From an uncultured delta proteobacterium (GTDB taxonomy: Bacteria > Desulfobacterota > WTBG01 > CAIYCZ01 > CAIRTM01), in assembly GCA_963804955.1 (NCBI GenBank), contig CAWDSQ010000032.1:64001-128000 (forward strand): a stretch of DNA of 64,000 bases, read 5' to 3'. Under the pieces are notes generated by a model. The model searched no databases. It worked only from the letters and a program-made list of their open reading frames with translations, and was not told where the DNA came from. Position 1 is the stretch's first letter; every line of letters begins with the position of its first letter. The translations under genes were made by a program, and so were the position numbers. This document shows, piece by piece, positions 1-64,000 of this stretch.

Positions 1-513
1 TGTATAAAAAAAGCGACATGGTCAAGGCGGTCGTGCTCAGCATTGACAAGGAAAACGAGCGCTTCTCCCTTGGCATCAAGCAGCTTGAGCCCGATCCATG
101 GGAAGAAGTTCCCAAAAAGTACCGCCGCGGCCAGGTTGTAAAGGGCATGATTACCAATATAACTGATTTTGGAATTTTCCTTGAGATTGAGGAAGGCATC
201 GAAGGGCTGGTTCATGTATCGGAAATAGCCGAAGACAAAGCCCAGAACCTGAAAGAATTCGCACAAGGTCGGCGAGCCGCTTGAAGTGCTTATTATCAGC
301 ATAGACAAGCGCAATCGCAAAATCGGTCTCAGCCTTCGCGAACTCCGTCAGGCGCAGGAAGAATTTGCAACTGAAAGGCTATATTGCGCAGCAGGAATCA
401 AGCCCGAATGCAACACTGGGCGATGTTCTCAGAGCTGCCGCTGAGATGAAGGCACAGGAAGCAAAAGATGAAGAAGCCAAAGCAAGATGCAACAGATTGA
501 CAGAAACAAAGTA
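1..513 (+). CDS. rpsA: 30S ribosomal protein S1, C-terminal part (5'-truncated by window; apparent frameshifts near 280 and 370)
   Basis: S1 repeats VKAVVLSIDKENERFSLGIKQL and ITDFGIFLEIEEGIEGLVHVSE; continues out of frame as EVLIISIDKRNRKIGLSLR...ATLGDVL. End approximate. Confidence 0.9.
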
Positions 514-536
514 GCTCCGTCATTTTGTAAAAATCC

Positions 537-577
537 AAGGGAAGGTGCTGGCATTCAGCACCTTCCTTTCTTTTTTC
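537..577 (+). terminator. Rho-independent terminator after rpsA
   Basis: Stem GGAAGGTGCTG-gcatt-CAGCACCTTCC followed by T-rich tract. Confidence 0.7.
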
Positions 578-588
578 AGGATCCGACC

Positions 589-1485
589 ATGAAAAAAAAT
601 TATTTTTTAACAGGCTTTGTCCTCCTTTTTTCCATCGGCATTGCCAGCATACTGGGAGTGTGGCTTTTCAGCAGTCAAACCATTCATTTCGGCAGTTCCC
701 TAACTGGCGGCAGCAAAATTGGTGTTATTGAGGTGGAGGGGGTAATCACCCAATCACGCAGCATAATAAAAACCCTGAACAGCTATAAAAACAACCCCCA
801 TATTAAAGCTATTGTTATTCGCATTGATTCACCCGGCGGCGGAGTTGCCCCCTCCCAGGAAATCTATGAAGAGCTCATAAAAGCACGAGAGAAAAAAGTC
901 CTTATAGCCTCAATGGGTTCAGTTGCTGCATCAGGCGGCTATTATATCGCCTGCGCTGCACATAAAATCTTTGCCAACCCGGGCACCATTACCGGCAGCA
1001 TCGGCGTCATTATAGAATTTGCTAATATTGAAGAACTGCTTGGTAAAATCGGCCTGAAAAGCGTTGTTGTAAAAAGCGGAAAATACAAAGATATTCTTTC
1101 ACCGACCCGTGAACTGGAAAATGATGAAAGAGCACTTATTCAGGGTGTCATAGACAGCATACAGGGTCAATTTATAGATGCCGTTGCACTGGGCCGGAAT
1201 ATTCCACGAGCAAAAATAGCAGAAATAGCCGATGGCAGGATATTTTCCGGCGAACAGGCAAAATCGCTCGGACTCGTTGATGAACTGGGAAATCTTGAGG
1301 ATGCGATTAAATCTGCCGCTGAAAAAGCCGGCATAAGCGGTGAGCCTGATGTCCTATACCCCGAGAAAAAACGCCCATCAATACTGGATTATGTGATTGA
1401 AGAATCCATTTCAAAAATCAGTGAAGTACTAACCAGGGGCACCATGAGCGCACAGTATATTATCCAGTCCAATCACCAGCACTGA
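589..1485 (+). CDS. sppA: Signal peptide peptidase SppA (short form, S49)
   Basis: N-terminal TM; RIDSPGG, SMGSVAASGGYY, TGSIGV, ADGRIFSGEQA motifs; start taken at MKKNY (589), downstream of the terminator. Confidence 0.93.
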   Translation: MKKNYFLTGFVLLFSIGIASILGVWLFSSQTIHFGSSLTGGSKIGVIEVEGVITQSRSIIKTLNSYKNNPHIKAIVIRIDSPGGGVAPSQEIYEELIKAREKKVLIASMGSVAASGGYYIACAAHKIFANPGTITGSIGVIIEFANIEELLGKIGLKSVVVKSGKYKDILSPTRELENDERALIQGVIDSIQGQFIDAVALGRNIPRAKIAEIADGRIFSGEQAKSLGLVDELGNLEDAIKSAAEKAGISGEPDVLYPEKKRPSILDYVIEESISKISEVLTRGTMSAQYIIQSNHQH

Positions 1486-1548
1486 GACTCAATGAGGATA
1501 GAGGAAAAACGCCAGTTTGCGGCGAAACACCGTGATTCAGGAGGAGTA

Positions 1549-1846
1549 TATGGCAATTGCAGAAGTAAGCATTGTGCCCTTGGCACTGCAACGACAAGCG
1601 TCAGCGATTTTGTGGCAGGAGCTGTAAGCATTTTACAAACTTCAGGCCTCCGCTTTGAGCTGACCGCAATGGGAACAATGATTGAAGGCGATCTTGTGAA
1701 CGGTTATGGAAACAATACAAAAAATGCATGAGACGCCCTTCACCAAAGGCGTACAGCGTGTGTATACTGTTATTAAGATCGATGACCGCCGCGACAAACA
1801 GACAGGCATGGATTACAAGGTGCATTCTGTTCAGGATAAGCTGTAG
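1549..1846 (+). CDS. MTH1187/YkoF-like thiamine-binding protein (DUF77), frameshifted
   Basis: MAIAEVSIVP(LG)...SVSDFVA...LTAMGTMIEGD...VYTVIKIDDRRDK read across frames; GGAG RBS upstream. Confidence 0.8.
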
Positions 1847-1849
1847 TTA

Positions 1850-2001
1850 AGAGTATTTTCTAAACACTGCAGCCTTTCATAAAAGGCCATCTTCCTAAAA
1901 CGAATCACTATCCGTTCGCCCTGAACCTGTCGAAGGGCCGAATGACCAATGAGCGACAGTTCCGTGCATGGTCACCTTTGACAGGTTCAGGTTCACACGA
2001 A
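1850..2001. repeat. Degenerate MITE-like end plus REP-like palindrome (CCGTTCG family)
   Basis: AGAGTATTTTCTAAACACTGCA resembles 25901 and 51631; TCCGTTCGCCCTGAACCTGTCGAAGGG...TTTGACAGGTTCAGG resembles 25958 and 29771. Confidence 0.6.
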
Positions 2002-2152
2002 AGAAAGTCCATGCGAGCTGTAGAATGCAGCTGCAAGATAATGAAAAATGCAGTTCAACCACATTGTAAAATCAACATATGCAGCGCGCTTACATATTGC
2101 CAGCCTGCTGATGCTGCATGCTATGTCCCATCGTCAGCTTCATTACAACGCA

Positions 2153-2188
2153 ATAAAAAAACCCGCTTATGCAGCGGGTTTTTTTATT
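2153..2188. terminator. Bidirectional Rho-independent terminator
   Basis: ATAAAAAAACCCGCT-tatgc-AGCGGGTTTTTTTAT between convergent genes. Confidence 0.8.
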
Positions 2189-2201
2189 GAAATCATAAAC
2201 C

Positions 2202-3479
2202 TTAAAAGGTTTTCTGCAAATTGCCAACGGTAAACATATCTGCAGGAACATCGATGGTAATTTTCGGCTTATAAAAATAATCCTGGTCGCTGAGGCCGGA
2301 GTGGTTGCGCTGAAAATCCTGAAACTGCGTGCCGACAATAAAGGGTTTTATCTGACCTATCTCTGTCGGCAGGCACGTGTATTATTCATAAAGCACTTCC
2401 AGAACTTGCCGTTTGAATCATACAGTTCAGTCCAGAGAATAATATATGTTTCAGGATCAACATACCAGACTCTCTTGCCGTAAATATAGTTGGGGTCCTT
2501 GCTGATTACATCAACGACAATGGTATTGCAGCGCTCAATAGTTAAGCCGTTCACAAGCCCCTGACCATCCTGGCGGGTCGTGGCCTTCATATCCGTATGC
2601 CTGCTGCACAGCAGGTCTTTTTTACCCTTCAGCGTATAATTATTTCTGGTCAGCTGGCCATCCCACAGATATTCATCATCATAAATAAGGTCGGAACCGT
2701 CGATGGAATCGGTTCGCTGGGCGGTTGACATTCTCCTGATGCGCCGGAACTGGCTGTACCACAGATATGCATCATCTTCTTTTTTAGGATCTTCATAGCG
2801 AATATTGAACATGCGGGTATTTAAAAATTCTGCAGGCTTAAACATATTAAGAAAATACGCGCGATGCATGGCCTTTGGGATTGTCTGCTACTGCAGGCAG
2901 GGGCTCTTTTTCCGTGCGATGCATGAAAAAAAATTCGGTATACTCCTGATCAGCCAGGCGCTCTGTTTTGCTTTTCGGGGTAATATTCGGGCCATATCTG
3001 CGATACTTTGCAGAGTCGCCATGATTATTGAACTCAAAATTATATGCTACCTCAAGGCCGTCTTTCGGCTCAGGGAAAGGGCGGCCGGCAATTGCAGCAT
3101 AATTTGCTATTGTGCCGTCAGGGTTCTTTTTTACCGTGGGCGCGTACTTCTTCGTTGCCTCGCAAAATCCCTTGGTTTCCTTAACCGGCTGATAGGCAAC
3201 AACAGTAAAAAAATTACCCTCAGGGGGTGCGCCCCATTTTTCAGGCTCTTTCAAAAGGCCGACATAGGATTCAGGAATAAAGGCCGCAACCTGGTCGACA
3301 TTTGTTTTGTCGATCTTTTTCCCGACCCAGGTCTTTTCCCACTCTTTGACTTTTGCAAGCTCATCGGGGGTGTACGCAGTACCAATCACTTCCTGTGCTC
3401 CTGCAAGCGCCGGTGCAAGACAAAGCATGAACGCCCCGAGAAGCGGCAAACCAAACATCTGATTCCATCTCTTCCTCAT
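2202..3479 (-). CDS. DUF1329 family periplasmic protein (LolA-like fold), frameshifted
   Basis: Signal peptide; GRPFPEPKDGLEVAYN, DDAYLWYSQFRRIRRMSTAQRTDSIDGSDL, YIYGKRVWYVDPET, ending MFTVGNLQKTF. Confidence 0.8.
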
Positions 3480-3524
3480 TACCTGTTCCTCCCAATAAAG
3501 TTTATACTACAAAAACTCTATGAA

Positions 3525-5105
3525 TTAAAATTCATACCGCAGGCGGAAAATCAGGCTGTCCTTATGGGCATACGCATCTCCGACATACTCATTTCTTGGC
3601 GCCGCCATAAAACTTTGCGCCAATATCGGCCCGCCAGTGCTCGCCGGGGAACATATAGGTAAAGCACGGCACGATAAACCATTTCTGGCACATCAGGTTA
3701 TAGTTGCCGTTAAATACAAAAACCCAGGAGGTGTTGAACATTTCCTGCTTTAGAAAACCGGATAGCGGTCTGGGTATAGGGGTCGTCTCTGCGATGATTG
3801 TACCCGACATCGACAACAAGGTCTTCATCCATATTACGGATATACTCGACATAATAGGTTAAGCTGAGATCGGTAAATTTACCTGTGCCGATATGCCTGG
3901 GTCCACCAGGGAATCTCGAACTTGTCATTCCATTGAATCGCCACGCCCAGCATGTCATTCTTGGCCCTGTCATAGACGCCCTGTAATTTACCGTCAGTTC
4001 CCAGGTTGCCCGGATTGTCAAGCATATAGAACCATTCAAGGCGCCATACGGAGTTGTGCAGGGGCTGAATAACCGTCTGGGCCGTGCCGCCGAAGGTCTG
4101 ATAGCGTTTAAAGCGGAAAACATCGCCGCCCTTCCAGGCCTTGCCATTGGCGGGCTTATCAGGTATCAGGCCGACGACATTGGGGAGAGCATAATTGTTG
4201 CCATAGTCAACTGCGCGGTTGGCGTCTGCTATTGGATTGTCGCTCTTTGCATTCCAGTACAGCACGGACCAGTCTATGTCATAGGTATAGCCCTGAACTC
4301 TGAAGCCGAGCTCCCAGTTGTCGGTTGCCCATCCGGTTGGAGCATCGCGCATCCACTTGGACTGCTGCCAGTGGAAGATGCCGTCGGTATCGTACTTGGG
4401 ATTAAATGCGCTCTGGTTATGGGGCGTGCCCCAGTGGGTGCCTTCATAGGGAAGGTACTGCGGCTGATAATAGCCGGGATTGATGATATTCTCAAAAATA
4501 AGATTGCCGGGCAGCGATGACTGATAGGTGGTTCTGATCATCCAGAGGCCCTTCTTGATCTCTTCCCAGTTGTCGACGCCGGGCACGCCCAGGCGCAGGT
4601 CAAGGGGGTTCACGACATCGGCCACGCGCTGCACATCGAGCTGGCCCCAGATGACGATCTGCTTGCCGACGCGCACATCCCATGGGCCCTTCACAAAACT
4701 GACATAGGACTCCGTCACTATATCTTCAAACCTTCTTGGGCTCTGATATTTTTGAATATCATCGTGGGCCATAAACCGGTGGACTTTATCATCATAGGAT
4801 GGCGATGCTTCATACCAGTAGCGCAGGCCGTTGAACCAGGTGATGTTCATTTCGGGTGATTCTTTGAGCTTGTAGATGCTTTCAAAATACAGTGAGGTTT
4901 GAGCAAAATCGACTCGAGAATCGTGATACTTTTCCTCCCCCTTGTCCCAGCTGGTCCGGTAATAAACAGTCTCCTTGGCAAAGCCGCTTATCTCGAGCCT
5001 GCCGTCAAGAAACTGCTCCGATGCCAGCGCAGGCCTGCCGGTGCACATCAGTATGCACGCGCAGACTGCAAACGAGCAGAGTGCTGCTATGAAGCTTTTC
5101 CTCAT
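3525..5105 (-). CDS. DUF1302 family outer-membrane beta-barrel protein, frameshifted
   Basis: Signal peptide; RVGKQIVIWGQLD..RVADVVNPLD motif; C-terminal DSLIFRLRYEF barrel signature; adjacent to DUF1329. Confidence 0.75.
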
Positions 5106-5281
5106 GTTCCCTCCTTTTTCGAAAAATTAATCTTACAAGCCTATTACTTTTTCGTAAAATTTTGTTGAAAAAGTACCACACCAAAAAAAGGAATTCAATG
5201 ATTATCTAAACATTTTTACATTAAAATTTGAGCGCCATCTTTCTTCTTTCCTGCACCTACACGGGACTTCATGCCCGATTT

Positions 5282-5313
5282 AAAAAAAGCCCCCTGCCGT
5301 GAACAGGGGGCTT
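5282..5313 (-). terminator. Rho-independent terminator after RND gene
   Basis: AAGCCCCCTG/CAGGGGGCTT stem with T-tract on the minus strand. Confidence 0.65.
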
Positions 5314-5350
5314 GAAGGATCAATCTGACATTACGGCGTTATCCTGCACA

Positions 5351-7848
5351 TTATCCCCTGTCGCTGCGCGCAATGCCCTTTGGCTTAAAGAGCGCTACGA
5401 AGGCAGGAACAACATAGATCGTAGCAATCATGCTGCACAGCCCCATGATGATGAAAAGATTGCAGGTTACGGACAGCGGGCATAAAATGCGGCAGCGTAA
5501 AAGGTCCAAGAACATAAATAAATCCCACCAGTATGCTCATGGCAATATACATGACTCGCTTTGCCGGTCGTGCTCATGGCATCGGCTATGGCCTGGTCCC
5601 AGGATTTGCTGGCCGCATAGCCTGCAGCGATGCGGTTCAGCATATACAGCACACCGCAGACAAAGAGACTGTAGCCGATCATGATATACGGCAGTGTTTC
5701 AACCGTCAGAGGTGCCGTATTGGGCATGGACGAATACTTAAAGGTCATTGATGCGGCAAACAGCAGCGGCAGCAGCGAGATGTAAGCCGACCAGGCAACG
5801 AGCCGAAACGCACGGCTATTATGGCAGTGATTGCAAGAGTGGCGAAAATAAAAGTCCAGAAAAAATACATCCGGACACAATCGTTAACATCTGCCTGAAT
5901 GCCGATCGCGCCTGCGCCGATGCGGTAATACATATGCGGAAACTTATCGACCTGCGGTTTTTCAGGCAGCAGCGGCTCGGGCTTAGAGATCATGCTGTCA
6001 AGGCTGCGCATGAATGTGTCAGGATACTGCTCATCGCTCTGGCGGATGCCGAAGCGGGACTGCATGGGTTATGTACTCGCGGATCCGCTGCATGAGCGGT
6101 TTGATAACGCTTTCGGTTTTATCCCGGCAGTAAATATACATGCACAGGGCTTTATGATCCTCGTCGATGAATTTGTCCATGGCGCCGGGAGCCGCCATAT
6201 TGACGGTACTGCCAAACTGCATTTGAACCTGACCGTCGACGGCTGGCACAAATGTCCAGTTCGGATCGTTTTCATGGAGTCCGCGACCGCGTGCGGGCAT
6301 TGTCTGGTGCGCAAACACAGGGGCTGCCACAATGGGCCCCATTTTAGGATCCATGGGTGTGCGGCTCAGATACCGGCAGAATTCCATGGAGTCGCGCAGC
6401 ATGGCCGGATTATTCTCTAGCGCCATCTGTTCAGCGCCTTGCGCAATGATCAGCATCGGCGTTAAAAGCGAAAATCCAGCAAAACTCATACGGAATGCAT
6501 CCATATTGTAGCGGTGCCAGGGCAGCAGCGTCGAGTGAGCCGGGAGACGCATTGCCGTAGAAAATTTTATTCATGGAGGCAAGCCCCATGATCGTGCCAA
6601 GCAGGATGATGACGATAACGGCGTATTTGCCCCAGCCGCAGATCCAGCGTGCCGAGCGCTTCATGAATTTGGCTTCTTTGGATTTCTGCGGCGCAACCGG
6701 CATGTAGGTCAGCAGCGCAGGTACAAAACCGACGGCGATGATAAACGAAGCAAAAGCCCAGAAAATACCCGACAGGAATAATGGACGCAGACCCGGCAGG
6801 GGCGCAAGCGCGACCAGCGCAAGGCAGATGGCCGCAATAAGCATTGCCGTGGCGCAGGGGCCGTACAGCCCGATAATCGTGGCCTTTGCCGCCTTTATGG
6901 CATCAGAGCCTGCGGCACGTTCAGCGGCAAATCGCTTGATGAAAAATACGGCATTGGCCACTGCTATCATCGAGATAAACAGCGGCAGCGCAAACAGCGC
7001 GGGATCGAGATTGAATTTAAAGAAACCGAGGAAGCCAAGCCCCCAGATCGAACTAAGAATGCCCGGCCAGGACGGCAATAATAGCACCCTTCACGTCCCG
7101 AAGCGACAGAAACAGGATAATAAAAATCAGCACCACCGAAAGCGCGATCATTTTAAGCACAGAAGGTATCATGGATTTTATAAAGCCCTTTTCCACGGGC
7201 AGACTGTTGATCAGCACCCTGATATTCTTGTTTTCATATTTTCTGCGCAGATCCTGCAGCTTTTGAAAAATATCATCATAGTCAGCCTTTCCCTCCAGAA
7301 AGTCGGCCATTATGAGCGTTGTTTTGCTGTCAAAAGAAACAAGCACGGGATAGGGAATACCCTCATACACTTTTAAGCGGAGGTCATCCATCTCTGCCGG
7401 GTGTCTTGGGCAGGTCCGGAAACATGATGGAATTCATTTTCATACCGAAAGACGATATCTGAATGTCCTTCAGCTTGGAGGAGTACAGGTCGAACATCTT
7501 GTTGCGGTCCATACCGGGAAACAAATCAGGATTCCTCAAATCAGTATCGATGTCTTTCACCATCTGGAGCGTTTCATGATTAAAAATATCATCATAGGCG
7601 CCGCCATCCTCCTTATCGCGGACCTGCAGCGCAATATACAGCAGATTGGTGCCCCCGAATATTTTTCTGGCTTCGTCTTCAAGCTTGATATTGGGATAGC
7701 CTTCTGGCCGCAGGCCGGCGTCGATGGATTTAAAGCTCAGGCCGGTCGCAGCGGCAATCAGGAAAACAACCGTGAGAACGAAAATGCCCAGCACAACGGC
7801 CAGCCTTTTTTCTATAATAAAATCAGCAAAACGATTTTTCATGGTCAT
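5351..7848 (-). CDS. RND/MMPL family transporter, several frameshifts
   Basis: Pieces 7384-7905, 7053-7391, 6431-7087, 6031-6552, 5745-6065 and 5467-5880 give two TM bundles with periplasmic loops (FGGTNLLYIAL; AMSTTGKA); usual partner of DUF1302/DUF1329/YCF48. Confidence 0.8.
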
Positions 7849-7874
7849 AAACCCCTTTCTGAAAAGGATGGGAA

Positions 7875-9019
7875 TTAATACTGTTCCGGTAAAGACTTTC
7901 GCCAAAGGGCGCCAAACAAATTGAACGGCTTGAAAATTTTATCGGTGACATCTTTTGCCACGGGAAAATCCTTGACCGTGTAATAAATGCCCGCCCGGAA
8001 TTTCCAGGTCTTGCCGCCATCATCTGTGAGCACAATGGTATCGCTGGCTCCCACGGCAATGCCTTTATTGGGATTGATGAAAGCAATATCCCGCAGCCAC
8101 CAGCCGGTTTTGATAGCACCATCCTGAATTTTCCAGGACTTGCCGCCGTCATTGGACATAAACAGGGAGCCGCGGTCGCCGACCGCCCATCCTTTAGTTG
8201 CCTTTTATGAACAGGCTGTACACGCCGAGATTTTTCTCAGCCGTAAAGCTTTCCCAGGTGGCGCCGGCATCGGCGCTGTACAGAAACAGGGAATCCATCC
8301 CGCAGGCGACAAAGGTCGTTTTATCTTTTGCAATGATTCCATAGAGCGATTGGCGGGGTTTTTCAATTTCTTCATCAATGCTGGCCCGCTCAAATATCTT
8401 CGGCTGGATACTGGTCCAGGTCTTGCCGCCATCGACGGTTCTGAACATGGTGCCTGTCTCGCCGACGACAACACCGGTATTCTGGTCCACAAAAGCGACA
8501 TTGTTCAGAGTCTTGTCCTGCTCCTGGCCCTGCACGGACCAGGTGGCGCCGCCGTCCTGCGTATGAAGAATCAGGCCCATTTCACCGACAGCCCAGCCCA
8601 GCTTTTCATTCAAGAAAACAAATACCGAACAGATGTTTATCGGTATTTGTTTTTTGCTTTACCCAGGTTGCGCCGCCATCGCTTGTATGCAGCATGATGC
8701 CGCTGATACCGGCAACCCAGCCTACTTTGGCATTGAGAAAAACGCCGTCGACCAAGAAGACTGTTGACGCCTGAATTTTGCGCATTCCCAGGTTTCTCCT
8801 GCATCAGAAGAATGATAGATGACTCCGTAATTGCCGACCACCCAGATGTTTTTATCATCAGGGCGCAATCACGCCATGAAGATTCTCTTTAGTGACAGTC
8901 TTTACCGGCGGTTCCGGCTTGGCTGCGGCCTGCTCCGCAGCACCAGACCAACTGCTGATGCAAAACCCTAGCATGCACATGGTTGCCAATAAAACCCCAA
9001 GTCTCCATAGCTTCTTCAT
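7875..9019 (-). CDS. YCF48-like BNR/Asp-box beta-propeller protein, frameshifted
   Basis: Repeated GWAVG..G.ILHTQDGGATW / T.DGGKTW motifs; N-terminal signal or lipoprotein peptide. Confidence 0.85.
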
Positions 9020-9250
9020 CCATCCTTCTCCTTTATATTATTATGAAAATAATAAAATTAGATGAACCCATAGCTAACATCTACGCAGGGTACGCACAGC
9101 ATTAAAAGATTAGAAAAAAGCTTAACGGGATTATTATGTGTTGTTAAATACAACTTACTATCAGGGTACTGACATCGTCATATGCGTAGAAAAAAAGGGC
9201 TTGTTTTGTTTAAGCCCTGTTCACTTAAGGTCCCACATATTTTGCAGACA

Positions 9251-9314
9251 AAATTTTCTTGACAGAAAGTTGGTCATAGTTTATCTGTTTAGGAATCGTA
9301 AGTCAAGAAAATTT
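9251..9314. promoter_or_regulatory. Overlapping divergent sigma70-like promoters inside a perfect 13-bp inverted repeat
   Basis: AAATTTTCTTGAC (9251-9263) and GTCAAGAAAATTT (9302-9314); minus strand TTGACT-17nt-TAAACT; plus strand TTGACA with weaker -10. Confidence 0.55.
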
Positions 9315-9373
9315 AGGGCAATTCAGCCCAAATAAAATTGAACCATTCGCAAGATTACAGCTAGGAGGAAACA

Positions 9374-10736
9374 GTGAAAAGTGCATATGATCTTATAGTC
9401 GTCGGAGCCGGGCCTGCTGGACTGACCGCAGCCAAAATCGCAGCTGAAAACGGTCTTTCAGTTGCTCTGCTGGAAAGAAAAAACTCGGTTGAAGAGATCC
9501 TGAGAATGTGCGGCATGATGATTGTGTCGCTTTCCGGATCATACATGGGTGAACGCGTCGTTCTCAATGAAGATGCAGGGCTTCTCTGCTTCCCCAACAA
9601 CGGCTTCAGCGTAAAGTATGACGGCCCGACCAAGGACTTCTACACCTGGCAAATGTATTCGCCCAATGGCGAAATGTTCACTTTTGGAAATTATGCAGCC
9701 AATCTCGCAAAGGGCAAGGAAGGCCGTGCAAGCGCCGTATATGACAAAAGCTGGTTTCTGGCCGGCCTGCTCTCAGAGTGCAAAAAGCTGGGCGTCCAGG
9801 TGTTTACCGGTGAAAACGTCATTGATGTCCGCAAAAAGGCTGAGGGCGTTGAAGTGCAGACCGCCAGCGGCAAACATTTCACCGGCGCATTTGCCATTGC
9901 CGCCGACGGCCGCAATTCGCGGGTAGCCCGGGTTATGGGCATGAATAAAAACCGCGACTTTTACGGCTCCGTCACCTCGATCGGCTATGAAATGACCAAC
10001 CTGAATCTTCCTGAGCCCTATGCGCTGCATATGCCCCTTGTGCAGAGCGGCGATCCGCCCATGCTCGGCTTTATTTGCCCCAGGGCCTGGGACAATGAGG
10101 GTGAATACACCTGGCTGGTCATGATAACCAATGTCGATCCCAATACCGACCATGAAAGCCTTTTTGACCTGTTTACCCAGAAAAGCCGTTATGCCTCCTG
10201 GTTCAAGGGCGGCAAAAAGGTTCGCAAATGCGGCTGCGCCGGGAATATGTACTCGCCAATTATTCACCCTTTTAAAGACAATGTAATTTTTGCCGGTGAT
10301 TCGGGATGGTGCCAGGAAGCTGAAATGACCGGAGCAGTGATGAGCGGCTGGAAGGCAGGCAGCGCTGTCGTTCTTGCCATGCTTGAAGGCAAGCTCAATC
10401 AGCAGGGCGTACAAACATATCTTGACTGGTGGCGCACACGCCCATATCGAAAAGTGCGATTACAAAGTATTCCTGAAGAATCTCTATATGCCGGTGCTGT
10501 GCAACGACAAGGAAATCGACTACATCTTCAGCAAAATCAATTTCGTGCTTCCGACCGTCCTTGACCCGTATGAAGTGCCCGAAAACATTGGCAAAGCTTT
10601 GATGAAGATCATGCCCGACATCCAGAAAGAGCGCCCCGATCTGATTAAAAAAATGGCCGGGTTCAATGACCTGCCTCCTGAAGTCGTTCTGAAAAAAACC
10701 ATTCGTTCGGGATTCAACTGCAGCTTTACGACGTGA
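9374..10736 (+). CDS. FAD-dependent oxidoreductase, geranylgeranyl reductase/FixC-like family; frameshift near 10440
   Basis: YDLIVVGAGPAG, IAADGRNSRVA, VIFAGDSG...GAVMSG motifs; C-terminus in ORF 10374-10736. Confidence 0.8.
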
Positions 10737-10854
10737 TGATCAGACACTTTTAAATATTATATTGAAGCGTTCGGACGGCTACATGAAACCGTGCGAACGC
10801 TTTTATTTTACTGTTTGTCATTCGACCTAACACCACAGAAAAGGGAGAGGAACT

Positions 10855-11994
10855 ATGAAGCAAAACCGTATGGCTTTTATGATGGCGGCACTTTTGCTGG
10901 TAGTGTGCTGCGCCAGCACGGCACTGTCTGCCGAACCGAAAAAAGGTCTCCTTGTCTATGACTCTATTTACAGTTCAACGCCTGAAGTAGCCTACTGGCT
11001 CAAGGCCATCATCGGCAATGAACAGCCCCTTGATGTCAAAAAAATCGATCAGGTCATCACCGTCAAGCCCTATGATTACGTGATCATCGGCAGCTACTCC
11101 AAATGGGAAAAAGCATCCCCCCGCATTTACAAATTCATTGAAAAGAACCAGATGGAACTTGCCCAGAAGCAGGTCTGCTACTTCCTGCTCGGCGGCGACT
11201 GGGATGAAACCATGCTGCTGAAGGCTCCCGGGGCGCCGATTAAACTGATTGCGGGCAGAAACTATCTATTCGATATCAAGGAAAAATTCCCGAGTATCAA
11301 GCCGATCGTCATCGGCGGCTTCGGCGGCCGGCAGGTGATGCCCTCACTGAACGGACAGGACGGATTCATGATCTGGGTGCTGGAGCGCCTGTCACGCGAG
11401 GGCGCTCACTGGGTCGGCCTCGATATCTGGGAATCCCTGGTGCCCGCCCGTGTTGAAGTGTACGGCAATGAAATACGCACGAAGATCCTCGGCCTGGAGC
11501 CCCTGCCGCCTGCAGAGGTGCAGAAGTACCGCGGGTTCTGGAATTCGCTGCAGCCCGCATCGCTTGCCGATCCTTCAAAAGTCAAAACGACAAACCTGAT
11601 CTCAAAAGACAACGGCGAAACCTGGGTTCCCGTCGCCGAGCGGCCCTACACTCTTAAGCTCAGCTCAAAAAAATCATACTACTCGCGCTCAAGAATCAAG
11701 GCCGATCTGCCCACAACCGCCAAGCTTCTGGCCGAGTGGGCGAAAAAAGACGGCTTTGAGCTGAAGGAAGAACGGAAGGCCGACTACATGACCTGGTACA
11801 CGGCCAGTAAAAAGGTTGATGGCAAGGATGCCACTCTTTCTATCGTCATGGCCACCATGCCCGACGATCCGGGCAATGTGCACGTTTCCTTCCGGTCCTG
11901 GGAAAAACCGGAAAAGCGCAAGGCTCTTGAAGAATCGGCAGCCAAAGCCGAGCAGTTTATCTGGGCCGACGGCAGAAAGGTCGAAGGCAGATAA
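10855..11994 (+). CDS. Secreted flavodoxin-like protein (HemG/Flavodoxin_5-like N-domain) with extra C-terminal domain
   Basis: Signal peptide ending ALSA; LLVYDSIYSSTPEVAYWL...YDYVIIGS...YKFIEKNQMELAQKQVCYF matches the long-chain HemG-type flavodoxin pattern. Confidence 0.65.
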   Translation: MKQNRMAFMMAALLLVVCCASTALSAEPKKGLLVYDSIYSSTPEVAYWLKAIIGNEQPLDVKKIDQVITVKPYDYVIIGSYSKWEKASPRIYKFIEKNQMELAQKQVCYFLLGGDWDETMLLKAPGAPIKLIAGRNYLFDIKEKFPSIKPIVIGGFGGRQVMPSLNGQDGFMIWVLERLSREGAHWVGLDIWESLVPARVEVYGNEIRTKILGLEPLPPAEVQKYRGFWNSLQPASLADPSKVKTTNLISKDNGETWVPVAERPYTLKLSSKKSYYSRSRIKADLPTTAKLLAEWAKKDGFELKEERKADYMTWYTASKKVDGKDATLSIVMATMPDDPGNVHVSFRSWEKPEKRKALEESAAKAEQFIWADGRKVEGR

Positions 11995-12020
11995 CCAGGC
12001 ACTGCACTGCAGAATGTGAC

Positions 12021-12053
12021 AAGAGGCAGGCGCATGTCCTGCCTCTTTTTTTT
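12021..12053 (+). terminator. Rho-independent terminator
   Basis: AAGAGGCAGG-cgcatgt-CCTGCCTCTT plus T-tract. Confidence 0.7.
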
Positions 12054-12081
12054 CAAACAACCTTAGCAGGGAGGCAAATCC

Positions 12082-12861
12082 TTGAAGATAATAAAAATTC
12101 TCCTGTGGATCATAGCGGTGCTTGTTCTGATTATCGCAGCAATCGCCATCAGCACCCGGCTGGAGGGCGACAAGCAGTATGCGAAATACGCCGGAGCAAC
12201 CGCCCAAGCCCTCAAAGCTTTTCCTCTCAAACCCTATGAGGTCACAGAAAAGTACCGGCATGTCAGATCGCTGCCGCTCATGGACATATCGGTTTCCAGC
12301 AGCACCGGCGACCGCCTCGCCCGGGTAAATTCACTGGATGCCACGATGCTGATGTTTATGAAAATGTATACCCTCATGATCAGGCCGAGCTATGACTATA
12401 ATCTGCCCGTCATGTCTGTGGATTTCATTTTTCTGCCCTTTGGTAAAAGAATATATATAATTGAAATAATAGATCCGGCAAAAATTGATGACACAAACAA
12501 AAAAATCTTTTACGAAAAAATGAAAGCGCACTATGCCCGGGTAGCGGACTTTCCTTCAGCAGGAACCCGCGATTGGTATAAAGACTTTGTCACCGACTTC
12601 AGTATTCACAGTAAGGCAGACAGGAAGGATGATGCTCTGCTCCTGGAAGTCTACAAAACCTATCTCGAAGCCTACCTTGCAATGGCCCAAAATGCTCAAA
12701 AACTTCCTCCTGAAACCAGCCTCAAAATGAAGGAAGGCCTTGAAAAATATGTCTCAACCCTTCTCTCTCAGGGCGGACCGGCAGTGGATGTTTTTAAGAA
12801 AATTCTTGGCCCGGAAGGGCAGAAGGAATATGTGCGGACGGTTATGTTCGGGCTTGACTGA
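12082..12861 (+). CDS. Ferredoxin-dependent bilin reductase (PebA/PcyA/RCCR superfamily) homologue with N-terminal membrane anchor
   Basis: RPSYDYNLPVMSVDFIFLPFGKRIYIIE resembles the FDBR P..Y.LP..G.D core; C-terminal PAVDVFKKILGPEGQKEYVRTVMF resembles PA...L...FG.E.A..YI..VLF; TTG start after GGAGG. Confidence 0.65.
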   Translation: MKIIKILLWIIAVLVLIIAAIAISTRLEGDKQYAKYAGATAQALKAFPLKPYEVTEKYRHVRSLPLMDISVSSSTGDRLARVNSLDATMLMFMKMYTLMIRPSYDYNLPVMSVDFIFLPFGKRIYIIEIIDPAKIDDTNKKIFYEKMKAHYARVADFPSAGTRDWYKDFVTDFSIHSKADRKDDALLLEVYKTYLEAYLAMAQNAQKLPPETSLKMKEGLEKYVSTLLSQGGPAVDVFKKILGPEGQKEYVRTVMFGLD

Positions 12862-12884
12862 AAGTCGGCAGCAGGACAAGCTCT

Positions 12885-12920
12885 AAGCCGGAAGCACTTT
12901 CACGGTGCTTCCGGCTTTTC
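12885..12920. terminator. Hairpin/terminator between convergent genes
   Basis: AAGCCGGAAGCAC...GTGCTTCCGGCTTTT. Confidence 0.6.
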
Positions 12921-13705
12921 TTGTGTATGCCCGTATTTTAGAAATATTTCTTTAACGGCTTCTTCGGCTGCAACCATTTTCTGCTCATAATAAGCAATCT
13001 GCCGGTCAAAGCTCGACAGCGGATGAGTGAGTTTATAGCCGATAAACATCTGCTCGTGCCAGTCTTTTAACCGGGCGCCGGCGGTGCGGTCATAGTGTTT
13101 CTGCATAATAACCGCCTGCCGGGGCTGCCGGGGCGGAATACCGGGCATGTTCATGCCGGCCCTGCCCAGCACCAGCGTTGTCAGCGGCAGCACACCTTCA
13201 GGAAGCCCGAGCTTGTCCCTGAGATATGCTGCTGTCAAGCAGCCCTGCCCTGCCCGTCTCCGACAGCATAATGCTTCTGATACCCAGGGCCTCTGCAGCC
13301 ATATTCATGCTCATGGCAGCAAGTCCGGCATTGAAAATTGCGAGGCTCAAATTCACAAAAGGGGTATTCCTGAATTCAGGCAAAAAAGAATTCAGGCGGA
13401 ATATATCAGCGCAAATGAGTGACTGCATAGGCTCCTTTAAACGGTATGGGCCGGTCAAAGATCTCATGCCACTGCTCTTGTGTGAAAGTTATGAATGACC
13501 AGGTCTGGAGATTTACCGTACTGGGGGCAAACCGGCCCGCCTCAAGTATGGCCTGAATCTCCTCATCGCGCAGAGGCTCATCGCTGAATGACCGGCAGCT
13601 GCGGCGGGCAAATAAAAGCCGGATCGTCTCAGGAACCTCATGCAGGAGAGCTGCAGCGGGTTTCCCGGTAAAAAGAGTCGCAAAATTCCGCAGCCAATTC
13701 AGCAT
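12900..13705 (-). CDS. Nitroreductase family protein (NfsA/FRP-like), frameshifted
   Basis: RRSCRSF, APSTVNLQTWSFI, AAEALGIRS, LGLPEGVLPLTTLVLG. Confidence 0.85.
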
Positions 13706-13720
13706 ATGCGCGCCATGCTT

Positions 13721-14248
13721 TCATGATACAGTCACTGTGTAGATGCCCGGCAAACCCCTGAACTGTTCTTTAAAATCAAGGCCATACCCCACAACAAAGC
13801 CATCTTGAATTGAAAAGGCCGCGTAATCTATGGAGAGATTGTGGACGCGGGCTATCTGTTTTTCGATAAGGCAGCAGAGCTTTACGGATTTCGGGTTATG
13901 GCGCTGTACATGCTGCAGGAGATAGGCTGCTGTATGGCCGGTATCAATAATATCGTCGACAATAATAACATGCCTGCCCGTTATCTGGATACTGACATCT
14001 TTCTTCAGAATACAGGACCCCGATGACACCTGGGAAGATCCGTATGAGGAAACCTGCACAAAATCTATATCAGCATCAACCTTGAGATTTCTGGCAAGAT
14101 CCGACAAAAAAACAAATGCCCCTTTCAAAACTCCGATAAGAACAGGACGGCTGTTTGTATAATCAGAGGAAATCTGCTGTGAAAGGTCCCGCACACGCTG
14201 TGAAATCATTTCGCAGGAGAAAAGAGGTTCCAATGCCGGTGATTTCAT
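13721..14248 (-). CDS. hpt: Hypoxanthine phosphoribosyltransferase
   Basis: GVLKGAFVFLSDL, VIIVDDIIDTGHT, FVVGYGLD. Confidence 0.95.
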   Translation of the reverse strand: MKSPALEPLFSCEMISQRVRDLSQQISSDYTNSRPVLIGVLKGAFVFLSDLARNLKVDADIDFVQVSSYGSSQVSSGSCILKKDVSIQITGRHVIIVDDIIDTGHTAAYLLQHVQRHNPKSVKLCCLIEKQIARVHNLSIDYAAFSIQDGFVVGYGLDFKEQFRGLPGIYTVTVS

Positions 14249-14571
14249 ACTTACTGCACCCTGATGCAGCTTAACCTGTTGAATTCCCATAACGCTGTCC
14301 TGTCAATTCCAATAAGCAAAGCTTTACTCAACCTGTATTTTTTCAATTATTTGAAAAATCTTCATTTTTTAAAACGCTCAGCTTTTGAGCACAATGGCTG
14401 AAAGCCTCTGTTTTCGGCCTTTCGATAAATATTTCTACAAGGTTTTCCACAGGATACTAACATTTGGTGTTGATTATGCCGGGGCATCAATATCTTGTAA
14501 GGCAGTTGCTTCAAAACGCAAAATATGGCAGTAAGAAAAACAAACAGCATCTTATGTATCAGCGCATGCTT

Positions 14572-15474
14572 CTATCGCTGAACATAGCCGAACTTTTTTA
14601 GAGCCTTGATATTTTCGCGCCAGTGTTTCTCTACCTTTACCTGCAAATCCAGGTACACTCCCCCGTACCCCATAAACTGCTGTATCTCGAGCCGGGCATC
14701 GCGGCCGATCTTCTTTATCATGCTGCCGCCACTGCCGATAAGAATGCCTTTCTGCGAGTCTTTCTCTACATAAATAATAGCACGAATGAAGGCGCCGCCT
14801 TCTTCCCTTTCCTTCATATCCTCTATGACCACAGCGGTGCTGTAGGGTATTTCTTCCTGTGTATAGTGAAAAATCTTCTCCCGAATAAACTCGGCGATAA
14901 AATCACGCTGAATTTGATCGGATATAATGTCTTCGGGATAAAAGGCAGAAGCGACAGGAAGGCAGGAAACGGTTATATCAAGCAGTCTGTCCATATTCTC
15001 ACCGTTCAGGGCGGAAACAGGAACTATCTCGGCAAACTCCATCAGCCCCCGGTAGGTGTCGATGAGAGGCAAAAGCGCATCTTTGGCAACACGGTCAATT
15101 TTGTTGATAACCAGAAAGACCCTTTTCCCGGTTTTTTTAAGTTCGCGGGCAAGCTCAACCTCTGCATGGCGCGGCTTCTGGCATTCGACAAGCATATAAA
15201 TGATATCTGCCTCAGCAAATGTCATCTTTGCCGCAGCTACCATGAAATCGCCAAGCTTGTCTTTGGGGCTGTGAATACCTGCCGTATCAAGAAAGATAAT
15301 CTGTGCCTGCTCGGTTGTCAGGATGCCTTTGACGACGCTGCGTGTTGTCTGCGGCTTGGGTGAGACTATGGCAAGTTTTGAGCCGATAAGATGATTTACC
15401 AGGGTTGATTTTCCGACATTAGGCATTCCGGCCACGGAAACAAAGCCTGCCTTGAAACTTTCATGTTGTGACAT
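14572..15474 (-). CDS. era: GTPase Era
   Basis: GMPNVGKSTL, KPQTTR, NKID, EEIPYS, KH domain QKGILIG. Confidence 0.97.
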   Translation of the reverse strand: MSQHESFKAGFVSVAGMPNVGKSTLVNHLIGSKLAIVSPKPQTTRSVVKGILTTEQAQIIFLDTAGIHSPKDKLGDFMVAAAKMTFAEADIIYMLVECQKPRHAEVELARELKKTGKRVFLVINKIDRVAKDALLPLIDTYRGLMEFAEIVPVSALNGENMDRLLDITVSCLPVASAFYPEDIISDQIQRDFIAEFIREKIFHYTQEEIPYSTAVVIEDMKEREEGGAFIRAIIYVEKDSQKGILIGSGGSMIKKIGRDARLEIQQFMGYGGVYLDLQVKVEKHWRENIKALKKFGYVQR

Positions 15475-15695
15475 GGATTAACCAGAATAGATTTTAGTGC
15501 TGAAGTCAAAAAGCCCCCGCACAGGGCGGTGGCTTGATTTCGCCCTGAAAGGGCGAAAATCAAAAAATACGTATTTTTGAAGGCGCCTTCTTCAGGTTAG
15601 GCATCTCAATAGACGATGGGTACCTGAAGACAATAACCCGCCAAAATACTCCACCAGTCCTGGAAGGATCCAAAAAAATCTGATGGATCAGGCTT

Positions 15696-16385
15696 TTATT
15701 GTTTTGCCGATGCGCCCTGTCCCGATGCTGCCTGCTGCCCGGATTTTTTTTCGGAAATATCCATTCCCTCCTTTGCTTTCAGCTTATCGATAAGGGTTTG
15801 AAAAGAACCGTTGGCAAAAATCTCATTAAACTGTGTGCGGTAGTTGGCCACAAGCCCGACGCCTTCAATGGTAAGATCATAGACTACCCATCTGCCGTTT
15901 TTATTTATGAGCTTATAGTTGAGGGGCAGTTCCTTGTCATTGAGCAGAATCTTTGTCTCAACCAGGGCATAGCGCTCCTGCTCGATGGATTCGTGAAGAT
16001 AGGATATGTTTTTTACTGTAAAATCTTTCGACTCCTGCAAAAAGAGATCTATCTTTGAAATATAGGTGCGCTCAAGAAAATCGACAAAAATATCGATAAA
16101 CTGCTTCTGCTGCTCCGGGGTTATGTCGCGCCAGTGAGGGCCGAGGGTGCGCCGGGCCATTTCCTCCCAGTCAAATGTGCCTGAGGCAGTTTCATGAATC
16201 AGCCTGTTGCGCTCAGTTTTCTTCTCAGGCGCGGCATAGGCAGGATCTTTCAGCACTGTCAGGACCTTGTCCACAACCAGCTTGAGATTGTCGGTTATCT
16301 GCCCGGCTGAGGCAGACGATCCCAGATAAAAAAACACCGTCAGCGCTGCAACCGCTATGCGCATTCCCGCTCCTGCATGCTTCAT
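15696..16385 (-). CDS. mlaC: MlaC/Ttg2D phospholipid-binding protein
   Basis: FDWEEMARRTLG, WVVYDLTIEGVGLVANYRTQF. Confidence 0.92.
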   Translation of the reverse strand: MKHAGAGMRIAVAALTVFFYLGSSASAGQITDNLKLVVDKVLTVLKDPAYAAPEKKTERNRLIHETASGTFDWEEMARRTLGPHWRDITPEQQKQFIDIFVDFLERTYISKIDLFLQESKDFTVKNISYLHESIEQERYALVETKILLNDKELPLNYKLINKNGRWVVYDLTIEGVGLVANYRTQFNEIFANGSFQTLIDKLKAKEGMDISEKKSGQQAASGQGASAKQ

Positions 16386-16408
16386 GATATCTTTCCTCCA
16401 GCTGTGTC

Positions 16409-16849
16409 TTACACTTTTCCAAAAACAAACTTGGAAATAAGCTCTTCAATATCAACGGGCGGCTGTGTTTCACGAATCCTATCCCCGGTTTTCAGTATGA
16501 CATCGGAGCCTCCCGGAACGATATCAATATACTTCTCGCCCAACAGCCCCTTTGTTTTGATGCGGGCTATGGCATCTTCCTGCAGCTGCACAGTCCCGGT
16601 AACCGACAGCACGACTTTAGCCTTATAATTATCAAGGGCTATCTGCTTCACCCTGCCGATTTGAACTCCTGCTATTTCCACAAGAGCGCCGTTTTTAAGC
16701 CCGCTTATTGTGGGAAAGACCGCGGAGACCTCATACCCGTTAGATCCCATCACTTCCATCTTTGCATACCTGATTGACATATAGCCAAGACAGGCGATGC
16801 CGGCCAGTATAAAAAGGCCCACAACAAGTTCAAGAGTTCCTCTGCGCAT
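16409..16849 (-). CDS. mlaD: MlaD (MCE) lipid asymmetry protein
   Basis: GLKNGALVEIAGVQIGRV, IKTKGLLGEKYIDIVPG. Confidence 0.95.
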   Translation of the reverse strand: MRRGTLELVVGLFILAGIACLGYMSIRYAKMEVMGSNGYEVSAVFPTISGLKNGALVEIAGVQIGRVKQIALDNYKAKVVLSVTGTVQLQEDAIARIKTKGLLGEKYIDIVPGGSDVILKTGDRIRETQPPVDIEELISKFVFGKV

Positions 16850-16861
16850 ACCTGTTCTCCT

Positions 16862-17608
16862 TTATACGTAGTGAAGCGGTCCCTCAATGCTTCCTGATAA
16901 AAACTGCTGAAATGCGGGATTGCCCTGGCCGACTATTTCATCATAGGTTCCGTTAATGATGATACGGCCTTCATCCATCATGGCGATCTTCTGCACGATG
17001 CTGAACACGCGCGGAACATCATGAGTGACGATGATGCCGGTGAATCCCAGCCGGCGGTGGCACAGCTGAATGTAGTTGAGAATGCTCTGGCCGATAATGG
17101 GATCAAGCCCTGTGGTCGGCTCGTCGAACAGCATAATGGACGGCTGCATGATCATGGCGCGCGCCAGGGATGTGCGCTTGCGCATGCCGCCGCTGAGCTC
17201 AGCCGGATACTTGTGAGCATCATTCTTCAATCCCATATGCTCAAGCTCGGGAAAAACGCGGTCCCTGATTTCCGCCTCCTTCATAGCCGTCTTCTCCCGC
17301 AAGGGAAAGGCCACATTCTCAAAGACCGTCATAGAGTCGAACAAAGCGCCTTCCTGAAACAAATATCCGAATTTTTGCCGTATGGCTACCAGTTGCCTGC
17401 CGCGAAGGCTGCATATATTCTGATCATCGACAAAAATTTCGCCTTTATCGGGCTGCATAAGGCCGATGATATGCTTGAGCAGCACGCTTTTGCCAAGGCC
17501 GCTGCGGCCGATAAGAGCAAACATCTCGCCTTCGCGTATCTCAAGGTTCAGGCCTTTGAGAACCTGGTTGCCATTAAAGCTTTTGTATGCGTCACGAACG
17601 GTGATCAT
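16862..17608 (-). CDS. mlaF: MlaF ABC transporter ATPase
   Basis: GRSGLGKS, FQEGALFDSMTV, LSGGMRKR, DEPTTGLDP. Confidence 0.93.
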   Translation of the reverse strand: MITVRDAYKSFNGNQVLKGLNLEIREGEMFALIGRSGLGKSVLLKHIIGLMQPDKGEIFVDDQNICSLRGRQLVAIRQKFGYLFQEGALFDSMTVFENVAFPLREKTAMKEAEIRDRVFPELEHMGLKNDAHKYPAELSGGMRKRTSLARAMIMQPSIMLFDEPTTGLDPIIGQSILNYIQLCHRRLGFTGIIVTHDVPRVFSIVQKIAMMDEGRIIINGTYDEIVGQGNPAFQQFLSGSIEGPLHYV

Positions 17609-17611
17609 TGT

Positions 17612-18385
17612 TTAAAGCGAAATTGACGTTATAAAATAATCCCATACAAGAATCAGCACGGAAGATATGACCACGGACTCTGTTGTGGCCTTGCCAACGC
17701 CCTTGGCTCCGAATTCAGTAAAATAGCCCTTGTAGCAGCAGACCCACGAGACAATCAGGCCAAAGCTCAAAGACTTAGTTATCCCCATGGTGATATCCTT
17801 CATGTCGACAAAATTGCTCATTTCTCCGAAATAGGTGCCCTCGCTCACCCCAAGCAGCTTCACGCCGACAAGGTAGCCGCCCCAGATGCCGATCATGCTG
17901 AAAAATGCCCCCAGCAGGGGAAATGAAATAACCGCTGCAACCATATTGGGAACAACAAGATACCGGTAGGGATTAACCGCCATTATTTCCAGGGCATCGA
18001 TCTGCTCGGTGATGCGCATAATGCCGATTTCCGAGGCGAGCGCTGATCCTGCGCGGCCGGTTATCATGAGAGCCGATATCACCGGCCCGAGTTCGCGAAG
18101 AAGGGAAAGGGCAACTGTGGGCCCGAGCAGTGCTTCTCCGCCGAACTTGCTCAGGGCATAAAAAACCTGCAGCGCAAAGACCATGCCGGTAAAAGCGCCG
18201 GTCAGCAGCACAATGACCGTTGACTTGACGCCGATGAAGGTAATCTGCTCGAGCACCCGCTTGAATTTAAGCGGCGAGCCGAAAAGCCAGAAAAGCGCTG
18301 TCAGCAGAAACATGCCATAGGAGCCGAGCATTTCCAGCACACCCAGCACACCACGGCCTAATCCTCTGATACAGGAAATAAACAC
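17612..18385 (-). CDS. mlaE: MlaE ABC permease
   Basis: RELGPVISALMITGRAGS, MRITEQIDAL, GVGKATT. Confidence 0.95.
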   Translation of the reverse strand: MFISCIRGLGRGVLGVLEMLGSYGMFLLTALFWLFGSPLKFKRVLEQITFIGVKSTVIVLLTGAFTGMVFALQVFYALSKFGGEALLGPTVALSLLRELGPVISALMITGRAGSALASEIGIMRITEQIDALEIMAVNPYRYLVVPNMVAAVISFPLLGAFFSMIGIWGGYLVGVKLLGVSEGTYFGEMSNFVDMKDITMGITKSLSFGLIVSWVCCYKGYFTEFGAKGVGKATTESVVISSVLILVWDYFITSISL

Positions 18386-18590
18386 AGTTCTCCTTAAAAA
18401 AATCAGTCAAACAATTATATAGAGATTAGCCTTTCAGTACAAGCAAAAACACTGCATACTGTTTGAACGTGTACGCCCGACGGCGCTTGAATGAAAGTGG
18501 TTTCATACAAACACTTTACGCAGCAAATGGTGAACCGGAGAGTTTGAAAACTTGACACAGCAGCTTATTTTGTGTAGTTGTTTTTATTAA

Positions 18591-20091
<1,501 letters not shown>

Positions 20092-20099
20092 AGCCCTCA

Positions 20100-21653
20100 A
20101 TGCAGCTTGAACAGCAAAAGATTATCATTCTTGATTTCGGCTCTCAATACACCCAGCTCATAGCCCGCCGCGTCCGGGAAGCAAAGGTGTATTCCGAGAT
20201 ACATCCGTTTAACATCACGCTGGAAAAGCTCAAAGCGCTGAAACCAACCGGCATCATCCTTTCGGGCGGACCGTCAAGCGTCTATGATCAGGGTGCGCCC
20301 ATTATTGCTGCTGAAACATTTGACCTTGGCGTGCCGGTGCTGGGCATCTGCTACGGCATGCAGCTGACATCGCATCTGCTGGGCGGCAAGGTTGCATCCC
20401 TGCAGCAAGCGTGAATACGGCAAAGCAGAGCTCACCATCGACTCAAATGATGATCTTTTTAAAGACTTTGACACCGGGCAGCACACTCCAGGTCTGGATG
20501 AGCCACGGCGACCGCCTTGAAATTGTACCTCCCGGGTTTGAGTCCATCGGCCACAGCGGCAATTCCCCGTCTTGCAGCCATGCGCAACAAAGCGCGCCGC
20601 ATCTACGGCGTGCAGTTTCATCCGGAGGTTGTCCATACGCCCCAGGGACGCCGGATTCTGGAAAATTTCATTTTCACCATCTGCAGCTGCGAGCCTGTCT
20701 GGACCATGAAATCATTCATCCAGCAGTCCATCGAAAGCATCAGGGCAAAAGTAGGCGATAAAAAAGTCATTTGCGGCTGCAGCGGCGGCGTTGATTCAAC
20801 CGTGGCAGCCGTGCTGATAGATAAGGCAATAGGCCGCCAGCTGACGAGCATATTTGTCGATAACGGCGTTCTGAGAAAAAACGAATTTGAAACCGTTTCG
20901 CGCCTGCTGCGGGAGACATTCTCTATAAACCTTGTGGCAGTTGATGCCTCAAAGCGATTTTTGGACAAGCTTGCCGGCATTGACGACCCTGAGCAGAAGC
21001 GAAAAATAATCGGAAATGAGTTCATTTCCGTATTTGACGAAGAAGCGCGAAAAATCGGAAAAATTGATTTTCTTGCACAGGGAACCCTGTACCCGGATGT
21101 TATCGAAAGCGTCTCTTTTAAAGGGCCTTCGGCAACCATAAAGAGCCATCATAATGTCGGCGGCCTGCCTGAAAAAATGCATCTCAAACTTCTTGAACCC
21201 TTCCGGGAGCTCTTCAAGGACGAAGTCAGGGAAATAGGCAAAGAGCTTGGCATTCCTGATGATTTAGTACAGCGGCAGCCTTTTCCCGGGCCGGGCCTTG
21301 CCATACGCCTTATCGGGCCGGTGACTGAGCCGGATCTCAAGCTTCTGCGGGAGGCGGATGCCATAATTATTGAAGAATTTAAAAATGCCGACCTGTACCA
21401 CAGTGTGTGGCAATCCTTTGCCGTTCTGCTGCCCATCAAAACCGTTGGCGTCATGGGCGATGAGCGCACCTATGAAAAAGTCATCGTGCTGCGGGTTGTT
21501 GAAAGCGTCGATGGCATGACCGCCGACTGGGTAAAAGTTCCCTATGACCTTCTCGGCCGAATTTCAAACCGCATTATCAACGAGGTAAAAGGCGTCAACC
21601 GCGTTACCTACGATATCTCATCAAAGCCGCCAAGCACGATTGAGTGGGAATAA
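20100..21653 (+). CDS. guaA: GMP synthase (glutamine-hydrolysing), frameshifted
   Basis: [47 protein letters not shown]. Confidence 0.97.
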
Positions 21654-21725
21654 CCAGGCGCCCATTCTTTCGGTACCGTGTTCTGCAGCAAACAGCTGAA
21701 AAAAATTCGTTAAGCACTCTAATAG

Positions 21726-21760
21726 AAAAGGCGGCAGGCAAGAAGCCTGACCGCCTTTTC
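21726..21760. terminator. Bidirectional terminator between guaA and trpA
   Basis: AAAAGGCGGCAGGC...GCCTGACCGCCTTTT. Confidence 0.65.
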
Positions 21761-21817
21761 TTATAATTCCGCACGAAAAATCACCAGCCATAAGCATACA
21801 CTTCCAGGCCTGTCTGC

Positions 21818-22615
21818 TTAAAGGCAGGTTGCCTCTTTCAGCTGCCGAACAAAATCACCGACTTTGGCAAGCAGATCGGGCTTTCCGGCATGAGCCTCTA
21901 CCTCTTTGATAATTGCGCTGCCGACAATAATCGCATCGGCAAAACGTGCAATTTCCCGAACATGCTCCGGCCTTGAAACGCCAAAGCCAATGCCCACGGG
22001 CAGATCGGTAAACTTTCTGATTTTATCAACTGAGGCTTCCATCATGTCGGCAAGGCTTTCACGGGCGCCGGTAACACCTGTTATTGAAACATAATACACA
22101 AAACCGGACGACACATCGGTGACCTTGCGTATGCGCTCATCAGTGCTTGTAGGAGCAAGCAGAAAAATCATGTCCAGGTGCTGCGCGTCAGCAGCCTTTT
22201 TAAGCTCTGCAGCCTCCTCAGGCGGCAGATCAACAACCAGAAAGCCGTCAACGCCGGCATCGCGGGCATCACGTGCCAGGCGTTCAAGCCCGTACTGCAG
22301 CAGCGGATTATAGTATCCGAACAGAATCAGCGGCGCCTGTGAATACGTGCGGAATTTCTTTACAAGCCCGAGAATAGCTTCCATGGAAAACGGATGCTCA
22401 AGAGACCGCTGCGCTGCGGCTTGAATAGTTGGGCCGTCTGCCATGGGATCGGAAAACGGCACGCCGAGCTCTATCATGTCGGTACCGCTTTCAACCAGGC
22501 ATTTCAGAAGCTGCCCGGTTGTTGCCATATCCGGATCGCCCGCTGTAATATAGGCAATAAGGGCTTTTTCTTTTTTCTTCCGCAGTTCATTAAACATGTT
22601 TGCTATTCGTGACAT
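21818..22615 (-). CDS. trpA: Tryptophan synthase alpha chain
   Basis: ELGVPFSDPMADGPTIQ, VDLPPEE, GVTGAR, GFGVS. Confidence 0.97.
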   Translation of the reverse strand: MSRIANMFNELRKKKEKALIAYITAGDPDMATTGQLLKCLVESGTDMIELGVPFSDPMADGPTIQAAAQRSLEHPFSMEAILGLVKKFRTYSQAPLILFGYYNPLLQYGLERLARDARDAGVDGFLVVDLPPEEAAELKKAADAQHLDMIFLLAPTSTDERIRKVTDVSSGFVYYVSITGVTGARESLADMMEASVDKIRKFTDLPVGIGFGVSRPEHVREIARFADAIIVGSAIIKEVEAHAGKPDLLAKVGDFVRQLKEATCL

Positions 22616-22630
22616 AGTGTCCCTTTCTGG

Positions 22631-23821
22631 TCAGACGGCAGGATCCATCTTCTCTGCTACAATATGAATATCCTTATCGCCCCTGCCCGAAAGATTAATG
22701 ATGACAATTGAATCCTTTTTCAAAGTCGCAGCCAGCCTTCATCACATAGGCCACAGCATGCGAGCTCTCCAGCGCCGGGATAATTCCTTCGGTGCGGCAC
22801 AGCTCGTGAAAAGCTGCAAGGGCCTCATCATCTGTCACCGACACATACTGAGCGCGGCCCGAATCTTTCAGCCAGCTGTGCTCAGGGCCCACACCCGGAT
22901 AATCAAGCCCGGGGGCTATGGAATGGGCTGTGGATATCTGGCCCTGGTCGTCCTGCAAAAGATAACTCTTGGCGCCATGAAGAACGCCCTGCCTGCCGGC
23001 ACACAGCGATGCGGAATGAGGCCCGTTGCCGATGCCGTGGCCTGCGGCTTCAACGCCAACCATGGCAACATCATTGTCTTCGATGAAGGGATAGAAAAGG
23101 CCCATGGCATTGCTGCCGCCGCCGACACAGGCGGTCACAAGATCAGGAAGCCTGCCCTCTTTTTCAAGTATCTGAGCTTTTGCTTCATCGCCGATGACAC
23201 GCTGAAAATCACGAACAATCAGCGGGTACGGATGAGGGCCCGGCAACCGAGCCGATTATGTAAAAGGTGTTGCGCACATAGGTTATCCAGTCGCGCATGG
23301 CTTCATTCATGGCATCTTTGAGCGTCCGGCTGCCCGATGTTACGGGTATGACGCGCGCGCCCAGCAGCTTCATGCGAAAAACATTGGGCTCCTGGCGCTT
23401 TACATCTTCTGCAGCCCATAAAAACATCGCACTCAAGGCCAAAGCGCGCCGCAACTGTGGCCGTTGCAACGCCATGCTGCCCGGCGCCTGTCTCAGCGAT
23501 AATGCGGGTCTTGCCCATGCGCCGGGCCAGCAGTATCTGGCCGACCGTATTATTGATTTTATGGGCGCCCGTGTGGTTCAAATCTTCCCGCTTGAGATAC
23601 ACTTTAAGCCCGAGCTTTTCAGACAGGCGCTGGGCAAAATACAGCGGATTCGGGCGGCCGACAAACTCTCGCAGAAAATAGGCCAGCTCAGCCTTGAATT
23701 CAGGATCGTCGCGATACGTGTTGTAGGCCTGCTCCAGCTCGATGAGGGCCGGCATCAGTGTTTCGGATACATACCGGCCGCCATAGGGCCCGTAATGACC
23801 TGTTGCATCAGGATACTTCAT
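22631..23821 (-). CDS. trpB: Tryptophan synthase beta chain, frameshifted
   Basis: [45 protein letters not shown]. Confidence 0.97.
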
Positions 23822-23839
23822 GTGCGCTCCAATAAAAAA

Positions 23840-24626
23840 TTACAACTTCTATTAATTCTGCAAGTTTTGCCCCGGGGCTTTCCTGCCGCATGAGCGATTC
23901 GCCGATGAGAAAAGCATCGACTCCTGAGCTGCTGAGCATCAGAATATCAGCCCGCGAGGCAATGCCGCTTTCACTCACAACTATTCTATCGTCAGGAATA
24001 TCCTGTATAAGTTCAACCGTAGTCGCAATATCGGTTTTGAAAGTTTAGAGATTCCTATTGTTTATCCCGATAATGCGCGCACCGGTTGCAAGCACCATGT
24101 CAAGCTCTTCCCGGCTGTGCACCTCGACAAGAGCATCCATGCCGAGGTCTCGCGTCAGGCGACAGCAGCTCACAGAGCTTGTCCTTCTCAAGAATCGCCG
24201 CAATCAGCAGCAGGGCATCTGCGCCCAGCGCCCGTGCTTCATAAATCTGGTACACATCAAAAAGAAAATCTTTACGTAAAACCGGTATGCTCACCTGCTT
24301 TTTTATTGCCGGCAGGTATTCAGGGCTGCCCTGAAAAAAACGCTGTCTCGGTCAGCACCGATATGGCTGCTGCGCCATGTGCTTCATAGTCGAGCGCTAT
24401 AGCAACCGGATCAAAATGCTCACGAATGACGCCTTTTGACGGTGATGCTTTTTTTACCTCGGCAATGATGGCAGCCTGCCCGCCTCTGTCGCGCGTGAGC
24501 GCCTCAGCAAAACCGCGTGGCACAGGCTGATGCTTGTATGAGCTCTTTGAGCACTGATAGGGGCCGCGCGCATATGGAGGCAAAGACCTCTTCCTTCTTA
24601 TGGGCGACTATGGTGTCAAGTATCAT
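23840..24626 (-). CDS. trpC: Indole-3-glycerol phosphate synthase, frameshifted (3' end approximate)
   Basis: [38 protein letters not shown]. Confidence 0.93.
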
Positions 24627-24629
24627 ATA

Positions 24630-25650
24630 TCAATCAAGTGACCGTGATAATTCTTTAAGATCGGCAAGCTTGCGCATGGCCCGTCCGCTGTCGATGACGT
24701 CTGCCGCAATGACTGCGCCTTCGCGCATAGTAGCGGCGCGGCCGCCTGCCATAAGCGCAGCGCCTGCATTTAAAAGCACCAGATCGCGGCATGGACCGGG
24801 CTTGCCTTTAAATATATCGACAATAATGGCTGCATTTTCCTGCGCATCTCCTCCCCGGACAGCATCTAGAGGAGCACGGGCAAGCCCGGCATCCTCAGGC
24901 CGCAGCACGGTAGGAAACCGTGCCTGCCGGGCTCAGATCATATACCTGGGTTTCAGCAGACAGCGACAGTTCATCAAGTCCGTCCATGCCATGCACAATG
25001 AGCGCGCGCTTCCTGCCCAGCCGTTCAAGAACGCCGGCAAAAACAGCAGCAAGCTTGCAGGTCATATACGCCGATGAGCTGTATGTCGGCATCAGCCGGA
25101 TTGGTGAGCGGACCGAGCATATTGAATATGGTCCGGATGCCGATCTCGCGGCGCACCGGAGTAGCATATTTCATGGCAAGATGAAACTTCGGGGCAAAAA
25201 GAAAACCCATGCCGATTTCATCGATACAGCGGCCGACGCTCTCGGGCGTGAGGTCAATGGTGACGCCGAGCTTTTCCATGACATCCGCGCTGCCCGACCT
25301 GCTTGAAACCGAACGGTTTCCGTGTTTGGCCACTGTCAGGCCTGCGCCGCAGGCCACAAATGCTGCAGCAGTTGATATGTTAAATGTATTGGCTCCATCA
25401 CCGCCCGTGCCGACAATATCAACCAGTCCGGCCCTGTTTTTAACAGGCACACTGAGCGCCTTGCGCCGCATGACCCGTGCGGCTGCGGTAATTTCCTCAG
25501 CAGTTTCGCCTTTCAGGCGCAAAGCCGTGAGAAAGCAGGCAATCTGGGCATCGGTGCATGCCCCTTCCATTATTTCATTCATGGCTGCCGTCATCTCATC
25601 CTCAGTCAGAGGCAGATGATCGACCACCTTTTTAATAGCGTCGATTATCA
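24630..25650 (-). CDS. trpD: Anthranilate phosphoribosyltransferase, frameshifted
   Basis: [42 protein letters not shown]. Confidence 0.95.
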
Positions 25651-25900
25651 TAACCAGTTTCCTGTTTATATGAAGTGTTATTAATTTAACTGTAATTAGC
25701 TGAAATGTCAAAACATTTTCAATCACTGCAGCTGCAGAACCGAAACGGGCTGTTCAAAAAACAGGGTCCATTGCCTGAACCCTGTTTTTTAGCTGGCTTC
25801 GAATGCAGGAATACTCTATCAGCCGACAGGCCCGTCGCAAGCATCAGGCGACGGCAAACCGAATGTTTATATGAATCTGTACGGAATGGGGATGGGGCAG

Positions 25901-26056
25901 AGAGCATTTTTCTAAATACTGTACTTCATAAAAATCACCTATCAAAATGCAGGCTCTATCCGTTCGCTTTGAATCCTGTGCGTGACGAAGGGGCAATGGC
26001 CGAATGGTCGAAAGTCAGCTTTCCGTTCACGATTCGACAAGCTCACCACGAACGGA
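25901..26056. repeat. MITE-like end plus REP-like palindrome (CCGTTCG family)
   Basis: 23-bp AGAGCATTTTTCTAAATACTGTA identical to 51631; ATCCGTTCG...TTCGACAAGCTCACCACGAACGGA. Confidence 0.65.
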
Positions 26057-26169
26057 CTTACCATGCATGTACAATACGGCCACAAAATAAAAAAAACGCT
26101 CTACGTACAGCGCCACATAAAAAATGGGGCCATATTTTTTATGTACACAAAAAAAACATGCCTTTTTTA

Positions 26170-26250
26170 TCCCCCTTCGAAAAAGGGGGCTACAGGGGGA
26201 TTTTTTGTATTCTGCATAAATCCCCCTGACCCTCTTTACTAAAGGGGGAA
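26170..26250. repeat. REP-like inverted pair (CCCCCTT...AAGGGGG type)
   Basis: TCCCCCTTCGAAAAGGGGGCTACAGGGGGATTT facing AAATCCCCCTGACCCTCTTTACTAAAGGGGGA. Confidence 0.6.
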
Positions 26251-26454
26251 TTTTTTGCCCGCCCTTTTGTGTGGAGCTGTACTGAGTTAAAAAAAGCGTG
26301 TTTGAGTTGCCTTCTTGAGGACCCATCGCCATGGGCAATGGGTTTCGAAAGACAATAAATGAGGACACAAGGCGGTAGATAGAGAAGGTAAAACCCTTTT
26401 CTTACTTAACGGCAATCTTTCCTGCCAACATGCAAACGGTGCTGGTTGGAGTTG

Positions 26455-26634
26455 TCAGGACAGGGCAAGAACACTACAGCCGGGCCCCCTGTTACACTTC
26501 TTTTTACTGAATGGGCCTGCAGCGCCTGCATTTTTGCAAACAGTTAGCACCGCCTCCTCCGGGTTGCTGCGCACCAGCACAATCAGTTCCGGCTTCTGCC
26601 ACGGTTTTTTATGATTCAGGCTTGTTTTATCCAT
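26455..26634 (-). CDS. Small Cys-containing peptide, RiPP-precursor-like
   Basis: MDKTSLNHKKPWQKPELIVLVRSNPEEAVLTVCKNAGAAGPFSKKKCNRGPGCSVLALS; W.KP.L leader motif and three Cys in the C-terminal half. Confidence 0.6.
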   Translation of the reverse strand: MDKTSLNHKKPWQKPELIVLVRSNPEEAVLTVCKNAGAAGPFSKKKCNRGPGCSVLALS

Positions 26635-26804
26635 ATCGCCCCCGTTTTTCCGGTTTTGCTGGAATAACCCAACCTCCAGAATACGTACTTTCCGTTCCGC
26701 CGCTACATGCAAAACCTGGATTCCGGCATCGGCCGGCTTGACGAACAAGAAACCTTGCCGGACTTTTTGTACGCTCTGTTGTTTCGGCCAATGGCAAAAA
26801 AATT

Positions 26805-28923
26805 TCAGTTAGGGTGTTGATCCGAGCAGTGTATAAACTGATCAACATAAAGTAAAACTTTTTTCAACTCAGCAGCAAACAGCGCGGCATGCTGTTCAAC
26901 TGCAGCGCTGTCGCCAGCCTTTATGGCAGCTTCCAGCCCGGCGGCTATCTCCTGGAGACCCTCGGCACCTATCTGCGCGCTCATCCCCTTGGCCGTATGC
27001 GCCTCACGCCGGGCTGTATCACTATCACCCTGCCGGAAGTGCTCAACGATGGCTTCAGGTGCAGGAATATTTTTTTTATATATTTTTAATATTTTAATAT
27101 ACAGATCAAGATTGCCGTCAATACGGCCTAAGGCAGAGGCTGAATTAATTCCATGCGGTAGAGTCATCTCAGGACCTTTCATTGCTGTGGATAGCGCGTT
27201 GATCCGCGCCGCGTCCTCTGACGGCTCCCGGTGCTGCTGCACCAGCCGGGCAAGCACGGCAAGCATATCAAAGGCATTAATCGGCTTTGTAAGATGATCA
27301 TCCATGCCGGCATCAATGCTCATGGCATACTCATGCCGCATGGCATGCGCCGTCATGGCTATAATGGGAAGTCGTTTTTTCCGGTTCACCTTTATTTCCC
27401 ACTCCCGCATGCTCATGGTTGCCGTGTAGCCGTCCATAAGGGGCATTTGAACATCCATCAGCACAGCGTCAAAGTGAGCCTCTTTCATTGCCGCAAGCGC
27501 CTCGATCCCATTGGCGGCATAGCTGACCAGAACGCCTGCTCCCGTCAGTATCTCTCCGGCCACCAGACGGTTCAGTTCATTGTCCTCGACAACAAGAACA
27601 CGGGCGCCTCTCAGTACAGCAGCCGGAACCTGCGGCGCCGCGGTCTGCTGCGGCGGCGCTGCTCCGTGCGCGTTCAGCCCCAGAGCATTTTGTACGGCGG
27701 TAAACAGCATTGCCAGGGTAAAGGGCTTTTCAAGCAACTCCGGCAACCCTCAACTCCCCGGCTGCGGATTTCATGTCATCATAGCCATATCCGGTTATCA
27801 TAAGTATCCGCGGACAGGCTGCGCCGCCATGGCTCCTGATCTTTTCAGCAAGTTCAAGGCCGTCCATGCCGGGCATTTTCCAATCAAGTATGGCAAGATC
27901 ATACCATGCATTTTCAGGAGCGCCAGCGAGTTTTTCCATACAGGCAGCGCCGGAGTCTACGGTGTCGACCATGAGGCCCATGATTTCAAGCATATTCCCG
28001 ACGACCTCCCGAACCGTTTCACTGTCATCGGCCACAAGCACCCGCCTGCCCCGCAATCCGGTATCCGGCTGCGTAAGGCCTCTATCGTCTGCAGCGCTCA
28101 GCCCGAACCGTATGGTAAACTGAAAAACGCTTCCCCTGCCCGGTTCGCTCTCAACGGTAAGTTGCCCGCCCATAAGTTCAACCAGGCGCTTGCTGATAGC
28201 AAGTCCGAGCCCCGTACCCCCGAACTGGCGCGTCATGGTGCTGTCGGCCTGTGTAAAAGGTTCAAACAGCCTTTTTTGATCTTCATCATGTATGCCGATT
28301 CCCGTATCCTTCACAGCAAAGCACAGTTCAACAGACGACTCATCTTCATGCACGGGATACACCGAGATAATAACGTCACCCTTCATGGTGAATTTCAGCG
28401 CATTGCCGGCCAGGTTTACCAGAACCTGCTGCAGCCGGACCGGATCGCCATTGAGAACATGCGGAGTTGTAAAACTCACATCAAACAAGAGCTCAATATT
28501 TTTCTCCTGTGCCCTGATCGCAAGAATGCTGGTGATGTTATCAAAAACCGATGCCAGGGTAAAAGAGCTCCTGTGGAGTTCAAGCTTGCCCGCTTCAATT
28601 TTTGAAAAATCAAGTATGTCGTTAATAATAGTCAGCAGAGACTGGGCGGATTTGTCAAGTTTATGCAAATAGTCCTTTTGCCGCGGCGTCAGAGCTGTCT
28701 GCTGTGCAAGATGCGAAAGTCCGATAATGGCATTCATGGGGGTGCGTATTTCATGGCTCATATTGGCAAGAAATTCGCTCTTGGCTGCATTGGCACGCTC
28801 AGCCTGAAGCGCCATCTCCCGGGCATACACCGTTGCCTCCTGAAGGGTACGGTTCATCTGCCTGAGTTCTTCTTCAGCATGCCGGCGTACGCTAATCTCC
28901 TGTATCAGATCTTTGGTTCGCAT
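26805..28923 (-). CDS. Hybrid histidine kinase (HisKA-HATPase-REC-REC-Hpt); frameshift near 27740; true start may lie near 29159
   Basis: [35 protein letters not shown], two receiver domains (DWKMP, MDVQMP), Hpt AHTAKGMS. Confidence 0.9.
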
Positions 28924-29205
28924 ATCATGATATCCTCCAAGCGACGTTCGTACAGTTCAACGCTGAGACATAATCAGCCTTTGCCGTGCAGCCTTTTCTG
29001 GCTGCGCCCGTAATAAATCACACCGGTCCGTACAAACAGGGCTTCCATGGACAGGATGCACTGCAGCAGTGCCGGGCGCTTGCGCAGCTGATAGCGCAGC
29101 GTCATAATTCTGTTGAGAATAACATGATTCATCCTGTTGCGAGTTTCTCTGATATCCATATCAGCCGCCTTTTCCACTGCCGGACAGCAGCATGCCCACA
29201 GAATC

Positions 29206-29436
29206 TTAATGGCGCGTCGGGGTTCGCTGCTTTGCATTCAGAACGAACTTTTTATACCCCTCGGTATACAGCTTTTCCGCACAGCCGGGACAAATGCCCT
29301 GCGTAAAGTGGGCCTCCGGGTGTTCATGTATATATTTTTCAACATTCTGCCAGTAACCATCATCATTGCGGATTTTCTTGCACGACGAACAGGCCGGCAG
29401 CAGGCCTTTCACTGGTAATATGCTTTCAATGGGCAT
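29206..29436 (-). CDS. Stand-alone Cys-rich domain (CxxCKKIR..GYW...GICPxC)
   Basis: GLLPACSSCKKIRNDDGYWQNVEKYIHEHPEAHFTQGICPGC; GAGG RBS. Confidence 0.75.
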   Translation of the reverse strand: MPIESILPVKGLLPACSSCKKIRNDDGYWQNVEKYIHEHPEAHFTQGICPGCAEKLYTEGYKKFVLNAKQRTPTRH

Positions 29437-29770
29437 CTGAAGTTCCTCTAATGAATTTCTTTACTTATTTTATTTACAACTAACATGCCAATGTGAAATA
29501 AAAAAATAATTAAATTAATTATAACTTTTTTTAGTATTAAATATTATTTTTTAAAATTTAAAAACCCAAAAAAAGTATGACGCTAGTGAATGATACACAA
29601 TAGAACTGTACATTAGTGTAACAATTCATGGAGACTTATGTTTACTAAACTGCAGGCAAAGACGGAATCAATGGGGTTATTTATGAGGGCATATTTTGCG
29701 GAGGCTATCCCGGGGGCTTCAATTACACATTAGAGCATGTAACATTTTTTTATAGCCGCTACATAAAGAC

Positions 29771-29873
29771 GTTCGTGGTGAGTCCTGAGCCTGACGAAAG
29801 GTCGAACCATGAACGTCTTGTATTGCAGACATGTATCCGTTCCACCCTTCGACTGGCTCAGGACGAACGGATA
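29771..29873. repeat. REP-like palindrome (CCGTTCG family)
   Basis: GTTCGTGGTGAG...GTCGAACCATGAACG...CCTTCGACTGGCTCAGGACGAACGG. Confidence 0.65.
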
Positions 29874-30236
29874 AAGGGTTCGTTGTAAAATATTTATGCA
29901 GGCTACATGATCAGACTCAAAGATTTCCCGCTGCGCTTCGAAATAACAATTCGCCTATTGAATTTAGAAAAAATTCCACTATCAGCCGTATTCGGGATCA
30001 GCATGCCGTATCATTGAATCAAAAGGCAGGGTGGATTTGCCGCAGGAAGAGTCTGATGATTGTATCTAATGCCCCCTCTTCCAAAGTGTGTCGTGCAAGC
30101 AAGGCAGGATTCGGCTTAAGATGACAGGTTCGAGGCAGGCGCATAAACCTGCTGGCCGAAAAAAAAACTCGAAGCGTTTACGGCAAGGGGGGTGGCAATC
30201 TATCTGTACTGCACAGCCTCCTGATGAGGGATTGCA

Positions 30237-30437
30237 TCATGTCTTTGTTTTTCGAAGCTCTTTGGCGTTGTCTATTGTTTCAAATTTTTTGCGAAGATTC
30301 TCAATATCCTTATCTATGACCTTTCTGTCAAAATCACGGTCAAGCTTTTTATAGCTTTTGTAGAGAGGCAGAAAAATTTTAGTAAAAACAGGGTCTTCGA
30401 AAAAAGCCGGGTCTCCTTGCCGATTATTGTTTTCCAT
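30237..30437 (-). CDS. Small hypothetical protein
   Basis: GAGGAG RBS before MENNNRQG; charged helical sequence. Confidence 0.5.
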   Translation of the reverse strand: MENNNRQGDPAFFEDPVFTKIFLPLYKSYKKLDRDFDRKVIDKDIENLRKKFETIDNAKELRKTKT

Positions 30438-30543
30438 CACTGTTTCTCCTCGCAATCATGATACATTCAAAATCCGCCGTCACCGTAAGCTTCAAGTCAG
30501 ATCACGGCTGCTGTCTGCAGGAACGGCTCAGGTGCCTGAGCTG

Positions 30544-31572
30544 TCATGAACTGCAGGCAATGCTGCGATACACCTTTTCATATTTATCAATCTCTTGCAA
30601 CTCAGAAAAAGTCGCCGCCGATTGCCGGGCAGCAGCGCTCAAAGCCTGCCTGTAGCCTGCATCGGCGGCAAGCCGGCAGGCTGCATCAATAAAAGAGTCC
30701 CGCGATGCAAGTGATGCCAGCAGGCCCGTTCTGCCCTGCTGGACAAGCGCCCGGTTGCCCGGCGCATCGCTTGCCAGCACCGGCAGCCCCTCTGCCATGG
30801 CTTCAAGCATAGCGCCGGCCATCCCCTCATGCAGCGAAACATTTACAAAAATATCGGCTGCTGCCATAAGATCGCGCACCGCATCATGAGCGAGTTCACC
30901 AATATAGGAAAAACCCTCTACAGCCCTGCCCTTTTCAAAAATGCGTGATGCTTCAGCCTTGTCGATAACCGGCCCGGCAAGCAGCAGCCGGGCGGCGGGG
31001 CAGCGCTTGCGCACTGCGGCAAAAAAATCAAGGGCAAAACAGATATTTTTTACCGGCCGCAGGCCGGCGGCCATAAAAAAAAGAATCTCGCCGCCGGCAA
31101 TACCATAGCGCTGCCGCACTGCGGACCGATCTGCGTTAGTATCCCTCAGATCTATTCCCTGGGCAATGACAAACAGCTTATCGGCAGCCTCAACAAAATG
31201 TTCAGCCACCCAGGCCCTGGCTTCCTCATGAAAAACGACAATGGCTCCGGCAGCGGTAAACTGCCGTGCCAGCATCCCGTATTCGGCGCCATATTCCTGC
31301 GGGCTGTTATAATCCGTGCCCGTCAGGGTCATAACCCACGGGGTGGATATCCGGCTGAAAAGCTCTTCAAGCCATCGGGCGGGCTTAATGGCATGCAGGC
31401 TGTGCACGATATCAGGAGAAAAGCCTGCGGCGCTTTCTACGGTAGCAGCCTCGATCCCGCACAGAAGCACCTCGTGGCCTCGCGAGACAAGCCCCTGCCG
31501 CAGGCGCTCTGCCAGCAGGCTGTTGCCGCAGGAAAAGGGAAAGGTGTGGGGGGTGACAAGTGCTATACGCAT
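30544..31572 (-). CDS. GT4 glycosyltransferase (GLT1D1/SenB-like N-terminal motifs)
   Basis: MRIALVTP..GN...R, SLHAIK, LTGTD, GLRPVKN, SLHEGMAGAMLEAMAEGLPV. Confidence 0.85.
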   Translation of the reverse strand: MRIALVTPHTFPFSCGNSLLAERLRQGLVSRGHEVLLCGIEAATVESAAGFSPDIVHSLHAIKPARWLEELFSRISTPWVMTLTGTDYNSPQEYGAEYGMLARQFTAAGAIVVFHEEARAWVAEHFVEAADKLFVIAQGIDLRDTNADRSAVRQRYGIAGGEILFFMAAGLRPVKNICFALDFFAAVRKRCPAARLLLAGPVIDKAEASRIFEKGRAVEGFSYIGELAHDAVRDLMAAADIFVNVSLHEGMAGAMLEAMAEGLPVLASDAPGNRALVQQGRTGLLASLASRDSFIDAACRLAADAGYRQALSAAARQSAATFSELQEIDKYEKVYRSIACSS

Positions 31573-32399
31573 GGTAAATCGCTGAAAGAAATTAATGAAA
31601 TAGTGTTGTTCCTGACTGCCTTCAGTACAGCATCAGCAGTCAGTGCTGCCAGCTCGAGCTCCCGCTCGGCTGTTGAAAAAGCATTGTGCCTGTCGGCATA
31701 GCCCGGATGACACATAAGCTCCGTGGTTCCGGCCGGCAGGCGGACGAGAAACCGGGCAAGTGACTGCGCGCTGCGCATATCGGGCACCTGCAGGCCGGCA
31801 CAGCGGTCGGGGAAGCACAGCCCGGCGGATGCGGAAAACAGCGCGGGAACGCAGCGCCAGCAGACTGATAAAAATTTTTTTTACAACACCCCGCCCGGCC
31901 TGCCGCAGAGACCACCAGCAGCGGTTCCCGGGGCAGGCGGATGCGCCTGATGCCGCAGCGCTGTGCCGCGCGGGCAGCCGCTTGTGCAATGCCGGGAAAA
32001 ACATGCAGGTGGTTGTTACTGTCGACATGATCAGGCTCTATGCCCGCAGACTGCAAAGCCTCGATCTGAGCTATAAACTCGCTCTCTACCTCACGCGGGT
32101 CAAACCTTCCGGCAACAGCCCTGCGCCAGGCCTCATGCTTCGAAAAAAAACAGCCGTCCTGACCGGCAAGGCTGTAGTGTGATTTTGCAGACAGGACGGC
32201 CTTTTGTCAAGTTAAGATGAACGCCGATGCGCCTGCCGAATATGTCTTGAAGCCCGCGCAGCGCGCCTTCGGGCCAGGGAGCATTGGCAAGCACCGTTGT
32301 GCTGGTCACAATACCCCGGGCTGCGGCCTCGAGAATTCCGCGATTGCGGCCTTCATCGGTATTGTAATCATCAGCATTGACAATCAGCTGCCTGCTCAT
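31563..32399 (-). CDS. YdjC/ChbG/HpnK family carbohydrate deacetylase, frameshifted
   Basis: LIVNADDY, GVHLNLTKG, HVDSNNHLHVFP, ELMCHPG. Confidence 0.88.
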
Positions 32400-33334
32400 C
32401 TGCCATGGCCCTGCGATAGTGCATAGTCAAAAAAAGGAATATACTTCAGCGCCTGTTTGTCCCAGGTCCAGTCCTGCTCGATAACCTCCCGCGCATGTGC
32501 TGCCATGGCGGCCCGGAGATCGGGCCTGTCGCGCAATGCCGTCACAGCCTCCTGTATGGCCTCAATGCTGCGGTCGATGAGAAGGCCGTTATGGCCATGG
32601 CGTATGAGGTCGGGGGCAATCCCCACCCTGGTCGAGACAATGGGTATACCGCAGGCCGAGGCCTCAAGCAGGCTGTGCGGCCCTCCTTCAACGCGGCTTG
32701 TGCAGATGCAGGCGTCAAGGCCCTGATAAAATCCGACCATCTCTGCCTGCGTCCGCCACCTGTCTTCGCGGGCTGCAAGCCGAAGCTCAACACCGGGAAG
32801 CGCCTGAACAGCAGGAATCAGCAAATCATCAAGGCCACGCTTGGCCGGATGGTTGGTCCTTGACCCTGCCCAGCCAAGAACGAGGCTGCCGCAGGGCGAT
32901 GAAAACCGGCCATGCGGGCCGCGGCATAAAAACGGTTTCATCAACGCCGTGGGGCGTATAAAAGACCGCCGGGTGCAGGGGGGCAAAAATGCCGTGCAGC
33001 ATGCGCGACGGCACATGCAGTGCGTCAAAGCTATTGAGATACTGAAGAAACTCTGCCGATGGCGGCAGGCCGCAGCCGCCGTCCCATTTGCTGTGGCAGC
33101 GCACGCCGATGACCGAGGGCCGCGGCGCCACGATGTCGATGCCGGCATCCTGAAACTGCCGCTCATAGCAGATATAGACAAGATCATAATCGCGGCGGTT
33201 TACAGCCTCAACCGCCGTGCTGTTGAAGGCCTTGCGAAAATCATACCTGCCGGAAAGCCGCGCATGACATTGTCTGCCGTGCGCTCAAGCGCCCAGCCGG
33301 GCACATCAACAATGACAAGTATTCGTGGTTTCAT
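32396..33334 (-). CDS. GT4 glycosyltransferase, frameshifted near the 5' end
   Basis: MKPRILVIVDVPGWA...; GWAGS, CTSRVEGGPHSLLEASACGIPIVSTRVG. Confidence 0.8.
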
Positions 33335-33401
33335 ACAGGCCTGCAACAAAAAAAAGGAGACGTTTCCGCCTCCTTTTAATCAATCACTATCGGGCAACTG
33401 T

Positions 33402-33863
33402 TTACTGAACAATAATCTTGCCTTTAAACTCTTTGATATTCTCGCGCAGCTGAGAAATGGCGCCGCTGCCGGGGGCCTTGCGCAGCACATAGTTGAACTC
33501 GCCCTTCTCCACAAAGCACAGGCTTGCAACTGAATCCTGGGGGATACGGTCGGAAATAAAAGAGCCGTCTTCATCAATCAGGAAATGGACGGGGCTTTTG
33601 CAGGCCAGCGTTACCTGCTTGCCTTCGAATTTCAGCTCAAGCTGAGAACGGGAATTATTGACCCACACAACCGTGGTGCCGGGCTTAACAGTAACTTCAG
33701 CAGGGCTGATGCCGCCCAGTACATCCAGACGAATTATCTTTGTTTCCTTAATATTCTGGTCGGCCACGATCTTGCTGTCTTTTGCCTCGCCTGCTGCCCA
33801 GGCGGAGGTCATAGCAAAGCACAGTGCAAGAACAAGTGCTGCAAGGATTTTTGCTGTCTTCAT
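33402..33863 (-). CDS. Secreted cupredoxin-fold-like protein
   Basis: Signal peptide (AWA); ISPAEVTVKPGTTVVWVN, F.EKGEFNY, C-terminal KGKIIVQ. Confidence 0.6.
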   Translation of the reverse strand: MKTAKILAALVLALCFAMTSAWAAGEAKDSKIVADQNIKETKIIRLDVLGGISPAEVTVKPGTTVVWVNNSRSQLELKFEGKQVTLACKSPVHFLIDEDGSFISDRIPQDSVASLCFVEKGEFNYVLRKAPGSGAISQLRENIKEFKGKIIVQ

Positions 33864-33955
33864 TTTTCCCTCCTTTAAGGTTATTGTGCTTAGAATTATG
33901 CCGTAGCATATAAAAACAAAAAATAATAGTCAAGGGTATTCATAAAAAAATAAAA

Positions 33956-35475
33956 TTATAGATTCAGCCTTATTTTCCCGGCCTCAGCAGGCCCCGGGCT
34001 GCCTGCAGGATAAAAATGCAGAATCCGCTCCGTCCGGATGCACTGCTCGCAGTCTTCGATAAGGGGCGTTAAAAAAGCCCAGCACAGCTCCTCCGAATCC
34101 TGCCGCAGCGACAGCATCTGATCGCCGTTCAAACAATCTATGAGCACCTTTTCATAGGCCTCAAAACCATCCCCCTTGCCGCTATCATAGCAGAATTCAA
34201 GATCAATGGGCCGAAAGCACATGACAGGACCGGGATTTTTAGCCCGAAAGCTGAGGGTTATTTTTTCCTGCGGCTGAATAGAAAAGGTGAGCCGGTTGGG
34301 CCCGATGGAGGACATCATGCCATTTCTAAACACAGACCTGCTAACATCTCGAAATTGAACGGTAATTTTAGTTTCTTTCTCGCGCATCCGCTTGCCCGAT
34401 GTCAGGTAAAACGGCACGCCCTGCCAGCGCCGGTTATCGACAAAAACCTTCATGCTGGCAAATGTGGGCGTGAGCGACTGCGGATCGACCCCCGGCTCCT
34501 GACGGTAGCCGGGCACCAGATGCTCATCCATTGCGCCTTCCGTATACTGCCCCAGCACGATATGGTCGGTAATGTTTTCGAGAGCAAAAGGCCGGAGCGC
34601 CTTGAAAACAGCAGCCTTTCTGGTGCGCACGGTTTCAGTCTGGAACTGCGCCGGCGGCTCCATGGCAACAAGTGACAAAAGCTGGAGCATATGGTTCTGG
34701 AACATGTCGCGCAGCACGCCTGCTTTTTCATAATAGCCCGCGCGGTGCTCAATGCCCAGCGTCTCCAGCGCGCAGATGTCAATGTACTCAATATATTTTC
34801 TGCTCCAGAGCGGACGGAGTATGGCATTGGCGAAACGGAATGCCAGAATATTCTGCACCGTCTCCTTGGCCAGATAATGATCGATGCGGTAAATCTGGTG
34901 CTCCTGAAAGCAATCGCTGAGTATGCGTCGAGGCGCATGGCAGACTGCAGGTCAGAGCCGAAAGGCTTCTCCACAATGATGCGCCGCCAGGCGCCGGCTG
35001 GCTCGGCGGCAAGGCCTGCCTGCCCGAGAAGCGTTATGACCGTTTCAAATAAAAAGGGCGGCAATGCCAGATAATAGAGGCAATTTGCACCTGTCTTGTG
35101 CGTGCCGCTTATGCGGGAAATGGCCTCAGCAAGGGCATCAAATGATGCCTTCTCCTCATACAGAAGCTGCTGATAATAGAGCTTTTCGGAAAACTCCTGC
35201 CACCGTGACATATCGGCCCCTGCCTGCTCCACGGACTGCTGCAGGCGGCTGCGAAACGCAGGCGAGTCAAGCTGCGTGCGGCTGCAGCCCAGAACGGCGA
35301 AATCACGCGGCAGCGAACCAAGCAGATACAAACGGTACAGTGAAGGGATTATTTTCCGGGTTGTCAGATCTCCCGATGCGCCGAGAATGACGATCAGGCA
35401 GGGATCGGTCGGCGGGTCAAACCTGCAGGCATCTGCCGCAGGCAGGAGTGTTGTGCTGAAAACAGTATCGGTCAT
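33956..35475 (-). CDS. zwf: Glucose-6-phosphate 1-dehydrogenase, frameshift near 34920
   Basis: GASGDL, IVEKPFG, RDMFQNHMLQLL, WQGVPFYLTSGKR. Confidence 0.95.
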
Positions 35476-35512
35476 GCAGAGCCCTCATAAAAAACATTAT
35501 TATTTTTTGACC

Positions 35513-35771
35513 CGTAGGGGCGCACCTGGGCGTGCGCCCTCTTTCCGTTACCCTTTTTTATAGCATGTTTTGTATTCTATACAAGCAAAACGACACACAC
35601 CAGCGGACTACATGCCGCTACCTGCAAGAACCGTAGGGAGCGCACTGCGCACCGCTTTATTCCAGATTTAACTTTCGGTGCGCGCGGTGTACCCTACAAA
35701 GTGTCATCTCGACCAAAGGGAGAGATCTTTAAAGATTTCTCATCCCGCCTGCTTCGGGATTCGAAATGACA
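35513..35771. repeat. Cluster of REP-like palindromes (GTAGGG type and GTCATCTCGACC type)
   Basis: CGTAGGGGCGCAC..GTGCGCCCT; CGTAGGGAGCGCAC...GTACCCTAC; GTCATCTCGACC..AGGGAGAGATCT...TCGAAATGAC, related to 51705-51766. Confidence 0.65.
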
Positions 35772-35790
35772 ATCCGGCTACATTATTTAG

Positions 35791-36087
35791 TTAAATGCTC
35801 ACGGCAAGAAGATCAAGGGGGCTTTTCGGCGCATTCGCCATACTGCGCATGACATGGGTATAGATCATGGTGGTCTCGACATTTTTATGCCCGAGAAGGT
35901 CCTGCACTTCCCGGATATTCACTCCGTTCATGAGCAGGCGCGTTGCAAAGCTGTGCCGCAGGGTATGGACGCTTGCATGCTTCTCAATCCCCGCTTTTCT
36001 CACCGCCTGCTGTACGGCGAGCTGAACCAGCTTTTCGTTTAAGTGATGCCGCCGCACTGCGCCGCTGCGGGGGTCGATTGAAAGCTT
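35791..36087 (-). pseudogene. intI: Integron integrase C-terminal fragment
   Basis: [43 protein letters not shown]. Confidence 0.88.
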
Positions 36088-36138
36088 CTATTTGTAAATA
36101 CAATTGTAATGACAATATATGTGTGCTACGATTAAAGC

Positions 36139-36402
36139 ATGAAAAAATTTACCTGGAACGAAGAAAAGAATACACTTCTGAAAAAAGAAAGAGGCGTGTC
36201 TTTTGAAGAAATTTTAAATTCCACATTTTTAGGAGCCGAAGAACACAGGGCAAAAAGTAATCAGATCGTTTTGTTATTTGAACATGAAAAATATGTTTGG
36301 GTAGTACCATGTGTTATTGACGAGACATATATTTTCCTGAAAACCATGTTCCCCAGCAGAAAATATACGAAAATGCTGAAAAGCAAAAAAGGTGCAAAAT
36401 GA
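36139..36402 (+). CDS. BrnT-like toxin (RelE superfamily)
   Basis: FTWNEEKN.LLKKERGVSFEEI...YVWVVP...FLKTMFPSRKYTK. Confidence 0.8.
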   Translation: MKKFTWNEEKNTLLKKERGVSFEEILNSTFLGAEEHRAKSNQIVLLFEHEKYVWVVPCVIDETYIFLKTMFPSRKYTKMLKSKKGAK

Positions 36403-36647
36403 AAACAACACGATTATCTCAAGAAGAAAAAGAAGTTGAAACCGCCTTGTTAAAAGGTGAATTCAAACCTTTACAGGGAAAGAAGCTTAAAAAAATTGAA
36501 AGCGCTCTCGGAGCAAGGAAGAAAGATGTAACTATGACCATCAGGGTTAACAGTCAAGACATTGAAAAAATCAAGAATAAAGCGAATAAGCTGGGGATAA
36601 AGTATCAATCATATATTTCTGAAATACTACATCAGGTCGCGCAATAG
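36399..36647 (+). CDS. BrnA/CopG-like antitoxin (ribbon-helix-helix)
   Basis: Overlaps toxin stop (ATGA); KKDVTMTIRV...IKNKANKLGIKYQSYI. Confidence 0.8.
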   Translation: MKTTRLSQEEKEVETALLKGEFKPLQGKKLKKIESALGARKKDVTMTIRVNSQDIEKIKNKANKLGIKYQSYISEILHQVAQ

Positions 36648-36761
36648 GTTACTGATTTGATCCACAAAACCACGGACTCTACGCGGGCTATGCTCAGTAG
36701 ACGTGAATAGTATTGTGAGACCGTTAAAATGCTTTCCCATGCTTTCCCAGCAAACAGCCGC

Positions 36762-37287
36762 GTTTACCGCCCCGGATAAACAAAAGGCCCTGCCCGGAAT
36801 CAACATCCTGTACGCGCAAACGAATGCACTCCATCAAGCGCAGGCCGCCGCCATAGAGCAGTTTAGCCATCAGGGCATGATTGCCCGTCATTGTTGCAAG
36901 CAGCCGTTGCACCTCGGCCTGCGTGAGCACGGTAGGTGGCCGTTGATGGCGCTTGCTGCGGGCCGGTTCAATGTCGCCGTCCAGGGGCTTGTCAAGCACG
37001 TCCCGATAGAGAAACACCAGGGCGTTCAGCGCCTGCTTCTGTGTTGAGGCTGAAACCTTGCCCTCTGTTGCCAGATGGGAAAGAAATCGTTCAATATCCT
37101 TCGTTCCGAGGCTGTTCGGATGGGTTTTCCCGCCGAAATGATGGATATAGCGCAGTATCCACTGGCAATAACTTTGTTCCGTGCGGTATGCATAATGATG
37201 ATAGCGGAGCACCTCCCGGACCTGATCCATGAGTTTGAGGCCGGGATTCGGGTGGAACTTCGGTTTGTTTTTATTTTGACTTTCCAT
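36762..37287 (-). pseudogene. intI: Integron integrase N-terminal fragment
   Basis: KLMDQVREVLRYHHYAYRTEQSY, SASTQKQALNALVFLY, PTVLT, LLYGGGLRLMECIRLRVQD; homology stops at IRGGK. Confidence 0.9.
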
Positions 37288-37419
37288 GATTCATCACATA
37301 CTATCGCGATAAATGGAAATTAACTAGAAAAAAATCAATAAGTGGAAAACAACAGAATTAATTTTTCATCTTTTAAGATTAATATGATAATAAGTGGAAA
37401 ATCCGTCCACCTATAGGGG

Positions 37420-37460
37420 GTGATATGACGGACAAGTTTCCACTTATTGCACTGTTGGTG
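37420..37460 (+). other. Putative attI site (crossover at G/TTGGTG, 37454)
   Basis: Between the divergent intI and the first cassette; GTTGGTG nearly complements CTCCAAC of the first attC. Confidence 0.45.
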
Positions 37461-37468
37461 AAACAATA

Positions 37469-37756
37469 ATGAAAGAAAAACCAATTTATTTTGTTTACCT
37501 TAATCCGGTGGTCGAAGACAAAAGATGGTTTTTCCTGAAAGAATTTTTTAACCCTGGATTTATGGAGCGCGACAAATCTCCGGTACTTGTTTGTTTTTCA
37601 CTGGACACATCTTTTCATGCTCTTCTTGCGTTAAAGGCCCGAAACTTCTCAGACAATAAGAACAAAACAATCCATATCCCATATTCAATAGTTGATGGTA
37701 TTCAGGAGATACCTTTTTTGAAAAGCCAAGCTGGATTCCTTGGCTTAAAAGACTAG
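37469..37756 (+). CDS. Cassette 1 hypothetical protein
   Basis: 95-aa AT-rich ORF directly after attI, followed by an attC. Confidence 0.65.
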   Translation: MKEKPIYFVYLNPVVEDKRWFFLKEFFNPGFMERDKSPVLVCFSLDTSFHALLALKARNFSDNKNKTIHIPYSIVDGIQEIPFLKSQAGFLGLKD

Positions 37757-37803
37757 CCCTATACTGAAATCCCTATGCTGGTGCATGTCCATAGAACTAA
37801 GAC

Positions 37804-37892
37804 CTCCAACAAGGCGCTTCACTGGACGGCATGAAGCACCGGTTTTTTATGGTTTAGTCACCGGCTGCCGCCAGTGAGCTTTATCCTTAGCA
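37804..37892 (+). other. attC site 1 (degenerate R')
   Basis: CTCCAAC..GCTTCACTGG...CCAGTGAGC..CTTAGCA. Confidence 0.7.
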
Positions 37893-37919
37893 GCACAATA
37901 TAGAAAAAAGGCGATTGAT

Positions 37920-38123
37920 ATGGCGAATCTTCCCGGTCAACAGCCAGATATAAAATTTTGTCCTGTCTACAAATCTGATTTAAAAAACATACCAAGAACA
38001 AAAATGAAGTCAAAGGGGTATGTAAGGAAAGACGGCACAGTGTCTGAATACACACATACGTATGAATGTAATAATTGCAAAAACCGTTTTGAAATTAACC
38101 AAGATAGGAATGCATTTAGCTAA
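37920..38123 (+). CDS. Cassette 2 small zinc-ribbon-like protein
   Basis: FCPVYK...YECNNCKNRFEINQ; stop lies inside AGCTAAC (R'' box); rest of attC not recognisable. Confidence 0.65.
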   Translation: MANLPGQQPDIKFCPVYKSDLKNIPRTKMKSKGYVRKDGTVSEYTHTYECNNCKNRFEINQDRNAFS

Positions 38124-38184
38124 CTATGTTTCCTTATGGGCTATTTTCTGCCGGTACTGATCAACAATTTTGCCAAGAACAGCT

Positions 38185-39007
38185 ATGCGCAGAGAAATTC
38201 CATCTACTATAATCGCAGTGGTGGCGGATGTCGCATCAACTGCTGAGACGCACGCAACCTTAGACAGTTTATTTATGTATGCGGGCACACCAGGTGATCC
38301 ACCCGTAGGCAGCAAGCATGCTAAGGCACTCGAATGGCTGAGAAAAGCCAACCGTGATGAAACCGTTGATCCAATGAAAATTCTCGGTAAACTCATCGAA
38401 GGATATATGGAAGCCGTAGATGATCCATCCGCTTGGAACAAGGAAGCAGTTCAGGAACGAAAAGAAAAAATTGGGAAAGCGTTAGGTTCTTGTAATCTTC
38501 AGGTATATAAAAGGAGGAAAGGTGTATCGGCAGGCACTAGCAACGCCGCTCGCGGACGTCTAGAGCAGTTTACAGTCAAGAAAAGAGATTTCGTTTCAAT
38601 TAATGATGAGTTTGACAGAGCATTAAAGTCTGTTGAATCATCACCGCGTGAAGCTATTTCCGCAGCATGCAATATCCTCGAGTCGCTTTTTAAGACTTAC
38701 ATAGAGGAAGAAAAACTCGAAGTGCCGCGAAGCAAGACTTGCAGCCAGTCTGGTCCGTAGTCCGCAAACATCTTGGGCTTGATCCAAGCCGTATTGAGGA
38801 TAGAGACATACAAGAGATTATGAGCGGTATATTCGCAGTTGCTAACGGCATCGGTGCGCTTCGTACACATGCCAGTTCGGCACATGGTGCTGGCGAAAGC
38901 GAAAGTATAAAATCGAACCACGTCACGCGCGGCTAGCAGTTCATTCTGCTCACACATTAGCACTGTTTATTTTGGCGTAATCGTGGGAAAAGAAAAAGAA
39001 TGGGTAA
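38185..39007 (+). CDS. Cassette 3 abortive-infection family protein (Abi_C/HEPN-like), frameshifted
   Basis: AISAACNILES, GIGALRTHASSAHG (R-x-H HEPN-like), EPRHARLAVHSAHTL. Confidence 0.8.
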
Positions 39008-39072
39008 CTTCGCACTGTACTGGGCGTGGTTCCGCTGGCGCTCCACCACGCCTGTAACCTTTCGCGTTAGCC
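39002..39072 (+). other. attC site
   Basis: GGGTAAC...GGCGTGG..CCACGCC...GTTAGCC. Confidence 0.75.
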
Positions 39073-39093
39073 ACAAAGTTAAGGCATAATTTT

Positions 39094-39965
39094 ATGACAA
39101 AACAAATGCCGACGTTTGATTCGACTGATGAATCCACTCCTACAAGCCTTATTTGCCCTTGGTGGTTCTGGATCAATAGATGAGATTTACGAAAAAGTTC
39201 TTGAACAGGAAGAAATTGATGAATCAATCTCATCTATTCCTCATAATCCGGATAAAACCAATCAAACGGAAGTTGCATATCGACTGGCATGGGCAAGAAC
39301 GTATCTAAAAAAATATGGGTTTCTTGAAAATTCAAGTAGGGGTGTATGGGCTTTAACCAAACTTGCAAAAGATAAAAAATTTGTAGAACAACACATAGTT
39401 GTTAAAGAAGTAAGAGAAGCTGATAAGGCGGAATCAAAGCATAAAAATAAAAAAGCAAAAAATGAGCAAATCGAGTTAATCGATTCCGATACGCCAGAAG
39501 CCCAAGATTGGCGTGAAGAACTTTATCATCTTCTTACGAAAGATATTTCTCCTGATGCTTTTGAAAGACTTACGCAACGTTTATTAAGGGAATCAGGTTT
39601 CGTGCAAGTAGAAGTAACCGGCCGCACAGGTGACGGTGGTATTGATGGAAAAGGGATTGCTAAAATCCATGGATTCATGAGTTTTCATGTTATTTTCCAA
39701 TGCAAGAAGTATCAAGGTTCAATATCTGCTAGTGATATTCGAGATTTTCGGGGCGCAATGGTTGGAAGAGCTGACAAGGGTTTATTTATAACCACAGGTT
39801 CATTTGACACCCGCTGCCGTGAAAGAAGCAACACGTGATGGTGCGCCACCAATTGATCTTGTAGATGGAGATCAATTGGCAGATAAATTAAAAGAATTTC
39901 AATTAGGCTTAAAAACTGAAATGATAGAACAAGTAACAGTAGATAAAAATTGGTTTAAAAATTGA
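39094..39965 (+). CDS. mrr: Cassette 4 Mrr-family type IV restriction endonuclease, frameshifted
   Basis: Mrr_N RLAWARTYLKKYG.LENSSRGVW; catalytic GDGGIDG, FQCKKY, IRDFRGAM, GLFITTG. Confidence 0.92.
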
Positions 39966-39972
39966 CAACTAC

Positions 39973-40042
39973 GGCCAACGATTCCTTTCACCTGACTTCA
40001 CTCCGCTGCGCTTCGTTTCGCGGGTGAAGTCTAGCGTTATGT
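39973..40042 (+). other. attC site
   Basis: GGCCAAC..TTCACCTG...CGGGTGAA..GTTATGT; R'' matches the previous R' GTTAGCC. Confidence 0.85.
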
Positions 40043-40126
40043 CCAAACAAGGCTTCGATCGGGATAAACGATACCATCACCAACAAGACTCTTAGAGTTC
40101 AGCACAAACGATTTTGGAGGTGAAAC

Positions 40127-40430
40127 ATGAAGAGGATTTTGGTTGCATTGTTTCCTTGCGGGCGTATTCGTAGCTTTTGCTTTTCTAACCGGCAATGTTC
40201 TTTCAGCCCAGGAGAAGGGGCCACCTACTGAGGTAATCAAAGGCGCCTATCGACAGATTCTTTCCAGTGCGGACAAGGACGGCGATGGCAAGCTCAGTCT
40301 GGCTGAGTGCATGTCCATTTCGAGCAATAAAAGCAAGATTGAAAAGGACTGCAAGTACTGGGATGCCAACGGTGACGGGTATATTACTGAAGAGGAATAC
40401 GTCAAACAGGCCAAAGGCATCATGCGATAG
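40127..40430 (+). CDS. Cassette 5 secreted EF-hand protein (indel in signal peptide)
   Basis: GGAGG RBS; DKDGDGKLSLAE and DANGDGYITEEE loops. Confidence 0.8.
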
Positions 40431-40443
40431 AAAAGAAAATTTG

Positions 40444-40507
40444 CCATAACAAGCGGCTCCACCGGATCGCCGATAAATCCGGCTCCCGGTGAGCCGCTGC
40501 GTTAGGC
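40444..40507 (+). other. attC site
   Basis: CCATAAC AAGCGGCTCCACCGG...CCGGTGAGCCGCTGC GTTAGGC with an extrahelical base. Confidence 0.9.
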
Positions 40508-40532
40508 AAATTAACGAAAAGGAAAAATCACA

Positions 40533-40901
40533 ATGAAGACTATCTTTATTGCTATGGTAGCCCTGATCGTTGTAATGGTTTGTGGGTGCGCCGGCACCAC
40601 ACCGATCAAGAACCTGGGATTACCGCCTGTAACTACAATCGAGGGGATGGTCACGCAACTTGACGAAAATGGTTTTAACCTTATGGACAACTCTGGTTCA
40701 ATCTTTGTTCGGGCCAGGCTGCCAGACAGCAAAAAACTAGATGTATCTCTTAATGAGAAACTCAAAGTATATGGCAATCTACAAGGCGGCCAGAAAAAGG
40801 TGTTTGATGGATATGTTATTAAGAAGTCAACGGGGGAGCAGATAATTATCACCGATCCAACACCTCACTTCGGATTCATTATTCAAAGTCGCTTTAAGTA
40901 A
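40533..40901 (+). CDS. Cassette 6 lipoprotein with bacterial OB-fold-like (YgiW/YdeI-type) domain
   Basis: Lipobox-like VCGC; TIEGMVTQLDENGFNLMDNSGSIFV...KLKVYG. Confidence 0.6.
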   Translation: MKTIFIAMVALIVVMVCGCAGTTPIKNLGLPPVTTIEGMVTQLDENGFNLMDNSGSIFVRARLPDSKKLDVSLNEKLKVYGNLQGGQKKVFDGYVIKKSTGEQIIITDPTPHFGFIIQSRFK

Positions 40902-40903
40902 TT

Positions 40904-40966
40904 CAGCAACGCGAATAAAGGAATAAGGGGTCAGGTTGCAGAGGCGGCTGACCTTTAGCGTTAGGC
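40904..40966 (+). other. Degenerate attC site
   Basis: GGTCAG...CTGACC stem ending GTTAGGC; left end poorly conserved. Confidence 0.5.
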
Positions 40967-41128
40967 AACCAGGTCTTCGCCCGGCCGGAGTGCTCGGCTG
41001 GTGTTCGTTTGCGTCCCCTGCGTTGAAGCCGGCAACCGGGAAACGCATAATAGCAGGCGAATCCCGTCCTTCCTGCTTCGTAGGTTACGTCACTATCAAC
41101 CGGGAGGCCTGCGGGAAAGGGGGAAAAG

Positions 41129-42067
41129 ATGAAGCGTTCGTGCCTCGTTTACCTCGGAATCTTCGTCGGCGCCGGCATCCTCGCCGGCATTGGGCTTGTG
41201 CTAACGATTCCCCCGGCTCCGCCGGGTTTTTCTGCACCGTTCGTGATGAAACTCGGCTCCGCGCTAGGCGTTGGCTTTGCTGCCTCCGGCCTGCTCACCG
41301 TGGCACTCTTCGGGCTGAGGGATACTATGCAGCGGCTCAGTGATCGCGCATGCCTCGGCATGACGCGCATGACGATCCCTCTCGATGGCGAGAGGATTGT
41401 CGCGTTCGGAACGGTGGCAGCCGACGGTCCGCTCCTCGAGTCTCCGTTCACTGGCACTCGCTGCGCGTGCTACTCATACGAGGTGCGCTGCACCACCCGG
41501 GGACGCAGCTCAACCGACGTTCTATGCGCCTGGGGGTACGCGCTGACGCCTTCGCACGTAGAGACGCCATGGGGATCGGTCCGGCTGCTGAGCTACACGA
41601 ACATCGATGAATGTCCGCCGCAGCTGGTCGATCCCGCCGTGCGGCGAAAGGCCGCAGCATATTTTGCAGCGACGCAGCTCGAGCCGACCGGCTACGGTGC
41701 GCCGGGCCTCGGCATCGCCGCCGTCAAGCAATTGCACTCGGACCAGGATGGCAGCATCAAGGGAGACTTTGGCCCCCTTCCCTCCGACTTCCTCGAGGGA
41801 GACTATAGGCTTTACGAAAAAATTGTAGTCAATCGTGAGCCGATCACCGCGATCGGCACATGGGACTCGAAGCTCGGCGGAGTGAAGGCTGAACCGGGAG
41901 CCGAAATCCTCGCACCCGTCGTCATCCGCCGGGGGCCCGTGGAGAAGGCGCGCCGAACGCTGCTCAGGCAGGCAATTATAAGCGCCATTTTCGCTTTCGT
42001 TCCATTCGCGATTGCAGCGGCCATCGTGTGGTGGTTTTTCCGGAACGGGGAGCGGCTGTTCTACTAA
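41129..42067 (+). CDS. Cassette 7 membrane protein with GIDE-like soluble domain
   Basis: Two N-terminal and one C-terminal TM; GTV..GPLLESPFTGTRCACYSYEV; visibly GC-richer than neighbouring cassettes. Confidence 0.6.
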   Translation: MKRSCLVYLGIFVGAGILAGIGLVLTIPPAPPGFSAPFVMKLGSALGVGFAASGLLTVALFGLRDTMQRLSDRACLGMTRMTIPLDGERIVAFGTVAADGPLLESPFTGTRCACYSYEVRCTTRGRSSTDVLCAWGYALTPSHVETPWGSVRLLSYTNIDECPPQLVDPAVRRKAAAYFAATQLEPTGYGAPGLGIAAVKQLHSDQDGSIKGDFGPLPSDFLEGDYRLYEKIVVNREPITAIGTWDSKLGGVKAEPGAEILAPVVIRRGPVEKARRTLLRQAIISAIFAFVPFAIAAAIVWWFFRNGERLFY

Positions 42068-42268
42068 CATCGTCAGCTCAAAGGGGCAGGGAGATGTTCT
42101 GATGCCGTTCAACGGGCCGTCGTGTCCATCAAATCCGTCTCTGCAGCCGCAGGCAAAGCCTGCCCAGGCTGGTGCGGCGCAAACCGTGATTGAATAGCAG
42201 ACACTAGTGGGCCTTCACATTTGATTTTGTTGGATGAGATACAATCTCTCGTACTTAAGACAAGTCCT

Positions 42269-42333
42269 GTCATTCCGGCTTGTCCGGAATCTTTTCCACC
42301 GCAGAAGAAGGATTCCGGACAAGCCGGAATGAC
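42269..42333. repeat. REP-like perfect 23-bp inverted repeat
   Basis: GTCATTCCGGCTTGTCCGGAATC...GATTCCGGACAAGCCGGAATGAC. Confidence 0.75.
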
Positions 42334-42464
42334 GCTGGGATTTTCTTATTCAATTAACATTTACCCCTGATTATCATATATTGGCATTAAGAAAAAAGTG
42401 ACTAAAACAGTTAATTTCAAATGTGAAGGGACACTAGCAGCATAGAAAAAAGGAGGCAAACTGC

Positions 42465-43017
42465 ATGAAGCGAGCACTGCTGGTCATCGATGTTCAGAAT
42501 GAATATTTTTCCGGCCTGCTGCCAATCACACACCCACAAGGTCACCTGGCCAATATACTGAGGGTCATGGATGCGGCGGCGGCCCATGACATTCCTGTCG
42601 TGGTGGTGCAGCACACCTCTACCGAGCCCGACAGGCCGTTCTTCAAGCGCGGCACACCCAAGTGGGAACTGCACCCTGAGGTACATGGCTCGGCCGCATA
42701 GCCTCTTGATAGAAAAAAATCTGCCGGGGAGTTTTACCGGGACCGTGCTTGAGCCATGGCTGCGCGAGCGGAGTATTGACACCGTCGTTATTGCGGGCTA
42801 TATGACGCATATGTGCTGCGATACCACGGCGCGGCAGGCAGTACACCGGGGCTTTACCGTCGAGTTTCTGAGCGATGCAACGGGCACCCTGCCCCTGAGC
42901 AATGCCGCAGGCGAGGTCAGCGCCGAGGAATTGCAGCGAGCCATTTTATGCGCGCAGCAGATGCTGCTCAGCGAAGTCATCAGCACGGACGCGTGGTGCC
43001 GGCGTATTGCCGGTTAG
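42465..43017 (+). CDS. Isochorismatase-like cysteine hydrolase, frameshifted
   Basis: [36 protein letters not shown]. Confidence 0.9.
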
Positions 43018-43060
43018 AGTGGATAAAAGGAGATTACAAACATATAGAAGGGTTTAGAAA

Positions 43061-43435
43061 GTGACAATCTCTACTTCATATGACCGTTTAAGGAATTTGA
43101 CCATTTTCACCGCAAAAGGAGAGCTGACATACGCAGAGCAATTAGCAACTCTTAAAGAGTTTTACGATGGACACCCCACCGTCAATGTAATTTGGGATTT
43201 CCGTTCTATAGAAGGAAGCCGGATCACCTCTGAAGAACTGAATAGAATTATATCATTTATTAAAAGCCAGGAGAGCAATCGCCCTCAAGGAAAAACGGCC
43301 CTGGTGGCCACAACCGATTTAGATTTCGGCCTGTCAAGAATGGGCCAGGCCTATGCCGATATACAGGAGTTGCCCTGGCAAATCCAGGCATATCGTTCAA
43401 TGGATGAGGCCATAAAATGGATTGAAGAAGTCTAG
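43061..43435 (+). CDS. SpoIIAA/STAS-SEC14-like hypothetical protein
   Basis: VIWDFR, KTALVATTDLDFGLSRM, YRSMDEAIKWI. Confidence 0.6.
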   Translation: MTISTSYDRLRNLTIFTAKGELTYAEQLATLKEFYDGHPTVNVIWDFRSIEGSRITSEELNRIISFIKSQESNRPQGKTALVATTDLDFGLSRMGQAYADIQELPWQIQAYRSMDEAIKWIEEV

Positions 43436-43668
43436 CGCTATGCGCACCCTGCGAGCCTTTCCCCGGAACTCCAATGCTTAAAAAATCCATCAGCCGCGAT
43501 TAAAGACCACAAAGACCCTTTATTGTTGCCTGCCCCTGCCCTGCTAAAATGCCGCTGGTATGCTTGTACACATTTTAGAACAGAGCCGCTCATCTGTTCG
43601 GCTGTTTTTTTATGGCCGTCGCACATGATGTACATTTTGCTTGCACCTCAGAAGTTTTCAAGGGTGCT

Positions 43669-44907
43669 TTATGCGGACCGGCGCAGGCTTTGAATGCGCT
43701 CAAGCACCGGCGGGTGGCTGTATTCGAGAAAGACCTTTGCCGGGTGGGGCGTGAGGTTGGAAAGATTATCGACGCTCAGTTTTTTCAGCGCTGTAACAAG
43801 TGTCTCGGGGCTTTTGACGGTTCGGGCCGCAAAATCGTCGGCCTCGAATTCATGCCGGCGGGAAAGGATGTTTGCGCCGATGCCGAGGAGCATTTCTATG
43901 GGAGTATAGAGGAACCCAAAAAAGAAAAGAGTAGCATAAAGAGACGTATGCTCCATCCCGAAAGCAGCGCTTAAGGAAGGGTTGTTGAGAAACAGCGATA
44001 AAATATAAAACATGATGCCGCTGGTTACTATGGACATGGCGAGCATCCGGATGATATGCCGCTTTTTGTAATGCCCTACTTCGTGGGCAAGAATGGCCAC
44101 CAGCTCGTCGGCGCTGTGTTGCGCAATAAGAGTATCAAAAAGCACGATACGGCGGAAGCGGCCAAAGCCGGTAAAAAAGGCATTTGACTTTGTGGAGCGC
44201 CGCGACCCGTCCATGGTAAATATCCCCTGCATTTTGAACTGCTGCTCGCGGGCGTAGCGCTCGATGGCCTCTTTCAGCTCTCCGTCGGCCAGGGGTGTGA
44301 ACTTGTTAAAGAGCGGCATGATCACAGCCGGGGCAAAAAACATGAGCACTATCTGAATGACCGTCACAGCTGCCCAGCACCAGAGCCAGGCCAGGGGCCC
44401 TGTTTTTTGAAAAAACCAGAGCACCAGCGCCAGCACGGGGCCGCCGATGGCAGCGGCAAGCAGCCAGCCTTTGAGATGATCGACTATAAAGACTTGAAGC
44501 GTGGTTTTATTGAAACCGTAGCGCTCTTCGATGACAAAGGTTGCATAGGCTGAAAAGGGTATATGGATACTATCTGCTGCCAGCAGCAGGATGCCTGCAA
44601 AGAAGAGCCCTGTGGGTATTTCCCCGAAACCCGCAGACCGTGCAATGCCATCGACAGCATTGAACCCGCCAAGCAGGATGAAAGCAACCGTGAGGATCAA
44701 AAAAAACGTATCGGCAATGCAGCCGAATATGGTGGTGTCGCGCAGGTACTGCTGGGAGGTTGCATATTTTCCGGCATCATACCAGCCCTGAAATTCCGCA
44801 GGCAGGTCAGGCTTGAGAGCGCGCAGGTTCAAAATCTCAATTGCTAGATCAAGAATCCAGCTCAGTATGAGCACAGCCAGAATAAAAATCAGGTAACCGT
44901 TCAACAC
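43669..44907 (-). CDS. M48A metallopeptidase (Ste24/CAAX protease-like)
   Basis: DGSRRSTKSNAFFTG, ILAHEVGH, SRRHEFEAD, YSHPPVLERI. Confidence 0.93.
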   Translation of the reverse strand: MLNGYLIFILAVLILSWILDLAIEILNLRALKPDLPAEFQGWYDAGKYATSQQYLRDTTIFGCIADTFFLILTVAFILLGGFNAVDGIARSAGFGEIPTGLFFAGILLLAADSIHIPFSAYATFVIEERYGFNKTTLQVFIVDHLKGWLLAAAIGGPVLALVLWFFQKTGPLAWLWCWAAVTVIQIVLMFFAPAVIMPLFNKFTPLADGELKEAIERYAREQQFKMQGIFTMDGSRRSTKSNAFFTGFGRFRRIVLFDTLIAQHSADELVAILAHEVGHYKKRHIIRMLAMSIVTSGIMFYILSLFLNNPSLSAAFGMEHTSLYATLFFFGFLYTPIEMLLGIGANILSRRHEFEADDFAARTVKSPETLVTALKKLSVDNLSNLTPHPAKVFLEYSHPPVLERIQSLRRSA

Positions 44908-45281
44908 TGCATCCTTCCTGAGGCGGCCCTTCTCCAGCTGTGAATAGATTAAACTGGAAGATTTAACAAAATGCTATAGCCATTAGTCCTGCGAGTATCT
45001 TGAATACTGATCCCGGTTATTCCGGCTTGCTCGTAATCGTTTTTCTGCACGCTCAAAAAGAATTCCCCTGAAGCGGAAAGGACACGGAATGCTGCCTGCA
45101 ATGGTGCGCGCAGCGCACCCTGCAGCTGTGCAGGGATACGTGCATACATGAAACTCTGTGCGGCGCCTGGGCGGCACGTATCCTGTCCCTCATGGCTGAA
45201 ACGGGATTGTATCCAGCCCCTTCTTTATGTGGTGCAGCAGCTTACCCAACAGGGGGGGCGGAAAAGAAAATCCGGGCGCCT

Positions 45282-45809
45282 CTACTGCGGCAAATAAGGC
45301 TTGTTGCAGCCTTCGGGCAGAATCTTTTTGATTATGTCCTCGATTTTATCGAAATCATGAACCCCCAGCAGCCTCTTTTCGATGCCGCCCTGGGTATTGA
45401 CGATAAGCGTTGTGGGCAGGGTAAAAACCCTGTTCTGCCTGGCGACCTTGATCGTGTCGATAAGGTACAGATGCCGTATCTGGTGATCTTTGATAAACTG
45501 GCTGATTTTCTGATCATCACAGCTCACATCAATGTCGATGCCGACAACGACAAGCCCTGCCTGCTCATATTTATCCCTGAGCCGGCGCACCACGGGCAGC
45601 ATCTCAACGCAGGGCTTGCAGTAAATCGAGCCGAAAATAATCAGCATGGTCCTGCCGCGGAATGACGAGGTGGAAATCTGCTGCTTGGTCGTAAAATCGT
45701 TCAGCGTGAAATCAACCAGGTCGTCTGCCTGCGCGGAAACGCCAATCGCACCGGACAGGGCAAGGCATGCCAGGGAACACCAAATAAACAGAGGCCGTGA
45801 TCTTTTCAT
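45282..45809 (-). CDS. TlpA-like exported thioredoxin
   Basis: Signal peptide; GSIYCKPC, LPTTLIVN. Confidence 0.85.
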   Translation of the reverse strand: MKRSRPLFIWCSLACLALSGAIGVSAQADDLVDFTLNDFTTKQQISTSSFRGRTMLIIFGSIYCKPCVEMLPVVRRLRDKYEQAGLVVVGIDIDVSCDDQKISQFIKDHQIRHLYLIDTIKVARQNRVFTLPTTLIVNTQGGIEKRLLGVHDFDKIEDIIKKILPEGCNKPYLPQ

Positions 45810-45834
45810 AGAGCTCTTTCTCGAAAACAACTTT

Positions 45835-47520
45835 TTATTTGCAGATATTCGGCACCATCCCGTGATTGCTGCACATGATGGTGTTGTCTAAAAATAAATA
45901 TGTTCCGTCAAGCGGGCATGTGGCTTTTAATTCTTTTGCGGTGCTCTGCAGAAAGGCGTCGTCCACTGCAAGATCCGGCTGCTTGTGTTTCATGTCGGAA
46001 AGCTTCGCCCTGACCGTGCACATATTATTCACGCACTGCTCCTTCCAGTGCTCATAGCGGAACTTATAGGTCTTCAGCTCACCGAACACCTTTTTGCCGG
46101 CATTCAGCGACTCGTAGAGAAGACTGGAAGACATGGTTGCCGTGGTAATCGCATCGGCTTTCGGGTCGAAGGGAAAATCGCCAAAAATACTTTTCCCGAC
46201 AATCTGTTTTTTGATTTTTTCCACGTCTTCATCGGTCCACGGAATATTGCCCAGTTTTGTCAGTTGCAGAAAGAAAAAGTCCTGTATAACGCCATCCTGA
46301 TCCAGAACATAAAAGAAATGGCTGTCATGACAGATATCACAGAGGCTTGATTTGCTCTCAAGACGCGCAAAAAGAAACACGCCATCACGCCGGGGCTCCA
46401 GGGTGACCACATAGACGGCATTGCCGTTATCAAGCACTTCCTTTTCAACGGCTGCGGCCTTTTTACCATCTTTCTCAACATGGTTTTGTATGAGTTTGAC
46501 GATTTCTTCTTCTTTTGCCTCCGGCACAGCCTTATATTCACCTTTGCCCTGAATAATGGCCTGAGCATTGTAGAGCGTTATACCCTCGTCCTTGAAGGCG
46601 ATGCGGCCGTACTCATTAATGAAATAGACTGTCGGGCCTTCTTTGGACCTGAATTGCGCCATGGCTTTTGCATCGACGGGATCGCCGGCATAAAAGCCCT
46701 CGGCTGTCAGTACCTTCGGCAGGGTAAAGCCCTTATACTGCACGATAAGAACCGGAATGTCGGGAAACTGCTTTTTCATATCCATAAGAATTTTTATCTG
46801 GTTTTTCCGGTTGCGCGTATCGTTTGCAACAGGGTAGCGCTTGTCGGAAGGGAAATAGAGCAGAAACTTTTTCCCCTGCAGCTTCTTGTCGTCAATAATG
46901 CCCTGGGCTGTCTTGATCGCAAATGCCGGCACCCTGTTGCCGGGTGTTGTTCCGGCAAAAGACCCGCGCAGGGCGAACCTGACGGTGTTGAGATAGCGGT
47001 CCTTGGAGGTAACCCCGCCTGCGTGATAGTCGATTATAAAGCGCTGGTCCTCTTTGCGGAGAATATAGGTATGCGGCGTTCCCTGCACATTGCCCGTCAT
47101 ATTGAAAATATCTTTTTTCCTGTCGGAAAAAATGGGGTACAGCGCGCCGAAATTTTTCTTGAAATCCCGTATTTCCTCAGGGCTGTTGCCCACGGCAATG
47201 CCCAGCATGCAGACACGGCTGCTCAGCTCGGGGTCTTTCTGAATGGTCGTGAACAGGTCATTGAAAATTTCGACCTGCAGGCGGCAGGTATGGCAGTACA
47301 CATTAAGAAACTCAATGATGATGATATCGTGAGACAGCTCACTTAATGAAAACTCCCTGTCCGCTGGAATGCGCAGGTACGAGCACTCCTGCGGGGTCAG
47401 AATATTTTCCCGGGAAAACGGGGGAAAGGGATCTCCCACATTGATTGCAGAGGCGCGTTCAACACCTGCGCACAATGACGCCAGACACAGAATGACATAC
47501 AAAAACATGGTTCTTTTCAT
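45835..47520 (-). CDS. Exported multidomain redox protein: redoxin (CHTC), second Trx-like domain, CDICH, FMN-binding-like motif, Cys-rich tail
   Basis: EFLNVYCHTC, GTPHT; LCDICHD; LTKLGN; DAITTATMSS; CPLDGTY...CSNHG. Confidence 0.7.
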   Translation of the reverse strand: MKRTMFLYVILCLASLCAGVERASAINVGDPFPPFSRENILTPQECSYLRIPADREFSLSELSHDIIIIEFLNVYCHTCRLQVEIFNDLFTTIQKDPELSSRVCMLGIAVGNSPEEIRDFKKNFGALYPIFSDRKKDIFNMTGNVQGTPHTYILRKEDQRFIIDYHAGGVTSKDRYLNTVRFALRGSFAGTTPGNRVPAFAIKTAQGIIDDKKLQGKKFLLYFPSDKRYPVANDTRNRKNQIKILMDMKKQFPDIPVLIVQYKGFTLPKVLTAEGFYAGDPVDAKAMAQFRSKEGPTVYFINEYGRIAFKDEGITLYNAQAIIQGKGEYKAVPEAKEEEIVKLIQNHVEKDGKKAAAVEKEVLDNGNAVYVVTLEPRRDGVFLFARLESKSSLCDICHDSHFFYVLDQDGVIQDFFFLQLTKLGNIPWTDEDVEKIKKQIVGKSIFGDFPFDPKADAITTATMSSSLLYESLNAGKKVFGELKTYKFRYEHWKEQCVNNMCTVRAKLSDMKHKQPDLAVDDAFLQSTAKELKATCPLDGTYLFLDNTIMCSNHGMVPNICK

Positions 47521-47693
47521 TGCCCCATCCTCCCCCTGTTTAGTAATAGTTTTACTCTATTTAATAACAGATATACTATGACCCTGCAAGAACAACAACC
47601 ATCTAAATACGGCCCGAATTGCCGGCGGATACCCGGCCCCGGGTTTTTCTTTTACCTTGACCTCTCCGTGGACATTATTTTACTATATAATTA

Positions 47694-47906
47694 ATGGAAA
47701 AAGCGAAAAAGCCTCAATGCCCGGACTGCTCCTTCTGCCAATTCTGCTCGGAAACCCGCTGCCGGGCCTGCCGCGGACATGGCGCCGGGCCGCGTAAGCT
47801 GAGCATGAAAGAACAGATTGCCATTCACGAATTGCTTAACAGGGCTGCCGGCGCGCCTGATCAACCCATATTTTATGTACCAAAAAAACGAAAGGAACCG
47901 TCATGA
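47694..47906 (+). CDS. Small Cys-rich protein
   Basis: CPDCSFCQFCSETRCRACR...RKLSMKEQI; overlaps next gene start (ATGA). Confidence 0.65.
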   Translation: MEKAKKPQCPDCSFCQFCSETRCRACRGHGAGPRKLSMKEQIAIHELLNRAAGAPDQPIFYVPKKRKEPS

Positions 47907-49026
47907 TAAACCGATCCGCAAGCCTTGCCGTTCTTGTGTGCCTGCTCATATGCATACCCGCATATGCAGAGCGGCAAAAAATTATAGCTGTCGGCGACAT
48001 TTTCCCGGCTGTAACAACAGACTATGCTTTCCCGGCGGAACAGCTTGCCTATTTTGGCATTGACCGCGGGCTGCTTTCCCTGTTCACGAAAAACAGCTTC
48101 TCCATAGCCGACATAAACGCCGAAATTATTTTCGTCGAGTTTTTCAATAATTACTGCAGCTCCTGTCAGGCGCAGGCCCCTGTTCATGAATGATGTCTAC
48201 AAAGCCGTTCAAAAAGACCCGGTGCTTCGCAGCAAGGTGCGCTTCATCGGCATCGGAGCCGGCAATAATGAACGTGAGGTGGCCCAGTTCAAGGAGCGGC
48301 ACGAGGTGCCCTTCCCCCTGATTCCGGACCAGCGGTTTTCCTTCTATGATGCCATTGGAGAGCCGGGAGGCACGCCGTTCATGCTGATTCTCAAAAAGCG
48401 CGCTCATGAGGCTGTGGTCGTGGGCACGCATAAGGGGCTGACTCAAAATGCATCGTTTTTTATCAAAAGCCTCACAACAGCCGTTGAACAGGACATCAGC
48501 ACACTCACCAAACGCGTCACGGAACAGGATATACCCCGTGACGATACGCGTCAGCTGGCTCTGAATTTGACGCCGAAGCAAACCCTTGACGCTGTATCAA
48601 AAAGCATGGCTGATGCCTGCCCCGACTGCGGGCCAGCATCAGACATCAAACAGATACACAACATCCTCCGGCGAAAGCCTCTATACCGCGACCGTCGATG
48701 CCGCAGGCAAGCCCCTGACCCTGTACAGCAGCCTGCGCAGCGAGCAGCCTGTCTGCGATGTATGCCACGGCATTCATTTTATCATCACCTTTGATGGAAG
48801 CGGCATCATACGCGACTTTACGCCGCTGCATATAACAAAATACGGCAATGTCGACTGGAATGAATACGACATTGAAAATATGCGCAAGCAGCTTATGGGC
48901 AAAAAGCTCAAAAAAGAACTGATTTTTGATCCTGCCATGGACGCCATATCAACTGCCACCATGAGCTCGGCCCTTATTTATAAGGGTGTCAATGAGCTGC
49001 GGGCGGTGTATAAGGAGCTCAACTAG
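47903..49026 (+). CDS. Exported redoxin with CDVCH and FMN-binding-like motif; paralogue of 45835-47520; frameshifted
   Basis: EFFNNYCSSC, GGTPF; VCDVCHG; ITKYGN; DAISTATMSS. Confidence 0.7.
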
Positions 49027-49069
49027 GAGAGGCGTCGGCGCATGAACATCAATGAAGCGAGGTGCGGCT

Positions 49070-50773
49070 ATGGGCATTGATATCACGATTCAAATCGGCG
49101 GCGAGGCAGGCCAGGGCATACAGACCGTCGGCCAGCTGCTTGCGGCTGTCTGCCGGGAGGCCGGCCTGTATGTTTTCGGCATCAACGATTTCGAGTCGCG
49201 CATCCGGGGAGGCCACAGCTTTTATCAGCTGCGCATTGCCGACCATCAGGTTCGCGCTCCGCACCACCGGGTCAGCCTCCTGATCGCCATGGACGACGCC
49301 ACGCTGCGGATCCACCGCGACCAGCTGCTGCCCGGCGGCCTGTGCCTGCTCAACTCAGAAAACACCGTGGCCGAGGGGCCGGTTCGGCCCATTGCATTTC
49401 TTAAGCTTGCCCGTGATGCAGGCGGGGACATACTGGCCAATACCGTGGCAACGGCCGCCGCTCTTGCCCTGCTTGGCGCGCCCGGCGAGCTTCTTGAAAA
49501 AGTCCTGCACACGCAATTTGCCGGCAAAAGCAGCAAGGTCCTTGAGAATAATCTCACAGCCGCCCGCCTGGGCTGCACCGCGGTTAAGGGCATAGAGTTT
49601 AGCTGCATCAGCGCATGGCCTGCCTGCGACAAACACCGCATGATCATGGAAGGCACTGCAGCGCTGTCGCTCGGGGCGCTTGCCGGCGATTGCCGCTTTG
49701 CGAGCCTTTTACCCCATGTCGCCTGCCACGGGCATCATGATGAATCTTGCAGCCTGGCAGGACCGCTTCCCCCTTGTCGTGGAGCAGGCGGAAGACGAAA
49801 TTGCCGCCGCAAACATGATTATCGGGGCATCATATGCAGGCGTCCGTGCGCTTACCGCAACCTCCGGCGGCGGCTTCTGCCTCATGACCGAAGCGGTCGG
49901 GCTTGCCGGCATCTCGGAAACCCCCATCGTCGTTATAAATGCGCAGCGGCCCGGCCCGGCAACAGGCCTTGCAACCCGCACGGCCCAGGCTGATCTGCGA
50001 CAGGTCATGCATGCCGGGCAGGATGAATTTCCCCGCTTTGTCTTTGCGCCAGGCTCTCCCGAGCAGGCCTACGAAACCACAGCCCGTGCCTTTGACCTTG
50101 CTGACACCTATCAGGTGCCGGCTCTTATCCTTGTTGACCAGTATTTCAATGATTCGCTCTACACGCTTGAGGATGACCTTCAGGCGCCTGAAACGGTCAG
50201 ACAGCCACACCATTGACGATGCCTCTCAGAAAAATCCGGCAGACTATCAGCGCTACGCCCTGACCGATTCGGGCATATCGCCCCGCGCTGTTCCCTGCGC
50301 CGGCGAAACTCTTGTCATGGTCTGCGGCAATGAGCACAAGCCCGACGGGCACTCAACCGAGAATGCCGGGCTGCGCACTGCCATGGTCGACAAGCGGGCG
50401 CGAAAGCTGCACGGCATGGCTAGCTGACATGCGGCCGCCGACTGTTGCTTACCCGGCTGCAAAAATCCGCCTCATCTGCTGGGGCTCAACGCTGGGAGTT
50501 GTTGCCGAGGCAGTTGAGCTGCTGCGCGCAGGCGGCACCGATGCCGGTTATGCGCACTTCTGCGATATCTGGCCTTTTCCCCGCACGGCAGCCGAAGCAG
50601 CCCTTGCCGGCGCAGAGCGCCTGATTTGCGTTGAACAGAACAGCACTGCCCAGTTTGCCGGCCTCCTGCGGCAGGAAACCGGCATTGTCGTCACGCAGGC
50701 AGTTCTTAAATACGACGGCAGGCCCCTGTATCCGGTTGAAATCGTCAATGCCGTCATGAAAGAAGGGAGGTAG
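49070..50773 (+). CDS. korA: 2-oxoacid:ferredoxin oxidoreductase alpha (gamma-alpha fusion), frameshifted
   Basis: IGGEAGQGI, SRIRGGHS, YPMSPAT, QAEDEIAA, TATSGGGF, QRPGPATG, WGST, KYDGRP. Confidence 0.9.
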
Positions 50774-50776
50774 GAC

Positions 50777-51632
50777 ATGGCATGCCCGAAGGATTTCGAC
50801 AATAGCGTTGAAAACAAATGGTGCCCCGGCTGCGGCAACCACCCGATCTTAAAATCCATGAAAGACGCCCTTGCGCAGCTCGGGCTCGAGCCCCGCGATG
50901 TGCTCATAGTATCGGGCATCGGCCAGGCTGCAAAAACGCCCCATTACCTGAACTGCAATTTTTTCCACGGCCTGCACGGCCGGGCCCTGCCGGTTGCTAC
51001 CGGAGCAAAGGCGGCAAACCACAGCCTCACGATTCTTGTCAATTCCGGCGACGGCGACTGCTATGGCGAGGGCGGCAACCATTTCATGAATGCCATACGC
51101 CGCAACCTGGATATTACGCTGCTGGTGCATGACAATAAAGTCTACGGCCTCACCAAGGGGCAGGCATCGCCCACATCCGATCTGCACATGATTACCCGTG
51201 CCCAGCCCCACGGCGTCATACTCGAGCCGTTCAATCCCCTGGCCGTGGCGCTGGCTCTCAAGGCAGGCTTTGTGGCCCGGGGCTATGCCGGCAATACGGA
51301 GCATGTTAAGCATGCTCATTCAGGAAGGAGTGCGGCACAAGGGGTTCAGCCTTATTGATATTCTGCAGCCCTGCGTATCGTTCAACCATGTGAACACCTA
51401 CCAGTGGTATGCGGAGCGCGTGTATGATCTGGCAAAGGAGGGCCATGACAGCTCCGACTTTATGGCCGCCATGGTAAAAGCCCGCCAGTGGGGCGATAAA
51501 ATTCCTGTGGGCATACTGTACCGGGAAGAAAGCCCGTCATTCACCGACCGCATCGACGGGCTCAAAGACGGGCCCCTTACGGGCCGGACATACGATCCGG
51601 CGCGGCTGCAAAAACTGCTGGCTGAATTTTAG
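50777..51632 (+). CDS. korB: 2-oxoacid:ferredoxin oxidoreductase beta, frameshifted
   Basis: [37 protein letters not shown]. Confidence 0.92.
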
Positions 51633-51803
51633 AGCATTTTTCTAAATACTGTAGCCGAATTTTCATTTCGGGCGCAGCGAGTCCGAAGGTTGCGCAACCG
51701 CATCAATCTTTAAAGATCTCTCCCTTCGGAGGCTGTGTTGAGCGAAGTCGTCTCGGTCGAGATGACAGAATGGATACGGTTATAGAAAAAGAAAAATGCT
51801 CTA
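51630..51803. mobile_element. MITE-like element with 13-bp terminal inverted repeats
   Basis: TAGAGCATTTTTC (51630) and GAAAAATGCTCTA (51791-51803); internal REP-like segment related to 35702-35771. Confidence 0.6.
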
Positions 51804-51808
51804 AAAAC

Positions 51809-51836
51809 AAAGGCGCGCTCACTAGCGCGCCTTTCT
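51809..51836. terminator. Bidirectional terminator-like hairpin
   Basis: AAAGGCGCGCT-cact-AGCGCGCCTTT between convergent korB and batE. Confidence 0.6.
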
Positions 51837-51863
51837 GCTGAGGAAATATTTTTCCAGCTCGCC

Positions 51864-52631
51864 TTATGTTCCGTTCACGATGCCGATGGATGATTTCTGG
51901 ACCCAGCCCTTCTTGCCGTCGCACAGGGTGATTTTGAGCCACTCATTTTCTTCGCCGGTAACAGCCAGCTCCGCTCCTTCATGCAGCTTGAACAGAACGG
52001 TATCGCTCAGGCTGCTGCCCGACCTGACCATGACCTCCCCTGCCAGCACCACGCCGGTGCGGCTGTATGCCGCGCTGTACAGTTTCACCCCAAGGCTCGC
52101 GCCCAGCAGCAGGGCAAGAAATAAAAACACATACAGGCCGATGTTCAGCAGATCGGCGCGCAGAAAAAGCCGCACAATGAACAGGAGCCAGAAAACGGCA
52201 TTGACGGCGAGAAACACAAAGCACAGCTCCCGGCAGCTGAGCTTTGCATACCAGAAGCAGACCGTTTTCAGAAGGCTTTCGCCTTCGCCGCAGTCGATTT
52301 TATCCTGTGCCTGACCCAGCGCATACTGCAGGTTGGCTTCCAAATCCGCATCGCGGGGCATAAACAGCTCTGCCTTGCGGTAATTGAGTATGGCCCTGCC
52401 GGTGTCGCCTTTTTTCAAACAGGCATTGCCGAGATTATACAGAATTTCGCCGTTGCGCACACCTGCTGCAATCAGCTTTTCATAGCCTGCTGCCGCGCCT
52501 GCAAAATCTCCGCTTTTATAGGCCTGATTAGCCTGCAGAAACAGCGTAGATATGTCGGGCTGACCGTCATCGGCATGGACGACGGCACCAAGGCATAAGC
52601 AACATGCGATAATGCACAGCAGGCTTTTCAT
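51864..52631 (-). CDS. batE: BatE-like TPR plus SH3 protein
   Basis: YNLGNA...GRAILNYRKA..PRDADL.ANL; LFKLHEG; KKGWV. Confidence 0.8.
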   Translation of the reverse strand: MKSLLCIIACCLCLGAVVHADDGQPDISTLFLQANQAYKSGDFAGAAAGYEKLIAAGVRNGEILYNLGNACLKKGDTGRAILNYRKAELFMPRDADLEANLQYALGQAQDKIDCGEGESLLKTVCFWYAKLSCRELCFVFLAVNAVFWLLFIVRLFLRADLLNIGLYVFLFLALLLGASLGVKLYSAAYSRTGVVLAGEVMVRSGSSLSDTVLFKLHEGAELAVTGEENEWLKITLCDGKKGWVQKSSIGIVNGT

Positions 52632-54413
52632 TTTCGCAAATTCCTGTTGAGATGCTGCGCAACCTTCTGCAGTCTGTTCAACACTGCTCTCCGCTCCTGG
52701 CTGCTGCATATCCTGAACCCGAACTGGCCCGAATCAAAAAAGTCCATAATGCTCTTCAGCTCGTCGAGCATTTCGACAGACACCGAACCGCCCAGAATCC
52801 CGTCGAGGTCCTTGACCGTCAGGGCCTGTCCGGCAATATTAAGCCTGTCGCCGATGAAGTCTTTCAGGGCCTTTGAGCCGGTTTGGTAGAAGCGGTCATC
52901 AGGGCCGTCGAGCGCCTTCTGTGCTTCGGCAAAGTTCTTCGTAAAATTTTTATACGCGCTTTTCAAGCGTGCGCTGCCTGGATCGCCTGAAGAGCGGTCA
53001 TGGGCCCTCTTTATAAAAAAAACCGTAAAAAAACAGGCGGCCGGCGCAAGCGCAAGCAGCAGCATCAAGGCCCGAGGACGGATACAGCAGCTCTGCGCTC
53101 AGCGCCTCATGCGTCGTGTGAACAGGCAGAATATCCTTCCCCAGCAGCTGTACCTCCTGCTTATTTGAAGAAGCCTGACCGGCTGCCTGGACCAGATCAA
53201 TTTTTTCCTTGTCCGCAGCCGGGCTTACCTGCACAACTATAGGAAGGCCCGGTTGCCGTTTTGTAGCTGCCGGCTGCCGGGTCAAAAAACGATATGCTTA
53301 TCTGCAGGAACAGTGAGCTCTCCGTGCAACCAGGGGCACAAGAGCTTTTTTTATCACCAGCTTTCCGCCGATTTTACCGTTTACCAGAGACGGTTCAAAA
53401 ACAGGCTTATCGTCATAGACCTTGAAATTCTGCAGCAGCCCCATATCTATAGTCTGAAGATTTTTCAGGTTGCCCGAGCCCGATATGCTCAGCGTCAGGG
53501 TCAGGGATTCGCCGGCCAGCACCCTGGTTTTGTTCAGCTGTGAGGTAACCGTGAAATAACCGACAAGATTTTTAAAATCAGCAGGTCTGCCTTCTGCAGG
53601 AAGGGGTTTCACCGTGACCGTAAGGGGGTTGGTTCTGAAGGATTTAGGAACGGTTTCGGTGAATCCGAAAAAGGAGTCATCAAAAAAAGGATCGCCGCCG
53701 CGGCGGGAGCGCTTCTGCGATACAACGGCAGCCTGCAGGGTCGAGGGAGTTATCTCAAACATGCCGGTTTTTACGGGAAAAAGGGCCTGACGGATTTCAG
53801 TAACCGCATACTGCTGCCCATTTATAACCTTCTGATACTCCCTTTCTTTGCCGAGATTCTCGACAAGAAATCCGTCAAATGAAGGCTGGTCGGTCAGGCT
53901 TGCGCTGGCAATCTTCACCCGGCGGCAGAACTGAAGCGTATAGATAATCTGCTCATTCAGGTACGGGTTTTCATTATCGACCGAGGCGGCAACAAAAACT
54001 TCGTCACTCTGTCTGGCTTGCGGGTCTGATTGTGCAATAGTAATGGTCAGGGGGCTGCTCTGAGCCTGTTTCCCGTCTACATCGAGCATAAAGGGGCCAA
54101 TGGTAAAGGAGCCGGTTTTTTGAGGATAGAGTATATAGTTATATTCGAGCCGGGATGTCATTCTGCCGTTGATGATGCTTACCTGGCTGGAGGTCCCGCG
54201 GGACTGAAATTTAAAAGCGCTCAGATCGGGCATCATCGGCTCTTCGCGCGTTCCCGAAACCGTTACTTTCAGGACAATATAATCATCAAGTGACGCATGG
54301 CTTTTATCAACGGAGGCGCTGATGCTTACCTCGGCCGCGCTTCCTGCCGAAACGAAAAACCCGGGGGTCAGCAGACAGATACAAACAAGCGCCCATCGCG
54401 TCATAGCCTTCAT
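52628..54413 (-). CDS. batD: BatD family protein, frameshifted
   Basis: SSQVSIING, YLNEQIIYT, VKPLP.EGRP, SGSGNL; context between batC and batE. Confidence 0.85.
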
Positions 54414-54428
54414 GGCAGCCCCCGCATC

Positions 54429-55320
54429 CTACCAGTCCTTGCCGGAACGCGCACCGCCCTGCGTCCTGGCCGGCTGCTTGCCTTCTTTAAGATTATCGCG
54501 GTTTTCCCTGACGCTGTCGAGCCACTGCTGGGCCTCTTCTTTGCTCATCTCACGGATATCATCCGAAGCACCCTGCTGCCTGTCATCCTGCGGCTTCTCC
54601 CCGCCTTCTGCCGGGGACAGCTGCCGGCCTTCCTGCTTCTGCTGTTCCTGTTGCTGCTTGTCTTTGTCCTGCTGCGCCTGCTGCCCTTCCTGCTTTTCCT
54701 GCTTTTGCCCCTGCTGCTCCTTCTGCTGTCCGCCGCTCTGCGTCTGATTATCCTGCTGAGGGTTTTTGCAGGTTCTGGTCTTTTTTCTGCTCCTGTTGCT
54801 GCTGCTTCTGCTGCGTATCTTTTGCTTCGTTCATGCGCCTTTTTATCTCTTCGCGCACGAACTCGATATTTTGCTGCGCATCCTTATCAGCCGGGTCAAG
54901 TTCAAGGGCTTTTTTATAATACTCTATGGCTTCCTCAAGCTTCCCCTGCCGGTACAGGGCATTGCCGGCATTAAACAGGGCCTTTTCTTCAAGGCGGGCA
55001 TCCCGGGCAGTTGCTGCCACATCGAGATAGCCTTTCAGCGCCTCTTCATAGTTCTTCATCATGTACTTTGATGAAGCTATATTATACTTAAGCTGAGCAT
55101 CCTCGGGGTGCTCGATCTGGCCGTCGACAAAAACATTGAGAGCTTCATCGTACTTTTCCCGGGCATACAGATCAGCGCCTTTTTTCACCGTTTCGTGAAG
55201 GGTTGCAGCCTGGCAGCATACGGGCACAAGCAGCACCCATGCGCATAAGCCGATTGCGCCTTTCACACAAGGCCGGAAAACTCTGTGATAGTGATGTTTG
55301 ATGCTGGCAACCATGCTCAT
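54429..55320 (-). CDS. batC: BatC-like TPR protein with Gln-rich linker
   Basis: FNAGNALYRQGKLEEAIEYYKKALELDP.DKDAQQN; Q-rich tract; C-terminal KDW. Confidence 0.8.
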
Positions 55321-55691
55321 TGGTCGGATTGCGAAGATAAAGATGTTTCAAGAGACGAAATTATCCGCTGAGCCCGATCGAGGAACTCTTTTGGCACAAG
55401 TATCAGTCCCCAGCCTTTTTGCGGAATAAAAATACCGTCAAAGGAGGTATCGGCAAAGCTGCGCACGAGCACGGGTATGCCCTCTTTTTCCAGCGCATCC
55501 CGCATGACATCGGCTGCAAAACTGTCGTGAAGGGTCAGAACGGGCACAAACTCCTCGTCAGCCTCTCGCTCCCGGGCGCGGCAGACGGCATCCCATTCAA
55601 CCTGCCCAACAAGCGCAAAACCGCAGTCGGCGCATATGCTGATAGTATCGTGGTATTCAGTCGAGCATTTTGTGCAGTATTTCATAACCAT
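55317..55691 (-). CDS. Zinc-ribbon plus DUF2007 protein
   Basis: YCTKCSTEY...CADCG; LEKEGIPVLVRS; GWGLILVP. Confidence 0.75.
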   Translation of the reverse strand: MVMKYCTKCSTEYHDTISICADCGFALVGQVEWDAVCRAREREADEEFVPVLTLHDSFAADVMRDALEKEGIPVLVRSFADTSFDGIFIPQKGWGLILVPKEFLDRAQRIISSLETSLSSQSDQ

Positions 55692-55707
55692 CCCCCATGC
55701 GCTGAAT

Positions 55708-56181
55708 TTATTTAAAACTGATCTCAGTTATTGAATAATTTCTTAACCCGCCCGGAGTTTTAACGGCAACGCTGTCGCCCTCCTCTTTGCCGATAAGTGC
55801 GCGCGCTATAGGTGAACTGATGGAAACTTTGCCCAGCGTCACATCGGCCTCATCGACGCCGACAATCGTATAGGAGACCTCCTCTCCCTTGTCTTCATCC
55901 TGCAGCAGCACCGTGGCCCCGAACACGACCCTGTCGGATGACAGTGTGCTCGTATCAATCACCTTGGCACCTGAAAGGCGCTGTTCCATCTCGCGGATCC
56001 GGGTCTCGATAAAGGCCTTTTTTTCTTTAGCAGCCGTATATTCGGCATTCTCGGAAAGATCACCATGAGCCGCTGCAACCATGACCTCCTTGATGATATC
56101 CTGAAGGTCATAGACCGTCATGCGCCTGAGTTTTTCCTTCAGATCCTCATACCCCTGTTTGGTCATTATATTGTCGCTCAT
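55708..56181 (-). CDS. greA: Transcription elongation factor GreA
   Basis: HGDLSENAEY, VVFGATV, SISSPIARALIGK. Confidence 0.96.
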   Translation of the reverse strand: MSDNIMTKQGYEDLKEKLRRMTVYDLQDIIKEVMVAAAHGDLSENAEYTAAKEKKAFIETRIREMEQRLSGAKVIDTSTLSSDRVVFGATVLLQDEDKGEEVSYTIVGVDEADVTLGKVSISSPIARALIGKEEGDSVAVKTPGGLRNYSITEISFK

Positions 56182-56354
56182 ACCGCTTCAGCCTTTATGC
56201 ATGTCTTAAAAAACAGAAAGGATGACTGCCCGCAGCCATCCACCCGAAAAGATTCATCTAAATTCTCTAATACATCACGCATTCATCCTTGTCAACTGCA
56301 AACAAACCTGCAAGAGGACATGATAATTTAATCATTTTATGATACTCTGCCCGC

Positions 56355-58103
56355 ATGAAAGAATTCCTGACCCTGCGCGATTATATTATTCGTGACCGCT
56401 GGTATCTGGCGGGCGGCTTTGCAGCGCTGATCGGCGTCGATCTGCTCCAGCTCCTGATACCCCTGGTGCTAAAATCCGCCGTTGACGATCTCACCCTTGC
56501 CTCCTTTTCGGAAAACACCCTCCTGCAGCACGGGCTGCTCATTGTGGCCATCGGGGCTGCGGCCGCAGTGCTGCGTTTCTTCTGGCGCTATTGCATTATA
56601 GGAGCTTCCCGCAGAATTGAGACCGCCCTGCGCGACCGCCTCTTTACTCATGCCATCCACCTGCCCCTTGCAGGGCTGGTGAACACCAGGACCGGCGATC
56701 TCATGTCGCGCATGACCAATGATATTGACGCCGTCAGAATGTGCACCGGCATCGGCATTGTGGCCATGATCGACACGGTCGTGCTCGGCCTGGCCTCGGT
56801 CATTTTCATGGCCTGTCTCAGCATGAAGCTCGCCCTGCTGTGCCTTATGCCCATGCTGATCATCATTCTGGCCACATGGCGCATGGGAGGGCTGCTGCAC
56901 AAACGGTTCTCGCAGGTGCAGGCCTCTTTTTCCCGCATGACCGAAATGGTACGCGAAACCCTTGCCGGCATGGCTGTCATACGTGCTTTTGCACGCGAGC
57001 CTGATAATGCCAGGAGCTTCACAACGGTCAGCGCGGATTACATCGACAAAAACATGGCCCTTGTAAAAATCTGGGGATCCCTGTTCCCGTTCATTGTTTT
57101 TATTTCAAACATAAGCGTTTGCGTGCTCATCTTCTTCGGCGGCCGCTACACCATCGAGGGGGCGATAACGCCCGGCGATTTTGTGGCCTTTGCCAATTAT
57201 ATCTGGATACTTATCTGGCCCATGATTGCCCTGGGCTGGATCGTGAACCTTTTTCAGCGTGGCGCTGCGTCCATGGCCAGAATTAATGCCGTGCTCGCCA
57301 TGCCCGCTGAGCCCCTGGAAAATGGCCGCCCGGGGCCCTGCGCCGCTGCGGGAAGCATAGAGGTGCGCAATCTCAGCTTTACCTATGCTGCAGCGGCAAG
57401 GCCGGCCCTGAACGATATTTCACTGGCCATACCGGCGGGCAGCACCATCGGCATTACCGGCACGACCGGTTCGGGCAAATCAACACTGTGCAGCCTGCTG
57501 CTGCGTTTTTTCGACCCGCCCCGGGGCTCGATTTTTATTGACGGCACGGATATATGCGATATCACCCTGCGGGACATCCGGTCCTGCATGGCCTATGTCC
57601 CCCAGGACAGCTTTCTGTTTTCCGACACGATTATGGCCAATATCGTCTATGGCAGGCCTGATGCCTCAGCAGGTGAAGCTGAGGCTCAGGCAGACCTGGC
57701 GCGTATGACGGATGAAATCCTGTCTTTCAGCAATGGCTTTAAAACCCTCATCGGCGAAAAAGGCATTACCCTCTCGGGAGGCCAGAAACAGCGCCTCTGC
57801 ATAGCACGGGCGCTGCTCATGAAAACGCCGGTGCTGATTTTTGACGATGCTCTTTCATCCCTTGATGCCGCAACGACTCAGCAGCTGATTGCAAAGCTCA
57901 AGGCTCAGGCCGGCACCAGGACCAGCATCATTGTTTCAAACCGTATCGCGTCAATCCAGCATGCAGATGCTATCTATGTGTTTGACGGCGGCCGCATTGC
58001 GGCACAGGGAACCCACGGAGGGCTGCTTGCCGGCGGAGGGCTCTACTATCAGCTCTACCAGCGGCAGAAGCTCGAAGAAGCAGAGGCGCCGTCCCATGTA
58101 TAA
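56355..58103 (+). CDS. ABC exporter half-transporter (MdlA/YheI-like)
   Basis: TM domain RTGDLMSRMTNDI; GTTGSGKST, LSGGQKQR, IFDDALS. Confidence 0.9.
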   Translation: MKEFLTLRDYIIRDRWYLAGGFAALIGVDLLQLLIPLVLKSAVDDLTLASFSENTLLQHGLLIVAIGAAAAVLRFFWRYCIIGASRRIETALRDRLFTHAIHLPLAGLVNTRTGDLMSRMTNDIDAVRMCTGIGIVAMIDTVVLGLASVIFMACLSMKLALLCLMPMLIIILATWRMGGLLHKRFSQVQASFSRMTEMVRETLAGMAVIRAFAREPDNARSFTTVSADYIDKNMALVKIWGSLFPFIVFISNISVCVLIFFGGRYTIEGAITPGDFVAFANYIWILIWPMIALGWIVNLFQRGAASMARINAVLAMPAEPLENGRPGPCAAAGSIEVRNLSFTYAAAARPALNDISLAIPAGSTIGITGTTGSGKSTLCSLLLRFFDPPRGSIFIDGTDICDITLRDIRSCMAYVPQDSFLFSDTIMANIVYGRPDASAGEAEAQADLARMTDEILSFSNGFKTLIGEKGITLSGGQKQRLCIARALLMKTPVLIFDDALSSLDAATTQQLIAKLKAQAGTRTSIIVSNRIASIQHADAIYVFDGGRIAAQGTHGGLLAGGGLYYQLYQRQKLEEAEAPSHV

Positions 58104-58112
58104 CCGGGGTCA

Positions 58113-60224
58113 TTGACTATGCGCGGCGAGGCCATACATCACGAAGAATCACATGCGTCAAAAGTAGCACTTTCAAAGCTGCTGCTTTTTTTCATGCATT
58201 ATTTCATACCCTATAAAAAGGCCGTTGCCCTCACAACGCTGCTTGCCCTTATGGTCATCGCCACGGAGCTCCTGCTGCCGCAGCTCTTGAGGACAGCCCT
58301 TGACCGATGCATTGCTCCCACCGCCCGCATGATCGCCGATCAGCCCGGCCGCTCTGCTGCTGCCCGGCTGCAGTCTGTGGATCGCAGGCTCCTTCTGCCG
58401 GCCGGCCGCCCGGGCTGCTTCTTCATCCTTCCCGGGCAGTTGCGCCGTCTGGGGGATGCCGAAATCAAACTCATGGAGAATTCAGGGCTTCTGCTGCCGG
58501 AAAAATATTATGCGGCTCCGGCAACTGCCGGCACCAATGCTGTTGCCGCAAAATACCCGGACCTTTTTCAAACTGCAGACGCTTTCAACCTGATCGCCTA
58601 TGACAAGCTCGGCGGCCTTGAAAAGCCCGATCTCATGGCCCTGCGCAGCCATGACCTGCAGGGGCTATCCGGCATTTGCCTTGCCTTTATCGGAATACTC
58701 CTTACCGGCTTTATACTCAATTTCATCCAGATTTTTTTGGTGGAGCGCACGAGTCAGCGCATCATGCACGACCTTCGGTGCAGCATATTCAGCCACCTGC
58801 AGGGAAGGGATATGTCGTTTTTCACAAAAAACCCCGTAGGCCGGCTGGTCACGCGCGCAACCAGCGATGTGCAGAACCTGCATGAAATGTTCAGCGCCCT
58901 GTTCTCCAGTATTTTTAAAGATATTTTTCTCATACTGGGCATTATGGCGGCTCTGTTTATTCTGAGCTGGAAGCTTTCCCTTGTCTGCTTTGCTCTGCTG
59001 CCCCTGCTGATCGCGGGAGCAGCAGCCTTCAGCTACACCTCGCACAATGCCTTCCGGGAGGTGCGCCTCAAGATTGCAGCCCTCAACTCCATGATTCAGG
59101 AAAACCTCGGAGGCATAACGGTAGTGAAGGCCTTCTGCCGCGAATGGCGCACGGCGGCCAGGTTCAGCGGCGTGAATCATGAAACCTACCTCGCCAATAT
59201 GAAGCAGACCGTCGTCTTTGCCATATTCACACCGCTGGTTGATTTTACCCGCGTCTGCGCCTTTGCCCTGATCATATGGTACGGCGGCGGACAGACCCTT
59301 CGGGAGGCCATATCCATTGGCACGCTGGTTATTTTCCTGTATTATATGCGCATGTTTTTTACGCCTATTCAGGACCTGGCGGAAAAATACAATATAGTCC
59401 AGTCTGCCTGCGCCTCCCTTGAGCGATTGTACCTGCTGTTTGAAGAAAAAACCGTCATTGCAGACTGCCCCGAAGCGATGGTCCCCGGCATGCCGGCAGG
59501 TGCTGTCGAGTTTCGCAATGTCACCTTCGGCTACAATGAGCACGAAACCGTGCTCCATGACATATCCTTCACGGTCAAGCCGGGCGAAACAGTTGCCATT
59601 GTAGGGCTTACCGGAGCAGGCAAGACCACCATCATCAATCTGCTTGAACGATTCTATGACGTGCAGGCAGGCTCGATTCTCATCGATTCTCGTGATATAC
59701 GCACCATGCCGCAGCCCTTTCTGCGAAGCAGCATCGGCCTTGTGCTGCAGGATGTATTTTTGTTTGCCGGCACGATCAGATCGAATATAACACTGGGCTG
59801 CGAGGGCTTCACCGATGAGCAGATACTGCAGGCCCTGGCGGTTGCCAATGCAGACCGCCTGGTTGCAAAACTGCCCGGCGGGCTTGATGAGATGGTTACC
59901 GAAGGCGGCAAAACGCTCTCTGCAGGCGAGCGGCAGCTGCTCTCATTTGCCCGGGCCGTGCTCATCGACCCGAAAATACTGGTCCTCGACGAAGCCACCT
60001 CCAATATCGACCCCGTCACCGAGGGGCTCATTCAGGATGCTCTTGACAGAATGCTGCGGGGTCGAACCTGCATCGTCATCGCCCACCGGTTCTCAACCAT
60101 CAAAAAGGCAGACCGCATCATTGTGCTGCACAAGGGCAAAGTCGCCGAATCAGGCTCTCATGATGAGCTCATGGCATCAAGCATCCTGTACAAACAGCTC
60201 TATGAGCTGCAGTATAAAAAATAA
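58113..60224 (+). CDS. ABC exporter half-transporter (MdlB/YheH-like); start approximate
   Basis: PVGRLVTRATSDV; GLTGAGKTT, LSAGERQL, LDEATS, IAHR. Confidence 0.9.
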   Translation: MTMRGEAIHHEESHASKVALSKLLLFFMHYFIPYKKAVALTTLLALMVIATELLLPQLLRTALDRCIAPTARMIADQPGRSAAARLQSVDRRLLLPAGRPGCFFILPGQLRRLGDAEIKLMENSGLLLPEKYYAAPATAGTNAVAAKYPDLFQTADAFNLIAYDKLGGLEKPDLMALRSHDLQGLSGICLAFIGILLTGFILNFIQIFLVERTSQRIMHDLRCSIFSHLQGRDMSFFTKNPVGRLVTRATSDVQNLHEMFSALFSSIFKDIFLILGIMAALFILSWKLSLVCFALLPLLIAGAAAFSYTSHNAFREVRLKIAALNSMIQENLGGITVVKAFCREWRTAARFSGVNHETYLANMKQTVVFAIFTPLVDFTRVCAFALIIWYGGGQTLREAISIGTLVIFLYYMRMFFTPIQDLAEKYNIVQSACASLERLYLLFEEKTVIADCPEAMVPGMPAGAVEFRNVTFGYNEHETVLHDISFTVKPGETVAIVGLTGAGKTTIINLLERFYDVQAGSILIDSRDIRTMPQPFLRSSIGLVLQDVFLFAGTIRSNITLGCEGFTDEQILQALAVANADRLVAKLPGGLDEMVTEGGKTLSAGERQLLSFARAVLIDPKILVLDEATSNIDPVTEGLIQDALDRMLRGRTCIVIAHRFSTIKKADRIIVLHKGKVAESGSHDELMASSILYKQLYELQYKK

Positions 60225-60358
60225 GAGTGCTTCAGTAAAGGGCGCAGGATCCACATCTCACAGTCCCAAATTCCCTAAAATTTCTCTAAATAAAGTTGAC
60301 ACATTTTTTTTAAAAATGTACACTTTTATAAAGTGCATATAGTTGCGAGGTGTTTCTC

Positions 60359-60595
60359 ATGATTGTAACCAGCATCAAAGAGGCCAGAGGGAATTTAAGC
60401 TCTCTGCTGCAAAAAGTAGAGCGTGGCGAGGAAGTGGTTATAACACGCCATGGCAAACGCATTGCGCGAATCACGTCGCCGACAGGTCAGACAAAACACC
60501 TTCCAGGTCTTTCTGATTTCAGATCAGCCATTGCGGTCCAAGGGAAACCACTCAGTCAGGCAGTCATTGATGTGCGCAGCACAGAGAAATACTGA
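60359..60595 (+). CDS. Phd/YefM family antitoxin
   Basis: SIKEARGNLSSLLQKVERGEEVVITRHGK; upstream TTGACA-17nt-TACACT promoter with overlapping imperfect inverted repeat. Confidence 0.88.
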   Translation: MIVTSIKEARGNLSSLLQKVERGEEVVITRHGKRIARITSPTGQTKHLPGLSDFRSAIAVQGKPLSQAVIDVRSTEKY

Positions 60596-61032
60596 TGGAC
60601 TACTTTGACACAAGCGTTTTAGCGGCATACTACTGCCCGGAGCCCAACAGCCCTGCGGCAGAGAAAATCATACTGCATTCTAAGAGCCCTGCAATCAGCG
60701 ACCTTACGGAACTTGAGCTTGCATCGGCCCTATCACGAAAAATCAGGGAAAAGTCTATCACGCGGGAAGACGGCCGTAAAATTATTGCCCTGTTTCAATC
60801 GCATGTTTCGCAGGGGCTGTTTCAAAAAATAGCTGTCGAGCAGGAACACTTTCAGATTGCGCGAGCCTGGATAGCTCAATTCACAACGCCACTCAGAACT
60901 CTTGATGCCCTTCATCTTGCCATCGCGCATACGCAGAAAGCATTATTTTTCACTTCCGATCTGCTTCTTGTGAAAGCTGCCCGTCACTTTGGAATCAGCG
61001 TGAAACTTGTCAGCAATAGCCTTAAGCCGTAG
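60595..61032 (+). CDS. vapC: VapC PIN-domain toxin
   Basis: YFDTS, LRTLDALHLA, FTSD; coupled to the antitoxin (TGATG). Confidence 0.9.
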   Translation: MDYFDTSVLAAYYCPEPNSPAAEKIILHSKSPAISDLTELELASALSRKIREKSITREDGRKIIALFQSHVSQGLFQKIAVEQEHFQIARAWIAQFTTPLRTLDALHLAIAHTQKALFFTSDLLLVKAARHFGISVKLVSNSLKP

Positions 61033-61098
61033 CTTTGAAGCTTACGGCCCACTTGTGCCCCATGTGTTTGTGTAATCCCCTTCACATATTTCCCTTTT

Positions 61099-61150
61099 TA
61101 TTAAGTCAACTATTTTAAGTTGACTTAATATATTTAACAAGCTATATAAA
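61099..61150 (+). promoter_or_regulatory. Promoter overlapped by a perfect 13-bp inverted repeat (operator)
   Basis: TATTAAGTCAACT-atttta-AGTTGACTTAATA covering the TTGACT -35 box; TATATA 17 nt downstream. Confidence 0.65.
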
Positions 61151-61154
61151 GCTT

Positions 61155-61580
61155 ATGAATGCATCATATAATAACATAATGAGGCGTTTCGCCTGCTATG
61201 GAGTGCTGCACCGGGAGGCTGTAAAGAACGACCGTACGGCGTTAGGTCAGCTTATCCGACGGGGCTTCGCCCAAAAGGCTTACAGGAGCGGGCGCCTTTT
61301 TTACGAGCTAACTGAAAAGGCTCTGCCTCTGCTGGAGTGTCAGCGCATAAAGCTCCTTGAAGATGCTCAGATGCACTTGCTCATCGAGGATGGTTCTGCT
61401 TTTTTTCGCGCGCTTTTCGATGACGTGCGGTTTTTGGATGAAACAAGCCCCGAGGCCCAGGACTTCATCTTTCTCGGGGACTGGCAGCTAAGGAGGCCTG
61501 TTGTTCCGTCGCAGCTTTTGCTCTCTCAGCTGCGCTTTTATCGCGACTGCATCCCTAGGCGCACCAGGAAGGCAGCATGA
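61155..61580 (+). CDS. Hypothetical protein with winged-helix-like N-terminus (putative antitoxin/regulator)
   Basis: ALGQLIRRGF......RLFYELTEKA; ATGA overlap with next gene. Confidence 0.55.
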   Translation: MNASYNNIMRRFACYGVLHREAVKNDRTALGQLIRRGFAQKAYRSGRLFYELTEKALPLLECQRIKLLEDAQMHLLIEDGSAFFRALFDDVRFLDETSPEAQDFIFLGDWQLRRPVVPSQLLLSQLRFYRDCIPRRTRKAA

Positions 61581-62143
61581 AGAAGACAAAACACTATAGC
61601 GCGGTAACGCGCGAAGACTTGGTCAGGATTCTGGCACAGATAGACGATCTGCTGGTAAAGCAAAAAAGGAAGATCTCCGTCACGACGATCGGCGGGGTTT
61701 CAATCATACTCCAGGGCTTCCGCGATCGTTCGACGACGGATATTGACATCGCCAATGTTGAAGATGCGGCTGCGTTTCAGGAAACCTGTGCAGGCAAGGG
61801 TATTCCTGTCGATATTGTTACCATCTCTTCAACCGTGGACTTCCTGCATGCACCGAAGGTCGTTCTTTTTAGCGGCAGGGCACTGGTGGTGAACTCGGTA
61901 ACAGCGCAGGATTTGATAAAACTCAAGCTCGAACGGTTCTACAAGCAGGATCCGGAAGACATCTATGCGATAATCGAAAAAACCTCACTGCCCTACGAAC
62001 GATATAAGGCCATTGTCTCTGACATGATCACAGACTTCATCGGCAACCCCCGCGCCCTGCTCCTCTCTGCGATGGTTATCGTCGAAACGGTGTATCCTGA
62101 GAATAAGGCGGATTTTGGGACCCTGCTGACAGAGTGCAGCTAA
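61577..62143 (+). CDS. DUF6036-like nucleotidyltransferase
   Basis: IGGVSIIL...RSTTDID, DLIKLKLERFYKQDPEDI (GG..R.T.D.D / K..R...D..D pattern). Confidence 0.7.
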   Translation: MKKTKHYSAVTREDLVRILAQIDDLLVKQKRKISVTTIGGVSIILQGFRDRSTTDIDIANVEDAAAFQETCAGKGIPVDIVTISSTVDFLHAPKVVLFSGRALVVNSVTAQDLIKLKLERFYKQDPEDIYAIIEKTSLPYERYKAIVSDMITDFIGNPRALLLSAMVIVETVYPENKADFGTLLTECS

Positions 62144-62315
62144 GTGAGAGGCAGAACAGAGCACCGCCCCCTGTGTTTCCACCGGCCTGCTACTTCTGCT
62201 GTGCCACAATACTGAGCAACAAAACAATTGCGAAAATCAGCCGGTTCTGATATTTTTTATACATGACAAGCGCGCCTGTTTGCGGGCGCGTATTCTATTT
62301 TCAGGACCCGGGTTT

Positions 62316-63667
62316 ATGAAACGAATTCTCACCATTGCAGCCTCCGACAGCGGCGGCGGCGCAGGCATACAGGCCGACATAAAAACCATCACCGTCCTGG
62401 GCGGCTACGGCCTCTCGCGCCCTCACAGCCCTGACCGCGCAGAATACTCGTGAGCGTCACGGCTATTCATGCCGTTCCGCCTGAATTTCTGCAGGCTCAG
62501 CTTGATGCCGTGCTCACGCGATATCGGCGTTGATGCGGCAAAAACCGGCATGCTGCACAACAGCCGAAACCATCGCTGTTGTGGCCCGGGCCGCAGAGCA
62601 GTATAAAATCCCCAATCTCGTTGTCGATCCGGTCATGCGCTCAAAAGGCGGCAGCTGCCTGCTGGAAGACGCGGCAATCGAAGCGCTCAAGCGTGAGCTT
62701 CTGCCCCGGGCAGCGCTGGTCACGCCCAATCTCGATGAGGCGGCCCTGCTGTGCGGATTTCCGGTCGACGGACTTGAAGCCATGAAAGCCGCCGCAAAAA
62801 GCATCCATGCTCTGGGCCCGAAAAACGTGCTGATTAAAGGCGGGCATCTTGCCGGCGACTGCATTGACCTGCTCTTTGACGGCAAGGAATTCACGACATT
62901 TGCCGGCCCGCGTTTTGACACCAAAAACACGCATGGCACGGGCTGCACCCTGTCGGCTGCGATTGCAACCGGCCTTGGCCAGGGGCTATGCCTTGCGCAG
63001 ATGCCGTCCGCCGCGCAAAAGACTATGTCACGACAGCCATCCGGTTTGCCCTGCCCTTTGGCAGCGGCCACGGCCCCACCAATCACCTTGCCTGGACAGA
63101 CCGCAATGCACAGTTCTACACCTGCGGCCTTGATCTTGAGGCAGCGGTTGCCACGCTTCAAGCAAGCGCGCATCGGCAGGCTCATACCGGAGATACAGTC
63201 AAATCTCGGCTTTGCCCTTGCAGCGGCCGAAACGCCCGACGATGTCATGGCATACCCGGGCCGCATCATACGCCTTGACGACAGCATAACAACGGTTTCA
63301 CCGCCGCGGCCCGGCGGCTCGCGCCATATTGCAAAAATAATTCTTACCGCCATGAGATACAATCCGGCATACCGCTCAGCCATGGCACTGTGCTACGAGC
63401 CTCAGCTGATTGACTGCATCAGATCGCTTGGCTTTACGGTTGGAGAATTCGACCGCCGCCAGGAGCCGGCAAATGTTAAAGAAATTGAGGGATCATCCCT
63501 TGAATGGGGAACAAAAAGCGCCATTGAAACAGCCGGGGGCACAGTGCCCGATATCATATTCGACCGGGGCGATGTGGGCAAAGAGCCTGTCACGCGAGTT
63601 CTGGGCGCCAGCCCGGCTGGACGTGGCCGGCAAAATCATAAAAATTGCACAGGAGTACAAAGGATAA
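62316..63667 (+). CDS. thiD: HMP/HMP-P kinase ThiD fused to ThiN-type thiamine-phosphate synthase domain, frameshifted
   Basis: [38 protein letters not shown]; then [37 protein letters not shown]. Confidence 0.88.
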
Positions 63668-64000
63668 TGCTTATCCAACAGGCCCGCAAGGGCATCGTGA
63701 CACCGGAGATGGAAAAAGTGGCAGCCGCAGAGGGCGTGACCACGCAGTACCTGCTTGAAGAAATAGCCCTCGGGCATGTCATCATCCCGGTCAACAAAAA
63801 CCACCGCACCATCACCCCCATGGGCATCGGCCGTGGCCTTTCCACAAAAATAAATGCAAATATCGGCACCTCCAAGGATTGTTCAAACCTTGACGAAGAG
63901 CTCAAAAAGCTCGATGTTGCCATTGCAGCAGGCGCCCACACCGTCATGGATCTGAGCACCGGCGGCGACATCAATGCCATCCGCCGCGAAGTGCTCAAGC
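63667..64000 (+). CDS. thiC: Phosphomethylpyrimidine synthase ThiC (short form), 3'-truncated by window
   Basis: ARKGIVTPEM, IGRGLSTKINANIGTS, GAHTVMDLSTGGDI; follows thiD (a Bza-type paralogue is not excluded). Confidence 0.85.
   Translation, partial: MLIQQARKGIVTPEMEKVAAAEGVTTQYLLEEIALGHVIIPVNKNHRTITPMGIGRGLSTKINANIGTSKDCSNLDEELKKLDVAIAAGAHTVMDLSTGGDINAIRREVLK

Follow-up and report, generated by a model that had tools for sequence, protein, structure and literature searches.

Introduction

Characterised FDBRs are soluble enzymes that take electrons from cytoplasmic or stromal ferredoxin, and the papers considered here treat the family as tied to heme oxygenase, ferredoxin, and photoreceptors or antennae. 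The same fold is found in RCCR, a soluble plant enzyme that acts on a linear tetrapyrrole which does not come from heme oxygenase. As portrayed in PMC13193486, the known FDBR-fold families (FDBR, RCCR and CPO) all bind tetrapyrroles. Among the pre-PcyA genes described in PMC10151467, pre-1 and pre-3 occur with genes for HO, Fe-S, V4R and globin (BBAG) and pre-2 with those for a B12-binding protein and a globin. The word "transmembrane" is absent from the main text of this paper and of PMC13446030, and in neither of these pre-PcyA papers does that text mention a transmembrane form.

Here we describe a membrane-anchored FDBR-fold protein encoded in a stretch of 64,000 nucleotides from an uncultured delta proteobacterium (contig CAWDSQ010000032.1, positions 64,001 to 128,000 of the forward strand), which is called the window below.

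A membrane-anchored member of the FDBR fold superfamily

The reading frame of the gene matches the preliminary description exactly, and comprises the following features.

12068-12074, + strand: Shine-Dalgarno AGGGAGG, 7 nt 5' of the TTG start
12082..12861, + strand: coding sequence for the membrane-anchored FDBR-fold protein of 259 aa, from the TTG start through the stop codon
12097..12156, + strand: transmembrane helix, residues 6-25 (hydrophobicity, homologues, AlphaFold model)
12205..12849, + strand: FDBR domain (PF05996), residues 42-256 (Pfam, Foldseek, profile alignment)
12421..12423, + strand: codon of Asp114, equivalent to PcyA Asp105 (alignments; at least 90% conserved in 28 aligned family members)

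Orthologous loci (n=11) have an ATG at the same codon, each behind a Shine-Dalgarno-like purine-rich motif (mostly GGAGG), so that the short N-terminal tail and the helix are no artefacts of the chosen start codon. Hydrophobicity is high across residues 6-25 (Kyte-Doolittle 3.19 over 19 aa), and in the AlphaFold model the transmembrane helix and the domain's first helix form one unbroken helix (2-44). The N-terminal membrane anchor that had been claimed for the protein is borne out by this hydrophobic segment and by its homologues: far from consistently lacking the helix, 116 of 120 keep a hydrophobic N-terminus.

Measured against the 31-bit cut-off of Pfam PF05996 (Fe_bilin_red), the domain passed with a score of 55.4 bits (E 8.8e-15, residues 42-256). 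Sequence matches to solved structures included GtPEBB (E 9e-8) and PebA (E 5e-5), and a profile of the family matched GtPEBB at 6e-15 and PcyA at 3e-9. With the AF2 model of the 259-aa protein (pLDDT 95, pTM 0.90), Foldseek placed GtPEBB best (E 5e-11, TM 0.72), and PcyA, HY2 and PebA gave TM values of 0.71-0.73. Matches to RCCR were weaker than those to FDBRs (E 7.5e-7, about 1e-6; TM 0.62-0.65), and Pfam RCC_reductase (PF06405) did not match the 259-aa protein at E <= 1. The PDB entries compared were 6qx6, 2x9o, 6kmd and 2g18/2d1e for PebB, PebA, HY2 and PcyA, and 2zxl and 3agb for RCCR. The FDBR-like domain read from the letters alone therefore holds up, since both the PF05996 score and the Foldseek comparison give the alpha/beta/alpha FDBR fold and not an unrelated one.

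An assignment as a PebA, PebB or PcyA orthologue was rejected on the NCBIfam equivalog scores (PebB 48.7 versus 283, PebA 43.1 versus 263, PcyA 16.5 versus 206); across the PebB, PebA and PcyA models used, the cut-offs range from 206 to 327 and the scores from 16 to 49 bits. When the nearest cluster representatives (about 200 aa or more) were labelled with NCBIfam, one of 118 was a true PebB and the others received no name. Relatives in the ESM Atlas were likewise FDBR-like clusters without names, from Bacillota, Thermodesulfobacteriota and Actinomycetota. Our tree was made from unlabelled representatives, paralogues of the same genome and one PebB, and holds no named pre-PcyA sequences. Cyanophage FDBR matches were also found and were left out of the tree. 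The protein is thus tethered to the membrane by a single pass and falls within the FDBR fold superfamily, in an uncharacterised clade which we refer to as the TM-FDBR family.

Active-site residues

Asp114, the Asp of the SVD motif singled out in the preliminary description, indeed falls on the catalytic Asp that PebB, PebA and PcyA have in the alignments. Invariant in 28 sequences are N107, P109, R123, E128, D131, S174 and the G231-A234 motif. It had further been proposed that a Glu replaces the second Asp of the family, and this stands only in part: Glu128, on the strand IEIIDP, aligns with the Asp of the GtPEBB strand "aiDmqP", but the position of the mechanistic second Asp (AtHY2 Asp256, PebS Asp206 and NosPcyA Asp217 in Table 2 of PMC13446030) is taken by Gly232, inside the invariant GGPA motif.

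Positions were mapped through an alignment with Nostoc PcyA onto the same table as given in PMC13446030. Thr97 stands at the position of PcyA His88, Leu85 at that of Glu76 and Gly232 at that of the distal Asp of PebA, PebS, PebB and HY2; none of the second proton donors of the known FDBR types (PcyA His88/Glu76 or the distal Asp) is kept. According to the results presented in PMC13446030, pre-PcyA enzymes without His88 and Glu76 are active two-electron reductases, and active pre-3 enzymes are likewise devoid of second proton donors.

Distribution, paralogues and the search for a bilin source

In a sample of 301 genomes of the phylum, the TM-FDBR family was found in 10, all of one order of Thermodesulfobacteriota (the genome of the window, all 7 sampled from its family and both sampled from a sister family), and in 0 of the 291 others. 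The TM-FDBR family, PF05996 and the family of the flavodoxin-like neighbour co-occur in these same 10 genomes and nowhere else among the 301. Each holder genome carries at least 6-9 FDBR-like paralogues. Nearly every paralogue has flavoprotein genes beside it. In the paralogue loci of the window's genome the genes come in the orders DUF1329, Ycf48-like, 607-aa protein, FDBR-like and PNPOx-like; MMPL, PNPOx-like, NmrA-like and FDBR-like; FAD enzyme, PNPOx-like and FDBR-like; and FDBR-like and then FMN_red. In this genome, too, a 2x[4Fe-4S] ferredoxin domain is fused to one of the paralogues.

Heme oxygenase (PF01126) was detected in 0 of the 10 holder genomes by HMM searches of the MAGs. In the genome of the window, which is 87% complete, HutW/ChuW stayed below the cut-off in these searches, and domains of the HugZ-type DUF2470, HemS, phytochrome PHY and phycobiliprotein kinds were not found; such searches of MAGs leave room for an unrecognised ring-opening enzyme or an imported substrate. 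Anaerobic heme degradation of the ChuW/HutW type was rejected as a source of linear tetrapyrroles, with a best match of 152.8 bits against a cut-off of 400. The bilin substrate considered in the preliminary description has become doubtful, because heme oxygenase was found in none of the holders and a known bilin source or acceptor was not found in the genome itself. Since neither a source nor a use of bilins is detectable in the holders, uncultured bacteria of the sulfate-reducer type, the substrate is probably another greasy, pigment-like molecule.

Gene neighbourhood

The TM-FDBR gene is surrounded by genes for putative redox and envelope proteins and by two hairpins.

5357..7848, - strand: RND-type transporter with a weak ACR_tran match (orthologues have about 829 aa; read here in at least five frame pieces)
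7878..9019, - strand: Ycf48-like BNR protein (PF14870 in orthologues; several frames here)
9374..10736, + strand: geranylgeranyl-reductase-family (GGR-like) FAD oxidoreductase (453 aa in orthologues; two frames here, shift near 10440-10453)
10855..11994, + strand: Flavodoxin_5-type protein, 379 aa (signal-like N-terminus, C-terminal alpha/beta domain; neighbour in most loci)
12021..12047, + strand: terminator-like hairpin between the flavodoxin-like and FDBR-fold genes (10-bp stem, then a T run)
12885..12917, + strand: terminator-like hairpin 3' of the FDBR-fold gene (14-bp stem; 24 nt past the stop codon)

The GGR-like, Ycf48-like and RND genes of the window appear frameshifted. Of 35 loci, window included, 27 contain the flavodoxin-like gene, which is the immediate upstream neighbour of the TM-FDBR gene in 23; it is absent from the subclade L014, L037 and L040. 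A GGR-like gene occurs in 20 of these loci, an RND gene in 13, a Ycf48-like gene in 13 plus the window, TetR in 10, DUF1302 in eight and DUF1329 in five. Neither DUF1302 nor DUF1329 was detected among the clustered ORFs of the window (3001-22000), and Pfam scans of the neighbours showed no HO, Fe-S, V4R or globin genes.

The flavodoxin-like protein scores 40 bits with Pfam Flavodoxin_5 (cut-off 27), has a flavodoxin fold by Foldseek and conserves a Y-G/S-S-T motif resembling a phosphate loop. A hydrophobic, signal-like N-terminal segment is present in 19 of 23 aligned orthologues, most of which end it with A-x-A just before the first strand. The proposal of a secreted flavodoxin next to the gene is thus supported: the neighbour is flavodoxin-like and bears a signal peptide of the Sec type. 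No twin-arginine motif was seen in its N-terminus; Sec export would therefore take the protein across the membrane unfolded and free of cofactor, which weakens a role as FMN electron donor. Of the flavodoxin-like paralogues adjoining TM-FDBR genes, three clear ones have no signal peptide (L018:8754-9767, L021 and L024; a fourth, L032, is ambiguous), and none was found on the GGR-like protein. A complex prediction with the mature flavodoxin-like protein (27-379) and the FDBR domain (26-259) gave a score of 0.01 against a mark of 0.32, a result that has no bearing either way on binding.

The hairpin between the flavodoxin-like and FDBR-fold genes is retained in the four closest loci (L009-L012), so that co-transcription of the two cannot be assumed. 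Three metatranscriptome runs contain 5-8% of the sampled words and yielded no more than five contigs, 151-175 nt long; every one falls within the flavodoxin-like gene (11266-11943) and the FDBR-fold gene is left uncovered, a coverage too thin to infer transcription or read-through.

Proposed function and alternative readings

Building on the established fold, anchor, residue conservation, neighbourhood, phyletic distribution and absence of known bilin sources and acceptors, we tentatively favour a membrane-tethered reductase of a hydrophobic substrate that uses co-encoded flavoproteins as electron source, a proposal to which we give a little less than even weight. In this best reading the protein is not a heme-oxygenase-dependent phycobilin synthase. 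The domain would most likely carry out a single two-electron reduction of one double bond, with Asp114 as the central proton donor. Rather than a dedicated soluble ferredoxin, the GGR-like FAD enzyme and the neighbouring Flavodoxin_5-type protein would probably supply the electrons, and transport of the substrate or product across the envelope would probably fall to the adjacent AmeCD-like RND/Ycf48-like system. The substrate should be hydrophobic and membrane-partitioning, most plausibly of the tetrapyrrole type. This putative class rests on a prior from the fold, and the neighbours (a GGR-like enzyme and a candidate HAE3 RND transporter) may point to isoprenoid-like hydrophobes as much as to tetrapyrroles.

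The side of the membrane that the domain faces is read differently by two charge heuristics. The K+R count is higher in the C-terminal flank than in the N-terminal tail in 102 of 124 proteins, which would make the domain cytoplasmic, whereas net charge is higher on the N-terminal side in 72 of 121 family members and favours the N-in orientation. If the domain is cytoplasmic, the exported flavodoxin-like protein would lie on the opposite side of the membrane. An N-in, type II signal anchor would instead place the domain in the periplasm, where a bilin-type molecule would be reduced, or simply bound, and the Sec-exported flavodoxin-like neighbour would serve as its donor or partner. We regard this arrangement as doubtful. 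It is consistent with K/R in the short N-terminal tail (107 of 121 family members), with a mostly signal-bearing flavodoxin-like protein encoded directly upstream in most loci, and with neighbours that are envelope proteins (Ycf48-like, DUF1329, DUF1302 and RND). In addition, a separate Bacillota-type FDBR-like clade is also anchored and has K-rich N-terminal tails with 3-10 K/R, which makes extracytoplasmic FDBR-fold domains plausible. Besides the K+R count, however, K/R within five residues after the helix in 121 of 121 family members argue against it, as does one subclade whose helix is preceded by no K/R and followed by RAR. The expected FMN-free export of the flavodoxin-like protein, its paralogues devoid of signal peptides, a GGR-like partner that also has none and the failure to detect a bilin source point the same way. 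Longer fused homologues (455-2000 aa) were searched at E <= 1e-5 and none was found, which is weak evidence. We consider it rather unlikely that a periplasm-facing FDBR domain acts as a radical-type double-bond reductase, fed by the Sec-exported flavodoxin-like protein, in an O2-independent, lineage-specific pathway of sulfate-reducer relatives that processes pigments of the tetrapyrrole type and is distributed across many paralogues. Such a protein would be the first enzyme of the bilin-reductase fold known to act beyond cytoplasm or stroma, and possibly a window on the origins of FDBRs before oxygenic photosynthesis.

The domain might also be a non-catalytic, membrane-tethered ligand binder whose FDBR pocket passes a hydrophobe to or from RND/Ycf48-like transport, which appears decidedly unlikely to us. 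The loss of every second proton donor of characterised FDBRs would agree with a binding role, as would the candidate HAE3-type transporter genes that recur in the window, 13 related loci and two of the paralogue loci; moreover, one Foldseek match is to a chain of the FDBR fold, named PcyA, within a solved motor complex of the chloroplast membrane (8xqw_H, 8xks_P). However, conservation of the central Asp and of several polar residues is what an enzyme would show, flavoprotein genes stand beside nearly every paralogue, and the pre-PcyA enzymes reported in PMC13446030 remain active two-electron reductases without His88 and Glu76. Very unlikely, in our estimate, is a cytoplasm-facing, early-branching bilin reductase resembling a "pre-PebA/PebB", which would take electrons from ordinary ferredoxin and reduce a linear tetrapyrrole, biliverdin or another, that is either imported or formed by some unrecognised enzyme. 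Sequence and profile comparisons give PebB as the best match, then PcyA and PebA, which suggests such a reductase; Thr and Asp at the His88 and Asp105 positions are those of the active pre-3 enzymes as described, and the paralogue fused to a ferredoxin domain fits as well. It would nevertheless leave the membrane anchor unexplained, and both the genomes, with no heme oxygenase detected in any holder and no ChuW/HutW, HugZ, HemS, phytochrome or phycobiliprotein-like acceptor in that of the window, and the Pfam scans of the neighbours, which showed none of the pre-PcyA companions HO, Fe-S, V4R and globin, speak against it.

The results show a conserved, membrane-anchored FDBR-fold branch inside a lineage-specific expansion (at least 6-9 paralogues per genome). 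This branch occurs in anaerobes devoid of a detectable bilin source or acceptor, among genes for flavoproteins and hydrophobe transporters. If the proteins are enzymatically active, FDBR chemistry would extend to new substrates and new electron donors. They could supply the early-branching FDBR relatives that, as stated in PMC13446030, specialists call still missing, and could hint at a so far unrecognised way in which anaerobes deal with tetrapyrrole-like or isoprenoid pigments in sediments.

Comparison with known systems

With PebB, PebA, HY2 and PcyA the protein shares the alpha/beta/alpha fold (TM about 0.72), the Pfam score and the central catalytic Asp. In contrast to these enzymes, it has an N-terminal transmembrane helix and hence would not be soluble, Thr97, Leu85 and Gly232 replace His88, Glu76 and the distal Asp, and its equivalog scores stay below the cut-offs. 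Moreover, its hosts have no detected heme oxygenase or bilin acceptors, and its neighbours are flavoproteins and an RND transporter. RCCR has the same fold, but the TM-FDBR protein has no PF06405 match and resembles RCCR less in structure than it does the FDBRs. The neighbouring gene product recalls HemG and the Flavodoxin_5 family in its Flavodoxin_5 score, flavodoxin fold and phosphate-loop-like motif. It differs from HemG in scoring 22 bits against an equivalog cut-off of 142, in its Sec-type signal peptide and in an extra C-terminal domain of about 180 aa, and its flavin binding is putative.

AmeABCD-type HAE3 RND systems handle hydrophobic isoprenoids, as described in PMC6394551. The AmeABCD genes of Castellaniella defragrans, as presented there, resemble the loci studied here through DUF1302 outer-membrane, DUF1329 LolA-like, Ycf48/COG4447-like periplasmic and RND genes (PMC6394551). 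This likeness is compositional only; the local RND is a weak ACR_tran match and a candidate for the HAE3 class and for AmeD orthology. DUF1302 and DUF1329 occur in just eight and five of the 35 loci, and the AmeABCD description in PMC6394551 mentions no FDBR-like gene. In contrast to the pre-PcyA genes, the TM-FDBR genes showed none of the HO, Fe-S, V4R, BBAG globin or B12-binding genes among their conserved neighbours. With pre-1 and pre-2 as well as pre-3, as these are described in PMC10151467 and PMC13446030, the protein has in common that it is an FDBR-family protein of a non-photosynthetic bacterium, and with pre-3 it further shares, in the same accounts, a Thr in place of His88, an Asp corresponding to Asp105 and the loss of the distal Asp.

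A membrane-tethered protein with the bilin reductase fold

The window protein is a real, conserved and membrane-tethered protein with the fold of the ferredoxin-dependent bilin reductases (FDBRs) and lies outside every characterised FDBR orthologue group. Its open reading frame was present where the preliminary description had placed it, downstream of a flavodoxin-like gene:

10855-11994, +, flavodoxin-like neighbour (Flavodoxin_5-type), 379 aa
12082-12861, +, membrane-anchored FDBR-fold protein (TM-FDBR), 259 aa, TTG start, AGGGAGG 7 nt upstream

Eleven orthologous loci have an ATG at the same codon as this TTG, each behind a similar purine-rich Shine-Dalgarno motif, and the very short N-terminal tail and the hydrophobic helix are therefore considered genuine. 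The proposed N-terminal anchor was recovered as a strongly hydrophobic segment at residues 6-25. A word-indexed search returned 167 homologues; among the 120 listed, nearly all were 259-270 aa long and named only "hypothetical", and 116 carried an N-terminal hydrophobic helix; of the other four, two are fragments and two, of 303 aa, seem to be extended at the N-terminus.

TM-FDBR matched Pfam PF05996 (Fe_bilin_red) with 55.4 bits (cut-off 31), and phmmer matched it to the solved GtPEBB (E 9e-8) and PebA (E 5e-5). A profile built from 28 TM-family members reached GtPEBB (6e-15), PcyA (3e-9), PebA (3e-7) and HY2 (3.5e-6). The AlphaFold2 model based on the 28-member alignment (mean pLDDT 95, pTM 0.90) bore out the FDBR fold in the structural comparison suggested earlier, as Foldseek against the PDB returned GtPEBB, PcyA, HY2 and PebA at a TM-score of about 0.72, followed by RCCR and PebS and, weakly, coproporphyrinogen oxidase. 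Residues 2-44 form a single continuous helix in this model, so that the membrane helix passes straight into the first domain helix.

Active-site positions were mapped by alignment to Nostoc PcyA and with the equivalent-residue Table 2 of Frascogna et al. 2026 (PMC13446030).

Characterised active-site residues and their equivalents in the TM family
PcyA Asp105: Asp114, the "SVD" Asp, at least 90% conserved
PcyA His88: Thr97; pre-3 enzymes also have Thr
PcyA Glu76: Leu85
Distal Asp of HY2, PebS, PebA and PebB: Gly232, within an invariant GGPA motif

The Glu that had been noted in place of a second Asp does exist as Glu128, opposite the Asp of the next GtPEBB beta strand in the alignment; the second Asp as defined by mechanism is a different position. 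Among the 28 TM-family members, N107, R123, E128, D131 and S174 are further invariant polar residues and H176 is nearly invariant. This conserved polar pattern suggests a specific pocket and would be compatible with an enzyme; that TM-FDBR is instead a non-catalytic binding protein seems rather improbable.

Relatives and distribution

An exhaustive search of representatives yielded 206 clusters at E <= 0.001, and one of 118 cluster representatives was a true PebB in an NCBIfam scan (E <= 1e-40). The window protein itself was rejected as a PebB, PebA or PcyA orthologue, with 16-49 bits against equivalog cut-offs of 206-327. The FastTree phylogeny comprised 155 rows, namely 28 TM-family members, 7 paralogues from the window's own genome and 120 representatives of at least 200 aa, shorter ones being dropped (SH-like support). 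The core TM family grouped as 22 rows with support 99, nested within a broader clade (38 rows, support 97). Another clade, with 106 rows and support 99, was made up largely of soluble proteins about 215 aa in length, and 17 of its members have N-terminal anchors; clusters like those of this clade are assigned to Bacillota in the ESM Atlas. Many of these anchors have K-rich N-terminal tails, with 3-10 K/R on 12 of 20 checked. Such a tail is a classical N-in signature, and its occurrence in a separate clade indicates that membrane anchoring arose at least twice among FDBR-like proteins. For this K-rich anchored, probably Bacillota clade, an extracytoplasmic FDBR-fold domain is predicted from sequence, in a location without ferredoxin. 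Anchors with very K-rich tails were seen in its representative-library members P0147, P0150, P0155, P0156, P0165, P0176, P0235 and P0249.

Within the phylum, the TM family (E <= 1e-30) occurred in 10 of 301 sampled genomes, which are kin, so that such counts are not independent events. Besides the window's own genome, the holders were all 7 sampled genomes of its family and both of those sampled from a sister family within that order; the remaining 291 genomes of the sample gave no match. The distributions of PF05996, with 6 to at least 9 matches per holder genome, and of the flavodoxin-like family were identical to it across the 301 genomes. The 34 loci compared with the window came from species-representative genomes (Thermodesulfobacteriota, delta-proteobacterial or unspecified "Proteobacteria" MAGs, one "uncultured bacterium" and one Spirochaetes MAG). 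Eight PF05996 genes lie above the cut-off in the 4.26-Mb own genome, and only the copy in the window is anchored. One paralogue (L047:6515-7501; C20:76598-77584; 329 aa) fuses an N-terminal 2x[4Fe-4S] ferredoxin domain to an FDBR-like domain; it is preceded by MarR, SDR and ATC_hydrolase-like genes and adjoined by a divergent FAD enzyme. The own-genome FDBR-like paralogues adjoin DUF1329, Ycf48-like or MMPL genes and also PNPOx-like, FMN_red, NmrA-like and FAD-dependent proteins, with MarR in one case.

Gene neighbourhood

Gene families near TM-FDBR, from clustered open reading frames of 35 loci (34 and the window)
Flavodoxin_5-type protein, 360-390 aa: 27 of 35 loci, directly upstream on the same strand in 23
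Geranylgeranyl-reductase-family (GGR) FAD enzyme, 453 aa: 20 of 35 loci
RND-type transporter, about 829 aa: 13 of 35 loci
Ycf48-like BNR protein (PF14870): 13 loci and the window
TetR regulator: 10 of 35 loci, not in the window
DUF1302: 8 of 35 loci
DUF1329/LolA-like: 5 of 35 loci

PNPOx-like and FMN_red genes are also present at more distant TM-family loci. The adjacent secreted flavodoxin of the preliminary description held up: the neighbour has a flavodoxin fold (AF2 pLDDT 79.5; Foldseek E about 5e-5) with a conserved Y-G/S-S-T loop, and export is predicted from an N-terminal hydrophobic signal-like segment in 19 of 23 aligned orthologues, usually with an A-x-A end right before the first strand. 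A twin-arginine motif occurred in none of the 23. Three flavodoxin-like proteins adjoining TM-FDBR genes (L018:8754-9767, L021:9578-10654, L024:1446-2459) are clearly without a signal peptide, and that of L032 is ambiguous because the locus is frameshifted. The family is thus predicted to have both exported and cytoplasmic forms; at L018 one signal-bearing and one signal-less protein flank the FDBR gene. A second full-length family copy lies at C22:108137-109240 of the own genome. In a subclade of 262-aa proteins (L014, L037, L040), the GGR-like gene is followed directly by TM-FDBR without a flavodoxin-like gene, and A/S-G-N/S stands in place of the E-G-D motif that otherwise follows the helix.

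A terminator-like hairpin separates the flavodoxin-like gene from TM-FDBR, and four neighbouring genes are each read in at least two frames relative to intact orthologues:

5357-9019, -, RND and Ycf48-like genes
9374-10736, +, GGR-like gene
12021-12047, intergenic hairpin
12906-13705, -, nitroreductase gene

The strong G+C-rich hairpin is shared by the five closest loci (window, L009, L010, L011, L012) with base changes that preserve the stem. A T run comes after it in three of these (window, L010, L011), and loci with a 7-48 nt gap have no such hairpin. A further hairpin follows the TM-FDBR stop codon. The many indels may reflect either errors of assembly or gene decay, the former looking more likely.

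Topology and possible function

The preliminary description had proposed an N-in topology with a periplasmic domain. The 15 residues after the helix contain more K+R than the N-terminal tail in 102 of 124 proteins (18 equal, 4 reversed), K/R occurs within 5 residues after the helix in all 121 short-tail proteins, and in a subclade to which L014 and L040 belong, RAR or KAR follows the helix and no K/R precedes it; together, these features favour a cytoplasmic domain. On the other side, N-in is favoured by net charge for 72 of the 121 proteins (25 equal, 24 reversed), K/R is kept in the N-terminal tail of 107, the usual flavodoxin-like partner is predicted to be exported, and most other conserved neighbours are envelope proteins. 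The GGR-like enzyme, like the three flavodoxin-like paralogues named above, lacks a signal peptide. The odds between a cytoplasmic and a periplasmic domain are roughly even, and the periplasmic model as proposed is considered unlikely.

Heme oxygenase (PF01126) was found in none of the 10 holder genomes (nine 93-100% complete, own genome 87%). For HutW/ChuW, the own genome scored no higher than 152.8 bits (cut-off 400), and in it DUF2470 (HugZ-type), HemS, phytochrome PHY and phycobiliprotein domains gave no match. A genuine early-branching bilin reductase with an unrecognised bilin source is the least probable reading of TM-FDBR. Every known family with this fold binds tetrapyrroles, according to an excerpt of PMC13193486, and pre-PcyA enzymes without His88 and Glu76 are described as active two-electron reductases in sections of PMC13446030; together these favour a two-electron reductase. 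Our preferred, still tentative reading is that TM-FDBR, acting at the membrane, would carry out a two-electron reduction of a hydrophobic substrate, probably of tetrapyrrole type, supplied by the co-encoded flavoproteins and linked to the RND-type hydrophobe transporter.

The word "transmembrane" is absent from the main text of both pre-PcyA papers (PMC10151467, PMC13446030), titles and abstract openings of literature on bilin reductases and transmembrane helices revealed no bacterial anchored FDBR, and PF05996 or Fe_bilin_red appeared only in unrelated work. A chain of 406-555 aa named PcyA (PDB 8xqw_H / 8xks_P; Foldseek E 1e-8; hmmsearch match) has the same fold and is an FDBR-fold protein inside a membrane complex, the Chlamydomonas Ycf2/Orf2971-FtsHi import motor. 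Unlike pre-PcyA, TM-FDBR does not have HO, Fe-S, V4R and globin companion genes among its neighbours. Its RND, Ycf48-like BNR, DUF1302 and DUF1329 neighbours correspond in composition to the AmeABCD tetrapartite HAE3 RND system, which, in the sections of PMC6394551 consulted, exports monoterpenes and belongs to a family including the hopanoid transporter HpnN; DUF1302, DUF1329, BNR and RND genes also show co-fitness in Pseudomonas, according to part of a preprint (bioRxiv 10.1101/2020.07.04.188060).
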